Shown here: one piece after another, positions 1 to 64,000 of the stretch
Numbering within the stretch: the stretch's first letter is position 1
How the letters are laid out: the number at the start of each line of letters is the position of its first letter
Assembly (NCBI GenBank): GCA_046563655.1
Contig: CM102287.1
Location: 2,666,001-2,730,000 of the forward strand
Direction: 5' to 3'
DNA length: 64,000 bases
Source: Yuukianura sp. NJ FZ-2021
Lineage: Eukaryota
The notes under the pieces: model-generated
Told to the model about the DNA's origin: nothing
What the model saw: only the letters and a program-made list of their open reading frames with translations
The model's database searches: none
Program-made: the position numbers and the translations under genes

Positions 1-58
1 AACACTTTCAAAATTTCTTTTTCAAAATTGACTTTTTTTTTTTTTTCAAAATTTTGAC

Positions 59-3000
59 CTGTGATCCATGGAGAGAATGCCGAGATCAAGTTTGTGTTTG
101 CTGTTGATTGTGACTTCTTTTTGTGGCGTTTCCAGCAGCGTCGGTGGGCCAAACGGCGTACAAAGTGCAAATAACGCCATTGGCTCTTCGCCTGACTTCC
201 GATTTTGGCCGTGCAGAATTCTCACCCGTCCACGAATGTCCAGTCTCTAAAAAACCAAAAACCAATTTTCAAAATTGTCAAAAAAAAACACAAAATTTTG
301 ACTTTTTTCAAATTACAGAATTCATAAGGTTTAGCTTTAAGCGAAAGTTGGACATTGAGATAAGAAAAATCAATGCAAGAATTGATTATTTTCCCCTAAA
401 ACTCTCTCTCTTTCTCTCGCTATGAGAAAAATTACAAAGGAAAATAGTTACTCCCTCCACTTCTGAGAAAATCCATGTTCAACTAATCTAAAAATCTTTA
501 AATCTCTACCTACCTTTTGGAAAGAGAAAACATTAAAACATTTTATCCACAAATTTATATTATTCTACTCTCTTTTTAATCTAAAATGGAAATCTATACG
601 AAACCAAAAGCTTCTCCTTTTATTCCGAAAACCAAAAGGCTCCTTTCCGTAAACCATAAAACAATGTACTAAATTCTCCATTTCCTATGTAACTAAAAGT
701 ACTCATAAAAACTTGGAAACTTTCTCCCCAATTTGCAAAACCAAGAAAAAATACTTTTTCGTTTTTTCTTGGTTTCTTGGAAGGAAAAAATCCGTTTTGT
801 TAAAAAATCAGTTTTGTAAAAAGAAAATGGTTTTGTTGAAAACGGTGCTGTGTTGCTGTGAATGCATGACGAAGTTCGGCGAAATCTGAAAAACAGGCTC
901 CTCTTTCTGTACTTGTTTCATTTTCTTTTTGACTGGTGGAGTGAAGTGACATTGACCTGGCTTCTGACTGTCGAGGTCAAAGGTCAAAGGTCAAGTGACT
1001 TACCAGGAACCCCGACGTGTTGTCCAGGAGACATCTAAATCTGACTGTGAATGACCTCTCCAGGAAATTAGCGTGCTCTGGAGTGTGAATTGCTTCTGGC
1101 AAGGTCATTCCGGACAATTCCGAAGGCAGAAATGCGTTCCACATCAACTGCCGCTGCAACTCTTCACGATCTTCCGAGTGCACCATTTCCCAAATAGACT
1201 GATGCACAATGTCGGACTGCAAAAATTAAAAAGCGGGAAAATTTAAAAACCCGGGTAATTTGTTGCCAATTTGTGCCGGAATTGCAGAAAACTAGAAAGT
1301 TTAGACAAAAAATCTTGAATTGTTTAAAAAAAAAGTTCTTGTGGATTTTATGCTTGCTGTGGTGAAAGTGATTAGTAAATTGTAGACAGTTGATGATTGT
1401 ATTTTGGTTTGACATGCAAGAAGTGTTTGTGCGTTTGTGACCTCCCGTGACCTGCCTCAACGTAAAGTTAAACAATGAATGGAAAAAGTGAGGTTGATTT
1501 GATTTGTGCATGGAATAATGCGTGTTAACACGCCTTACGTCCTTCACAATTTACTCATGTCCACATGCAAGTTCAATAAGAAAACGAAGCCTCACGTTCA
1601 CTAACCACGCATAACACGTTACGTTTTTACACAATTTTAAACCAATTTTAAAAAACAAGACAATTTTTAAAAAAAAATTTCAACCCCTGGAGCAAAATTT
1701 CTTAAAATTTTAGGATTTTGTAGGATTCATCGCAAAAATATGTTTAAATTTGACCTTCACTGGAAAAGTCAAGGTCAAAACTTTTCCTTTTGAGTTTGAG
1801 TTATTTGACCAAATTTTTTGTTTTGTGTTTTGAAAACACAAAATTGAAAACTCTTTTTTGAAAAAAAAAAACAACATTGAACTTGAGAATGTGGGCGAAA
1901 ATTAGTCTCATTAATCATGTTTTCTGTTTTGGGCTTGCCGTCTGTTCTGAGCGCATTTGAAATTCAAACGTTCCTTAAATACTTTTTGATTGTTTCACAA
2001 ACTTTGCCCACTTTTTCAAAACTTTTTTTAAATTCTAAAACATGCTTTTTAGAACAAATCGTTAGCCCAGGAGGAGGCCTTTCATTGTTGAAAAGAGAAT
2101 TCAAAAGCGAGACTTTATTAAGACATATTTCACACAAGGGGGTCGCGATATGTGCCTGGTGTCATCATAAATTCAATTCTCATAAGTGTCAAAACAACTT
2201 TTTCAAAAAACGGATTTCGAAATTTTGAAAACCAAGTTTACGAAATTTTGGAATCTTCTTAAGAGCGATTATTACCTGATGCATTCCGAGGTAGCACTCG
2301 ATGTTGTGAGTGGTGAAAAAAAGTTCTCCGTCGTCGCAGCTTATCATCAGCAAAAATCCATTAAGAGCCTGCAAAAAATGTTACAGAAAAAAAGTTTTAG
2401 ATGAAAAATTTAGCACAAAAAATGTAATACAGGATTTTTTTTTGGCGAAAACCGTTTTTGCACAAAATTTATGACTTTGGCCTATTTTTGCCCGTTTCCG
2501 TTCCATTTTCTGTGCTATTTTTCCCTTTCCAAAAACCTTTTCCAAGTTATCAGATTTTAGATTTCGAAATTTAGCCTTCGTCAAAATCCGAAAAATTTTG
2601 TGTTCCAAGTCTACTTTTCAAAACCGTTTTTTCTGGAGAGTTAAGTCATAACTTTTTTGAAATTTTGGTTCATGCTGATTTGAGAATCATAACTTCGCTG
2701 TTATAATCTCAGTTGGAAACTCTTCCACAAAAGGAATTCAAACATAAATGAAAATGAAAACAGAAATTTCAAGTTTCAATTTTAATTCAAACAGTAAAAA
2801 CATTCTGCAATAAATTCTAAACTACACTTTAAGTTTGTATCTAAAAAATGCTTTAAAGACTCCACTTTTCCTCGAATCGGATATTCATTTGTGTTCAATT
2901 TTTTCTAAATTGGTGAAATTATGAAGCGTAACTCCCCTCCGAATCATATCGACTTTTGAAAAGTGAAAATCCTCCAACGTGAGCTTTTGAGCATGGACTA

Positions 3001-6000
3001 GACTTTGGTGTACTTTTTTGGAACTGGACGGACAGAGTCAGTTGCCCCACCGTGACATCTGATTTATTGACTGAATTTGTACCTGCCATCTCCACCATTA
3101 GTCATCAACAGAAGCAAAACACCTCAGTCCATGCCTAACCTTAACTTAACTCTCACCAGGCACAAAAACTAACTTTTAAAAAGTTCAAATGTTCTAAAAG
3201 GAATTGTTCAGAACAAGTCATTAGAACAAACGCTACAACAATATCATTTTTAAAAGACAGACGAACCATCTGAATAATTGTTCCTTCAGGGCCCCCAGTC
3301 TCCCTTAACTTCTCCTCGTCTCACAACAAAAGTGATTACGAAGTTTGAAAAAAGCACTTTTTTTTTATTTTTGAACAACATTTTAAAACTAAAACCGCAA
3401 AAATCCACTGGGAATCTTCGACGCTTTAAAAATGTTCTTAGCGAAGCTTCATGAATCTGTTTGAACGGCGTTAAAATTTGACAAATTTTTGTCCAATGTT
3501 TTTAAAATTGTTCAAAAATGTGTTTGCCGAAAGTGTTTTTTTAATTTTCTGTTCTTTTTTTTTTAAATTTTGGACTGAAATAGTAATTTGTTTTGTGTGA
3601 GCAAATAGGCACATGTGAGTTGATTGATGAACATCATTTGTTACTCACCTTGCAAATTAAATTAACTATTTTTTACACATTCATCTTCACCACGTTTCAT
3701 TTTTTTCAAAAGTCACAAAAAACTGTTCAATTTTCTATCTGTCAATACAAAACATCAACCTCCCCTCAATTTCATACTGCGGAGGTCAACGAACACACTT
3801 TTTTGAAAATTAAATTTTAGAAAAAAACTGAAACAACCACTACAGAATTCTCTGTTTCTCCCATCTCATGTCTAATTTGAATTGTGAAAGTTGTGAATTT
3901 TGAAAATTTTGAAAACGAATTTAGAATTTGTCAAAAGTAGGGTCTATTTTTTTAAATTACTGGAAGATGCTTTTTGTTTGTTAGAGTTGGAGTGGCCTGG
4001 AGGAAGTTGGATTGTGCTGTTGTAAATTTGGTTTGAATTCACTTTTGTTTAAGTTGATGTTGAATTGTCATGCAATCAGAGGAATCTGATCCCTCTGTCT
4101 GCCGAACCAGTAGCGATGCCCACCAATTACTTTTCCAAATCCACGTGCCCAACGCAAAAACAATTTCAACTAATTCGCAAAACTTAACCTTAAGCTCCAA
4201 CTTTTTCAAAAGAAAACACACATAGAAAGTTGAGTTTCGGATGAAAATTTTGTCCTTAATCAAACTTTCCCAAAATTTCTCCAAAGAAAGGAGAAAGCAA
4301 AAGAAATGGCAAAACTTTTTTGATTAAAAAAACCCTTCTTTTCCTCCCTCCGTTCTGCCTTCACACTCAATGTCAAAGTTCATATAAAAATCAATGCCGA
4401 TTCTACTACTAAACATATTTATATATTTATATTACATATTAAAATATATTAATATTAATATATTATATAAAATTTACCTGTAGGAACATTTCTCCGTCGA
4501 GTGGCGTGTGGTCATAGGCCGTAAGAGCTATGTGATCTCGATTTCGGTAATCCACAACATCATCCTTGTCGCGCAGCATCGATCCTGCAAAAATTTCAAA
4601 ATTCAGTCTCAAAATTTGAAGAACCTACAAAAAATTTCAAAATTCACTTTCAAAATTTGAAGAATTCGCCAAGTTATATTACCTTCGTCGTCCATCGATT
4701 GTATTCGACTTCATTTTTTTTTCAACAACGAACCAAAATTTTGATTTTTTATGTTCTTTTTTTGTGAGTTTGAGAGAATTCTGATGGCGGAGGCATGAAT
4801 TCCCTTTGGATTGGTTGTTATTGTGTTTTTGTTGAAGACAAAAGAAAATTGGTATAAAAATTACATATGTTGGGATGAACAAAAGGAAAAAATGGAAGAA
4901 GTAAACTCGTTTCGCTTGGAGAGAATGGGAGGAAATTATACGTTCAGTTCCCTTGTTCCTATCGACAGTTTCTTAACAATTTCTGAAACTCTTTCACAAA
5001 AAACACAAACCATCATTATCTTCCTCCATCACTTTTTTTTGTTCTAAAAATCAAGGCTACAATCAAAGTTTTAGTCTCTCAAACCCTTATCCAAAATTAC
5101 TTCTATAGTCTCACAACTAAAAACCAGCCAAAAGAGTGTTCTGACTTTTCAAAATCAATATCAAAAAATCATTTTTTGGAAGAAAATTTGAAAATTTCAG
5201 AGTAGTCTGAACAATTGAGTTGGAATTTGGGCAATTTGGGATGTGAAGAGTGAAATGTGAAAAGAGAGCCGCACCCTGTGTGCCATGATCCTTAATCTAG
5301 AATCGATGAGAAATAAATTGAGTCCATAAGGTAAAAGCATACGTTAGGCTAGCGTCGTTAGGTTATGCCAGTAGGCACGTGTAGCCTTTAAGGTTTTCGT
5401 TAGGTTAGTTAGGTTAGTGTTTTTGTATCTCGCTTTCTCCCCTCCGAACATTAAGGAGTAATTAAGAATAGAAAGAGAGGATTGACAAAGGGCCCAGCGA
5501 CCCCTTCATGTTATTCCAACTCCCCCATAGTGCTTTCTCCACAAGACGCCTAGCCTAACCAACCTAATGCTAGCCTAACCAAACCTATTTTCAGCCTGAC
5601 ATGAGTTTCAACCCAGGTAGATTTCCGATTTCCCTGGGAAAAGACCCGGGAGAAGGCCAAAACTCCCGGGACACACGCCGCTTATCAACTATTTCCACAT
5701 AAACGATCTTCCCTTTCTCTCAACATGTCGTAGTTAAGCTAGTTAGGTTTGTTAGGCTAACAAATCCAATAACCTAACATTTTCACCCTAAATTTTACGA
5801 CATAAGGCTAGTTTTCTACCTGAGAGTTTCGTGGACTTGTCAATCCCTTGATCCCCCTTCAACTCCTGCTGAGCACAATATTAACTCTTTGAGTCCAAAT
5901 GAACCGAAAAAAGTAGAATTAAAACCGAATTCGGTGAAAAGCGGACTTAGTCACTTCCAGTTTCAGAAGTGAACGTGGTTCGCCTGCGGGGGCGAATAAA

Positions 6001-9000
6001 TCAAGGGAGTTATGTTGATTTGTGTTATTTGACAACTAAGGGAGGAGGGTTAATCTTTTGACTCTGTTAAATTCTGCTTTTACTTATTTTGGACTCAGCT
6101 TAAGCTCTAAACTTGAGTCAATAAATTTCAAAACACTTGACAGGTCAGGTCACTTCCATCCAGGAGCTGCAAATAGGCTTAACATAACTTCCAACCAATC
6201 AGCTTACACAAAGAAAAACAACTAAATTTTCAAAACATAAGAAATAGAAAGCAGATTTTCATAAAAATAGAATAGAAAAATCAAAAAAAAAATGGAAAAT
6301 ACCGTATTTCAAGGCGTATAACGCGCCCTAAAATACTATAATTCCTGGCAAATATAAATCAAAACAAAAAAAAATTTTTTTTGTACAGAATTTGAATCGT
6401 TCTTCCATTGGTGCTAACTGCTTAGTGTATGTTGTTAGTGCTAGCGGTAGCTTCATTTTTTTGAAACTAAAGTTCGTGATAGCGTGATGTTGAGTATTTG
6501 GTTGCCGAAGGTGTTGACGGCGTGTCTTTCAAATATTTCCCAGCACGACTTTAGCCAAATACGAAACTCAATTCATTCCCGTTTTAGTAGCAAAAGTAGA
6601 AGAGAGCTTCTTAATTCAACTTTGACCTCATGAACTTACGCATGCAAACTCCATCTCAAAACCTGTTGAAATTGAGTCAATACTTTTCAAAATTTTGAAT
6701 TTCCCGTTTCTCTATTTTAATTCTTCGGCGCAGACTGTTCCTTCTCGGTGGTACAATTTATCGGAGCAGACTGTTGTCAAATTAAATCGTCCAATTTAAA
6801 AAGTAAAGAGGCAGGTCATGCTGTGCTGTCAATTCTTTAGTTTTATTAAAGCAAAAACTGAGTTCCTGTCTTAAAATTGCAGAAATTTGTAGACTGAAGT
6901 AAAAAGTTGATTTAAAGCGGGAGTAAGAAGGCGCAATTTTCGCATGTCTTTTTCTCTTTTAAAGTTGAGTGCGGAATCGTTTTGTAATTGTGAATAAAAT
7001 ATAGTTTTGTGTTGGTAGTGTGTAAATCGGCGAGTTGTCTTTCGTTGTTGCTTAATTACAGGTTACACACCTCTCATTATACTTCACTCTTCTTCCACTT
7101 TGTGAACCACAATCAATTCCAAGCAAAAGTAGGAGAGAGCGACCAAGAAACCATGAACACCAACGTATTTTGAAAAAATTGAATTTTTTAAACTCATTTT
7201 GGAACTAATTTCTCATGATCTTCTTTTGAACTGAAGTGGAACAAGGAGCATCTGAAAATCCAAGGTTTTTAAACGGATTTTCTTAAAACGGAATTTGAAA
7301 AGTTGCTTCATTTTCTGTCATTTTAAAAGGTTTAGATTTAGATTGAGTTTTTGTTTTAAAAAGTGTGGCTTAACTTGTCACTTTAAGTTACACAAAAGGT
7401 GTCAAGCTGAGTGACACAGGAGACAACTGTCGCCAGTCAAAACACAAAAAGTAGCTTATCAAATTGAAATTTCGAAATTTCTAAATCAAATCCAAAATCC
7501 AATTTTGGAAAACTCCATGCATAACAGTGAGAAATCTAAATTTGCGGAGAAAGTTTCAAAGAAATTTTGGCAAAATTTTAAAGCGACGGTAAACTTTTTC
7601 AATAAACTTTGTTTTTGTTAAAGAAGTTTTGTTGAACTTTTTAGTTTTTTGGTAAAACACAATTTGGGGTGTAAATTGCCAAGATGAAAGAAATTATGAT
7701 GTGCTAAGAGAAAGAGATTGATGAAGTGCCATATTTTTTTTGCAAACTTCCAAATTGCCAATTTTCACATGTAGAGAAGAATCTTCAACAAATCTAAGCT
7801 GGTGCATAGTTTTTTGTGCAAATTTGATTGGTCCAGCTTCCGAAGTTTTGCAAATGACATAACTTTGGGAGAATTATCGTTTTTGCCAGGAATTGCGAAA
7901 AGGTCAAAGGCCAACAAACTGTTTCTTGCGCTGCAGCTAGCCTTGGTACTAAAATTTTCAAACTTTTTTCCGTGTCAATTTTTTGTTCACAGCCCAATCA
8001 TGATCAAAGTTCTCAGACGTTAATTACTAGTTAGTTTTTAGTGTCTTCAAAATTAACTCTGTGTAAAAAGCTACACCAAATCCTAACATTGAAAAAACCT
8101 ATGTTTTAGGCTCTGGGTCTAAAAAGTTTTTATAACCTAACAAAGCGTCGTAAAATCTTTTAATACTCACATCGTACTTTTGGAAATGTTTGGAAATTGC
8201 TGAAATTACACGAGAGAAATTGCAAGGCGGATGATTCTCGTTCTCTCTTTAGTACCGTGTTGATGACTTCATTATCCTCACACATCCAAAAACTAAAAAA
8301 AACTGAGAAAAAGCAGAAAAAAGCACTTTTTCAAATTCAAACAGCCCCGCCTTAAAACATTGCCACTGGGAACGACAACGGCTGCTCGCTCTTTAAAAAA
8401 AAACGAACCCATCTTCATAAATTTCAAATTTACTACTTTCCAAAATTTCAAATAAAAACAGTAACAACTCCCAAATTCATTACTTCTGCAACTGCAGAAA
8501 TCCAACTTTAAGAAAAGCGCAAAATCTGTGCAATTTCAACTTTAGATTTTCTGGTACGATGGATTTTGCAAAATTTCAGCACAATTTGCAAATAATTGCG
8601 AGTCTTTATGATGGCCTTGATTTTACTTTAACTCTGCTTCCGTGTAAGGGCGGATAAGCAGTGCCGTTTTTATGACTGGTTTTGCACTGTTTGCAAAATT
8701 ATTTTGGCGCAATTTTCCTCTGTTCTGAGTAAGTGCTTGTGCAAATTTCTTTCAAGTTGAACTTCTTCTTCTTAAACCCTATGATTAGGAGGAGAAGATA
8801 CGTCAATCAAATCCCGTCTTCTCCCTCTTTGTCGTAATTATTTAAATTTGACGCGCAATTTAACGTAAAATGGAACAACAACAAAAAAAAGAGTAACAAA
8901 CACGTTTTTAGCAAAAGACGGTTTTCAATTTGCAAAATTTCGCAAATCTGCCATTCACAAATTTAATTTTTGCAAGTGTTTTTCCTTGTTTTTATTTGCA

Positions 9001-12000
9001 TTAGTTAAGGAATGGTTTTCCGTTGAAAAGCTTTAAATACGTAGTCTCTGCGTGTTTTTTTTTAGAAAAAGTGAGGAATTTTAAAGATTTAGGATTTAGT
9101 TTTGAATTTTGTTCCTTGGATTAGCTTTAATTATGGTTCTGAGAGTAAGAAAAACTAATTTGGTTTGAATATTTGCTTTTCCTGGACAAAAAATTGTTAG
9201 ATTTTCTTAGATTTGGGAAATCTAAGGGCCGCAAAGTTTGATTTTCACCTGAAAACGAGAAAGTTTCGGTTGAAAAGCAGAAACTTTTCTACTTTCCTTT
9301 GCTTTTACCGCTTGGTTTCAATTCTTTTGTACTAAATTTTGTATGAAATTTGTGGAAGTAGTGAATTGTATGTAGTTTTATGAAATTCCACCCCTTACAC
9401 GAGTAAATGGTTTGAGTGACATGGATCTACACGCCGTCCCTCTTATTAATGAGCTCCTCAATCGATACGCTCGCTTTCTCTCTAACTTTCTCCTTCGGCA
9501 GGAAAACTAATGGAGTTCTAGCACCGAGCACAACATTCTATGTCTGCCTTACTTCAACCTAACATTTCACAAAAGTACAAAAATATAATAATAATATAAT
9601 ATAAAAATATTAATTAATGTAATAAATCATAAAAATACAATATAAATATTGAATTCTGTTCATGAAAGATGTCACTGATCTTTTCAGAAAGTTCCGATAG
9701 GAGGAAAATTTTCAACTTTTTTCATTTGGCTTCGAAGTGTATTAAAAATTTAAAACTAAAGATTCCTTGGTTTTGTTTGTACGACGAGAAGGATTGAGTG
9801 ATTGGAGTGTAGGAGGAAATCGATTGGAGAGGCAATTGACCTCTGACCTTTCAGAAATTTTGGATTTGAAATTTCGAAATTTGAAAATTCCTGGATGCCT
9901 TATAAGCGTATTTGGAGCCAAGGGCGAGAGGTGTAATTAAGAGAGTTCTGTCTTGATGAGCCTCAAGACGCCTCTGCCTCAAAATTCTACTTTTGAAAAA
10001 TTGGATGGGCAGGAACACCAGGAAAAAACAAAGCATGAAAAATTTGTCGGCATTTTCATGTTTAAACTTTCAAGAAATCATAAAACACCGTAAATCCCAC
10101 AATACCATCTGGAAATCCAATCTAAGAAAAAACTGTTTTCAATTTTGAATCTTCCAGTTTCGAAATATTTTGCAAATTTTGAATTCATTAACAGAGTGGA
10201 CATTCAGTCAAACTGAAAACTGAAAAAACATTTCTTGATGCGTTTGCTACTAATCTTTCTCTTGTATGACTTTAAATCTGTGCAAACTTTTAAATTTGGA
10301 TTTGCCAACTTTTACTTTTGGTGAAAGTTACATCGTAGTTGGGAATGTGAGTGGAATGACTCAAAATACTTCAAAATCAATGTTTTTTATGATTTTTTTT
10401 TAATTTTTTCTCCGATTTTTTGTTCTTTTTAAAAGTCTACCCGGCGCCTCTTCTAAAAAAACTGCTCTTCTTCCTGAATCTTCTTCGAGAAAAAAGTTGT
10501 TCTAGATTTCGAAATCTCCTTAATTTCCTCGGATTCTCCCACAGAATCTCTTGTGTACCTTTGATCTTCCGGAATTCGAAGTTTGAAATTTGTAAAAGTA
10601 GTTGTTATAATGGTTGTGTTTTTGAAGGTAGAGGAATGGGAGGTGAAGGTATGATTAAGTAGAATTAGATCTCCTCCATTTTATCTCCAACCACTTCCAA
10701 TCATTTCCTCTGATAAATTCCACATCTCCCATCATTATCCTTCATCTTCCAAATCACAAACTACAAGACGCAATCTCCACTTTACTTTGAATCTCTACCG
10801 TCATTGGACCCCTTCTCAACATTGTCACAGCCTCCTCCTCCCTTTGCAAAATCATCTCTCCCCTACTTCAGATCCGATTTCAGGATGCTCAAACTCCCTA
10901 GCAACATCATAGCAACGGACTTTTTCAAAATGGAGTCTCAAAACGCTCAAAAACTTACAAAAAACCTGACAATTTAGCAAAAATTTCATTTTCAAAAACT
11001 ATCACGCAAAACGTACCTTAATATTCTGATTTTAAGTTAGACTAAGATAGTTCAGAAAAAAAGAAAAATGGCAGTGAAAGTAAAAAAAATTAGAAATTGT
11101 GGAGGTTTTTACGATTAACTTTCTCTAGAAACTTGAAAAGTTTTGTTTTTGGAAATTCTGGAAGTTAGGTTTCAAAAGTTCGAGTTCGTTTTGTCGGAAA
11201 AGTTAGTTAGTCTGAGGATTTTAAGATTAGGTGAAGGTTTACTTTAGGTTTTTGTTAGATTCACATTAGGTTTTTGTTATGTTAGACCATTGGTTGGGTT
11301 TGTAAGAGAAAGGAAAGAGCTTTCTCCGGTCCAATAATTTATTATTGCTTAAGTTCTAGTGCTCGTTAGCGTAGAAAGCAAGAGTTTAAAAGTGGCTTAA
11401 GCTTAGTTTGGGTCTTTTGAAAGGAGAGCGGAAGGAGAGACTCAATTTATTGATTGCCTCCTTCTGAGCACACGGAAAGGCGCAGGAGAGGGAGTCTTTT
11501 GAGTTAGCCTAACCTTAGTCTAACGTTAGCCTAAGCTCACTTTCACTCATGCTTAGCCTAACTTTCCAAGGAAAGCAGCTTACAACTTGGAATCTCCACC
11601 AACAATTCCCTCTTTGTCTCTCTCCCGACCAATTTCATTTCAACTCCAATTTGCCAGTCGGAAGTTAATTCAACTCCAATCTACTTTCCCAAATGAAACA
11701 AATTAACATTATTAGCCTAACTTCATCCTAACAACATAACTTAGTTTCAACTAACAGAACTTTCACTGTTTCACTTTCACTGTAAGTCGAAGTCTTGGAG
11801 CTGCTTAGTTTCAAAATTTCGAAATTGATTTTGGATCAAAATCCATCATGATAAACACAAGTCAGCTTTTGACATTTGAGTTCCCGTTGCAATCCATCTT
11901 CGGAGCATCTTTCACAATCCCATCTCAAAAACTGTTTCAGAAAAAATTGGGGAGAAATTTCATAAAAGACTTCGAGAGAAAAGAAATTGTTGAAAAAGTG

Positions 12001-15000
12001 AAAGCCAGCTAATGGAAAATTCCAATAAATTGGAAGCAGGAGGAACTTTATGGCATTTTGGAAATGGAGTGCGAGGGAAACGATACACACATAACACAGC
12101 TTACATTAGGTTTTAGCCTAAGTCTATGTTTTAGACTATGTTTTATGTTTTAGACTATACTTTATGTTTTAGACATGACTATAGTTATGTTTTAGACTAT
12201 AAGTTAGGTTATGTTTTTCACTTTCTCCGAGTTTAGTCTGACTTTCCCTGTGTTATCCCTTGGGAATTGAGAAGATGTCCATTAGTATCTCTCGTATAGC
12301 CCAAAAAGGACTTGAACTCAGACTCCTTCTCTGCTCACAATTGGAAGTCTAATGTCCTCCAGTCACGAAATACACTTTACTCATTCACCAAAATACAAAA
12401 CATACCCTAACAAAGGAATTAGAAACTTAAAACTAGGCAGGAATTAATTAAAACAGTTAGCACTCTCATATCCAAACATAACAAATGATTTCATTAACCA
12501 AATTTTAATTAACGCAATTCTTTAAACTCCCCGACTTTTAATTACAATTAATTCAAAACCAGACGTTCTTCAATTTTCAATTTGAATTTATGCATAGTAG
12601 TTGCGTCACAGAAATTTTAATTTCTCATTCTATTTAGAAGATGAAACCTATACAGGTTTTGATGTCGCTAGTGGAGCCGTTTTGGAACCGAGAGAGATGG
12701 AAGTTTCCGTTTTCAAAATTCAAAATTTTACTTTTTTTTTGATAATTTTGAAAAGAGGTTTCATTTTGGTGGAGTGGGTCCATTTTTTGAGATGGGAATG
12801 GTTTTTGTGCTTTCACCTTAGTATGTTAGGTTATGTGCTTTCACCTTAGTATGTTATGTTATGTGCTTTCACTTTATGTTGTTCGGAATGAGGCATAAGG
12901 TGAAAGTGGAGTGGAGTGTATTTTTTATGTGCTTTTCCTAAAAGAGCGGACACAAGGCTGCATTGATCCTGGCAGGGTGACTGGAAGTCTTTTTCTCCGA
13001 ATTCGGAGCGAGAGAGGGAGAATTCGGAGTAATGGGGCCTCCATTTGTGTCGGAGCAGAAAGAAAGTGGAGCAATAAATATCACAGGCTGAATTTCACTT
13101 TTAATCAACAAGAAAGCACTCTCCTCCTCCACTAGTTCCAAAAAGCTACTTTCAAAAAACAGAATTTCAAAAAAAAAATAATTTTTTTTTTAAAAAAAAC
13201 GGAGAAAGTTGCTTTCTCCAATAAATAGAGCCAAGAGAGAGACAGAGACAGAGAGGGCAAAGATAAAGAATTGCCATAAGAGGCTATATTCTTATGGCTA
13301 TTCTTTGCACAACGGGTCGCAGCAAACTAATTACTGACTTTCGAAAAACAACTGCACAAAAGAATACTTTTTTAATCGGAATCTAAGTCTTAAATTGATT
13401 TCGAAAATTTTAGTTTAGTTTAAGTTGGTTTTGTTGGTGATAGTTTCCATTGCAGTTAGTTAATCAGCCGAAGGTGGAGAAATTAATTTGCGACATAAAT
13501 GGCTGTTGTTTTCGTTTTTGACTGAGTTTGTGGGTGGGTGTTTTTTGTAATTTTGGAATTAGAGAGTATTTCTGCAGTATCCCAGTTGGTTTTTCCAGGT
13601 GAGCGGAGGGAGTAACTATAATGACGGAGTCGGCTGGAGTTGGAATGAAATATTCAGTTGCTCTCCCACGTCAAAATAGAAGAGAGATGATACTGGGCGA
13701 ATGAGGGCATTAACATCCTAATTAATGTCATCGTCACTCCGCCAGGAAACTTTGGATCCATCTCCACAATCAGCTAATTACGTTTCAAACAGCTTCCACG
13801 AAATCCATTAACTCTTTCCAAAAACAGAGCAACTCAAACTTACATTTCAAACGATAATTCTCACCTTTGACCTTTTCAAATTACTGAAAACTTTTTTGAA
13901 TCTTTTGAAAATTTTGAATTTTGTTTTTGAAAATACAGGTTTTGCCTGTGAGTCAAAGGTGAAAGTGGATAGAGTGATATGAATGTGAGTGATGAAGATG
14001 TGACAGAAGCCGACAGGATGATGAATCATGGGAACAGGAACACAAGAACCTTTAGTCTCCCTATCAAGGCTCATTTACTCCTCAAACCAAGGGACCTTAA
14101 GTCCCCCCCCCCCAGAAGGGGGGCTTTCTATGGATTTTACCTGGAGGAAGTACCCCCCACCCCTTCAGTATTCCCGGTTCCTGCTGGTGGAGGAAAGAGA
14201 AAGCAATCGGCTAATCAAAACAAATGAGATTCTATTGATCTACAAAATTTACTTTCACGGGAAGCGTTTGGCGCCGTAAAACAAAATTTCTGTTCCTCGA
14301 ACGCTCTAAAGTAAATTTTCAGTTTTCGAATACTTTTCCACGTAGTAGTGTCAAAGGTCATGTGAATAAGTGTGTCAGTGTGGACTGCCAAAACGAATAA
14401 GTGTTGATGATGTTGATGTAAAGCATAGCTGCAGGAGGTCCATTGTGTCCGAGTCACTAGGACCCTTAAGGGCTCACCTCAACTCAAGAAGCCCTTCGAA
14501 GGGTCCCCGCAGGGGCCCTTACAGTCACCGTTCTTTGAAATCCACACCACCGATTCATTCCGAACTATTTGCGAAGTGGTAGCGAAAATATCTCAAAAAA
14601 TTTGAATCTCCGAAAAAAATTTGATTTTCTTAACCATTTTTCTCTCTCAATACCTCGTTAAAAATGGTTTTTGTTTTAGAAAATCAATTTGTGTAATCAA
14701 TAAGGAGAAGGCGGTGGGTGAATTAAAACGTGAAAACAATATATCACTTTGCGATCTGTTTCAAAGGGGCCCTTTGCAGGGCTCCCCCTCCACCATCTGC
14801 TGAAGCCAAGGGCTCTGACTCACATAGCAAGTCAATTCGGAAGTAATTTGTCCCTGCCTCGTCCCGTTCTCCGCTTTAGTTCTAAATCGCCTAATTTACT
14901 AATGAATGAAGTACAGTCGCTATTTACTCAAACCAAGGTCCACTTTGTGCTCAAATGTGACTCCAAATTAGTTACAACTCAAACTCAGCTTACTAAATTT

Positions 15001-18000
15001 ATGACAATCATCCATCTTCCCACACAGAAAACACGAATCCGTAAACTTACACCGAAAAAACTTCAAAAACGTCAAAAACCGTTGTAAAATGAAACTCATA
15101 GACAATGAAAACCTAAAAAATTGCAATTTCTGCAAGGAAAAACTCAATGAATTTTCCGCGGTCTTAAATCAGGATTAAGAAAACATTTCACTGAATTCGG
15201 TCCCCAAATCAAAACTGAACTTTTTCTATCAAAGCTGAGTTTCAGCGAAGATTTTTTCGATTGGTGGTTAAGCTGTAAGGAAAATTGTTGATTTTAAGCT
15301 ATGTTTCGAGTAAGATGTTAAGTTCAAGTTATGTTTTGAGTAAAAATGTTAGGTTTAAGTTAATTTTTAAGTAAAAATGTGAAGTTTAAGTTATGTTTTT
15401 CCAAAAATGTTAGGTTTTGCTTACTGAAGAAGTGGTTTTTGGTCCTGAGGTAGGCCACTGCGAGTCGTAGGATGGACAGTCGATCCAGTTTGGACAAAAT
15501 GTTTTGTTCAAAGGGCAGAAGGGAGGCGAGCGTATCGAGCTCCGAGTTGAGTCGTTCCCGGTGTCTTTTGGACGGATTGCTCTTCACCACTCCGTCCTTC
15601 GGAGGAGGCTTAATGCTAAAAACACACGAAAACACAAATGATCAACTTCAGTTTCAGTTTTTTGGAATTTGAAATGAGTGTAATAGGTGTACAGTTCCAT
15701 TCATTCCTTCCTGCCTGCCTCAACTAAAAGCGGAAGACCAATTTTCATAAAAGTTAAAGTGCGTCTGGGTTGTTGAGAGAACCGAGTAAGGTTCGACCAA
15801 TTTGGTGAAATTATGCTCTAAAACTATAGTTGACTGACATTGAGGAAATGGTGATTGTTGGACAAGGTACAGAAAGGCACTTGGAATAACAATCCTAACA
15901 ATGTAGCAGTCAAGAAAAGTTTGAACTTCCACAACTTCAGTCTTCCAAGTCCATAATTACGATTTTGAAAACAACAAAAACCGCTTCCTACTTTTCAGTT
16001 TTTAGTTTTCAAAAAAAAAGTATAATTACAAGGGCCACTAATTATTAAGTACCAACAACATCATCTTCAACAGGAAACAAAAATTACAAAAGTTTGCAAA
16101 AAAGAGAAGCCAGAGTTACAAAATTTTGCAGGGAAAAGCAAAATGACAAAATTTCGAAAAGATAAAAAACCGAAAGAAAAAAAAAGTTGCGAAGGTTAGG
16201 AAATTTGTGAACAAAGCACTAATAAGTTGGAAAACAGATGTCGACTATAATTTCGTTCAGCTTTCAAAAATGAATTGAAAATTCGTAAAATTTTGACAAT
16301 TTTGTGTCTTATGCTAAGTTTAATTGTAATTCCAGTTCCAAAAAGAAAGAATTGAGTCATTTTGTGAGATAGTTGCCATAAAAGGATTGTGTTTTTTGGA
16401 ACAAGAGATTCGAGTGTCATAAATTGTGGTGAGGATGCTGCGAGTGGAGGATCTTAATGATAATTTTCCACACCTTGGAGGTGAGTTATGAGCAGTATTT
16501 GATAGTTTCCATTGTACTTGGATACTTGCAAGTATCCAAGTACTTGCAAGTATTCTGGAAGAGGCGGCAGAATTTAAAACAAAAGAAAAGTCTTAATTCA
16601 TTTCCTGGACATGAGTCGTCCGTGGGCGAAAGGCGGAGTCAAGGGAGTGGAGAAAGTCATTCAAACACTCTAATACTCAGTCATCAATTATTCAAACACG
16701 GTTTTCAAAAAACTAAGAAGAAGAACCAATTTTTGAAAAATGTCAACTTTTAGTTTTAAACTCTCCGGAGAACTGAAGAATAAAAAGTTTTCGCTTAAAA
16801 ATTGAACAAAACCGACAGGCCCTTAAGGGCTTTGAAGAATAAGGACACATTTGACTACTTCTTCTGAACATTTTTTAAAAAGTTGTTCAAACAGCACATG
16901 CTTAATTGTTACTTTTGATTTGACTTTGTCTTTGTGCTTGTTAAGGGCTCGTCCCTTAACTAATGAACTTAATTTCTGTTTCTGTTTTTCGGTTAATTTG
17001 GCTCTGTTTTCGGTTGTTTTGTGTGATTGTGTGGTGGATTTATTGAAGTGAGTGACCATTAACCGGATTCCGCTCAACTGTTCTACCGAAGTCCCTCAGA
17101 TTTATGACCCTGCTTTCCAAGTAGTACCCTTAAGGGCATCAGCATAAGGGCACCAGCATCAGTACATCAGCAATTAAAGGGGTCCCCACTTCCACACAAA
17201 TCTAACCAAAGACAATCCAAATCTTGCCGAACTTCAAATATTTAGAGGCGCTGGACACAGATTTCGATCAAAATAGGAAAAACAACAAAAATTTTTCTTC
17301 CAAAGTATTGAAAGGAAAGAAAATTTCAAAAGTTAATCTGACCTTACTACAGGTAGTGGTTTGACCTTTGACCTCAGAAGTTGTTAAGTTTGAAACTAAA
17401 AGTGCAATAAATAATGAAAGTTGTGTTTTCATTGTGATCAGGGGAGAGATGAGAGATGCGATGGAAGATAATGAATAAATCTACTTTTTTAAACAACATT
17501 TTCTAAAGATCTGAAGAAGGAGAGATGCCCTTGCCCCCTGCTGATTCAATCCAAATTAAAATTTCATTGCTTCACTTATATCTCCAACAAAAAATCACTT
17601 TTCATCCAAAAATTGAAAACAAATCAAACTTAAAAAAAATGATCAAGAGCACTGATTTACTCAAAATTAAAAAAATAACCCAGAAACTCACAAAGCTGAG
17701 AACTTGAGAAAATCAAACGCTTCTCGAAAAAAGTAAAGAAAAAATTCAAATTAGAAAGGATTTTCAGCAGTTCTTTGGTGGTTTTACTTGGTGAAAGAAA
17801 AGGAGTAATTTCTTCAAAAAATTCAATTTTTTTTCAAAAAAATTTATTTTCTTTTAATTTTTCTCTTCCGAAACTTTTTTTAAAGTAAAGCACCCAGACG
17901 TTGTGTGGGATCCTCGTTTTTTGTGGTCATGAATAACAGGAGCTTTTGTGTTAGGATGTGATGATGTTGGATTTAGAAGATGCGATCTTTTGGGAAGAAT

Positions 18001-21000
18001 CTCATCTTGTGGATCTCCAACTTAAAGAAAGAAGATGCACAAGATGAATCAAGGGCATGAGATTGGAAAAGTGAAGCTGGAGTTGGATTTGGGAAGAAGC
18101 GAAGGAGCCCATTAGTCACTTGAGCCTTCATCCAGGTCTAATGGTCCCTTGGCCCTTTCCCATGCTGCTCATAAATCCAAACCAACACCGATTTCCATGC
18201 ATAATAACTTATTAACAAAAAACATAACCTGAAAAACATAACCTAACAAAAAACATAACACAGTTCATGAGCACCACGGTTGAGCCACCTCAACTTAAAC
18301 CGTGCATCGGCAATATTTTATACAATGTCAAAAGAACCAAAACACAACTGAAACTAACAAAAACCAAAAATAATCCAAGTTAATCGCGCATTAACTTCCG
18401 TTTCGAAGCTGAATTCGGTCCCTTAAGGGACCATCTCAATTCAAAACTAATTTTCAAAATGTGAATTCTGGTCACTGGTCAGTTGTACAGAAAGTTTATG
18501 AACCGTGAACCACCAGCACACGCGTAGCAGCCTACTCGTAGCATATGTCCAATTGTTTTGTTTTTTCAAAATTTTGAAAAAAGCGGAAGTACATTAAGGG
18601 CCCTTTAAGTCCCAAAAGACATGTTGACAGCGGAAACTGACCCTTACAAGGCTCTTTTTTCAAAATTTCGAAAATTGGAGGAAAATTTTTTCAAAGGGTC
18701 AAAAAACCTAATCGTCTGTGACCCCTTGTAGTACCAAGAAGGGATAAGTACCCCTGTACAACTTCACTGTGCAGAGGGGTACTTAAGGGTACACAAGAGG
18801 AGCATAGGGTTTTGAGTTGATTGAAATTTTGAAACTTTTGGGAAAGTGGAAAAGTGAAAGTAAACAAATTAGTGAAAAGTTTACAAATTGTTACTGTTGT
18901 TTTTTGAGGTTTGAGGGGGAGGGGGTGGAACTGGTTTTATTAAATATTCAGCACTGTCCAACCTATAATACTAGTTTAGATGGATGACAAATTCTGGTCG
19001 ATTTCAATCTACCAAACAACTTTTCTAAAAAAAACTGTTTTTCATTGTTCTAAAAACTTAGAACAAGGTTTTTGCCAAAATGTAGACCAAAAGTTCCTTG
19101 TTCCTTTGTAGAGCTGAAATGTTTGACGGAGTAATTAGGGGGTAAGTTTACAGGTAATCACAGGAACCAGGCGCCACTCTGACCTTTAGCACAAAAATTT
19201 AGAACAAGGTCTTTCAAAAAACATGCTTTTTAGAACAAAACAGTTAAAAACACACAGATTCAAATGAACATTCAAAATCCTCTGTGAAAGTTCAGCAGAA
19301 CAGTTAAAATCGAAATTGAAAGTTTAATTTCTCCTTGGAAAAAAGTCTTGTGACTGTTTTTATCTTTCTAAAAAATCTTCCGAATTTTAAATTCCTGTTT
19401 GTTTTACTATCCAAGATCAACATTCTGATCATTTTGGAAACTCTTGTGCTATTTTCCGATTACTTTGATAAAATTCTGCTTTCTCTTTCAAAGTTTTCTT
19501 TATAAATTTTTTGTTTTGAAGCAAATTGTTAAGTTAGGAAATGAGGTTGTTCCATTAGATTGAATTGATGTTAAGGGCAGGGGGGACTTGAAGGGCGACT
19601 GACAGCTACAACTAATGGTTGGACACAAGTGAAAGACATCCGTCGCCAGGCAAAAACAACTTCCAGAGTATCTTCTGTGGATCTTGGAACATCTCCTGTC
19701 AGCTCCCAACCATCAACATGAGTAATTTACCTCACACATCTCCTCACCCATGTTGGACAACAATTCAAAGTGACAAGTGGATGACCTTAGACCGAGCAGG
19801 GCCCTTAAGGGCCCAGGCTCTGATTTCAACAGAATTGGTTCAATCAACTCATCAGACGACTTTCTTCTAAGGGCTTCCCTTCTCAAGTTCCGCTTTTCAG
19901 TCAAAACGACTCAATTTACACAAAAACTTTTTTAAAAAATCAGAAATCAGAAGAATAAGCGTTTTAGTCAACCCCAAAATGAGCGACGGAAAGTAAAACT
20001 TTCAGACTAACTTTTCAAAAACCTCCTAAAAAGAAACACTTTTTAAACAAAATCTTTCCAACAGGAAAAAGACGCTGCGCAAGGAACTTGAATTTTCATG
20101 CGCAGTGACCACGGCTTTGTCTGAGCATCTTAAATTTCGAAGCGGAAGAAACTGAAACTGTGAAACTTTTTAGAAAATAGCGGTGATGTTTTGTGTTTGA
20201 GTGAGTCAGTTGTTGTGTTGGACTGTTTGAGTATTTTGGAAGTGTAAAGTTAATGGTCAATTAGAATTGTAGATCCAAGGAGTCTTTTACCTCTTGAGTG
20301 CAAGACAACTTCATAAGACTATTCTTCATCTCCAAATTCAAAAACTACCCTCCAGCACAATTGGACTTTATGGGATTCTGAGTCAATGAAGCAAAGGAAA
20401 AATGTAATTAAACTCGGGGTTTCAAAAACTAATTTCCACGTACGACCACTTCCAGTCCACTTTCTGCTCGTTTTCAACTTGTTTACAATTCATCCAAACA
20501 CTCCTCCAGTCCACCCACTAACACAAACACTTCACAACTTCAAAAGTTTTGTATTTTCAAAATTTAAAAAAAAATCGTTTTTCAAATTTTGAAACTTAAA
20601 ATTTCTGCGATGATTCAGAAAGATACAGTGAAATCACTTGCTTGGGATTTACGGAGCTGGGGACATCCAAAAACTAAAAATGAAAAGAATTTTTCACAAA
20701 AATAAAATAATAAAATTTCTGAGTGGCGTTGAAGCGAAGCTTTGAAATTCAAAAGTTTTCGAATTTTCAAAAAGAACAACTTTTTGTAACTTTTGCCCAA
20801 AAACTTTCCTGGAATTTGACAAGAATTGTGCAAAAATGGGCAAATTTGAGAAATTGGAAAGAAGAAGTGACCTTGGAAGGTCATATTTTTGTAGGAAGTG
20901 CGTGAATGAGTGTTAAAAGTTAAAAAGTGTTCATGTGAAGGAGTTGGATTTTTAGTTTCAAATGTTTCCAAGTTTCTTTTGAACACGCAAATTGCCGTGG

Positions 21001-21985
21001 TCTGAGCAGTTAGAATCCCGTTGTGTCTATTTGGAACTTCCTGCTGCTAGGCCCATTGTTAACCCGTGACGTGCCACTAGTTCATCAACTTAACTTTTTA
21101 CGAAGGTGTGAGAAGACTGTTACATTTTTAAGAAGTTCAAACATCTTCACAACTGGAGGTCACGAGGTCATGCGAGTCTCGCGACTTCATAAACATGCAA
21201 ACTGGACTCACTTTTGTGCAATTCCTGGCCTAACTGAATCAGTTTCCAACTGATGGAAATTGCATGCCAAATTTTGAACGTGCTCAAAACAATTCCGACG
21301 AGGTGACACCTTCAACTTGAGCCTTAACGAACCGCACGCACGGAATTCCTCAAAACGCAACAACCGTCAAAACTTGACATCCAAACATAACTGCAACTGC
21401 ACTCAAATGCAACATCACAACATATTTCACACTAACCTAATCAGACATAGCCTAACTAACCTAATCGAACTTAGCCTAACTAACCTAATCGAACTTAGCC
21501 TAATCTGTGACGGAAGGATGCTAACTGGATTTGTCCAGAAATTGATTAGTGCAGAGCTGACAAATTGGAAATTGTGGTAATTAGAAAGAGGTGAAATTAC
21601 TTTTATCAGTTTCTGTACAACGCTAAATGTGTTTCCTAATTAAACAGCGATTGCAGATGAGCAGTAGGAACTCTTCATAACTTTTCAAAATTTCGAAAAT
21701 TCGAAACCCAATTTTGAAAAATGCATTTTCAAAATACTTTCAAGTACATAGGAGAAATCGGTCCAGCACCTACAGAAGACTGGAAATTGTGCACTGATAA
21801 ACTCATTTTGTTTTAAACGGCGTCAAACTTTTACACGGATTCGATAACTTTTTTTCCAAGTTTTTTTTTTCAAATTTCAAAATAGTTGACCTCGAGGTCA
21901 AAGTTGAAAGTTGAAGTTGAGTGGCTCACCTTTTGCCATTGCGTCGACGTCGTTTCGTAGCATAGACAGTGCCCAACTGATTCAT
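59..21985 (-). CDS. ss: Aryl hydrocarbon receptor / spineless ortholog (bHLH-PAS transcription factor), 5' part; continues beyond the left edge
   Basis: Six phase-compatible GT-AG exons: 21985-21930 ([18 protein letters not shown]; an in-frame upstream ATG lies at 22000), 15615-15425 (b[44 protein letters not shown]), 4584-4478 (..LDGEMFLQ), 2368-2276 ([22 protein letters not shown]), 1216-1004 ([40 protein letters not shown]), 246-59 ([22 protein letters not shown]). The motifs match insect Spineless/AhR. Confidence 0.96.
12102..12220. repeat. Degenerate short tandem repeat (TATGTTTTAGAC-like units)
   Basis: About five imperfect copies of TATGTTTTAGAC in spineless intron 2. Confidence 0.7.
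12805..12878. repeat. Tandem repeat, ~28-bp unit, ~2.5 copies
   Basis: TGTGCTTTCACCTTAGTATGTTAGGTTA repeated with one substitution, plus a partial third copy. Confidence 0.8.
16514..16543. repeat. Perfect 30-bp loopless palindrome
   Basis: GTACTTGGATACTTG|CAAGTATCCAAGTAC is its own reverse complement; its core TACTTGCAAGTA recurs at 16541-16552. Confidence 0.9.
21432..21503. repeat. Tandem repeat, 24-bp unit x3 (CCTAA-rich)
   Basis: CTAACCTAATCGAACTTAGCCTAA x3, first copy slightly diverged. Confidence 0.85.
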
Positions 21986-22699
21986 AGCGACGTTTAACAT
22001 TTGGAACAAACGAAAACAGTTAGTTTAACTTTCCAATTAATTTCGAATTTAGTACAATTCCACTTTAATTTTCAATTTCCGTGTGTCACGCTCCAAAATG
22101 CGCCAATGCGGCACTCCGTCTCTTGTCACTCCAAATCTTTCAATTGTCAAAGATCTTCATCTCACAATGTCACAAACGGTGTGAAAAGTGACACAATTTA
22201 ACACACTTTTCCTAATCATACTACAAAAACTAAAAAGTTTTACAGATTTTGATCTTGTGTCAGCAGGAACTTGTCTCACAAATCAATGTTCTCAATCTCT
22301 ACACTACTCAGGCAGTATCGCACTAAAAACTTTCCAAAAACTTTGTTGGATTTCCTAATTGTCTACTTTCTCCAATTTGAAAATCTAGTTTTTGGATTTT
22401 TTTTTAAATTTCACTTTTTTGAAAAGTTTGTTTGAAATTTTGATATGTGGAGTGTTAGCCTATTGTTGTGGTTCCACTCCTGGCCAGATCCACTTTAACA
22501 CTAAATTGGAAATGCACAAATCCAGGTGAGAAGTGAGTTTGAGAGGGGAGTTTTTGCCTACCTGAGCGCCAACTAAGATCAACTTTGGAAAGTACAACTT
22601 TTGTTAGAGTGATCTCTGTGTTGGTGTTTTGCTGTTGCCTGGAGGTGGTTGAAGGGTGGCACAAGGTGGCTCAGGAGGTGGAGCTAAGTGGAGCCGTGA

Positions 22700-22762
22700 A
22701 GGCGGGGCAGAGGGTGGGGCTTAGGAGACCACATAGAAGAAGCATGGGGCGGAGAGGCGGAG
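22700..22762. promoter_or_regulatory. GC-box cluster ~0.7 kb upstream of the spineless start codon (candidate promoter-proximal element)
   Basis: GGCGGGGC, GGGTGGGGC, GGGGCGGAG and AGGCGGAG within ~60 bp in otherwise AT-rich DNA; function is inferred from position only. Confidence 0.3.
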
Positions 22763-25700
22763 TTACGACACACAAGAGAAAGTTCTCAAAACTGTTCTTT
22801 CACTTTCAGTTCTCATTAGGATCTCTTGTCGGACTTTTTTGGCAAGAGGAACGAATCCCCACGTCGGCGCTCTACAAAAAAAATGAGAGGAAGAAACTCG
22901 TGTTTTTTAAAAATGGTGGCACGGATTTTGGAAAAATCGAAACCTGAGGAACATGACTGATTGCTTTCTAAAGAACGAAATTCAAAGGAAAATTAAAAAT
23001 TTAAGAGAAAGTTATGCATAACTTTTCACCATTTGTAAAAAGTGAAATTTATCACAGTCGATGTGTTGTTGTGTGGTGACTTTTGACATTTCTGTGACCT
23101 TTGACCTCTTGACCTTTGTTACTTTTGAACTTAGACCATAACCTCTCCTATGTTTTTGGACACTAATGAGAAGTTATGGTGACAGGGGTGGGACAATAAC
23201 GACTTCCGGTATAAGAATCTTCACTTTTGGGACACTAAAATTTATGACTCATTTTCAAACACTTTTTTAAAAAAAACGGACAGATTAAGATCTCAATTCT
23301 GAAGAAAAATCTCTAAAAATCTAAGCTTTACCCCTTCCGCTGCCCACAATTTCAAAAAAACAGGCGAATTTCTCAGCAGATCAACCGAACTGCTTAAGCA
23401 TTTTTCGTTTTTCTCAACTTTTAATTTTTGAATGTGAATGGTTTAAAAGTCTAAAGTAAAAACCAAGTTTTGGTTGAAATTGGAATGAAATTGAGATTTT
23501 TTTAAATACTGTTGTCATTGCATGTCCATTACTCACATCCAGCTTCCTTTTCCGCTTTGCCTCTTTTCTGGAGCATGTTGTACTGTCCTAATCTTTATTG
23601 TTCATCTTATTCCTCCTCAGTAAAAGCAGCACTTTCTCCTTCCTTAAGGGACGGGAGGACTCAAGGGCTCCTTCAAGGGCCAACAATGTGTTGACAAGTA
23701 CTCAGGACCCTTTCAAATTTATGTCCTCAAAGAAACTTCCAAGGGACCTCCAACTGTTCCGCCAAGTGAGCACTTAACAATCTCTCATAAATTAAGTACC
23801 CCTCAACCCTTTGCCAAAAAAAACACACTTTTTAAAAAAGTAAATAAAAAAATTCAGGTTGTTTGTATTTTTGCATAGATTTAGGAATCCGAAAGTTTCA
23901 AACTTCAACATTTTCAAAATGTTCTAACTTTGGGTTTTTCTTGTATTTTTTTAACTTTAGATTTCGAACGGAGCCTTCCCCCTGTAATTTTTTTGTTCGT
24001 CTGTGCCCAATGGCACTTGGGAACTAAAATGTAATAACATATTGTATTCTTATTATTTTTTAGTTTCTTGTTCCTTTCTAAAACATTTCCAAATAACTCT
24101 CATTCCTCTTGTAATCGTAGGATCAAGTTCCGTCCGAATGATGAAAAAGACTCCAAAAGTTTGACATGCAATGCAATTCCCTTCTGGCGTACCGGTCTAC
24201 AACTCCACAACTAAAAACCAAACCGCAATTTTCAAACTTAATCGACTCACTTACACTTTGGACTGAAGTAACCTCAAGGGAGAGACGCAGCACAAGACGC
24301 CACAAATTGTTAACCTTTCAAAAAAAAGTAAAAAACAAAAGGTTGACCTCGTGCGTGACCTCTTCAGGTCAAGCAGGCCGTCTTCAGGTCAAAACACGGC
24401 GCTTCCAACATAAAACTTGCTCTAATTTGAAGTTTTGGTGAAAAAGAAATTTTGTTGCATTTTTTTGACAAAGTTCAACGCCGTTTGAAAATTTTCTTTT
24501 CCTGCATCACTAAAAACTTGTGTGGAAGTTAGTTCGATTTGTTGAATGCTACTTTCAAAATATGCAATCTTTTGAAGTACAAAGTGCTAGATTTTAAAAT
24601 TTTGTTGAAAGTGTGTTGGAAATTGTTGAAATTTTGAAAAAGTAGGAGTTTGAGTTGTTCCGTTTGGTCTGAGAATTTGTAGTGGGATCTTGAGAATAAT
24701 AAGCTCAGTGTGCATGAGACTGTTGATCATGCAATGGAGTAAATGATGGATTAGATTCCACTTGTCCAATTAAAGTGATCACACAGCAATCCAAACCACT
24801 TTTAGACAAAAAATTATGAAATCATTCCCCTGGGCATCTCACTCCATCATTTTCAAAAAGAGTGTTCCAAATTATCAAAAAATCAAAAAAAAATACTCCC
24901 CAACCACTTGAATCCTTCGTAATTTTCCGTTTTCTAAAAAAGTTGAAACAGAAATGGTTTAATTGAAATAGTTCATGTGTGGTCTAATTACAAAAATCAA
25001 CTTACAGTTCTTATATGCCATCACAATTTTTTTTTCTGTACTAAAATTAATAAAACCAAATCTGAAGTTCGGTGATGCTCACGAATTGTGAAAGTTCGTT
25101 TTTGCAGCTAAAGTTTTTATAGTTTAGAAAGTAAAAGTAAGATTTTGGGAGGAGATAAAATTGAAAAAGAGTTTTTCGAAAAGTGGGGAGATTTTATTTT
25201 CATTTTTCCCAGTGCATGGGAACTGTCGAGTGTAAGAGAGAACAAAGGATTTCCGTTGAAGTGGTTTGGTTTGTTATTTGGAAAATTATTTACCACTTTA
25301 CTCACAAAGTTCCAATTCTGAAAAATACAAAAAATGAAAAGTTTCATAACTTCCCAAGATCAAAATCTCAAAAACTTTTTCTCTCCTATGATTATAGTCG
25401 TAATTGGAAACTTTAAAGGGTGGAAATAGCAATTGAAAATGAAATCTAAACTCCACCTAACAAAAAATGGAATCTAAATTTATTTCCAAAGCCTAACATC
25501 AAAAGTTTTAGAAAAAGCATGATCAATTTCATTTTCTCAAGGTTTTTCTATACAAATATATTTTGGAAAATATTGTGATAGCAGATGGAATTGGAGAGAA
25601 TTTGAACAGTAGCACTGAAAAGAAGTTCAGTTGACATTTATGTCTGTGTCAAATTTTATGTTTAAGTTTTTGAATTTTAAAATTTCCAGCATTTTTGTGA

Positions 25701-28700
25701 CATGTAAGTTCTGACAGGATGGAATTTCTGTCCATGCTGTTGGAAATAGCACGAACATGAGCAACTTCATGTAAAAATGTAAGACTTTGTCATAAGATCC
25801 TCGATTTGGACAGTTCACGACATTGAATTACATAAAATTTAATATTATTACATTAATATAATACATTTCTATTAATTGATGTATATAATTATGTTTTGCA
25901 TAATCAACTAAACTCATCACTTCACAGTCTAAAACCTACTCAACTGATGTTTCTCCATTGTCAAAGGATAGGTGGAATTTTAATATGTTTTGCCGGAGTT
26001 GAACTTATTCAACAAAAAAAATTCGAAAAACACATTTCCCAATTAAATTTAAGTTTAATTATACTAACTTTTAGATTTTTTATATTAGAATTCAACTTTT
26101 TCTGTTTTGTAATATAAATAATTGCTAGATTCTTTCGTTGAGTGAAGGCCACAGGACAAGTATGACTGAAAAACAACATTTGGAAACTGCTGCTGTTCCT
26201 TTTGCGTTGTAATTTTTGTTAAAAATTGTGTTTTTTCTTTGAGAAAAATTTAGAGAAACAAAAGAAACCAGAAATAAGCAGTAGAAAATTAAAGTAACAG
26301 CAGCAGCTAGGCAGAATTTTTGAGTTTGTACAAAGAAGTTCTTTGGTTGGATCAAGTTAAACTCGTCTTCGAACAACCAATAATTTCCATTTTTCAAAAA
26401 TTGGCACCGATTATCTGTTATTAGACACAAGTGGTTGGCAAAACTTGAATTTATTCAAATTTTTGCAAACTTTGTTCATTGTTCTTTCTTTTTGCAAAAT
26501 TGCTTCTCTCTCGTTTTCCTTAATCCGGTTGTCATTGATTTGAAGGACAAAAATTAATTTGAATTTCAACAATGCAATGTTCGTGTTCCCGAAAACTTTT
26601 GCAAAATTGAAATGAAATATTTTGAAAAACTGAAAAATCGAAATGGCGAACATGAGTTTCATTAGTCAAAGTGAAAAAACATGACAAAGTGGTTTGAATT
26701 TTGATGAAAGTGGGCACTTAAGACTAAAAAGTCTCGACCTGTGGTGTCAACCCACTTAAAAATTTATGAATACCTCACTACTACACTTGGTTTTGTTGAA
26801 TTTCGAACTGCTAGATGAAATTGGAAATTTAGAACAAGAGTCATTGTTCTGAAACTTTTTTTTAAAAAAGGATTTCGAACTGACTTTGTATATTTCTAGA
26901 GCTCGTGCAACATGCAAAAGTCGTGTCAAATATACACCGTGTTCCTTTCAATTTCAGAGTAAAAATTAAGTCAACTTTTTAAAAAGTGGTCTACCATTTC
27001 CAAAACAGTTGGCATGTTCTGCACTCCTCTGTTCTAAACAAAAGTAGTTTCAGAATCTGTAACTTTTTAGAAAAAGAGCCTTGGAGGAGGTTCTGGAAGG
27101 CTCCAATTTGGTATATTTTAAGTACAATCAAAAGTCAACTGACTGACATGGCAAAACTCAATTAGAAAAAGTAAAAGTTTCTGAGCGTTCGTGACTTGAT
27201 TTGTTTTGAAAACCATTTTTTCTGCTCTGCTAAAAAAAAAGAGTCTACTTTTTGAGAGAAAGTTATGAAAAAAGAAAAATTTTATGGAATTTTGGTTTTA
27301 TTTTGATGGATGGCTCCATTAAATTTCCAAATTGGACCACTTAAGGCTACTTTCACTTTAACAAAGTAGAGTGAAAGTCCTTATCTTAAGTGCACAACTT
27401 TTTTTCAAAAAAGTAGACTTTTACAGTTTTTTCTAAAAACCATCACATTGCTCCATTGTTCCAAAAAATGAACCTCTCGACCGAAAACACGGATTATTCA
27501 AATGCAAAATCTAAAATCCAGTGAATTCTCGAATTCTGGCGAAATTTTGAAATTTGAGAACATGAAAATTTTGAAAAATGTATTTCTACTGTAACTGTAC
27601 TGACGTACTGTTTTATTTTCATTCGAACTGCAAATGATAAAAGGAGAAAGGAGTTAGACAATTCATTCTTAGAAAAACAAGAAATGGACATCTTGTTCCG
27701 TTTTGAAACGGAATCTATGCTGTCATTTTGAAAAAAAAATTGAAGAACGTGAAAGTGCAACTGAAAAGTGGATTTCATGACACACGGAATCCCTTGTCTC
27801 GCATGCTGAGGTCCACTTGAACTTGAAAACAAACGAAAGTCTTCCTTCCTTGGGGAAAAGGCACGAGCTACTTGCTTTTTTAAAAACGTTTAAAAAAACA
27901 TCTTCATCTTGAGCTCATTGGACCATAATCGGTTAAACCCTGTTCAAACAGAGCAGTTAGAAGGTGTGATGAGCTTTGTAAGTTCCGTGTAAAGAGTGAT
28001 CAGTTGTGGTCATTATTAGGTTCAAACACGACATCTCTTCAAATCCAATCACGTACGAATAGTTACTCCCTCCGCCAGTTTTCACTTTTTCATGTCAGCA
28101 ACCAATGCAACTAACAAACACCCACTCAAACCTCAAAAACTTTAAACAGCAACACTTAAACAGTCTTATTAAGATCTCACCAGGCACGGAACATCACAAA
28201 TCATGCAAGTCACCTCCGAAAACAAACACTTTTCACTTTTCACTGCACGTAGAAAAAATTCACGCGCGAAAAAGTGGAGCGACACAGATTCAAATCCACG
28301 CCGCGTAAAAAATTTCACGTGGCAGTCTCCTCTTACTTGCTGGACGCTGAGTTTTCGAATCACTTTCGTCATGACATTCTAACGCGTGGAAAACTGACGT
28401 GAAAAATTTTAATTCGCGAATCGACTCAAATTCGCGCCGCGTAGGAAATTCCAGGTCGTTAAGTTATGTTTGTTAGATTTTTTTTATAAGTAATTCGGTT
28501 GTTTACTTTCTGAAAAGTTGAAGCCTTCGCTTCTCAATTTTTTATAAAACCGAGTTTTAGCGGAAGTCCCTTGTCATCACATTTCAGTTTTTCTTTGAGT
28601 TTTGGAAGTTTTTGAAGTTTAGTTTAAGAATTTGAACATTTGTGGTCAAAATTGAAGCAATTACGATAAAAGTTTTGTAATTTTGGGTGCGTTGGGTCGC

Positions 28701-31700
28701 AATTACGATGTTGTTCGTTCTGAGAACTAAGTTGAAGCCACTTTTGCGTCTCGACATGATCATATATAATAATTCACATCTTGGAACTTTGGACTCCAAG
28801 TGATTGACAGGCAGTATAATCAAAGGCTTTGACTATTCCTCACTTTTGAACACTTTTTCAAAAAATACTCAAACTATACTTTCCTGGCGGCTCAAACCAT
28901 AATCACAAATACTACCCAACTTCTCTCTTTTCAAAAACACAACAAGTAAACACAAACTTTTAAAACAAAGTTTTCAAACAACTTTTTCTGAAAAGGAAAC
29001 CGACCGACGGGTACTTGTGGTGCATAAGGGTTAAGCCAATGCCATCATCATGTCAAGCGACACGTCAAAAAAGTCTCTTCCGACACAATCCAGAACACAC
29101 CTAAAAGTCGCCAACTTTTTCAACAGAAAGTTGTTAAAAGTTTTAAAGATTTGGCAAAGTTGTGTGACTTTTATTGGTTTCGTCTAAAACAACTCAACGA
29201 AATTTCAAATCTTTGATAAAAGTTCTTAGTTCTTTATTGGCAAAAAGAAAAACCGAATAAAACTTTAACTTTTGCTTATTTCTAGTACTAAAATTTTCCT
29301 TTCTAAAACTTAAAAAAAAGTTTCACAAAGGAATTATTGTGTTTTTCCTTTTTCAAAAAACACCCCGACTTAAATTCCCCACTTTTTCGAAAACAGATTT
29401 TAATCTTTAGTAGTAGTAGTTATGGTTAATGTTTAGTTTGAGTGTTGCATGTGCTGCACAAAATAAAGTTTTAGTCCAAATTTCGGTTGATTTTCATCAT
29501 GGAAGTCCCATGGACTTTTTCTTTTTAGTTTTTTTTTGGTAGCCCACAAAAACCTCCCCAAAAAACCTTTGTTTTGGAAGATCGCGTGCAGATTCTGGTC
29601 GACCGGAAGCTGGAAGTGACGTTTCCACGCAACCAGGGTGGACGAAAACCAACATTTTAAACCAACAAAAAGTTGTAACGGACGAAACATATTGAGAGTC
29701 CAGGATGAAATTTAAATTGTCCTTTTTAATAAAAGAGAATTATGAAAATAAAATGAATGTAAACTGATGGATGGGAAGATTAAAATCCCATTGTTGTTCT
29801 TTTTTGGAACAATTTGGCAGAGAGTGGGGTTCGGCCATGGTGGCTTCGGTCCGGTGGACACAATGTTTGGAAATTTCAACCAAAATTCATGGTCCATGTA
29901 CTTTAACTTTTGAATTTTTACTTTTTAGTTTATGAATTTCAAAAAAAAAACTCACCCGTCCTCATTAACTTTGCTCAAACTTCTTCATTTTTCTCCTCCA
30001 TTGTTCCTTTGTCAATCAAATTCAAATTCTCTTACTCATGGCGCAATTCTTTAAAATTGCAACGTGTCAAACGGTGGTGCAACTCAAAATTTCAACTTCA
30101 AAACTTTTAAAATTTAAAAAAAAAAATCAAAAATTTTTAGTTTAAAATTTTGAAACCGTGGGGTGTGCCTTGTCGGACAGTGACTGGGAGTAGGAGTTGG
30201 AGAGGGAACTAAGAAGTTATGTTGTAAAATTAGTTTAAACTTTAAGAACTTTTAGTCGGTGCTAAATCGTGCGTTTGGTTCTGTTTTTTGAAGTTTTGTT
30301 TGTCATGCCTGTGCCTGTTTAGTCTTGGATGTTTTCATGCCTTGTGACAATCATGTCTGCTCTTTCGTCATGCAATTGAGTGCCAAAATCTTAGCATTGT
30401 TCGGACTTTGCATTTCGCTCATCAATTAATTACTCAACTAAAATGCAGGGAGACTCACGAGAGCAATTGAACTCTCCGCTCTTTCCTTCCTTCCGTGTCA
30501 AACGCAGATTCTAGTCTCCACGGAATTCAACCAAAGTTGCACTTTAGTGCAGTTCGAGGGATGCGAAAACGCAATTAAACCAAAATATTAGCCAAAACAC
30601 TTTTCAAATCACACCTCAACCAAACATGCAATAACGTTAAAAATATGCAAAAATTCAAATTTTAAAGCAGTAACAACTGCAATTAGGATTCCGCCTTTCT
30701 AATTTGCACAAAAATCCAAGGAATTTCACAAAACATGAAGATTAAAAGTTCGCGAAAAACTCAACTCCAATTTTTTCTTTGAAACGGGCTTCACTCTTCA
30801 AGTGAATAATAAAAACCACGAAATTCAAAATCAAAATGTTGAAGTTGAAGCAAAATGTTCAACAATTGTGATAAAATTTTGACAGTTTTGTGCCATGTTT
30901 ATGAAAAGGATTCTACCTGGAACTTTGGATTTAGTAGAAATCAGGTGAAAATAAATTTAAAATTGTTGGGCGGCGTGGAAATTAGACATGTGCAGTTTCA
31001 AAAAAACGTTGAAAATATTTTTCATTCATAATTTTTGATATTTTCCCTCATAATTTTGATTTCTGAAGTTGTTTTTGAGTGTTTTGAGGTGGAAATGAGT
31101 GTGAGGAGGGGTTAGAAGTATTGAGTTGTAGCTGGGGGTGTATTCAAAAGTGACCAATTGAAGGGCTAAATTTTACCTTGTTTTTCTCTTTGTTCAAGTT
31201 CCTTTGTGGGAAGTGAACAGTCATTATTTCTCCCATTTGCTACTTGGAGGAACAAGAATAAAATATGATATAAAATAATAATAATATAATAATAAGTCTT
31301 GCTTCAAGAGCCACTTGACGTAATTATAAATAATGACATGGGAAAGGGGCCAATTGTATAGGAGTTACAACAGCCCAAGGTTGAAGCAGAAGCAACTTTA
31401 ATTTAATTGTCAAAGGAACTAATTTTAATTAAACACACCCTTTGTTCTTTTCAATTAACCAACTATCGAATTAAATTAAATTATAATCTCAATTATTTTA
31501 TTATTTAAAACCTTACACTTCATTCTACCTCACTTTAACTTCTTTCAAAGTTTTAGTAATTCATGAAAAGTATCCCATTTCAATCAAGTTTCCGCAGAAA
31601 TTGGAAAATTTGCAACCTGAATTTGGAATTTAGAGTTAATAGTGATTGTATTGTTGGTGAAAAAATGAAGTCAATTTTGATAATGATTTGAGTTGACCTC

Positions 31701-31990
31701 AATTTGGATTTGATTGTTGGTAGTTGATGAAAAAAGGAACAATACAAATGACACAAATTCACATCATTATGCAAACTAACAAAAAGTACTACAAGTAATT
31801 GGACAACAATATTTTTCATATTCCGCAGTAGTTTGTACAAATAATAACCATTTTCTACAAACTACTGCGGAAAGTCGAAGAAATTCTAAAACAAAATAAA
31901 ATTCCAAAAAAAGCGAAACGCCAGTTGAAATTTTAATTCTACGAGATATGATAATTCTCATACGGAGAATGACAGTTTTACAGTTGACAG

Positions 31991-32981
31991 CAGAGTTGGC
32001 AAAACATGTTCCCCCACGTTTTCGCGATGTTTTAATGCGCGAAAACTTTTTTAATTGCAGTAATTTTAAATTGCAGAAAACCCCGAGTTTTAAACGGGGT
32101 CTAAGCGTACGTTAACGGAACGTACGCTTGGGTACGCTTTTGGCCGAAGCTGGTACGGCTTAGAAAACTTACGCGTTAGAATGCATGTCCAAGTTATGAA
32201 TCACATTACCAGAACTGTATCAGAATTAGTATTGCATGTAAATTATCTCATTTATTGTCTTCTATGTTGTTTCACAACGTTTTCACTACATGGTAAAATT
32301 GCTTGGATTAACATTGATTTTGTAATCTTTCAAAATAATTGCCAAAAATGAGACCAAAGATAACTTGTATACCTAAAAAAGTAATTCGGTATCCTGTTTC
32401 GAGGAAGAAACAAACAATCAGTCTAACGCTGTTGTGGATTCATACTTCGGTTCGTCAAAAAATCGGTGAGACAAGTGAGTATACCAAAGACTACGATACA
32501 CAATTTATAATGTAAGCGTTTTAGGTTGAGGCAAACTTTAATAACCGTCATTGCCGCCGCACAGTGTAGCCATTCCCCCATTTTTAGTGGCTACACTGGG
32601 AGGCAACTTATGTCGCCACTTTAGGTAAGATTTTTGTAGGTTAAAGCGGCTACTTCAGTTGCCGCCTAGTGCAGTAGTTTTTTAGAAATCATGAAAAATT
32701 AACTTAGGATTCAAAGCCATGCTATTTATTAGCCGAAAGGGCACGTTATATGCGGTAAAAACGAGCCTTGTCAACAAGATAAAGCGTCAAATCTCAAATT
32801 GTCATGATTTTCATAGCATCAGTATTTTTTTTGCGTGGAAATTTCATATACTCTGAAAAAGTTTTCGCGCATTAAAGTAATACGCGAAAACGTTGGGTTT
32901 TTCAAAAATTGGCGGAACATGTTTTACCCGTTTTTACCCAGGGGGGGTAAAACCTGGGGGGGTGGGTAGCTGCCAACTCTG
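31991..32981. mobile_element. Non-autonomous DNA transposon (MITE-like), probably hAT superfamily
   Basis: Terminal inverted repeats CAGAGTTGGCA / TGCCAACTCTG; exact 8-bp target-site duplication GTTGACAG at 31983-31990 and 32982-32989; subterminal inverted blocks (AAAACATGTTCC, ACGTTTTCGCG, TTTAATGCGCGAAAACTTTTT); no transposase ORF. Confidence 0.88.
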
Positions 32982-33477
32982 GTTGACAGTTTTCGTCTGT
33001 GTAATTTTCCTATGTTCTATCCTATTCCTTGTAATGCTTTTTGTGGGAACCAATCGGAATGCGAGAAAATCTTTAGAGTGAAATACTTGCATCTCTCCAA
33101 TCCCAAATTTTTAACTTTTTATGTGGCGTCCACTTCTTTCCAATTTCATAACTTTAGTTTTTCAAAACAAAATCTTGTTCCAAAAACTGAGTGTCAAAAT
33201 TTATGAAAACTAAAACTGTAATGAATGATTACTTTGATGAGGACTGTGAACCATTACGTAATGTGTAATCTGCTTAATGTGGCCTCAATGCTAAACTGTC
33301 ATCCTCTCATACAAGTTGACCTTTGACCTCGACTTTCAAATGGGATTACTGGAAGCCTTCGAAATGTTAAAATCTCCAAAGCTGAGAGCTAAAACAGAAT
33401 CTTTAGTTTTGCATTTCCTAATTTGGCGGAATCTTAAATTTGTCATTGTACTTAAAAAGTTGTGCTAATCTGGAAAA

Positions 33478-34233
33478 ATGTACGGTACAAACATTGACCC
33501 AACGTTGAGCAAAAGTGATTTCTATGCAGAGCTTTTGACCCAGGTCAAGGTCATCATTGATGCAGAACGGAACTGGGTAAAAAATTCAACTTTCTGAACA
33601 TAATCCTAAAAATTTTCGAAAATCTGAATTTCTTTTTTAGTTTTGTTGTACATTTTAAAGGTGACAAATTTGGCCAACGTTTGTTCCTTAATTTACCATG
33701 GGATGAACTCCCTGGATATTTTTCACGACAAACCAATCAATTGGGTTGGATTTTATGTCGGTGACAGAAGTGATTCAACGTTGCTAAGACTTGGACCGTT
33801 CCAGGGCAAGGTCAGGTCAAAGGTCATCCAAAAATTAACTTAAACAAGATCAATTGATTAATCGATTAATTAACAAAGGTCGCATGTAGTCAAATTCGTG
33901 TTGGAAAAGGAGTGTGTGGCACGGCAGCAGCTACGGGTCAAACGCAAGTCGTTTTTGATGTTCATAAATTTCCAGGTCACATCGCATGTGACTCGGGGTC
34001 AAATTCTGAAATTGTTGTACCGATAGTAACAGTCAACGGATCCAAAAACGTGAGAAAATGCAAAAACTTTCCAAAATTTGAAATTTTCGAATTTTGAAAA
34101 TTTTGCAAAATTTCAGAACGTCATTGGAGTGCTGGACATCGACTGTCTGGTGACTGGAGGCTTTGACCTTGAGGACAAACAAGGTCTGGAGTCAATCTGT
34201 GAAGTAATTGCAGCAGGTTGTGATTGGAATTAG
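33478..34233 (+). CDS. msrC: Free methionine-(R)-sulfoxide reductase (fRMsr/MsrC, stand-alone GAF domain), 178 aa
   Basis: Four exons (33478-33576, 33661-33810, 33879-34049, 34117-34233) with three phase-0 GT-AG introns. The protein carries RNWVTNLAN, INWVGFY, LGPFQGKVAC, GKGVCGTAA, DVHKFPGHIACDSGSNSEIVVP and VLDIDC, and ends AAGCDWN*. All three family cysteines are present; AATAAA at 34244-34249. Confidence 0.93.
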
Positions 34234-34334
34234 TAAAGTTTTGAATAAAGGTCACCGTTTAATTCTAAAGGTCACAGCAGCGAAAAAACTAACTTTTTCT
34301 AGTAATGTTTCTAAAAAAATATTTACGTTAGAGG

Positions 34335-36043
34335 TCAACTATCGTTTTCGTTGGCAATTTTAAGCATATCTTCAACCGTCGTGACCTTTGTGCCTGTTTT
34401 GTGTTCGTACTCGGCAATCCTATGATAATCGGCATAAGAAGTTAGTCGTTTCTTCGGTACTAGACTTCGGACGGCTTCCAATCCTGGACGTTCAATGTGA
34501 TTTCTGTCAGAGGTCAAATCGTTCGCAACTTTTTTGCCTACGTCAAAAGCATTTTGCATAGTAGACAAAATTACGCCTCGCGGTCCTTCTGCCACCCATC
34601 CACAGCAGTAGACTCCTGAAAAGTGAAAGTAGAAAGTAAAATTTTTCAAAATTTTGAAAAAAAAAAATTGAGAATTTTGAAAATGAAGATCTTACCGTCC
34701 TGGACTTTTCCGTTATCATTGGGAATGATGCCTCTGGATTCGTCAAACGGAAGTTCCTGGAAGAGTCTCCTGCCTTTGTATCCGACACTTCGAAAAACAC
34801 AGTCACATTCTTCTGTCTCTCTTTGTCCACTGTCAATTGCTCTTTCGGAAGAGTCGAGCTGATTGACCGCGAAGGTCATCTTGTATCTACTGCTTGATCC
34901 TGGCTCAATTTTGAGTGGGGAGCGTAAGAACTTCATGGACAGAACTCTCTCGGCATCAGCGTTGCTGGTTTGATTCTGAGCAGTTTTATACAAAAGTTCT
35001 GTCAAACGTTTCTTCGGACGCGGTAAGCCTGTTATAAATAAACAAAAACGTTTTCTGTACGTTTTGTGAGAAAGTATGTCTATGTCTACTTACTGGCGAT
35101 GAGATTGTCATTGACTTCATGGAAATCAGCTGGATTCAGAGTCATGTTAACTCCGCTCAAGTTCACAAGTTCTCTGAGTTCCTTTATAGTAAAAGCCACT
35201 TGGAGTGGCCCTCTCCGCCCGTAGATGACGACATCCCTGATTCTGGACTTCGATAAAGCTTCTAAAGCGTAAGTACTAATATCAGTTTTCTGGAGGACGT
35301 CGACTGGAGAGAGCAGGATTCGGGCAATATCAAGAGCAACGTTTCCTTGACCAACGATAAAAGCTCTCTCGGAATGCTCTAGATCGATTTTCAAGTTCCG
35401 ATTTTCTGGAAGACCGTTGTACCATCCTACAAAAGCTCGACCTGGAATGACACATTCGTCTTCTCCAGGTATTCCCAACTTTCTGTCCTCCGATGCTCCG
35501 TAACACTGAAATCAACCAGTAATCGATTAGTTTTAAACAATCAATTAGTTTTAAGTAATCAACTGCAGTTACTTCTGCTTACCAAGACGATAGCATTGTA
35601 CGATTGTTGTAGTTGACCAAACGTAATGTCCTTGCCCACTTCAATGTTGCCGATAAACGATACTCTTGGATTCTTGAGGACGTTGGTGAACGTATTGATG
35701 ACATTTTTGACTTCAGGATGATCTGGAGCTACTCCGTATCTCACTAATCCAAAAGGTACTGGTAGTTTTTCATAAATGTCAACGCGGCTATCCTCCAGAC
35801 TCTAAGTAAAAAGGAAAGGTCATGATTAATCGTAAGTCAATTATCAATTACAATTAGTTATACCTTTATGATTTGTTGTGCAGCGTAGAATCCTGCCGGT
35901 CCACTTCCAATTATACAAACATGGTGAGTTCTTCTGGAACTGTTGACGTAGTTGAGTACTGGAAGTGGTTTGGGTTTTGGACAGAATTGAGAGTATAATC
36001 GTTGTATCCAACTACTGGCAGCTACCGGATTGGATCGAGGCAT
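34335..36043 (-). CDS. FDXR: NADPH:adrenodoxin oxidoreductase, mitochondrial (ferredoxin reductase; dare ortholog)
   Basis: Five exons (36043-35864, 35801-35583, 35505-35094, 35028-34696, 34615-34335). Motifs: [11 protein letters not shown] (FAD), [36 protein letters not shown] (NADP), [38 protein letters not shown]; basic N-terminal transit-like peptide. Confidence 0.95.
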
Positions 36044-36498
36044 TACAGAACTCAATTAAGTTAAGTAAAGTTAATCTACTAAACAAAGTTAATTGAAAAT
36101 TTAATTGAGATTCGGATGAAAACAGCTGAGTCAAATGAGAATTTGACAATCGGAGTTGGAGACACCAGCTGATTTTCACGTGGTATCCAAAAAAGGAAGA
36201 AAAAAATGCGAGCATTTTTATTTCTGCAGATTGAAAAAAAAACTTTTTGAGTTTTATGGAAAATCAGAAATGATTCTGCAATCAGTTTGTATTCATTTTT
36301 ATTCAAAACCAAACAACTAATTGACATTCAGTTGTCAATTCTTCTTTCCTGCATAAAACAGAGTTTTGCAGTTTGTCAGTGGCTAGATCTGACCGGAAAT
36401 GACAAAACGTTGTCACATTTAAAAAGTTGGAGTCCTTTTTGCGAAAGATTGATTCATAATTGATGAGTTATGTTGATCCAGTTTGAGTATGTGTTTCT

Positions 36499-37351
36499 TC
36501 AGATGCCAAATACATAAGAACAGACGAAGAACAACACGAGCGTCGACAATATCAGAACGGATCTGGAAAACTTCTGTCCAGGAACACCAACGCCCTTGGA
36601 AATGTCCTCTCTCACAGCATCTTCCTGGAGAACCTCGATCATCTCAAAAATTCAAAAAGCAAAAACCTTAATTTTCAATTTTAAAACGTTTTCATTTCAA
36701 AAATTTTGAATTTTACCTCTTGAGCAATGACACCAGCTTCTCTGTCCACAGCCTCCGCCAAGTCCTTTTGACCTTCCTCCGTCCTTAGAAAAGCTCCGAT
36801 CGAATCCACTTGAGAATTCCTCTGGAAAAACAAAACGTTTTGTCAACGAACTTCTTTTTACGACATTAAATCGATTCATGATTGATGTTACTGGAGGCTG
36901 TGGAGGTCCATAAGGCGGTTGTTGACCTGGACCTTGACCCGGATACCCCGGTCGTGGCGGTTGACCTTGTCCCGGTGGACCCTAAGATGACAAGATTAAC
37001 TTAACTTTTAACTACATATCTTTAACTTTTAACTTTTTAGCTAACTTTACCGGTGGTGGTCCTCCTTGATACTGATTTGGTGGATAAGGTGGTCGATTTC
37101 CCTGTCCCTGGTAGGAATTCGGTGGACCCCCCGGTGGTCGTCCTCGTGGATCCTGTTGCAAAAATTGCCAAAGGTCAAAGGTCAAACATAAAGTGAAGTT
37201 GAAGACTTACGTTTTGTGGTGGTGGACCTTGTCCAGGACCTGGATAAGGGTTGGGTCTATAAGGTTGTGGTTGTGGTGGATAGCCGTAGCCATTGACAAG
37301 AGACAAAGGCATGGAGAAAACGAGTACTAACAAAATTGGACAGTGCTTCAT
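36499..37351 (-). CDS. Uncharacterised secreted Pro/Gly/Gln/Tyr-rich protein with C-terminal hydrophobic (GPI-signal-like) tail, ~193 aa
   Basis: Five exons, all phase 0 (37351-37211, 37152-37051, 36981-36892, 36821-36717, 36642-36499; the last acceptor is a less common GAG). Signal peptide MKHCPILLVLVFSMPLSLVNG, then ~90 aa of PPQPQPYRP/GPGQGPPP/YQGQG-type repeats, an acidic helical segment, and SVLILSTLVLFFVCSYVFGI*. Confidence 0.8.
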
Positions 37352-37530
37352 TGTTTCGCTACCGAAAAAGACTTGTACGATGTCCAAAATCGCTTTATTT
37401 TTCAAATATGTTAAAATGATCAGCGCAGCAGTTGGAACTTACGATTAGAAAATGCTGGATTTTCAACAACAACAACTTCAAAGACAAGGTTGTTGAGGTG
37501 ACAGCTGAAATTTTCGGGACAAAGAGAGAA

Positions 37531-38599
37531 TCAATGTCGCTTGGATCTCCAGTCAAGTTCTTCGTCGTATTCTTCATCTTCGTCCATCTCTTCGTCTTCA
37601 GTTGTCTTCTTAGGTGCTTGGGATTTGACACCTTTGAGATCTTTCGCTTTCTTTTCCAAGTCCAACACCCTACAAAAAATTTCAGACTTAAAAAAAAAAC
37701 GCAAGTTTTTTTTATTTCAAAAGTTTGCCATTTTACCTTTGCCACTGTGCCATTTGTTCCTCAATTTCGTCTAGTTCTCGAGTGACAGTGGATTCTTCTT
37801 CGTCAACTACTCGCATTGTAGAAGACTTGACCTCCTCCGAAGCAATTTCTTTAACAAAGTTGTCCCATTCTATTTCTTCAGGGTCACGGTACTCCAATCC
37901 TCTAGCTTTGGCGTCCAGTTTTGGATCGTCGAAGAATCCTTCCGGAAGATTTGAAACACCGTTAGAACTACTTCTTGTGGAATTAGTGGCATTGGATGTG
38001 GAGGATCCTTGGACGTCAACTTCCATTCCATTTTGGTCGTCACCGTTGTCCACTACATTTTGAATCTCTAAGGCTCGTGACGTAGTTATTTTTAGAATAG
38101 TGGCTACAGTTGTGTTTTTAGATGAGGTTGCTGGATGTGGTTTTTCCTTGACGTTTCTAGTAGGTACTGCTGCAGGAGCTTTGAATTCCGAAGGAGTCAC
38201 TGGCAGAGGAGCTTGGAACTCAAATTCTTTGGCATCGTTGATACTGGTGTGACTCGAACCAGCCTTGTCCAACGCTTGTTTCTTGGAAGGGGGACTGGAA
38301 TGTTCACTACTGGCTTCCTGTGGTCGCTTCTTAGCCTTTAGCTGTTGAATATTCTCACGGTGTGCACGACCTGGAACAAATAAAGCAAGATTCAGTTTGT
38401 AACCGGTGAAACTCAATCGATAATCGATTAAAGCTAAGATGAACCCAATTGACTTACCATTGATGTGTGCCGTCCATACCATCTCATGCTTTACTTGCTG
38501 ATTGCATAGGACACAAAACAATTGACCAGCGGCATTGTATTTTGCTAAAGGCGAATCAATCTTCGTTTTCTTTGAGGCTTTCAAATCTGTTTTGTTCAT
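37531..38599 (-). CDS. ZNF830: Zinc finger protein 830 (CCDC16) homolog
   Basis: Exons 38599-38458, 38370-37737, 37669-37531. KIDSPLAKYNAAGQLFCVLC..WTAHINGRAH matrin-type finger, LPEGFFDDPKLDAKAR and C-terminal LDWRSK motifs. Confidence 0.92.
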
Positions 38600-39715
38600 C
38601 TTCGGCCTTTTTTATAAGAAGAATCACGTAGGTTATCAAAATTTCGGATCCCGATTTCGGTCTGAAACTAATTAACTGAAATCTAAATGATAATCTTAAG
38701 GAATTCAATTAGTTAATTGTAATTAAACTCAAATTTTAATGCTAAAAAGTTGATTTTCTTGCTTGGATTTTTTTTTATTTTTGATTGTTTTTAATTTCAA
38801 AAAAATATTTTAAGGCTTTTCTCCCGCGCTTTTGAAGTTGCGAAAGTGTCAAGTTCAAAACGACTTTTTACTTTGTGAAGACAATAGCGAAAAATTATCA
38901 TCTGCTTGCTTTTTTTAGTGTGGTTTTTAGCTGCTCCTCCCGTAATCGATTAGTAATTGGTTTAATTAATCAGTCTATTTTAATTGGTTAGTGTTATTGG
39001 CTAAGTGAGATCTCTTGGAGGTGAAGATCGGAACGATTGATCGAAATTTATAAACAAAACTGTCCAAATTCAGAAGGTAAATGAATCTGTCACTAATTTA
39101 ATTAGTAATTACTTTTGGAGAAAAGGAAGTTAATTACTTATTTACTGTAAAACAATTTGTTCTGTTGACTATAAAGATGATCATAGGTCTTGACCATGTT
39201 AATTGCTCAGTGTTCGGGAAGAAGAGATTCATCAATTTTAATTCTTTTCAATTAGATCTTCCTTCAGAGAGGATGGATGAATGGAATAAGTTCCAAACTT
39301 TAATCATTTTGTGACACTTCGCAAATCGCAGTTTCATTAAGTCCAATTGACAAACAAGAGCTAGAGATAAGAGATGACCCATTGACACTCAAAATCCTAT
39401 TATAAATTAGATATCAAATACTACACTACGGATTCCACTAACTCTTCTGATTCATGTTTTTATTGTAATTTCAGAATCAGAAGCCGTTTTCAAGTTCATT
39501 TGATTCATTTAGAAGGACGAAGGAAACTAAACGGACTAACTATGTAATCCCGATAACCACCTTAACTTCATTATAAATACGGAGCAAGGTCAGCATTGAA
39601 GTACTGTCGTCCTTCACCTCTTCACTGAAAAACCTCATCAGCTAATTCTAACGCAGTTCAACTGAAGCTGCAAAGTCAGCGCCTCACACCTCTTCAATTC
39701 GATTTGAATTCCGTC

Positions 39716-40018
39716 ATGGCCAGTTTACTCAACAGATCCTCCGCAATTGTCAAGACTGGAAAATTGATCCAACTTGGAAAATCAATTGTCCCTCCAGCGG
39801 CACAGACTGGACTGAGAGCAAATGTCGGTCGAAACATCGTGTCTAAAGCTAACGGTGCTATGCTTCCTGAACCTCCAAGGAATCCCATGGCACTCGTCGG
39901 TTTCGGCGGAACTGTTCTTGTTGGATTGACACTCGGAGCGACAATTAGCAAGCACATAGCCAGCTTCCTTGAAGAAAACGATCTTTTTGTCCCCTCCGAT
40001 GACGACGATGATGACTAA
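39716..40018 (+). CDS. SMDT1: Essential MCU regulator EMRE (mitochondrial calcium uniporter subunit)
   Basis: Single coding exon, 100 aa: transit-like N-terminus, GAMLPEP, one TM segment (LVGFGGTVLVGLTLGATISK) and the acidic tail FLEENDLFVPSDDDDDD. Divergent from ZNF830; a probable 5'UTR intron spans ~39078-39474. Confidence 0.93.
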   Translation: MASLLNRSSAIVKTGKLIQLGKSIVPPAAQTGLRANVGRNIVSKANGAMLPEPPRNPMALVGFGGTVLVGLTLGATISKHIASFLEENDLFVPSDDDDDD

Positions 40019-40579
40019 ACTTTAAACTTGCCATGGAACATAGCTTTAGCACAGGAATTTAGAAATTCTGGATTTAAATCTAGAATCTTAGACAAAGCCA
40101 TCGAGTCTCAAACACAATGCACATGCACATGGATCTTCAAAAATCTTTAACTTACTTAGAAAAGCACAAGCACAGCAGTACTTAGACATACAACCAGAAC
40201 GGGTTTGTTCACACCAAGAACAACAAAATGTAAGTTATTCAAAAATTATCTTAGTTCTCTCAACTAAAACCGAATTCCAGAAGTTCGGAAACTTAGCTTT
40301 AAGCACATGCACACATGCTCTCACCCAAAATCTCTTACTAAAGTTAGAATTTAGAATAAGATTGTGAAAGTTCTCTAGATTCTAAGCTAACTGCTTAGTA
40401 ATTCCTACCAGATACAAAGTAATTGCACTGATTCTTGCCGAAAATTAATTAAACTCACTAAGATCAGTTAAAATAACAATCTTTCCTTTATTTTGTGCTA
40501 ATTCTCACCCGATGGTGTTTTTTTTGTGTGGTGCAAAAGTGTTGCTGTTAATTCATTGGTAAAGTGCTGGAGCAGCATT

Positions 40580-43436
40580 TTATGCTTGGTAGTAGTCTTC
40601 AAATGCATTGGCACGCCAGCCCTTGGTGTATCCATGGGCAGCTCGTTGTTCAGCCAAGAATGTCGTCAGTGGAGCAAAGTATTCTGTGATTGGTGCAGCA
40701 GACATCTTGCTTTGTCCAATCACCTCCAGCAGAAGGTCTTCCCACGTCTTGGAGAATCCAGACTCCAGGATCAGTCTGGAAAAATTCATAAAAAATTCAA
40801 GTTAGCAGAAAGCTAAAATCAGTTTTAGTTTTTCATTTTCGCCAATTATGTTACCTCATTTGGTCTCCAGCTTCAAGATTTCTATAGATGTCGCAGTCGT
40901 GAAGCGGTTTCTCTGGATTTCCAGGCTCATACTGTCCAGCAGTTTCGCAAAGGGATTGATGCAGTTGAAACTGGAGAATGAAGCTCACAAAGTACCTGAA
41001 ATCAAAAACATTTTCAGCTTTAGCGACAATATGTATTCATTTGTCATTTCAAGGAATTATGATGGTGATAACCTCAGCAACTCACCTGATGTACGGTGTG
41101 TTTCCTGAAATTAATTAAGTTCATGATTAATTACTAGGTTAATCAAGCAACTCAACTTTGTGATTATCTTGTGGAGTGGAATGTACCTGGTACATGATAC
41201 TTGGCTCCAGCATCAAAATCAATTTCACTTCGCATCACTGGTGGAACCACGCCTTGGTAATCAGATCTGTATAAGGATAAATCCAGATCATCAGAAATCA
41301 AATATCAAAATGCGATTAGCTTCAAATGAAAGATGGAGATTTTGAAAAATTGGGATTTCCTTGTTAACTTTTGATAGCCTAATGTCAAGTGGCAATTGTT
41401 TTTACTAATCCTTCTGCTTACCTCATTTTGAGCCAATTGTACGTAATGTTTTGCGTTGGAATTGATCCATCAAACAATCCCCAACGATAAGAGTCAATCA
41501 AGTACCCAAACGGCAGAAATGCAACCTAGTAACACAAATACCAACATGAAAATCACAGTTTTCAAAATTTTGAAACTTTCCAAATTGACTTTTACCTTTT
41601 CGAGAGCCATTTTCATGAGATAGTTGAGAGTGGATTCGGTTGATGATTCAGTTGCATTCATGTATCCCAGTTCAACCATGTGCTTAGGAGTTGCAACGCT
41701 GAGAGCAATGACATCTCCAATGGCCTCATGGAATCCAGGATTAGCTCCATCTCTGAAAACAATTGGTTGGTGTTTGTAGTTCAAGAAGTACTGAATGTGG
41801 CCCAGTTCGTGGTGAGCAGTGATGAAGTCCTCCATGTTAACACTCGTACACATTTTGATCCTAGAAGGTCAAAGGTCATGACGATTTTGAAGTTAATTGT
41901 TAATTTAATTAGATTTGAAGCTTCCTTACCTGTAGTCCTCTCCATCGGAAAAGTCCCAGGCAGAAGCGTGACAAACTACTTCTCGGTCGGCTGGCTTCAC
42001 AATCATTGCCTTCTCTCCGTATGACATTCCCATGTCTTCCAGACCAAGCGACACGAAAAACTCGTTACACACGTCAAACATGTCGCTGATTCCCTCTTGA
42101 GTCTCGTTGAATCGCTGCAAGTGAAGATTTTCCAAAATTTAGAATTTCATGAATTTTTGGAAAAGGATTTGAATTTTTGAAAATCTTGCAAAGTGTTGCT
42201 TTACTTCTTTGAGAGCGTCAGTGACATCGAAAACTGGAGCATCCGGAAACGGAACGACGTCGTTGTAGACATGTTCCCAGGTCTGGAAAACATCCAAATT
42301 AATCAGATTAATTAGATTAGTTGTGATTAATTTAGTCAATTTAGAACTTCAGTGACATTTCCTTACCTGTGCCCACATGTTTCCAAGGATACTGGCTGGA
42401 AGTGGCTCACCATCGATGACATGTTCTGGATACTTCGTCTGGAGACGAAAGCGGACGTAGGCGTGGAGTTCGTCGTAGAGATCTTTCACTTCTTGCCACA
42501 ACGTTTCCATGTCGGCCCGGAACGTTTCTGATTCGTACATTCGGATCCAGAAGTCACCCATGTCATCATATCCGTTGAGCCTTGCAGCTTCGTTGGACAG
42601 GTCAATGTATCTGATGTACTGGTCACGCATCAGTTTTCCAGTGTGGTCACGCCACTTTTGCCACACGTACGTCAACTCGTCGTAGTTTGTAGACGTGGCA
42701 ATGATAGCCTCGAGTGCTGTCACAGTTTAAAAGTTGAAGGTTTTCGAAAATTTTAAGAATTTTGGAAATTGATTGTTCAAAAACTTACATGGCTCCAGTG
42801 GAAGTCCTTCGGTTGCGATATCACAGTCTTGGTTGTCGAATGGACAGACTTTAGCCGTTCCATAGATTCCGTTCATTTCAGCCAACAGGAGATTGTACTA
42901 AACAGAGAGATATGAAAATGTTGTACACCGCAAAAGCTTTCTTTACCTTTTGACCTTAGCCTTACCTCTTGCAAGTGATCTTCTGGAAGGGCAGCAGTTC
43001 CAATGGCATTGAGAAACTTCAGTTGACGTCTGACTAAACTGTCTTCTGGAAATGACTCCCAGTCGTACATGCTAAAGTTGGCTTCCCATTCAGCATAGAT
43101 GAAATTGGCATATGCGATGTTGGCAGCAGTACTGGCTTCTTCCTTTGTAGCGTTGAGCAAGTCAGTGTTGTACTCCCAATCAGCAGTCACTACTTTGTTG
43201 AGCTCGGCAGAAGCTGTTGGCTCGTAGTAGTTTTCCAAGTAATCTTTAGCTTGGGCTTCACATACCGCTGGATCTGAAATCGTTTTGAAAACGTTTAGTG
43301 TAAAAAAAAGTCAAAAGTTTTGAGTATAGTTTTTGAAAATGTCACCTCCAGTGCACAGAAGCTTCGCTTTCGGTTTGGCCAAGGCCGCTCCTAGACACAA
43401 AGTGATCAAAAGTAGGACTGCTACGTACTTTACCAT
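40580..43436 (-). CDS. ACE: Angiotensin-converting enzyme (peptidase M2), single-domain secreted Ance/Acer-like
   Basis: About 12 exons. Signal peptide [43 protein letters not shown], zinc motif [42 protein letters not shown] (via a 19-nt micro-exon at 41104-41086); stop at 40582-40580. Confidence 0.95.
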
Positions 43437-44173
43437 TTTGTTGAAAGGTCAAATGTCAACTGCAGACACTTTTCCGACTAACCACCACTCCTCCTATGTC
43501 CTTCCTATTTATCCCATCGTCATTGGTAACCTACATGAGAACTGATACTAAATTAATCAGCCTTTCAACCCTGATGCATTCAAGTGGCTTTGCAATATTA
43601 TCATATTTTTTCCAATTTACCTGTTTTTAGAGGATGATGTCATTCTCGTCATTGTCGCAGGCCCAATGTCATTGGAATTCTGGAATTCCATGGCTCCAGA
43701 TCAGGAACGTCTATCCAGAAGTCATCCAGCATCAGCAGCATCTTCGCTTTCGAAGAATCCATCAGCAGCATCAGTACCAAACCAACCCAGCAGTACATCG
43801 CTCGATCGCTCGCAAGCAGCAGTAGAAGGTGAGCGATATCAAAATCAAACCTGAAATTGACAAAATAGCAAATGACAATTAGATAATCAGACAACTGTAG
43901 ATGAATTAGCTTCAGATTAAAATAATTAGCACTAATTTGTGTACCTTCTGCATTGATTAACACCAATTAACCTTGAGTTTTGACTTTGTTGTCATTTGTT
44001 ATTCTAAACACATGTGTCGGTTGAAGTAATGCTCACATCTACTCCTGGGTACTAACGACTTCGGCTGAAGCACTATCTTTGTAACCACAAAGTGATCAAC
44101 CATACCATTTTGAATTTTTAAAAAATTGACAATTCAAAAACCTTGAAACAGTTTTTGTTCTAATTCAAAAATT

Positions 44174-47118
44174 TCATGCAAGCCACCTAGTCTTATTTGT
44201 TACCAAAAAGACAAGTATTAAAGCCCATTTTAAATCGTTTTGCAAAACGTAAGCAGCACTTTTGGATTTTCCAGCAAAACTGGAATCGAAATTAATAGGA
44301 TTTTGAAATTGAGGCTGAGGAGTTGTACTTGTAGCAGTAATTGTTGAAATGTCAGTTTGGAGACATGCTGTTACCACTGCTGGATCCAGCATGGTAAGAC
44401 TCTTCAGAAGTTCATCAATCGTGTGATTCAATGTCCGAGCAGCAGAGCACTGATGATCCGCAGTGAATGTTTCAGAAAAACAGCTCCGATATATCGACAT
44501 TGCTCTAAAAAATCGTTTTTTTTTTCAAAAATTTAGGTATAAGAAATCATGAGTTTAAAAGTGTCAGGGTTGCGAACCTGCAAAAATTTCGGTTTTGTTT
44601 CAATGAAAAATCAGGGTCGAACTGCAGGTAAATTGGGTTTACACACACTTGAAATTTTGGAAAAATTGGGTCTCCACATTCTTGTACCTCAAATCCACTG
44701 GAAATCAGTACTGGAATTTCAAAAACAAACATATCGATATCATCAATTGAGTAAAAATTTGAAAAAAAAAACATTTGAAAACTTTACAATTGAGCGTGTC
44801 TTTGCTTGAACAGAGTTGTTTAGCAGCCAGTACAGCTACGTAGCCTTCAGGAGCATTTCGTTCGATGAGGTCAAAGTAACCTTCGACGCAGTTCAGCGCC
44901 AGCGACAATTCGGCACACAGTTGCATCATGTCAGATTTTAACAAGGATTCCGAAACATTCACACTGAAAACCGGAACTGAAAATGTCAAATTCCGACATC
45001 TCTCAGCATCCATGATCTGTAAATTCGAAAACAGAAATTTTCAAACTAAAAAAAGATAATACAATCCAAAGAAACCTTATTTTAGACTAATCGTGGCTAC
45101 TTCCAAAAGTATAGTGTAGAAACTTAGAAAGTGTGATGATGTTTTAAACCAATATTTTGGAATTTTTAAATTTCTTATAAATTAGGAAAATGGACTTTAG
45201 TGAAATTGTTAGTCTAATCCCGACTTTTTCCAAAAGTCCTTCTCCAGAAAGTTAGAAGGTGTGATGGTGTTTTCAAAAAACAATATTTTGGAATTTTTAA
45301 ATTTCTCATAAATTAGGAAAATGGACTTTAGTGAAATTGTTAGTCTAATCCCGACTTTTTCCAAAAGTCCTTCTCCAGAAAGTTAGAAGGTGTGATGGTG
45401 TTTTCAAAAAACAATATTTTGGAATTTTTAAATTTCTCATAAATTAGGAAAATGGACTTTAGTGAAATTGTTAGCCTAATCTAATAAAACGAAAAGAAAT
45501 AACTGTAGAAACATTTGAATAAGGTGACTCACAAATCCACTGATCTCTGGCCGTAAGGAGGATGAGTGGACGTAATTTTCTAAAAACTCTGCCAAAATTG
45601 ACTTGAATGTTAAAGTAAACAGTGGAACTCGATCAGATTGACCCATTGACCTTGATTCCAGAACTGTCACTGGTGGCAAATAGCTGAGTTTTGGCTGATC
45701 CCGTGACGTGCAGGTCATAACTCTTCTCACTTCGCGTACCATTGAGGTCAACAAATGCTCTGGAGCAATCCTTCCACATTTTTTGGTAATTGACAAACAA
45801 TTAATTACAAAGTCCAGGATCCTAAAAGTTAAAAAATTCGAACTTTAAAACAGTCATTTCATTTTGAAGCCAACTCATTGTTACTCCAACTGAGCCTTAC
45901 GGTATTCACTTTTTAGAAATTTTTAAACTTTTTTTGAAAAAGTGTTAACTTACACACAGATACTTGTCGGATGATTGTTCAAACTTGAAACTTTTTCTGA
46001 AATGCAATTTCCAATTTGTTCTCCGAATTCTTCCAGACACTGGAGCCCTCCCTCCGTAATGAACACTTCCGATTTTGAAAAAAAATTGAATCATTCATTA
46101 GAACTTTAGTTTTAATTGACACTTTTGTTCAACTTTTACTTCAATCTTGTTTTTAAATTTTGAACTAAATTATTGAAAATCTTAAATGAAATTAGAAGCA
46201 GGTTGGACGCCACATAAAAAGTTAAAAGTTTGAAATGGGAAAGATGCATGTAATAAACCCTAACTATTTTCTCGCATTCCGATTGGCTCCCAAAGAAAGC
46301 ATTATGAGAGATAGGGAATCAGATAGGAAAAATACACAGGAGAAAACTTTCATCTCAACTCTCACTCTCCACATGATAATTCCCCTATCTCAAAAAATTA
46401 AAATTTCAACTGGAGTTTTGCTAAACAATTTCTTTTAAATAAGAAATCCTTAAAATTAAATTGTTAATAAATACAACAAATTAGTTTATCTTAGTAGTGT
46501 TAGATTATTGTTAGGCTAACAATGGTTAGTTGAGTTAGTTAATTGTAAGTTAGATTAGTTAATTAATTAGTAGCGGTTGATGAAGCAGAGGATTCCATTA
46601 CATGCAGCATTTGTGCCATCATTGTCTTTTCCACAGAAGAACTGGACAACCGACTCCATGCCAGTGACGAGTTGATTTCTCGTGGATTGACCCCAACATT
46701 GCTCCACTGCTTGCAGTCCCCCGTCCATGCATGACCTCATCTGGGGCCACCGGACACAAATGTTGCGAAATACAACACCCAAGTCCCCCCGGGGAATGGC
46801 ACTCCTGATCTCAGCCATCAAGTCAGTCCCATTGAACATCTCAGACACACAGGAAGTCATGTTTTCCTAAAGAACATTAAGGATTAGTGAAATTTTGAAT
46901 TGACCGTTGACCTATGACCTCACTGTGGCCAGTTCCAGATCCATTGTAAAGTTCTGCTGACATGTTTGTTGAACTTGGACTAAGAAATCTTCCAATGTTT
47001 CTGGAGCAGAGAGTGGAAGTATTTCCAATTCCGTGACCTCAGTCTCGTTTTGTGCTGGAAATTGTTCTGCGACGACGCTGATCAGCGACAGCGTTAAGGT
47101 TAGGATGAATTGACGCAT
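44174..47118 (-). CDS. 27-kDa hemolymph glycoprotein (DUF1397)-like protein with a second Cys-rich module and hydrophobic C-terminus, ~517 aa
   Basis: Seven phase-compatible exons (47118-46924, 46866-46602, 46065-45954, 45821-45533, 45016-44788, 44710-44578, 44504-44174). Signal peptide MRQFILTLTLSLISVVA; EIRSAIPRGDLGVVFRNIC and LFITEGGLQC resemble DUF1397 motifs; ends KWALILVFLVTNKTRWLA*. Confidence 0.75.
45082..45480. repeat. Minisatellite, 131-bp unit x3, inside intron 4 of the DUF1397-like gene
   Basis: Units start at ~45082, 45209 and 45340, with a partial unit at 45471. Copies 2 and 3 look identical; copy 1 is diverged. Confidence 0.92.
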
Positions 47119-47119
47119 G

Positions 47120-47704
47120 TGAAATGGGTGGATGAATGCGATCAATTTGTCAAGTTAGGTTACTAATTCTTTTGCTGCTACCACAAAAACGACTGTCCAG
47201 ATTCTGAAATCCTTTTGCACACTTAAGGCGTCTATATTAAGGGATGTGTCAAGAACTTTGTAGCTTTCTTGCTGGTCCAGGTTTAAAACTATAGACGATT
47301 TTGAGTTGCTTTATTGTTGCCACTTTCCAAGGAGGAGGACACAATTAAGGCAAAAACTAATACTTAACTCGAGAGAGAAAAGACTTACAACAATAGTAGG
47401 ATCGAGTGACCACTACTGGCGAGAAAACAATAGGCTCAAGTGAGCGAGAGAGAAAGAAGCTACTGCAGCGAGTGCTGGAGAGAGACTTAGACTTGAAACT
47501 AAAACTAGGATTTGAGGCGATTCCGCCTCCACTGATCGCCCTTGAGAATGGCCACGTCACCTCCGGTGAGGATGACACCTCGTCCTCTCTCAAGGTGATG
47601 AGCGGAGTCGGAAGACCGTTAAGAGTACTAATGTACTTAAACCAAAAGTAGAGGTCACACAAAGAGGAAGGGAGATTGGAGAATCTCCACTTGATTCCTC
47701 AACA
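47120..47704 (-). repeat. 3' LTR of the BEL/Pao element
   Basis: Direct repeat of 53416-54000 (offset 6296). I saw no differences by eye, and the ORF track gives identical peptides for both copies. Confidence 0.97.
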
Positions 47705-47997
47705 TTCTGCCCCCATTGAGCGATGAGCTCAATCAAGGAATCAAAACGTTATGGAATCAGACGTCAAGTGTCATGGAGATTCACCAACTCATATGAAAGG
47801 ATAGCTCTATACCTATAGATAGGCCTATACTAGATAATAAAGAAATTAAATTTTTGTGCAAATTTTAACGAATTACTCTGGCGAAAAACTACCATCGATT
47901 TTCGTGAAACTTTACAGTAATGTAGCTTGAGGGGTCTAGTATGTGAAAATTAACGCGTTCCATTGGGGGTCAAGGAAAGATACATTTTTACCCTAAC

Positions 47998-50900
47998 TTA
48001 ATCTGTTGGTTGAAGAAGTGGGGCAATCTTCGAAATGGGGCGTTGAAGGGTCCCAGTGGCTGTCTTCAGGGTGACGACTCGAACTAGACCATCACTGCCG
48101 GGGTGAGTTTCGGTGATCCTTGCCAATTTCCACTTGAGAGGAGGAAGCTGTTCGTCTCGGATCAGCACCAAGTCTCCAACCTGCACATTGGCCGTCTGCT
48201 TCTTCCATTTGTAGCGTTGCTGCAATGAGGTCAAGTACTCCGCACTCCAACGTCGCCAGAAATGCTGGAACATCTGGGTGACATGCTGCCATCTCGTCAG
48301 CCGGTTGACTCGCTGCTGGGTGACATCGTCTTCGGGAAGAGCGGTAAGTGGCTGCCCAATCAGCAAATGACCTGGGGTCAGCACGTTGTGGTCCAGTGGA
48401 TCATTGGAGAGAGCACACAGCGGTCTAGAGTTGAGAGCGGCCTCGACTTGACAGAGCAACGTCCAGAATTCTTCGAGGGTGAGGGTGCTTTGACCAACGA
48501 CGCGACGAAGATGGTACTTAGCACTCTTCACTCCAGCTTCCCAAAGTCCACCTTGGTGAGGCGCTCCTGGTGGAATGAAGTGCCATCGAATCGACTTGTC
48601 TGTCAGGTAGTGGTGAATTTCGTCCTTCCGTGCGATGTCCAAAAATTCACGAAGTTCCCGCTCGGCCCCCACGAAGTTTGTTCCATTGTCGGAATGGATA
48701 TCAGATGGAATTCCGCGACGGGAGACAAACCGACGGAGCGCTGCTAAGAATGCTGGGGTGGAGAGTTCGGTGACTGGCTCAAGATGAACTGCCTTGGAGG
48801 AGAAACAGACGAAGAGACACATGTAGGCCTTGAACTGCTTCTTGCCTCTGCCTTTGGTGACTTGAATGGTGTAAGGACCAGCAAAATCCACTCCCACGAC
48901 TTGGAATCCACGGGAAGGGGTGACTCGGGCAGAAGGAAGAGATCCCATAAGTTGGTTGACCTTGTCAGCTCGAAATCTTCGGCATACTACGCATCTTCGG
49001 ATGATTGTACGAATGACATTTCGAGCACGAGGAATCCAGTACTTCCTGCGGAGCTCAGCCCAAAGTAGTTGAAATCCCGCATGAAGTAAGTCCGAGTGCA
49101 GATCTTCGACAATCAGCTTCGTGACGTGATGATGTGCGGGAAGAATGATTTGATGTTTAGTGGTGTCGCTCAGAGCCGAATGCTGGAGTCTGCCCCCGAC
49201 TCGGAGTAACCCCGTTTTCTTGTCCACAAATGGATTCAACGCTAAGAGGGTGCTGGAGTGAGAAATCTCATTCTGCTGTTCCAACTGGTTGAATTCAGTG
49301 TTGTAGGACTCTCCTTGTGCTTGGCGGATGATGATGAGCAGTGCCCATCGCAATTCTGGAATGGTGAGGTGACCGGTCAATCGCTTGTCCTTTGGTTTAC
49401 TGGAATTCCTGGCGAATCTGAGCACAAAGGCAACAACACGATTGAGAATCTTGAGTTTTGAAAAGCGTGTAGCGATGAAGAATGACATCGTAGGCCGTGA
49501 GGTAACGAAATGGATTCGTTTCTTCTCCTCAAAGACCTTGGATGAGATCTCCTTCTGTGGTGTCTGGAACAATGCTGTGGTGTGGAGCTTGAGCCACTGT
49601 GGTCCTTCCCACCACAGGTCATGGTTCAGAAGTTCTGCCGCTGTGACCCCACGTGAAGCACAGTCGGCTGGATTCAGCGCAGAGGGAACGTATCTCCATG
49701 ATTCCGTTGGGATGATTTCCTGGATAACTGCAATCCGGTTAGCGACGAAAGTCTCGAAGCGTCTGGATTGGCAGCTTATCCAGCGAAGTACGATTTCGGA
49801 GTCGGTCCAGGTGTGGATCTTGACATCGGCACAGAGGGTGGTTTTGACAGCGTTGATCAGCTTAGAAAGGAGCAAGGCGCTGCACAGTTCGAGCCGAGGA
49901 ATTGAAAGATTCTTGTTTGGGGCCACCTTGGTCTTTGATGCGACAAGGCGGACGACAGTATGACCATCAGCTCCAGTGCTCCGCATGTAGACGACAGCAG
50001 CGTAAGCCTTGCTGGAGGCATCGCAGAATCCATGGAATTCAGCAATTGAAGGTTGTGACGCAGGCAAGATACATCTTGGAATGGCTGCCCTTGTGATGTC
50101 CTTCAGTCCGTCCAAGTATTGGAACCATTCTTCCAACATCAGTTCTGGAATCTCGTCATCCCAGTCGAGCACGAACTCTCCGTTGTCGGAAGGAACTGGA
50201 AACCACAGCCGTTGAAAGAATAACTTGACGGTGATGGTCAATGGAGATAGGAACCCGAGAGGGTCGAATACTCTTGACATCTCGGAGAGGACATGTCGCT
50301 TGGTGACCTTGGATGTTGTCTCAGGGAGAAAGCCAGTGAAGAGGAAAGAGTCCTTGGTGGCGTCCCAGGAGATTCCAAGCACTTTCTGAAGTGTAGAGGC
50401 TGAGCTTTCAATTGTGCTGTTCCTCTCCCTCATGGTGGCTGGGATGTGCTCCAGCACTGCATTGGAGTTGGAGTCCCACTTCCGGAGTTCCAGTTTGGCA
50501 GAATCAGTTAAGGCGGTGAGTTGCTTCTGGACTTCAACAGCTTCTTCTGTCGTGGGGTATGAAGATAAGAAGTCATCTACGTAGTAGTTGCTTCGAAGGG
50601 CCTTTGCTCCGAGTGGATACTTCGCTCCTTCATCTTCTGCCAGTTGAAGTAGACAGCGTGTTGCAGTATGAGGTGCGGATGAGGTCCCATAAGTCACAGT
50701 GGTGAGCTCGTACGCTTGAATTGGAAGGCTCGGGTCTTCTCGCCACAGGATTCGGAGGAAACTGCAGTCTTCGTCATGGACTCTGAATTGGCGGTACATC
50801 TTTGTGATATCCGCTTTCAGTGCAACAGGGTGACGTCTGAAGCCCAGGAGAATGTCGAAGAGGTCTGGTTGCACTTTGGGTCCCACCATCAATGTTGAGT

Positions 50901-53328
50901 TGAAAGAGATTCCATTTGATGTCTGAGCGGAAGCGTCAAAAACAACACGAAGTTTTGTGGTGGAGCTGTCTTCTTTGATAACGAAATGGTGGGGAATGTA
51001 GTTGGTTCTCCCACGAATCTCGAAATCAGTTGAAGACGGAATCTTCCTCATGTGGCCAAGAGACTCGTACTGTCGCATGAAGTCAATGTACTCCGGCTTC
51101 TTCTCTGGAAACTTCTCAAGTCGACGTTCCAGACTGAAGAGACGGCGTTCTGTAATGTCGCGAGACGCTCCGAGGATCTTGGGATCACGTTTGAAAGGAA
51201 GCCTAGTGACATACCTTCCATCCGTGTCACGTGCAATCGTAGATGTAAAATGGTCTTCGGCCTTTCTTTCTTCTTCAGTCCAGTTGACAGCATGGGGAAC
51301 TTCCTCTAACTCCCAGAACCGCTTGACAATATCCAATGTGTCCAAATGTGAGACTTGATGAACTCTGACGACATTGACCTGAGCATGTTGTTCTGAGACT
51401 GAGCCACCAATGATCCATCCTAGGCGAGTGCTGAGAGCAGAAGGAGTTCCTGGTGGGCCATCAACCTTCTTTCCAGTGACCAAGGTGAAGAAGCAGGAAA
51501 CATCAAGAATCATGTCCACTTCTCCTGGTGTGTTGAAGTTTGGATCAGCCAAGGGAAGTCTCTTGAGGTGGATCCAAGTTGAAGTGTCCAATGGATGGTC
51601 AGGTTGAGGGGTCGTGACCTTTGGCATGATGAGAGCAGCAACAGAGAATTGATAAGCTCCATCATGTGAAGTCAAGGAGACTGTTGTCACTCCCTTGCTC
51701 TGGCCAACGTACGTGTCACCAACACCGTAGATATGTGGTTCGTTTCTGGATCGAGGTAATCCAAGTCGACGAACACAAGCTTCACTGATAAGATTGCCTT
51801 GAGCTCCAGAATCCAAGAAGACACGAACCCAGGAATCAGTTCCGTGCTTATTCTTGGCCTTGACCATGGCAGTGGCCAGCAGAGGTCGAGAAGAAGATAA
51901 GCCGCTGATGATGGCCGAGTTGATGGTGGCAGGAGCTGAAGAGGCTTCTGGAAGGAATGCAGTGCCACCAGGAACAAATGAAGAGGTGATTGGAGGTGGA
52001 GCAGTGTTGTATGACGGAGAGCCCTTGGAACCCCTCTGACTGTCATGCAACAGGGAATGATGTTTCTTCTGACACTGGCGGCACCGAGATGTCGAATTGC
52101 ATTCCTTTGTAAAGTGAGCAGGAGAAAGGCATGAGTAGCAGAGACGCTTCTGGGTGACCAGCTTCTGACGATCAGCAACTGTTTGTTGATTGAAGTCAGG
52201 GCACTTGTAGATAGGGTGCCTTTCCTTGCCACAACAGACGCAGTTCTTAGACGTAGGATGACCTTCAGTGACATGATGCACACGATGATTATCAGAACGA
52301 CGAGGGTTGCCCTTGGAGATAGACTGAAGGCTGCGGATTCTGACCTCCAAGAAGTCCGTCAAGTCCTTGAACTTTGGCATCTTGTTGTCAGCAGGAAGGA
52401 CTTTGCCCCACTCCTTTCGAGTCTCCATGTCCAGCTTCTCAAGAACGAGATAAACGAGAAGGTCGTCCCAATCGTCTACCTTTCTTTTGAGGACCTTGAG
52501 TGACCTCAAAGCTTCTGTCACCGTGTCGATAAGGCGTTGGAGAGACGTGGCACTGTCAGAGGTCACTGACTTGGCGTCAGCAATCCGTCGAATCAAAGAA
52601 AGAACAATTTCGCGAGTGTTTTCATACCTCTTTATGACCTCCTGCCACGCCTCCTCAAACTGACCCTCAGCTACAGCATAATTCCGGATTTGCAGAGCAG
52701 CGTCTCCTTTCAATGACGATTTGAGGTATGACATCTTAAACACACTGCTGAGGTCATCGTTGTTCACAACAATAGCGGAAAACAAGTCACGAAAGCTCAC
52801 CCAGTCCTCATGCTTTCCATCAAATGTCGGCAAATCAACTTTTGGCAACTTCACAGAGGGCGTTTTAGAAGCACCAGTCACTGACGAGTTCAAAACACTG
52901 GTATTGTTCATAGAAGCTGGTGGAAGTGAAGCTCTGGCGGCTGCTTCCGCTTTGGCAGCGGTTTCTTCCAACAACCCTTTGGCCGTAAACAATGCACGAA
53001 AACAAGAAGTAATTATTTCCTGACCTTTACTGATGGTGGATTTGCAATCTGCGAGTGCAGCGTCATCCTTGATGACTGACATTGCCAAAAGTACCTCCCT
53101 CTCCCAAGATGAGAACTTGTTCTTCAGATCAGTGATCAGCATTTCTTTGAGAGGAACATCAACTGACACTACCTTTTTCCAATCCTTGAACTCCTTGTTG
53201 TAGCAGTCTTGGATCTGGTCAAAGGTCGCTTTGAGTCCAAACTGAGCCCACTCGAACAGCACTGGTGGTTCTTGAAGTTGACCTTCAGATGTCCCTGACC
53301 CGCTCATGGATTTCTTCTGTGTCGCCAT
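47998..53328 (-). CDS. BEL/Pao gag-pol polyprotein, 1776 aa
   Basis: Uninterrupted ORF with Gag (LPKVDLPTFDG..W..F; three Cys/His knuckles), protease (VFLDSGA), RT (KLRVVFDAS, ADITKMYRQ, YVDD), RNase H (FCDASSKAY, IPRLELC) and integrase (HHCC, GVDFAGP, SDNGTNF, GGLWE). The PR-RT-RH-IN order and motifs are typical of BEL/Pao. Confidence 0.98.
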   Translation of the reverse strand: MATQKKSMSGSGTSEGQLQEPPVLFEWAQFGLKATFDQIQDCYNKEFKDWKKVVSVDVPLKEMLITDLKNKFSSWEREVLLAMSVIKDDAALADCKSTISKGQEIITSCFRALFTAKGLLEETAAKAEAAARASLPPASMNNTSVLNSSVTGASKTPSVKLPKVDLPTFDGKHEDWVSFRDLFSAIVVNNDDLSSVFKMSYLKSSLKGDAALQIRNYAVAEGQFEEAWQEVIKRYENTREIVLSLIRRIADAKSVTSDSATSLQRLIDTVTEALRSLKVLKRKVDDWDDLLVYLVLEKLDMETRKEWGKVLPADNKMPKFKDLTDFLEVRIRSLQSISKGNPRRSDNHRVHHVTEGHPTSKNCVCCGKERHPIYKCPDFNQQTVADRQKLVTQKRLCYSCLSPAHFTKECNSTSRCRQCQKKHHSLLHDSQRGSKGSPSYNTAPPPITSSFVPGGTAFLPEASSAPATINSAIISGLSSSRPLLATAMVKAKNKHGTDSWVRVFLDSGAQGNLISEACVRRLGLPRSRNEPHIYGVGDTYVGQSKGVTTVSLTSHDGAYQFSVAALIMPKVTTPQPDHPLDTSTWIHLKRLPLADPNFNTPGEVDMILDVSCFFTLVTGKKVDGPPGTPSALSTRLGWIIGGSVSEQHAQVNVVRVHQVSHLDTLDIVKRFWELEEVPHAVNWTEEERKAEDHFTSTIARDTDGRYVTRLPFKRDPKILGASRDITERRLFSLERRLEKFPEKKPEYIDFMRQYESLGHMRKIPSSTDFEIRGRTNYIPHHFVIKEDSSTTKLRVVFDASAQTSNGISFNSTLMVGPKVQPDLFDILLGFRRHPVALKADITKMYRQFRVHDEDCSFLRILWREDPSLPIQAYELTTVTYGTSSAPHTATRCLLQLAEDEGAKYPLGAKALRSNYYVDDFLSSYPTTEEAVEVQKQLTALTDSAKLELRKWDSNSNAVLEHIPATMRERNSTIESSASTLQKVLGISWDATKDSFLFTGFLPETTSKVTKRHVLSEMSRVFDPLGFLSPLTITVKLFFQRLWFPVPSDNGEFVLDWDDEIPELMLEEWFQYLDGLKDITRAAIPRCILPASQPSIAEFHGFCDASSKAYAAVVYMRSTGADGHTVVRLVASKTKVAPNKNLSIPRLELCSALLLSKLINAVKTTLCADVKIHTWTDSEIVLRWISCQSRRFETFVANRIAVIQEIIPTESWRYVPSALNPADCASRGVTAAELLNHDLWWEGPQWLKLHTTALFQTPQKEISSKVFEEKKRIHFVTSRPTMSFFIATRFSKLKILNRVVAFVLRFARNSSKPKDKRLTGHLTIPELRWALLIIIRQAQGESYNTEFNQLEQQNEISHSSTLLALNPFVDKKTGLLRVGGRLQHSALSDTTKHQIILPAHHHVTKLIVEDLHSDLLHAGFQLLWAELRRKYWIPRARNVIRTIIRRCVVCRRFRADKVNQLMGSLPSARVTPSRGFQVVGVDFAGPYTIQVTKGRGKKQFKAYMCLFVCFSSKAVHLEPVTELSTPAFLAALRRFVSRRGIPSDIHSDNGTNFVGAERELREFLDIARKDEIHHYLTDKSIRWHFIPPGAPHQGGLWEAGVKSAKYHLRRVVGQSTLTLEEFWTLLCQVEAALNSRPLCALSNDPLDHNVLTPGHLLIGQPLTALPEDDVTQQRVNRLTRWQHVTQMFQHFWRRWSAEYLTSLQQRYKWKKQTANVQVGDLVLIRDEQLPPLKWKLARITETHPGSDGLVRVVTLKTATGTLQRPISKIAPLLQPTD

Positions 53329-53402
53329 TTTGGTTTGACGAACTTTCAGTTATTGTCACACACTTTTCACACCCTTTGAAGTAGTTTCGGGAGAGTTCCC
53401 GG

Positions 53403-53414
53403 CGTTGGGCGCCA
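53403..53414 (-). other. Primer-binding site of the retrotransposon (tRNA-Lys type)
   Basis: TGGCGCCCAACG on the minus strand, 1 nt after the 5' LTR; it matches the first 12 nt of the known tRNA-Lys(1,2)-type PBS. Confidence 0.8.
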
Positions 53415-53415
53415 A

Positions 53416-54000
53416 TGAAATGGGTGGATGAATGCGATCAATTTGTCAAGTTAGGTTACTAATTCTTTTGCTGCTACCACAAAAACGACTGTCCAGATTC
53501 TGAAATCCTTTTGCACACTTAAGGCGTCTATATTAAGGGATGTGTCAAGAACTTTGTAGCTTTCTTGCTGGTCCAGGTTTAAAACTATAGACGATTTTGA
53601 GTTGCTTTATTGTTGCCACTTTCCAAGGAGGAGGACACAATTAAGGCAAAAACTAATACTTAACTCGAGAGAGAAAAGACTTACAACAATAGTAGGATCG
53701 AGTGACCACTACTGGCGAGAAAACAATAGGCTCAAGTGAGCGAGAGAGAAAGAAGCTACTGCAGCGAGTGCTGGAGAGAGACTTAGACTTGAAACTAAAA
53801 CTAGGATTTGAGGCGATTCCGCCTCCACTGATCGCCCTTGAGAATGGCCACGTCACCTCCGGTGAGGATGACACCTCGTCCTCTCTCAAGGTGATGAGCG
53901 GAGTCGGAAGACCGTTAAGAGTACTAATGTACTTAAACCAAAAGTAGAGGTCACACAAAGAGGAAGGGAGATTGGAGAATCTCCACTTGATTCCTCAACA
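53416..54000 (-). repeat. 5' LTR of the BEL/Pao element
   Basis: TG...CA termini; direct repeat of 47120-47704; followed by the TSD GCATG. Confidence 0.97.
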
Positions 54001-54808
54001 GCATGACTTACTTCAAAAAACTGAAAATTTTGCAAACTTTTTGAAAATGAGGAAGTTTACGATGTGTCGGAGTGAAGTAAGAATTGCAGAGTGTTTGAGA
54101 TCTATTATGAGGTGATGTAAACTGCGCCACTTTTGTATACTTAACTCGTTACTGGCACGCATTGCTGTAATAATACTTTAACTTTTTAGTTCCGTGCGAA
54201 TTTCAATGTGGATTTTGCACATGCAAATTTTTTAGACACACGAAAACAGTTTATCTAAATGAACCATCGTCCACAACACCTTCCTGGGATTTATTAAGGA
54301 TCCAAGAGGAAGTGAAAGTACTGCTCAAAATTTTTTTGGGGTCAAATTTTTAATTTTTATGACAATTCGAAAAACTACACTGGAAACCCACTTATTTTAT
54401 GTTTTCATTTTTCGTAATTGTAATTTTCGAGAATAGAAAAATTTGCGAGCCCAATTTATTACTGTCGGAACTCATATTGAATTTCTTTCCTTGTAATTTT
54501 ATAATTTGCAAATTGCAACATCATATAAGTACGTGCCATATTTTGCATGTGTCAGAATCTTTATTTTTCACATAGAGTTTTTTCAATTGTTGTTTTCATA
54601 CGCATGACATGCAATACTTGTTAAGACTTACTTCCAAAACTAATTTCTATTATGAACCATAATTTTTGATGGACAGGTACTTGAAAAAAAGCAACAAAGA
54701 ACTTTAATCGAGCGAAACGTCAAAGTAAAAAATTGGAATGGAAGGAGTCACAGCAATAATTGCGATTCGCAATTTGCGAATTTTGGTAGCTATATGTGCA
54801 CATTTTTG

Positions 54809-54823
54809 GCTCCCTCTCTCGAG
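54809..54823 (+). promoter_or_regulatory. Candidate TCT/5'TOP-type start and short non-coding first exon of RpL10A
   Basis: Pyrimidine tract GCTCCCTCTCTCGAG followed by a GT donor (GAG|GTATCG), ~200 bp upstream of a ribosomal protein ATG; inferred from the known architecture of RP-gene promoters. Confidence 0.4.
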
Positions 54824-55016
54824 GTATCGTGGAATTTGACGATCTGGTGGACAAAATGTGAAACTACATGCCGCACGCAGCAAATTTTTGAGAGTGATGT
54901 TCAACTTGTGCACTTCATCTGTTCAGTTCTTCAAGCAGGAGGAGACGAGTTGATCAATCTCAATTAGTTAATTGAACTTTTTAATTAATCGGTTGTTCTG
55001 AAACAAAAGCTTCAGG

Positions 55017-56182
55017 ATGAGGTAAGAACTTAACAGATAAACAGACATAGAAATCGGTTGCAAAAACATGGATGGAAGGAATTGAAACTTAGAAACTTAG
55101 TTCTCTAAAAAATGAAGACTTGAACAATTCAAAGGTCATGAGGTGAAGTTCTTAATTTGTGATTTATTTGATGTTTTCAGTAAGGTGACGAAGGATATGT
55201 TGTTCGAGTGTGTCAACGCTCTGCTGGTAGCGTCCAAGGACAAGAAGCGCAAGTTCACGGAGACAGTGGAACTCCAGATTGGACTCAAGAACTACGATCC
55301 ACAAAAGGACAAGCGTTTCAGCGGAACTGTCAAGTAAATCCACCAACATTTGAGCCAGCCTGTGGTCACCCCAATACTCATGACCTCCACCCAGGGTCAC
55401 TAAAACAACTGGGAAGGTGGTCATCATGACGAAAGTCATGATACTGCCGATATAGCTTACTCTTTTTTACGCAATTACTTTAGCTATACTTGCAGCATTT
55501 GGTGAGTTGCTATCTGGGCGATTCCCGGTCGCTGTTCCTGAGTCTCTAGCTCCTTGCGCGGTAATTGCATAAATTAGGACATCTATTAACCTAAATTTTT
55601 AACTTTTAGATTGAAGCACATCCCGAAGGCTAAAACTCGCATCTGTGTTCTCGGAGATCAGCAGCATTGTGACGAAGCCAATGCCAACAATATTCCTTGC
55701 ATGGACGTCGAGGCTTTGAAGAAGCTCAACAAGAACAAGAAGGCTATCAAGAAATTGGGTAACTACTAAGCAAATCAATTGACTAAGTTTCAATTACTAA
55801 TTGATATTTTGATTTAAAACTTGTTTTGAATTTCCCAGCCAAGAAGTACGATGCGTTTTTGGCCAGTGAAGCCCTGATCAAGCAGATTCCGAGACTGTTG
55901 GGTCCTGGTCTGAACAAGGCCGGCAAGTTCCCACTTCTTCTCTCCCACCAGGAGTCAATGGTCAACAAGATCGATGAAGTCAAGGCCACGATCAAGTTCC
56001 AGATGAAGAAGGTCTTGTGTCTCTGTGTGGCTATTGGACATGTTGACATGAGTGCTGATGAGTTGGCCCAAAACGTTCACACTGCTGTCAACTTCTTGGT
56101 GTCTCTTCTGAAGAAGCACTGGCAAAACGTTCGGTCTCTCCACATCAAGTCAACCATGGGCCCACCTCAACGACTTTACTAA
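55017..56182 (+). CDS. RpL10A: 60S ribosomal protein L10a (uL1)
   Basis: Exons 55017-55021, 55181-55333, 55610-55758, 55839-56182. [76 protein letters not shown]. Confidence 0.98.
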
Positions 56183-56879
56183 GAATTTGAATATTTTTAC
56201 TAAAAGCTTATTCTCAGTAAAGTAAATCTGGATTTTGAAAGATCCTAAATAAATTCAGAAGCGAGGTGTGACTGAATAATGTATTTGGCAAAATTACGAA
56301 ATTGGATTTTAAAGATTTGTTCAATATCTTGTTTAGGAATTCGAGTTGGTTAAAAGTTGCAATCTTTATAATGCTTTAGGCGATGTTTTTTAATTGGTGG
56401 AATTCTGCATTCTGCAAGTTCATTTTTCGGAAAATTTTTTGCACCATAATAAACGAAATAATTATTTGCAACTAATTAGAAATGGCGAAAAAGTTGCAAT
56501 GTTGTGAATTTTGTGATCCTTGGAATCGTAAAGTCTGTAGATGTGAATTTGGTAGAATTGAGATAGGAGATTGTACGGAACGAAGAGGTGGATAGGAGAG
56601 CTGCCTCTGCTTTGCTTTTGTATGGGAAGTCCGCCAGCGGGAAAAAGTTGAAGAAGGCGAGGAGCCTTTCTGAGCCGTACGATCTCCGCATAGATCCGGA
56701 CAGTTTCCCAGCAGAACCTTTAACCTCACAAGGGAAAATCTCTTCCAAAAGAAATTAAAAAATTCATAATCTTTAAAAATTCATTTCTTAGGAATGGAAA
56801 TTCCTTTGAAAATTCTTGCATCAACTTTATAGGAAATTATGTTCTGAGGCGGCCGATGGCAATTTGCCGTCCAATTTGC

Positions 56880-57330
56880 AAAAGAGTAACACGTTATTAC
56901 TCCAAAAAAGTTAAATGTTACCCCTCAAAAGAGTTACCCGTAACTCCTTCCGTTTCTAGATAAAAACGAAAGATTCGCATTTTTTGAAAAATGGACGGGG
57001 GTAGTTTTAGAGTGCGGACATCCGGAGTGAACAAAAATGGCACCAGGTGTAGTCCAGGAGTGCGTACCTCCGGCGGAATAACAAAACGCAAAAAGAGTTA
57101 CCAGTTATACTCCTTTCGTTTCCATATAAAAGGAAACCGAACCAAATTGTTCTCATTCACTCTCGTCTTGGTCCTGGAAGGGGGCGGTTCCCATTTTAAC
57201 TCCAAAAGAGTAGGATTCTGTAGAATCTTATTACTCCTCAAAAAAGTAACCAGTAACTCCTTCCTTTTTCATATAAAAGGAAATGTCACCAAATTATTCC
57301 CCTTCACTCTCGTTTTGGTCTTGGAAGAGG
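56880..57330. repeat. Degenerate direct repeats (~150-bp period) between the RpL10A and HDAC6 3' ends; possible transposon remnant
   Basis: 57091-57180 resembles 57241-57328 (AAAAGAGTTACCAGT..ACTCCTT..CATATAAAAGGAAA..CCAAATT..TTCACTCTCGT.TTGGTC.TGGAAG), with a partial third copy at ~56926-56970. Confidence 0.7.
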
Positions 57331-57696
57331 ACAGAATGGTTTCATTTTTTAATAAGCATCAGCAAGATTATCTCCGGTTACTTCCAGTAATTATTATTAA
57401 ATATCACTAATTAGACTAATACCACGATAAGTGAAACAGGTTAATTGACAACTTTGAAATTGTTATCGTTCTTTTTAAAATTATAGTCGAGTGGTACAGC
57501 ATTGGTTTTAATTGACGTTCCATAAATTTTGGAAGTTGGAAGACTTACTTGCATTATTATTTGCTTCTGGTAATTTAGTGAGAACCCGAGTATTAATTAA
57601 TTAGTTAATTAGAGTATTAACGTGGTTTAGTTTTTAAATGCCAAAAGCCACAACCGGTTTGAACTTTTACTCTTAATTTTGGTTTATAAGATGTCT

Positions 57697-60600
57697 TCAT
57701 GCACCGCCGAATTTCTTTTGGTAAACTTCTTGTTTTGCAGACTCCAGTTCCTGCAAAGATTTCAAAATTTCAGAAATTTTGATTTCAAATTGCAGTAATT
57801 TGAACAATTTCTTGTAATCGAAGGTTCTTGAACTTACCTGACAGTTGACATAGCTGTCACAACCAAAACACCAAACTGACAAATCGCTGAAACTCAAGGC
57901 CATGGGGTGTCCCGATTCCTCAGAGTGTAGCATCATGTGTTCCCGAACATAGCGACTGCATCTCACCTTCAGGTTCAAATTGACAAGTTTAGCAATTAAT
58001 TCACTTTGATATGTCAGGTCACGAACTTTACTATTTGTGTCTTACCTTGTAACATTTTAGACACACCCAGTTTTCTTGTGTGCTGTGACAGTCTTCACAG
58101 GGTGCAGCGATGTCAATTCCTTCTGGAGGCACTGGAGTCACTGTCTGGACATGCGGACACCAACTAAGTGGAACCACTGCAAACATTCCGCCACCAACCT
58201 ACGTCAAAAACGAAAAACAAAAACCAAAATCAAACTTTATGAATGTAAAAAAATTACAATAAAAAACTTACATCAACTGAAATCTCAAACTGATTCGTTG
58301 CAACCGTTCCGCCAACGGCTCCTTCCAGCTCTTCATCTGCCGTATCAGCTGTAGCAGCAGGTTCTATCATCGCTGCAGCTGCCGGTTCCAGAATCGCTGC
58401 AGCCGAAACTACTGCTGCTATTGGAGCGTCGCTTCTTCCATCAAGATCAACAGTCTCTGTCGAAGTCATTTCTCCTCCTCCCACAGTTGCATTTTGGACA
58501 GGCCCTGCTGGAGCAGCATTCCGTGCAGCAGTATTCCGCTGAATCTCCGTTGGAGTTTGAGTAGGCACTGAAAGCGATGGTTCTCCAGCGCTAGTCGGTG
58601 GGTCTGGAATGGTCGATGGAGGAGGAGACACAGATTCAGTGTTAGCATTGAGGTCCAATCTGTTATTTTCAATATCTGGTTCAGCAATGTCCATTTTGTC
58701 CAGCATTTCAGTTAGCTCTACAGCTTCCACAGAAGTTTCGGAGGAACTTGGAGACGAAGTTTCATACTTTCCAAGTTTCACTGGGCAGCATTTCGGTAAA
58801 ACTTTCTGGAATGGCGCCAAAACGGTCCAATATTTTGAATGTGTTTGAAGCACGTTTCGAATTGACTCGACAGCGGTTCCTTCCACGGTGGGATTCAACT
58901 TTAACGGTGGCAGTGGATCGCCAAAAAGTGCTTTTGTACATAAGCTCATCGAGTAGGAGATTGAGGTCAAATTGTAGCCACCCTCTAGAAGTTAAAAGGT
59001 ATAGTAATTGGAAGTAATTAGATAAGGCGATTTAACATGAATTTTACATACCCAGAGCCAGTATCACTCTTCCGTTGGCCAGTGGTGACAATAAATGAGT
59101 CATGTGGGCGTACCCCTGCGGTGTCACTTTGCAACCTAAAAAGAAACAGAACAAACAATTTTGAAAAAAAAATAGTGTAAAGAAATAAATTTTTATTTGA
59201 ATTTTCAAAATTTTGAGAACTTTTCTTAGTAGAGTGGTTTACCTCCAAGGGGATCTCCCACAGCAGCATCAAATCCAGCCGAAACGAGGACCAGTTCCGG
59301 ACCATATTCATAGGCAATTGGAAGAACAATGTTTGTAAATGCTGCCAAGTATTCAGTATCTCCCATTCCTCTACGATTCCAAGGAATGTTGACGTTGAAT
59401 CCCTCTCCAGGTCCACTCCCAACTTCAGTGTAGTTGGCATCCGTACTTCCAGGAAAAAAGGAGCCATGGTCATACCGGTGAAGTGAGATGTACAAAACTC
59501 TCGGATCAGAGTCAAACATGTGCTGAATTCCATTTCCGTGATGAACGTCCCAGTCAACAATGAGAATCCTGAGGTACATCAAAACATCAAAACATTTACT
59601 AAATTACTCGATTACTAATTGATTAATCTCAACTTAACTTAAAAACTTACCGTTTGAGTCCATGATTCTCAATGGCATACTTTGCTGCCAGTGAAACGTT
59701 ATTGAACAGACAAAATCCACAAGCAATTTCCTCTTCAGCATGGTGTCCAGGCGGTCGTACAATGGCCACTCCCGATTGGCACATTCCGTTCATCACGTCA
59801 TCAACAATCTAAAAATTGTCAAAATTTTGAATTACAGTTTTCAAAAAGTGAAATACTTTCAAAACACTTACGCTGAGAAGAGATCCAGCAGCGTAAAGAG
59901 CAGATTCATAAGAATTATGGTTGAGAAAAATTGAATTGTAGCGTTCCTGGAGAGCACACAAATCCTTACTGGACAGAGCAGCTGAGTTCTTCATTCTGCG
60001 AATGTGGTCATCAGAGTGGATAAGGCGAAGTTCGTCAAGCATTGCCTGGCGAGCTTCAATTCGATGACATCGTTCAACCAATCCGAAAGAGGCGTGACAT
60101 GCAAAAATATTGGAAATCCGGTCAGGACATTCTGGATGTCTAAAAGACAAAAATTCAGTTTTGACAAGATTTTTGCAATTTTGTTCTATTTAAGTTTAGG
60201 GGATTGACTTACGACATTTGGACGTTTTTGTGTTTGAGCATAACATCATCATAGACCAATCCAACTCGATGTTTTGCAACTGATAGAGAAGTAGTCAGGA
60301 TCAACTGGTCCAGTTCCTGGTCCAATGCAACTCTTCGTTCCTCAGTTTCAGCTGGGTAGCAATCCCGAGTTTGGTATCGGATTGGTTTCGGCTGAGTCCA
60401 GTCGAAACGGTACTCTGGTTTGTGCCCAATACCCGCTTCCAAACATTTGTCAAATTCCTCCTCAGGTGATGCTTTCCAAATTCCAAAATGCTGCCAATGA
60501 TCTTTCAACATCGTCGCCGAATTGAGGATTGTATCAACAATGCTGGATTCAAAACAAACAAAATGTAAACTTTTTCTAGTTTTTCATCTATTTCAAATGT

Positions 60601-62112
60601 GCTTACATTGGATTCGGTGTAGAAATTGGGGCAATGAGTGGACATGGATCACCAAGAAGCGTACGAAGCGTCAGTGCAGCACCTTCGGCTAAGGATTTTA
60701 GACAGTATCCACCTTCCAGAATCACAGCGATTTTGGCACTGGCCAATCCCATGAGCGGAGTGATCAAATGGGGGTAGCACTGCGGTGTAACTCGCATCCT
60801 TCCCTAAAACATAAACAATCAAAATTTTGTTCAAATGAATGATACCTTTGACTCTTACCTCTGGACATCCCAAAGCTGCGTCAAATCCAGCAGACACAAT
60901 AACAAGATCTGGCTCGAACTTACAGAAAAATGAAAACACACACAAGTTATTTTGTGATTCTGAGTAATCAGTGGAACGTTGCACCATGTTATTGTTATAC
61001 CTGGTAGGCCATTGGAAGAAGAATTTTGTGCCAAACGCTAAGAAAGTCACCGTTCCCAAGCTCTGTCACGTTCAGTGGAATGTTGCAATTGAATCCAAGT
61101 CCATCGTCACTTCCGATCCAATTGTAATTCGACTCTTCTAAATTCGGCCAGTAGGTTCCATGTTCGTATCGGTGAGTGGAAAAATACAAAACCCTGAAAG
61201 AAAGAAGAATTTAGTAAAAACATTTTCAATCAGAAATTGCTTGAAAAGTTGTAACTCCGAACCGAGAATTATTGTAAAACATTTGCTGAGTGGCCTGGCC
61301 ATGGTGGACGTCAAAATCCACAATCAAAATTTTCTTAGAAGGATCACTGTCCAGAACTTGTTGAGCAGCAATAGCAACGTTATTGAAGTAGCAGTACCCA
61401 CAGAATTCACTTTTCATGGCGTGGTGTCCTAAAAATTAGAAATCCACAATCAAGTAACAGTTACAAAAACTTAAAAGTTTGAATCCTAGGTCACCTGGTG
61501 GTCGTATGATGGCCATTCCGTTCTGGATCTTATTTTGCACAACATTTTGTACCAAGTCGATGGTGGATCCACAAGAGATAAGCGCCAATTCAAATGTCGA
61601 CGGATGGAAGTAAACGGAATCGTATTGGGAAGCAGTTTCTTCAAGTTCTTCAACGTTTTCAGTGTTTGTGCAGATTTCCTTCAGCCTTTCGTAAGTCTCC
61701 AAGGAGTGCATTGACAGAATTTCAGGAAGAGTGGCACACCGTGGTGGAATTAATTTGCAGCGTTCCAGAAGTTCCAGAGCGTTGCATCGTTCTATGATTG
61801 AACTAAATCGTTCTGGTCTTTCAGGATGTTTTGGATCCCATAGACTCCGATGCTCCACCATTCCTAGATCATACACAACTCCGGTCTCTTTCCGAACACA
61901 ATCCTGTGACTCTCTTGCGGGTTGCATGGGATCTTCGATTATCAGAACCGGCGAGGATTGGGAAGCGGCTGGTTTCTTCTTTTTGCCATTCATCTTGGCT
62001 TCCTAAGAATTACTAGGTTTCAAAGCATGCAGTGTACAAGATTATGCAAGAACCAAACGTTAGCCGTTGACATAACCTTCAATGATGACGGTGGAATGGT
62101 AGTACTGGACAT
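57697..62112 (-). CDS. HDAC6: Histone deacetylase 6 (two catalytic domains plus C-terminal ZnF-UBP)
   Basis: About 15 exons. Domain 1: [41 protein letters not shown]. Domain 2: [38 protein letters not shown]. Zn[27 protein letters not shown]. The start ATG is uncertain (62112 or 61993). Confidence 0.96.
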
Positions 62113-63269
62113 CGTTAATTCAATATCTTTCTCCGCTTCTTCTCGTACGATTGGTGTCGTTTTGCCTTCGGGCTTCTGATCTTATCTGGATAAACACAAT
62201 ATCAATGGTTATACTATTATCGATGTCAAAGTTCAGAAATCAAATCAGCTGACTCTGAGAGTCACTCACCTCTGTAAACTTGGAACTTCCAAGTTGAAAG
62301 GAAGACAGCACCGTAAACAACTTGCAACAGAAAGTTGTGGAGTGGAGGTCACAGAAACAATGGAGCTGGACGGCTGGACGGGACAACAAGTGCGAAACCG
62401 ATGAAAATGAAAAATGGCAAACCACTAAAATGTAATCAACGGAAAACGGAACATCAACAAATGACAAAGATTTAGCATTTTTGACATTTTGGCGGCAGTT
62501 GAAATTCAAATTTGAAGTGTAGGATAAAATTGGTTGGTGGTGGCTGACTAACCCCAGATGTAGATCAATTGTAATCATTTTTTAAAACAATGACACAAGT
62601 AGAAATTTAGTCAATTGATAATTAAATTTAGAGTCAATTGATAGTTAGCAATAGTGTTGAATATTTTATATTGTATGTTATTTATAAATAATACATTGTA
62701 ATATATTTATAACATACTGTAATATAATTTTAATATGTTATAATATTATCTCGAAATTTTACTTTGGAAGGGAACCAAACCTTGCTAAAAGTCTCCCGAG
62801 TATGAAAAATTTTACTATGAACGACGAACGAGACCTTGCTAAGTGCCCCTGACTATGGAAAAACAAGTCTTTATACTCTTTCTGTGTGGAAACATTGGTG
62901 CCATATTGACCTTACCTTAACCGTTGAAAAAACGAAAATGATGTTGTTTTCACTTTCACCTCACCGTAATAACTAATAAGAAATCATTCGGAATTTGTGA
63001 AAAGTGGAGCAGATGACATTCAAAAACCGATCGAACTGTATGGTTGGTCATAAAAATTACTGATTGTAAGTGTTGATTAATCTTAGCTAGCACCTGGTGG
63101 CAGTAACGGAATTCTTGAGGTAGGTACCGTCTATCCTCCAACTTACTGAAGGTACGTCACACTTTTTAGCTTATAAATTTCCTGTCTTGTTGATTTATTA
63201 ACTGCTTGATGATTGATCAATAATTTTGTTATGTTATAGGTTATTGGGATAACTTTTCCAAGGAAAACA

Positions 63270-64000
63270 ATGGAGAGGAGGAAGGGATTTGGTAAAATGA
63301 TGACGGGGAAGAGAGTCCCACCACCTCCGGAAGGTGCCGATGGCCAACCTGCGTTGCTTACACCAGTAAAACCCGTTACTCCAAGACGACCTCCATCCGC
63401 CGCTGCATCTTCAGCCTTCCAGCCATCATCGGCGCAACAACCGCTGCCTCCGGGAGCTCAAGTTCAAGAATACAATGTCCGCGTTCCCAAAACTGCGACG
63501 AAACCACACAATTTGATGCGATTCAACGATGCCCTGAATGTAGACTTTTCGAAATGGGTCAACGTCAGAATGCAGCGAGAGGACAACTCTCATCTCTACA
63601 AACTCCCGGAATTTGCACAAGTAGAAATGCCAAAGTTTGGAGCCGGATCAGAGTTTGGCAGGGATCAACGTGAAGAGGCTCGTAAAAGAAAATATGGATT
63701 CCATAAGAAACGATACAAGAGAGAAAATCAGCCTTGGATCCTGAAAGCTGGAACTGGAGATACAACCAGAAAGTAAAAGTCGCGAGTATTTTCTCATTTA
63801 TGAAAAATACTGAAATTGTACTTTCTATAATTTCAGATTCAAAGGATTACGTGAAGGTGGTGTGAATGAAAATGCTTCGTACTTTATCTTCACTCAGAGT
63901 CAAGATGGTTGTTTCGAGGTGTTCCCAATCCAGGAGTGGTACAACTTCACTCCTGTCCAGCGTTACAAAGCCCTGTCAGCGGAAGAAGCCGAGGAACAGT
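63270..64000 (+). CDS. GTF2F1: General transcription factor IIF subunit 1 (RAP74/TFIIF-alpha), 5' part
   Basis: Exons 63270-63772 and 63837 to the right edge. VQEYNVRVP, MPKFGAGSEFGRDQREEARKRKYG, QPWILK, FKGLREGGV.ENASY, WYNFTP.QRYKAL.AEEAE. Divergent from HDAC6. Confidence 0.94.

Follow-up and report, generated by a model that had tools for sequence, protein, structure and literature searches.

The window, by which we mean the whole stretch of 64,000 nucleotides of DNA that was analysed, carries at 33478-34233 on the forward strand a four-exon gene whose 537 nt of coding sequence give a protein of 178 amino acids and a stop codon. The gene most likely encodes a free methionine-R-sulfoxide reductase (fRMsr) of the cytosolic type with a single GAF domain, a function predicted from homology. 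Its three introns (84, 68 and 67 nt) are all GT..AG and all in phase 0, with a GC content of 0.21-0.28 versus 0.45 in the exons, and an in-frame stop lies three codons 5' of the ATG at 33478. The gene is arranged tail-to-tail with FDXR, the two stop codons being 101 nt apart. In the features that follow, yeast residues are those of yeast fRMsr (PDB 1F5M), P0003 is a close relative of the window protein and P0360 is a homologue from the springtail Orchesella dallaii.

33478..33576, + strand: fRMsr exon 1, with the ATG start and 33 codons; its alignment to the N-termini of P0003 and P0360 begins at residue 1
33577..33660, + strand: fRMsr intron 1, 84 nt, GT..AG, phase 0, GC 0.21
33661..33810, + strand: fRMsr exon 2, 50 codons; matches 1F5M residues 43-88 (E 3.6e-8) and holds Trp61, Tyr65, Pro79 and Gly82 (yeast W66, Y70, P84 and G87)
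33811..33878, + strand: fRMsr intron 2, 68 nt, GT..AG, phase 0
33879..34049, + strand: fRMsr exon 3, 57 codons; matches 1F5M residues 89-142 (E 4.8e-19) and holds Cys86, Cys96, His117-Ile-Ala-Cys120-Asp121, Glu127 and Val129
33885..33887, + strand: codon of the predicted resolving Cys86 (yeast Cys91), from the alignment to 1F5M
33915..33917, + strand: codon of the predicted resolving Cys96 (yeast Cys101), from the alignment to 1F5M
33987..33989, + strand: codon of the predicted catalytic Cys120 (yeast Cys125) in the HIACD motif, from the alignment; role as given in the available part of Hage et al. (cited below)
34050..34116, + strand: fRMsr intron 3, 67 nt, GT..AG, phase 0, with an AT-rich motif common to host introns
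34117..34233, + strand: fRMsr exon 4, 38 codons and the TAG stop (34231-34233); matches 1F5M residues 144-177 (E 3.8e-4) and holds Asp147 and Asp149 (yeast D149 and D151) and the terminal CDW
34244..34249, + strand: AATAAA poly(A) signal, 11 nt past the fRMsr stop
34335..35935, - strand: FDXR (NADPH:adrenodoxin oxidoreductase), the convergent neighbour, found as five tblastn segments at 34356-35935
15363..15641, - strand: bHLH exon of an aryl-hydrocarbon-receptor/spineless-type gene (Pfam HLH; best PDB matches AhR, E 4e-22)

Pfam matches elsewhere in the window, besides the HLH exon, were to Peptidase_M2 (ACE exons), a Pao retrotransposon peptidase, a DUF1397 exon and Ribosomal_L1 (RPL10a), and the window also holds a BEL/Pao LTR retroelement with an open frame of 1783 aa and a ZNF380-type gene. 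DUF1397 we take to be an insect/arthropod family. We checked the affinity of the host in a FastTree phylogeny of FDXR with 112 rows, made up of the window protein and 111 of the 120 matches listed (380-560 aa). The window FDXR and that of the springtail Allacma fusca came out as sisters (SH-like support 100), with 59% identity over 398 columns. The fungi fell outside the 65-row clade (support 100) to which this pair and every named animal belonged. Since this tree contained one springtail, two insects and no crustaceans, 'springtail' here means the closest among the taxa sampled. Among the matches listed in the FDXR homology search, the best identity was 62-69% for animals and fungi alike. The host is an animal, and we consider it to be an arthropod, most likely a springtail or close kin.

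In composition, the fRMsr gene resembles the genes around it. Its GC3 of 0.433 lies within the range of nine neighbouring coding pieces (0.355-0.608) and near that of FDXR (0.416), and its introns (67-84 nt) compare with 68-155 nt for ten introns of neighbouring genes, defined by joints in sequencing run X3. A 15-nt AT-rich motif of intron 3 occurs in ten copies in the window, versus 0.56 expected, with an FDXR intron among the places where it is found. An earlier note, made from the letters of the window alone, had described a complete 178-aa GAF protein with three phase-0 introns and a polyA signal, introns of the same composition as those of the host, and arthropod flanking genes; the gene model, the 15-nt motif shared with the FDXR intron, and the animal genes in the window, including the AhR-type bHLH gene and FDXR, bear it out on all these points.

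Residues and predicted chemistry of the window protein

Exons 2, 3 and 4 each match yeast fRMsr 1F5M when taken singly, far above chance level, and do so in the order of the yeast residues; exon 1 alone has no database match of its own. With Pfam, exon 3 alone scored 21.1 bits for GAF, under the cutoff of 22.4, and exons 1, 2 and 4 taken singly gave no match. P0003 scored above the Pfam cutoffs for both GAF_2 (41 bits; cutoff 28.6) and GAF and matched 1F5M with an E of 1.2e-50, and NCBIfam assigned no family to P0003, P0360 or exon 3. The protein atlas gave nothing beyond bacterial clusters and one large GAF cluster of eukaryotes, for the most part ascomycetes.

The available part of a study of fungal fRMsr (Hage et al., bioRxiv 10.1101/2021.02.26.433065) defines these enzymes by a catalytic Cys125 in an H[I/V]XCD motif and the resolving Cys91 and Cys101, and gives as strictly conserved, in yeast numbering, Trp66, Tyr70, Glu132, Asp149 and Asp151, and also Pro84, Gly87, His122 and Val134. 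In the alignment to 1F5M the window protein keeps all 12 of these 12 defining residues. Its HIACD motif aligns with yeast residues 122-126, with Cys120 in the place of Cys125; the resolving positions are filled by Cys86 (in VAC) and Cys96 (in GVCG), and the substrate-binding positions by Trp61, Tyr65, Glu127, Asp147 and Asp149, while Pro79, Gly82, His117 and Val129 are the counterparts of yeast Pro84, Gly87, His122 and Val134. The three fRMsr cysteines named in the earlier note (KVAC, GVCG and HIACD) are therefore all present. The protein also carries the motifs RNWVTNLAN and DIDC and ends in CDW. At the RNW|V intron position, the Spinellus model has an insert.

Homology and the conservation of these residues make fRMsr chemistry likely, by inference from the yeast and bacterial enzymes. 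By this chemistry, Cys120 of HIACD would attack free L-Met-R-sulfoxide, which would be held by Trp61, Tyr65, Glu127, Asp147 and Asp149; methionine would then leave, with conversion of Cys120 to a sulfenic acid that Cys86 and/or Cys96 would turn into a disulfide, to be reduced in the end by thioredoxin.

Springtail-like relatives, host linkage and hints of expression

A homology search with exon 3 returned mostly bacterial matches, because exon 3 is the most conserved part of the gene, and its top match (88% identical over the exon) was P0003, a protein of 184 aa from a 956-bp Logan contig. When P0003 was used in turn in a word-indexed search, all organisms named in the 26 rows directly after P0003 itself were fungi, with Mucoromycota at 52-59% identity, and no animal name occurred among the 120 matches listed. 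The same search missed P0360, so its silence on animals weighs little, and other animal homologues may be missed by it. When 1.84 billion representatives were searched exhaustively with HMMER, 5443 proteins had E <= 1e-3, and 160 of these had E <= 1e-30; these representatives are clustered at 50%, which hides proteins more than 50% identical to their representative. The top representative was P0360, from O. dallaii (NCBI CAL8109177.1), encoded on a 4.3-Mb contig. Thirty of the 150 representatives listed were looked up, and these comprised one springtail, 18 fungi, two protists (Gregarina and Blastocystis) and nine without an organism name. Identity to the full window protein was 67.8% for P0003, 57-59% for Mucorales and 54% for P0360.

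Two further records resemble the window gene in structure or in position. P0427, a protein of 217 aa from a 909-bp contig, departs from its alignment with the window protein in three places: it has a 27-aa insert exactly at the window exon 2/3 boundary, a further insert around the exon 3/4 boundary and, at its N-terminus, an unrelated stretch whose end falls precisely on the exon 1/2 boundary. This is the pattern expected of a prokaryotic gene caller that has taken as coding some short introns free of stops, lying at the three intron positions of the window gene. L001, a 1327-bp record from a metagenome collection, is 96% identical to P0003; its fRMsr frame runs without a break and shares 66.5% identity with the window protein. 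On its other strand, 120 nt past the fRMsr stop, is an FDXR frame, likewise unbroken, that matches window FDXR exons 5 and 4 (70% and 62%) without the intron that parts these two exons in the window. We infer that L001 is most simply explained as a contig built from overlapping convergent transcripts. Since L001 and the window are both tail-to-tail, the fRMsr-FDXR order has been kept in two species that differ in a third of their fRMsr protein.

By their gene structure and synteny, P0003, P0427 and L001 appear to be of springtail-like origin, and the common intron positions and tail-to-tail FDXR mark the fRMsr as orthologous across several springtail-like lineages, insofar as sequence comparison can tell. 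The Orchesella protein and these further relatives point to a lineage-conserved gene and not to a single recent acquisition. The gene is not confined to the genome of the window, its relatives being the O. dallaii protein, P0003, P0427 and L001.

Linkage to the host was seen in other sequencing runs as well. A 416-nt contig of run X5, from a different study and a different coded organism, covers 33984-34401, that is, from fRMsr exon 3 to the last FDXR exon, and includes intron 3, exon 4 and the 3' flank, with 14 differences from the window and two gaps. Logan contigs of run X2 carry the gene, introns included, at 33382-33758 and 33818-34179. These data bear on whether the gene could be a fungal fragment joined into an arthropod contig by contamination or chimerism. 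The best non-animal matches are indeed fungal, and the 5' flank at 31806-33407 consists of a high-copy repeat, at which an assembly may break. Against this, the run X5 contig bridges fRMsr and FDXR in a separate study, L001 has the same adjacency in another species, the gene is like the host in composition and in its intron motif, and the adjoining FDXR is of the animal type. Contamination is accordingly extremely improbable, and the earlier note was right to argue against it.

Run X3, although labelled 'DNA?', skips ten CT..AC stretches of intron size in the minus-strand genes nearby and has zero depth across most upstream intergenic bins, and hence behaves like cDNA. Its depth in the two bins that hold fRMsr was 18.4 and 5.7, and this coverage of part of the gene is a hint that the window fRMsr is expressed. 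No joint at an fRMsr intron was found among the 15 of 62 joints listed. A real gene might still not be a working free Met-R-SO reductase: its GAF domain might bind a ligand in some other role, or the gene might be a silent relic. The lack of a spliced fRMsr read among those 15 joints would agree with this, as would the record of the listed runs, none of which is entered as RNA. We regard this as quite unlikely, given that the window frame is open with all its defining residues, that the catalytic and binding residues are kept in four of four animal-like sequences (window, P0003, P0427 and P0360) at 32-46% divergence, that the relative's copy in L001 is on an intron-free, cDNA-looking contig, and that the cDNA-like run X3 covers part of the fRMsr bins.

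Phylogeny and origin of the gene

In a FastTree phylogeny of 367 rows, in which proteins of less than 130 or more than 330 aa were left out, the window protein grouped with P0003 (support 90), then with P0427 (79) and then with P0360 (60), in a Mucoromycota group (70). We also analysed with IQ-TREE a set of 55 chosen rows over 184 columns, made up of four animal-like sequences, 40 fungi and 11 bacteria. The pair of the window protein and P0003 was recovered (99/93), the eukaryotic backbone was a polytomy, and the Orchesella protein paired with Smittium (94/88) and not with the window protein, Smittium being on a long branch (1.2). In AU tests, the four animal-like rows as a single clade were not rejected (p 0.381), and neither were the 40 fungal rows as a clade without the animal-like rows (log-likelihood difference 11.5, p 0.128). 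In a quick tree of the IQ-TREE set, with two protists and four more early fungi added and one long bacterial row removed, the animal-like rows and the fungi other than chytrids fell together on one side of a branch with an SH-aLRT of 91, and chytrids and bacteria on the other. The trees thus lean towards an animal-like fRMsr nested within fungi, and this nesting is not demonstrated, given the AU p of 0.128 and the polytomy.

The Orchesella-Smittium pairing, by which the four animal-like rows need two changes in IQ-TREE, could be taken to mean that fungal fRMsr genes were transferred separately and several times into different soil arthropods, as could the observation that the animal-like sequences are as far from each other as from fungi. 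All three intron positions are, however, common to the window and P0427, and the tail-to-tail FDXR is common to the window and L001; a single clade is not rejected, and the long branch of Smittium also speaks against reading much into its pairing. Repeated transfer is therefore very unlikely in our judgement.

An alternative of another kind is vertical retention, in which fRMsr was present in the opisthokont and animal ancestor and was kept in springtails but lost in nearly all other animals. It would agree with the AU results, since a fungal clade without the animal-like rows is not rejected and the four animal-like rows can form one clade, and with a gene that is old in its host lineage, its introns and synteny having been kept at ~66% protein identity. 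Fungal gene models with an insert at or near the intron-1 position (Spinellus 33/34, Penicillium 34/35) could moreover reflect an ancient intron. Yet very many parallel losses would be needed. A single animal was found among the 30 representatives looked up of the 150 listed, and none by name among the 120 matches listed in the word-indexed search, and the surveys, as far as their available parts go, call the gene lost in metazoa (PMC5798039) or present in only a few insects (Hage et al.). The window protein is also as near to Mucorales (57-59%) as to Orchesella (54%), and the branch of SH-aLRT 91 places the animal-like rows with non-chytrid fungi. On balance we find vertical retention unlikely.

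We therefore favour, as probable, a single old transfer from a fungus or fungus-like eukaryote into an early ancestor of the springtail-like lineages, after which the gene would have taken on the composition of the host and host-like introns. The case for transfer comes mainly from distribution, as the only animals in these searches with the gene were springtail-like records. The earlier note had proposed a horizontal transfer and had called for a homologue search and a maximum-likelihood phylogeny. The fungal nearest relatives among non-animals and the linkage to the host agree with its proposal; towards nesting among non-animals, on which it had set store, the trees lean but do not demonstrate it, given the polytomy and an AU p of 0.128. 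Its reading of RNWVTNLAN, DIDC and the terminal CDW as fungus-like or microbial is borne out: DIDC occurs in yeast and Mucoromycota and CDW in one sequence of the Mortierellales, and the nearest non-animal relatives are fungal. A fuller scenario, in which springtails carry a working fRMsr that has been adjacent to FDXR since before their deep splits and entered in a single event from an early-diverging fungus, perhaps in the form of genomic DNA that already held an intron at RNW|V, we put forward tentatively and at somewhat less than even chances.

Prior knowledge and comparison with known systems

The available part of one study (PMC5798039) describes fRMsr as lost in metazoa and uses its absence to explain the build-up of free Met-R-SO in mammals; the same part reports that yeast fRMsr expressed in Drosophila increased oxidative-stress resistance and lengthened lifespan in a way that depended on methionine. 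In the part of Hage et al. at hand, a few hexapods in nr are mentioned as having an fRMsr gene, which is judged not to be conserved in any lineage. The earlier statement that such an activity is not described in metazoans thus agrees with the literature on loss, but must allow for the few insects of Hage et al. Among the papers searched, none linked fRMsr with springtails or Collembola, and only Hage et al. linked it with insects. Springtail genomes are, in the available parts of the Folsomia candida and Orchesella cincta genome papers, reported to have many foreign genes. Two supplementary files of the F. candida paper contained no GAF or sulfoxide entry, and in one of the two supplementary files of the O. 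cincta paper the only GAF entries were phosphodiesterases and the only sulfoxide entries of the MsrA type.

Known already are the fRMsr family, its structure and its mechanism, and the Orchesella protein is in NCBI as a GAF-domain product; the enzyme family is a familiar one, and it is the host lineage that was not expected. What is new, as far as can be read from the genomes and contigs compared, is an fRMsr that is intron-bearing and host-adapted, that is linked to FDXR, and whose structure and position appear to be kept across divergent springtail-like genomes. In the fuller scenario given above, no other animals would be known that can reduce free methionine-R-sulfoxide efficiently, and springtails would be a natural counterpart of the flies transgenic for yeast fRMsr. 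A conserved, intron-bearing and syntenic fRMsr in a lineage of soil hexapods would constitute a natural animal case of fRMsr function, would enlarge by a redox-repair enzyme the set of foreign genes that has been proposed for springtails, and would correct the view of hexapod fRMsr occurrences as not conserved in a lineage, as expressed in the available part of Hage et al.

Among characterized enzymes, yeast fRMsr (YKL069W; PDB 1F5M and 3KO6) is likewise a single GAF domain, of 180 aa compared to 178 aa for the window protein, and the two share the HIACD catalytic Cys, the two resolving Cys, the conserved W, Y, E, D, D, P, G, H and V, and DIDC. They differ by a 4-residue indel in the loop before INW, and the window gene, in contrast to that of yeast, is in an animal host and has three introns; matches of the window protein in budding yeasts are ~51-55% identical. 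The bacterial enzymes, E. coli YebR/MsrC (1VHM), 3MMH and 3KSF, belong to the same family and have the same Cys triad region but are more distant (E 4e-38 for P0003) and lack introns, and E. coli 1VHM has DIDS where the window protein has DIDC. Nearest among the non-animal matches are the fRMsr of Mucoromycota (Circinella minor, Fennellomyces sp., Lichtheimia hyalospora and Actinomortierella), 57-59% identical over 171-174 residues, which have RNWVTNLAN and DIDC in common with the window protein and, in Actinomortierella, the terminal CDW too, but which show no supported sister relationship to it in IQ-TREE or by the AU test. The O. dallaii GAF protein, of 177 aa, has the N-terminus, the catalytic residues and the terminal CDW of the window protein, and DIDD in place of DIDC.

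Neighbouring genes and run X3

Besides the gene for free methionine-R-sulfoxide reductase (fRMsr), the window carries other host genes and a retroelement.

Features of the window (coordinates, strand, identity)
980-1225 and 15363-15641, minus strand, AhR/spineless-type bHLH-PAS gene
40583-43310, minus strand, ACE
46570-46866, minus strand, DUF1397 gene
47120-53994, minus strand, BEL/Pao-type LTR retroelement (from domains and flanking repeats)
55116-56179, plus strand, RPL10a
58257-62002, minus strand, putative histone-deacetylase-like gene (from reading of translated frames only)
34090-34104, 34639-34653 and eight other sites, 15-nt AT-rich motif (in introns and non-coding DNA)

A Pfam search with two exons of the deacetylase-like gene gave no match. 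Contigs from sequencing run X3, whose record label reads 'DNA?', showed ten intron-sized CT..AC skips between 36821 and 42966, in the ACE gene and in a gene at 36.8-37.1 kb, and hence the run behaves like cDNA; its skips provide experimental intron coordinates for these neighbouring genes.

Repeated sequences in the window

The stretch directly upstream of the fRMsr gene (31806-33407) is a high-copy repeat: contigs of runs X1 and X2 reach depths of thousands here, compared to ~200-350 elsewhere, and several loose ends and one opposite-strand joint lie inside it. The AT-rich motif, which is near-palindromic, occurs at 10 sites in the window (allowing at most one mismatch) versus 0.56 expected, and causes false 'skips' in short-read contigs that join the introns of fRMsr and of its convergent neighbour FDXR (34105 to 34648). 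The BEL/Pao element, with a GC content of 0.47-0.52 compared to 0.38 for the window, has a single open frame of 1783 aa running without interruption from 48001 to 53349, in which Pao peptidase, integrase and DUF1759/DUF5641 domains were found. It looks like a recent insertion, since the direct repeats flanking it (47120-47419 and 53416-53715) match each other without a single difference (100% identity) for 300 nt or more.

fRMsr-type proteins in other organisms and a second repair gene in springtails

Two of the proteins retrieved by homology searches (P0009 and P0059, 460-470 aa) have an N-terminal fRMsr-type GAF domain fused to a TIP41-like domain (PF04176), an architecture that is not known from the fRMsr literature. 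Four fungal fRMsr models (P0143, P0369, P0511 and P0455) contain inserts of 15-45 aa at the position of the window gene's exon 1/2 boundary (RNW|V) or one codon later, the sources of such models including Spinellus fusiger and two Penicillium species; these inserts may be unspliced introns at a position shared with the window gene. In a quick tree, fRMsr of the gregarine Gregarina niphandrodes has a very long branch and groups within the ascomycetes (SH-aLRT 99); this placement is either artefactual or the trace of a further transfer between eukaryotes. A second methionine-sulfoxide-repair gene of springtails, Ocin01_07140 of Orchesella cincta, may be of foreign origin, since its best matches, as given in supplementary file 2 of the genome paper for that species (PMC4987106), are bacterial MsrA.
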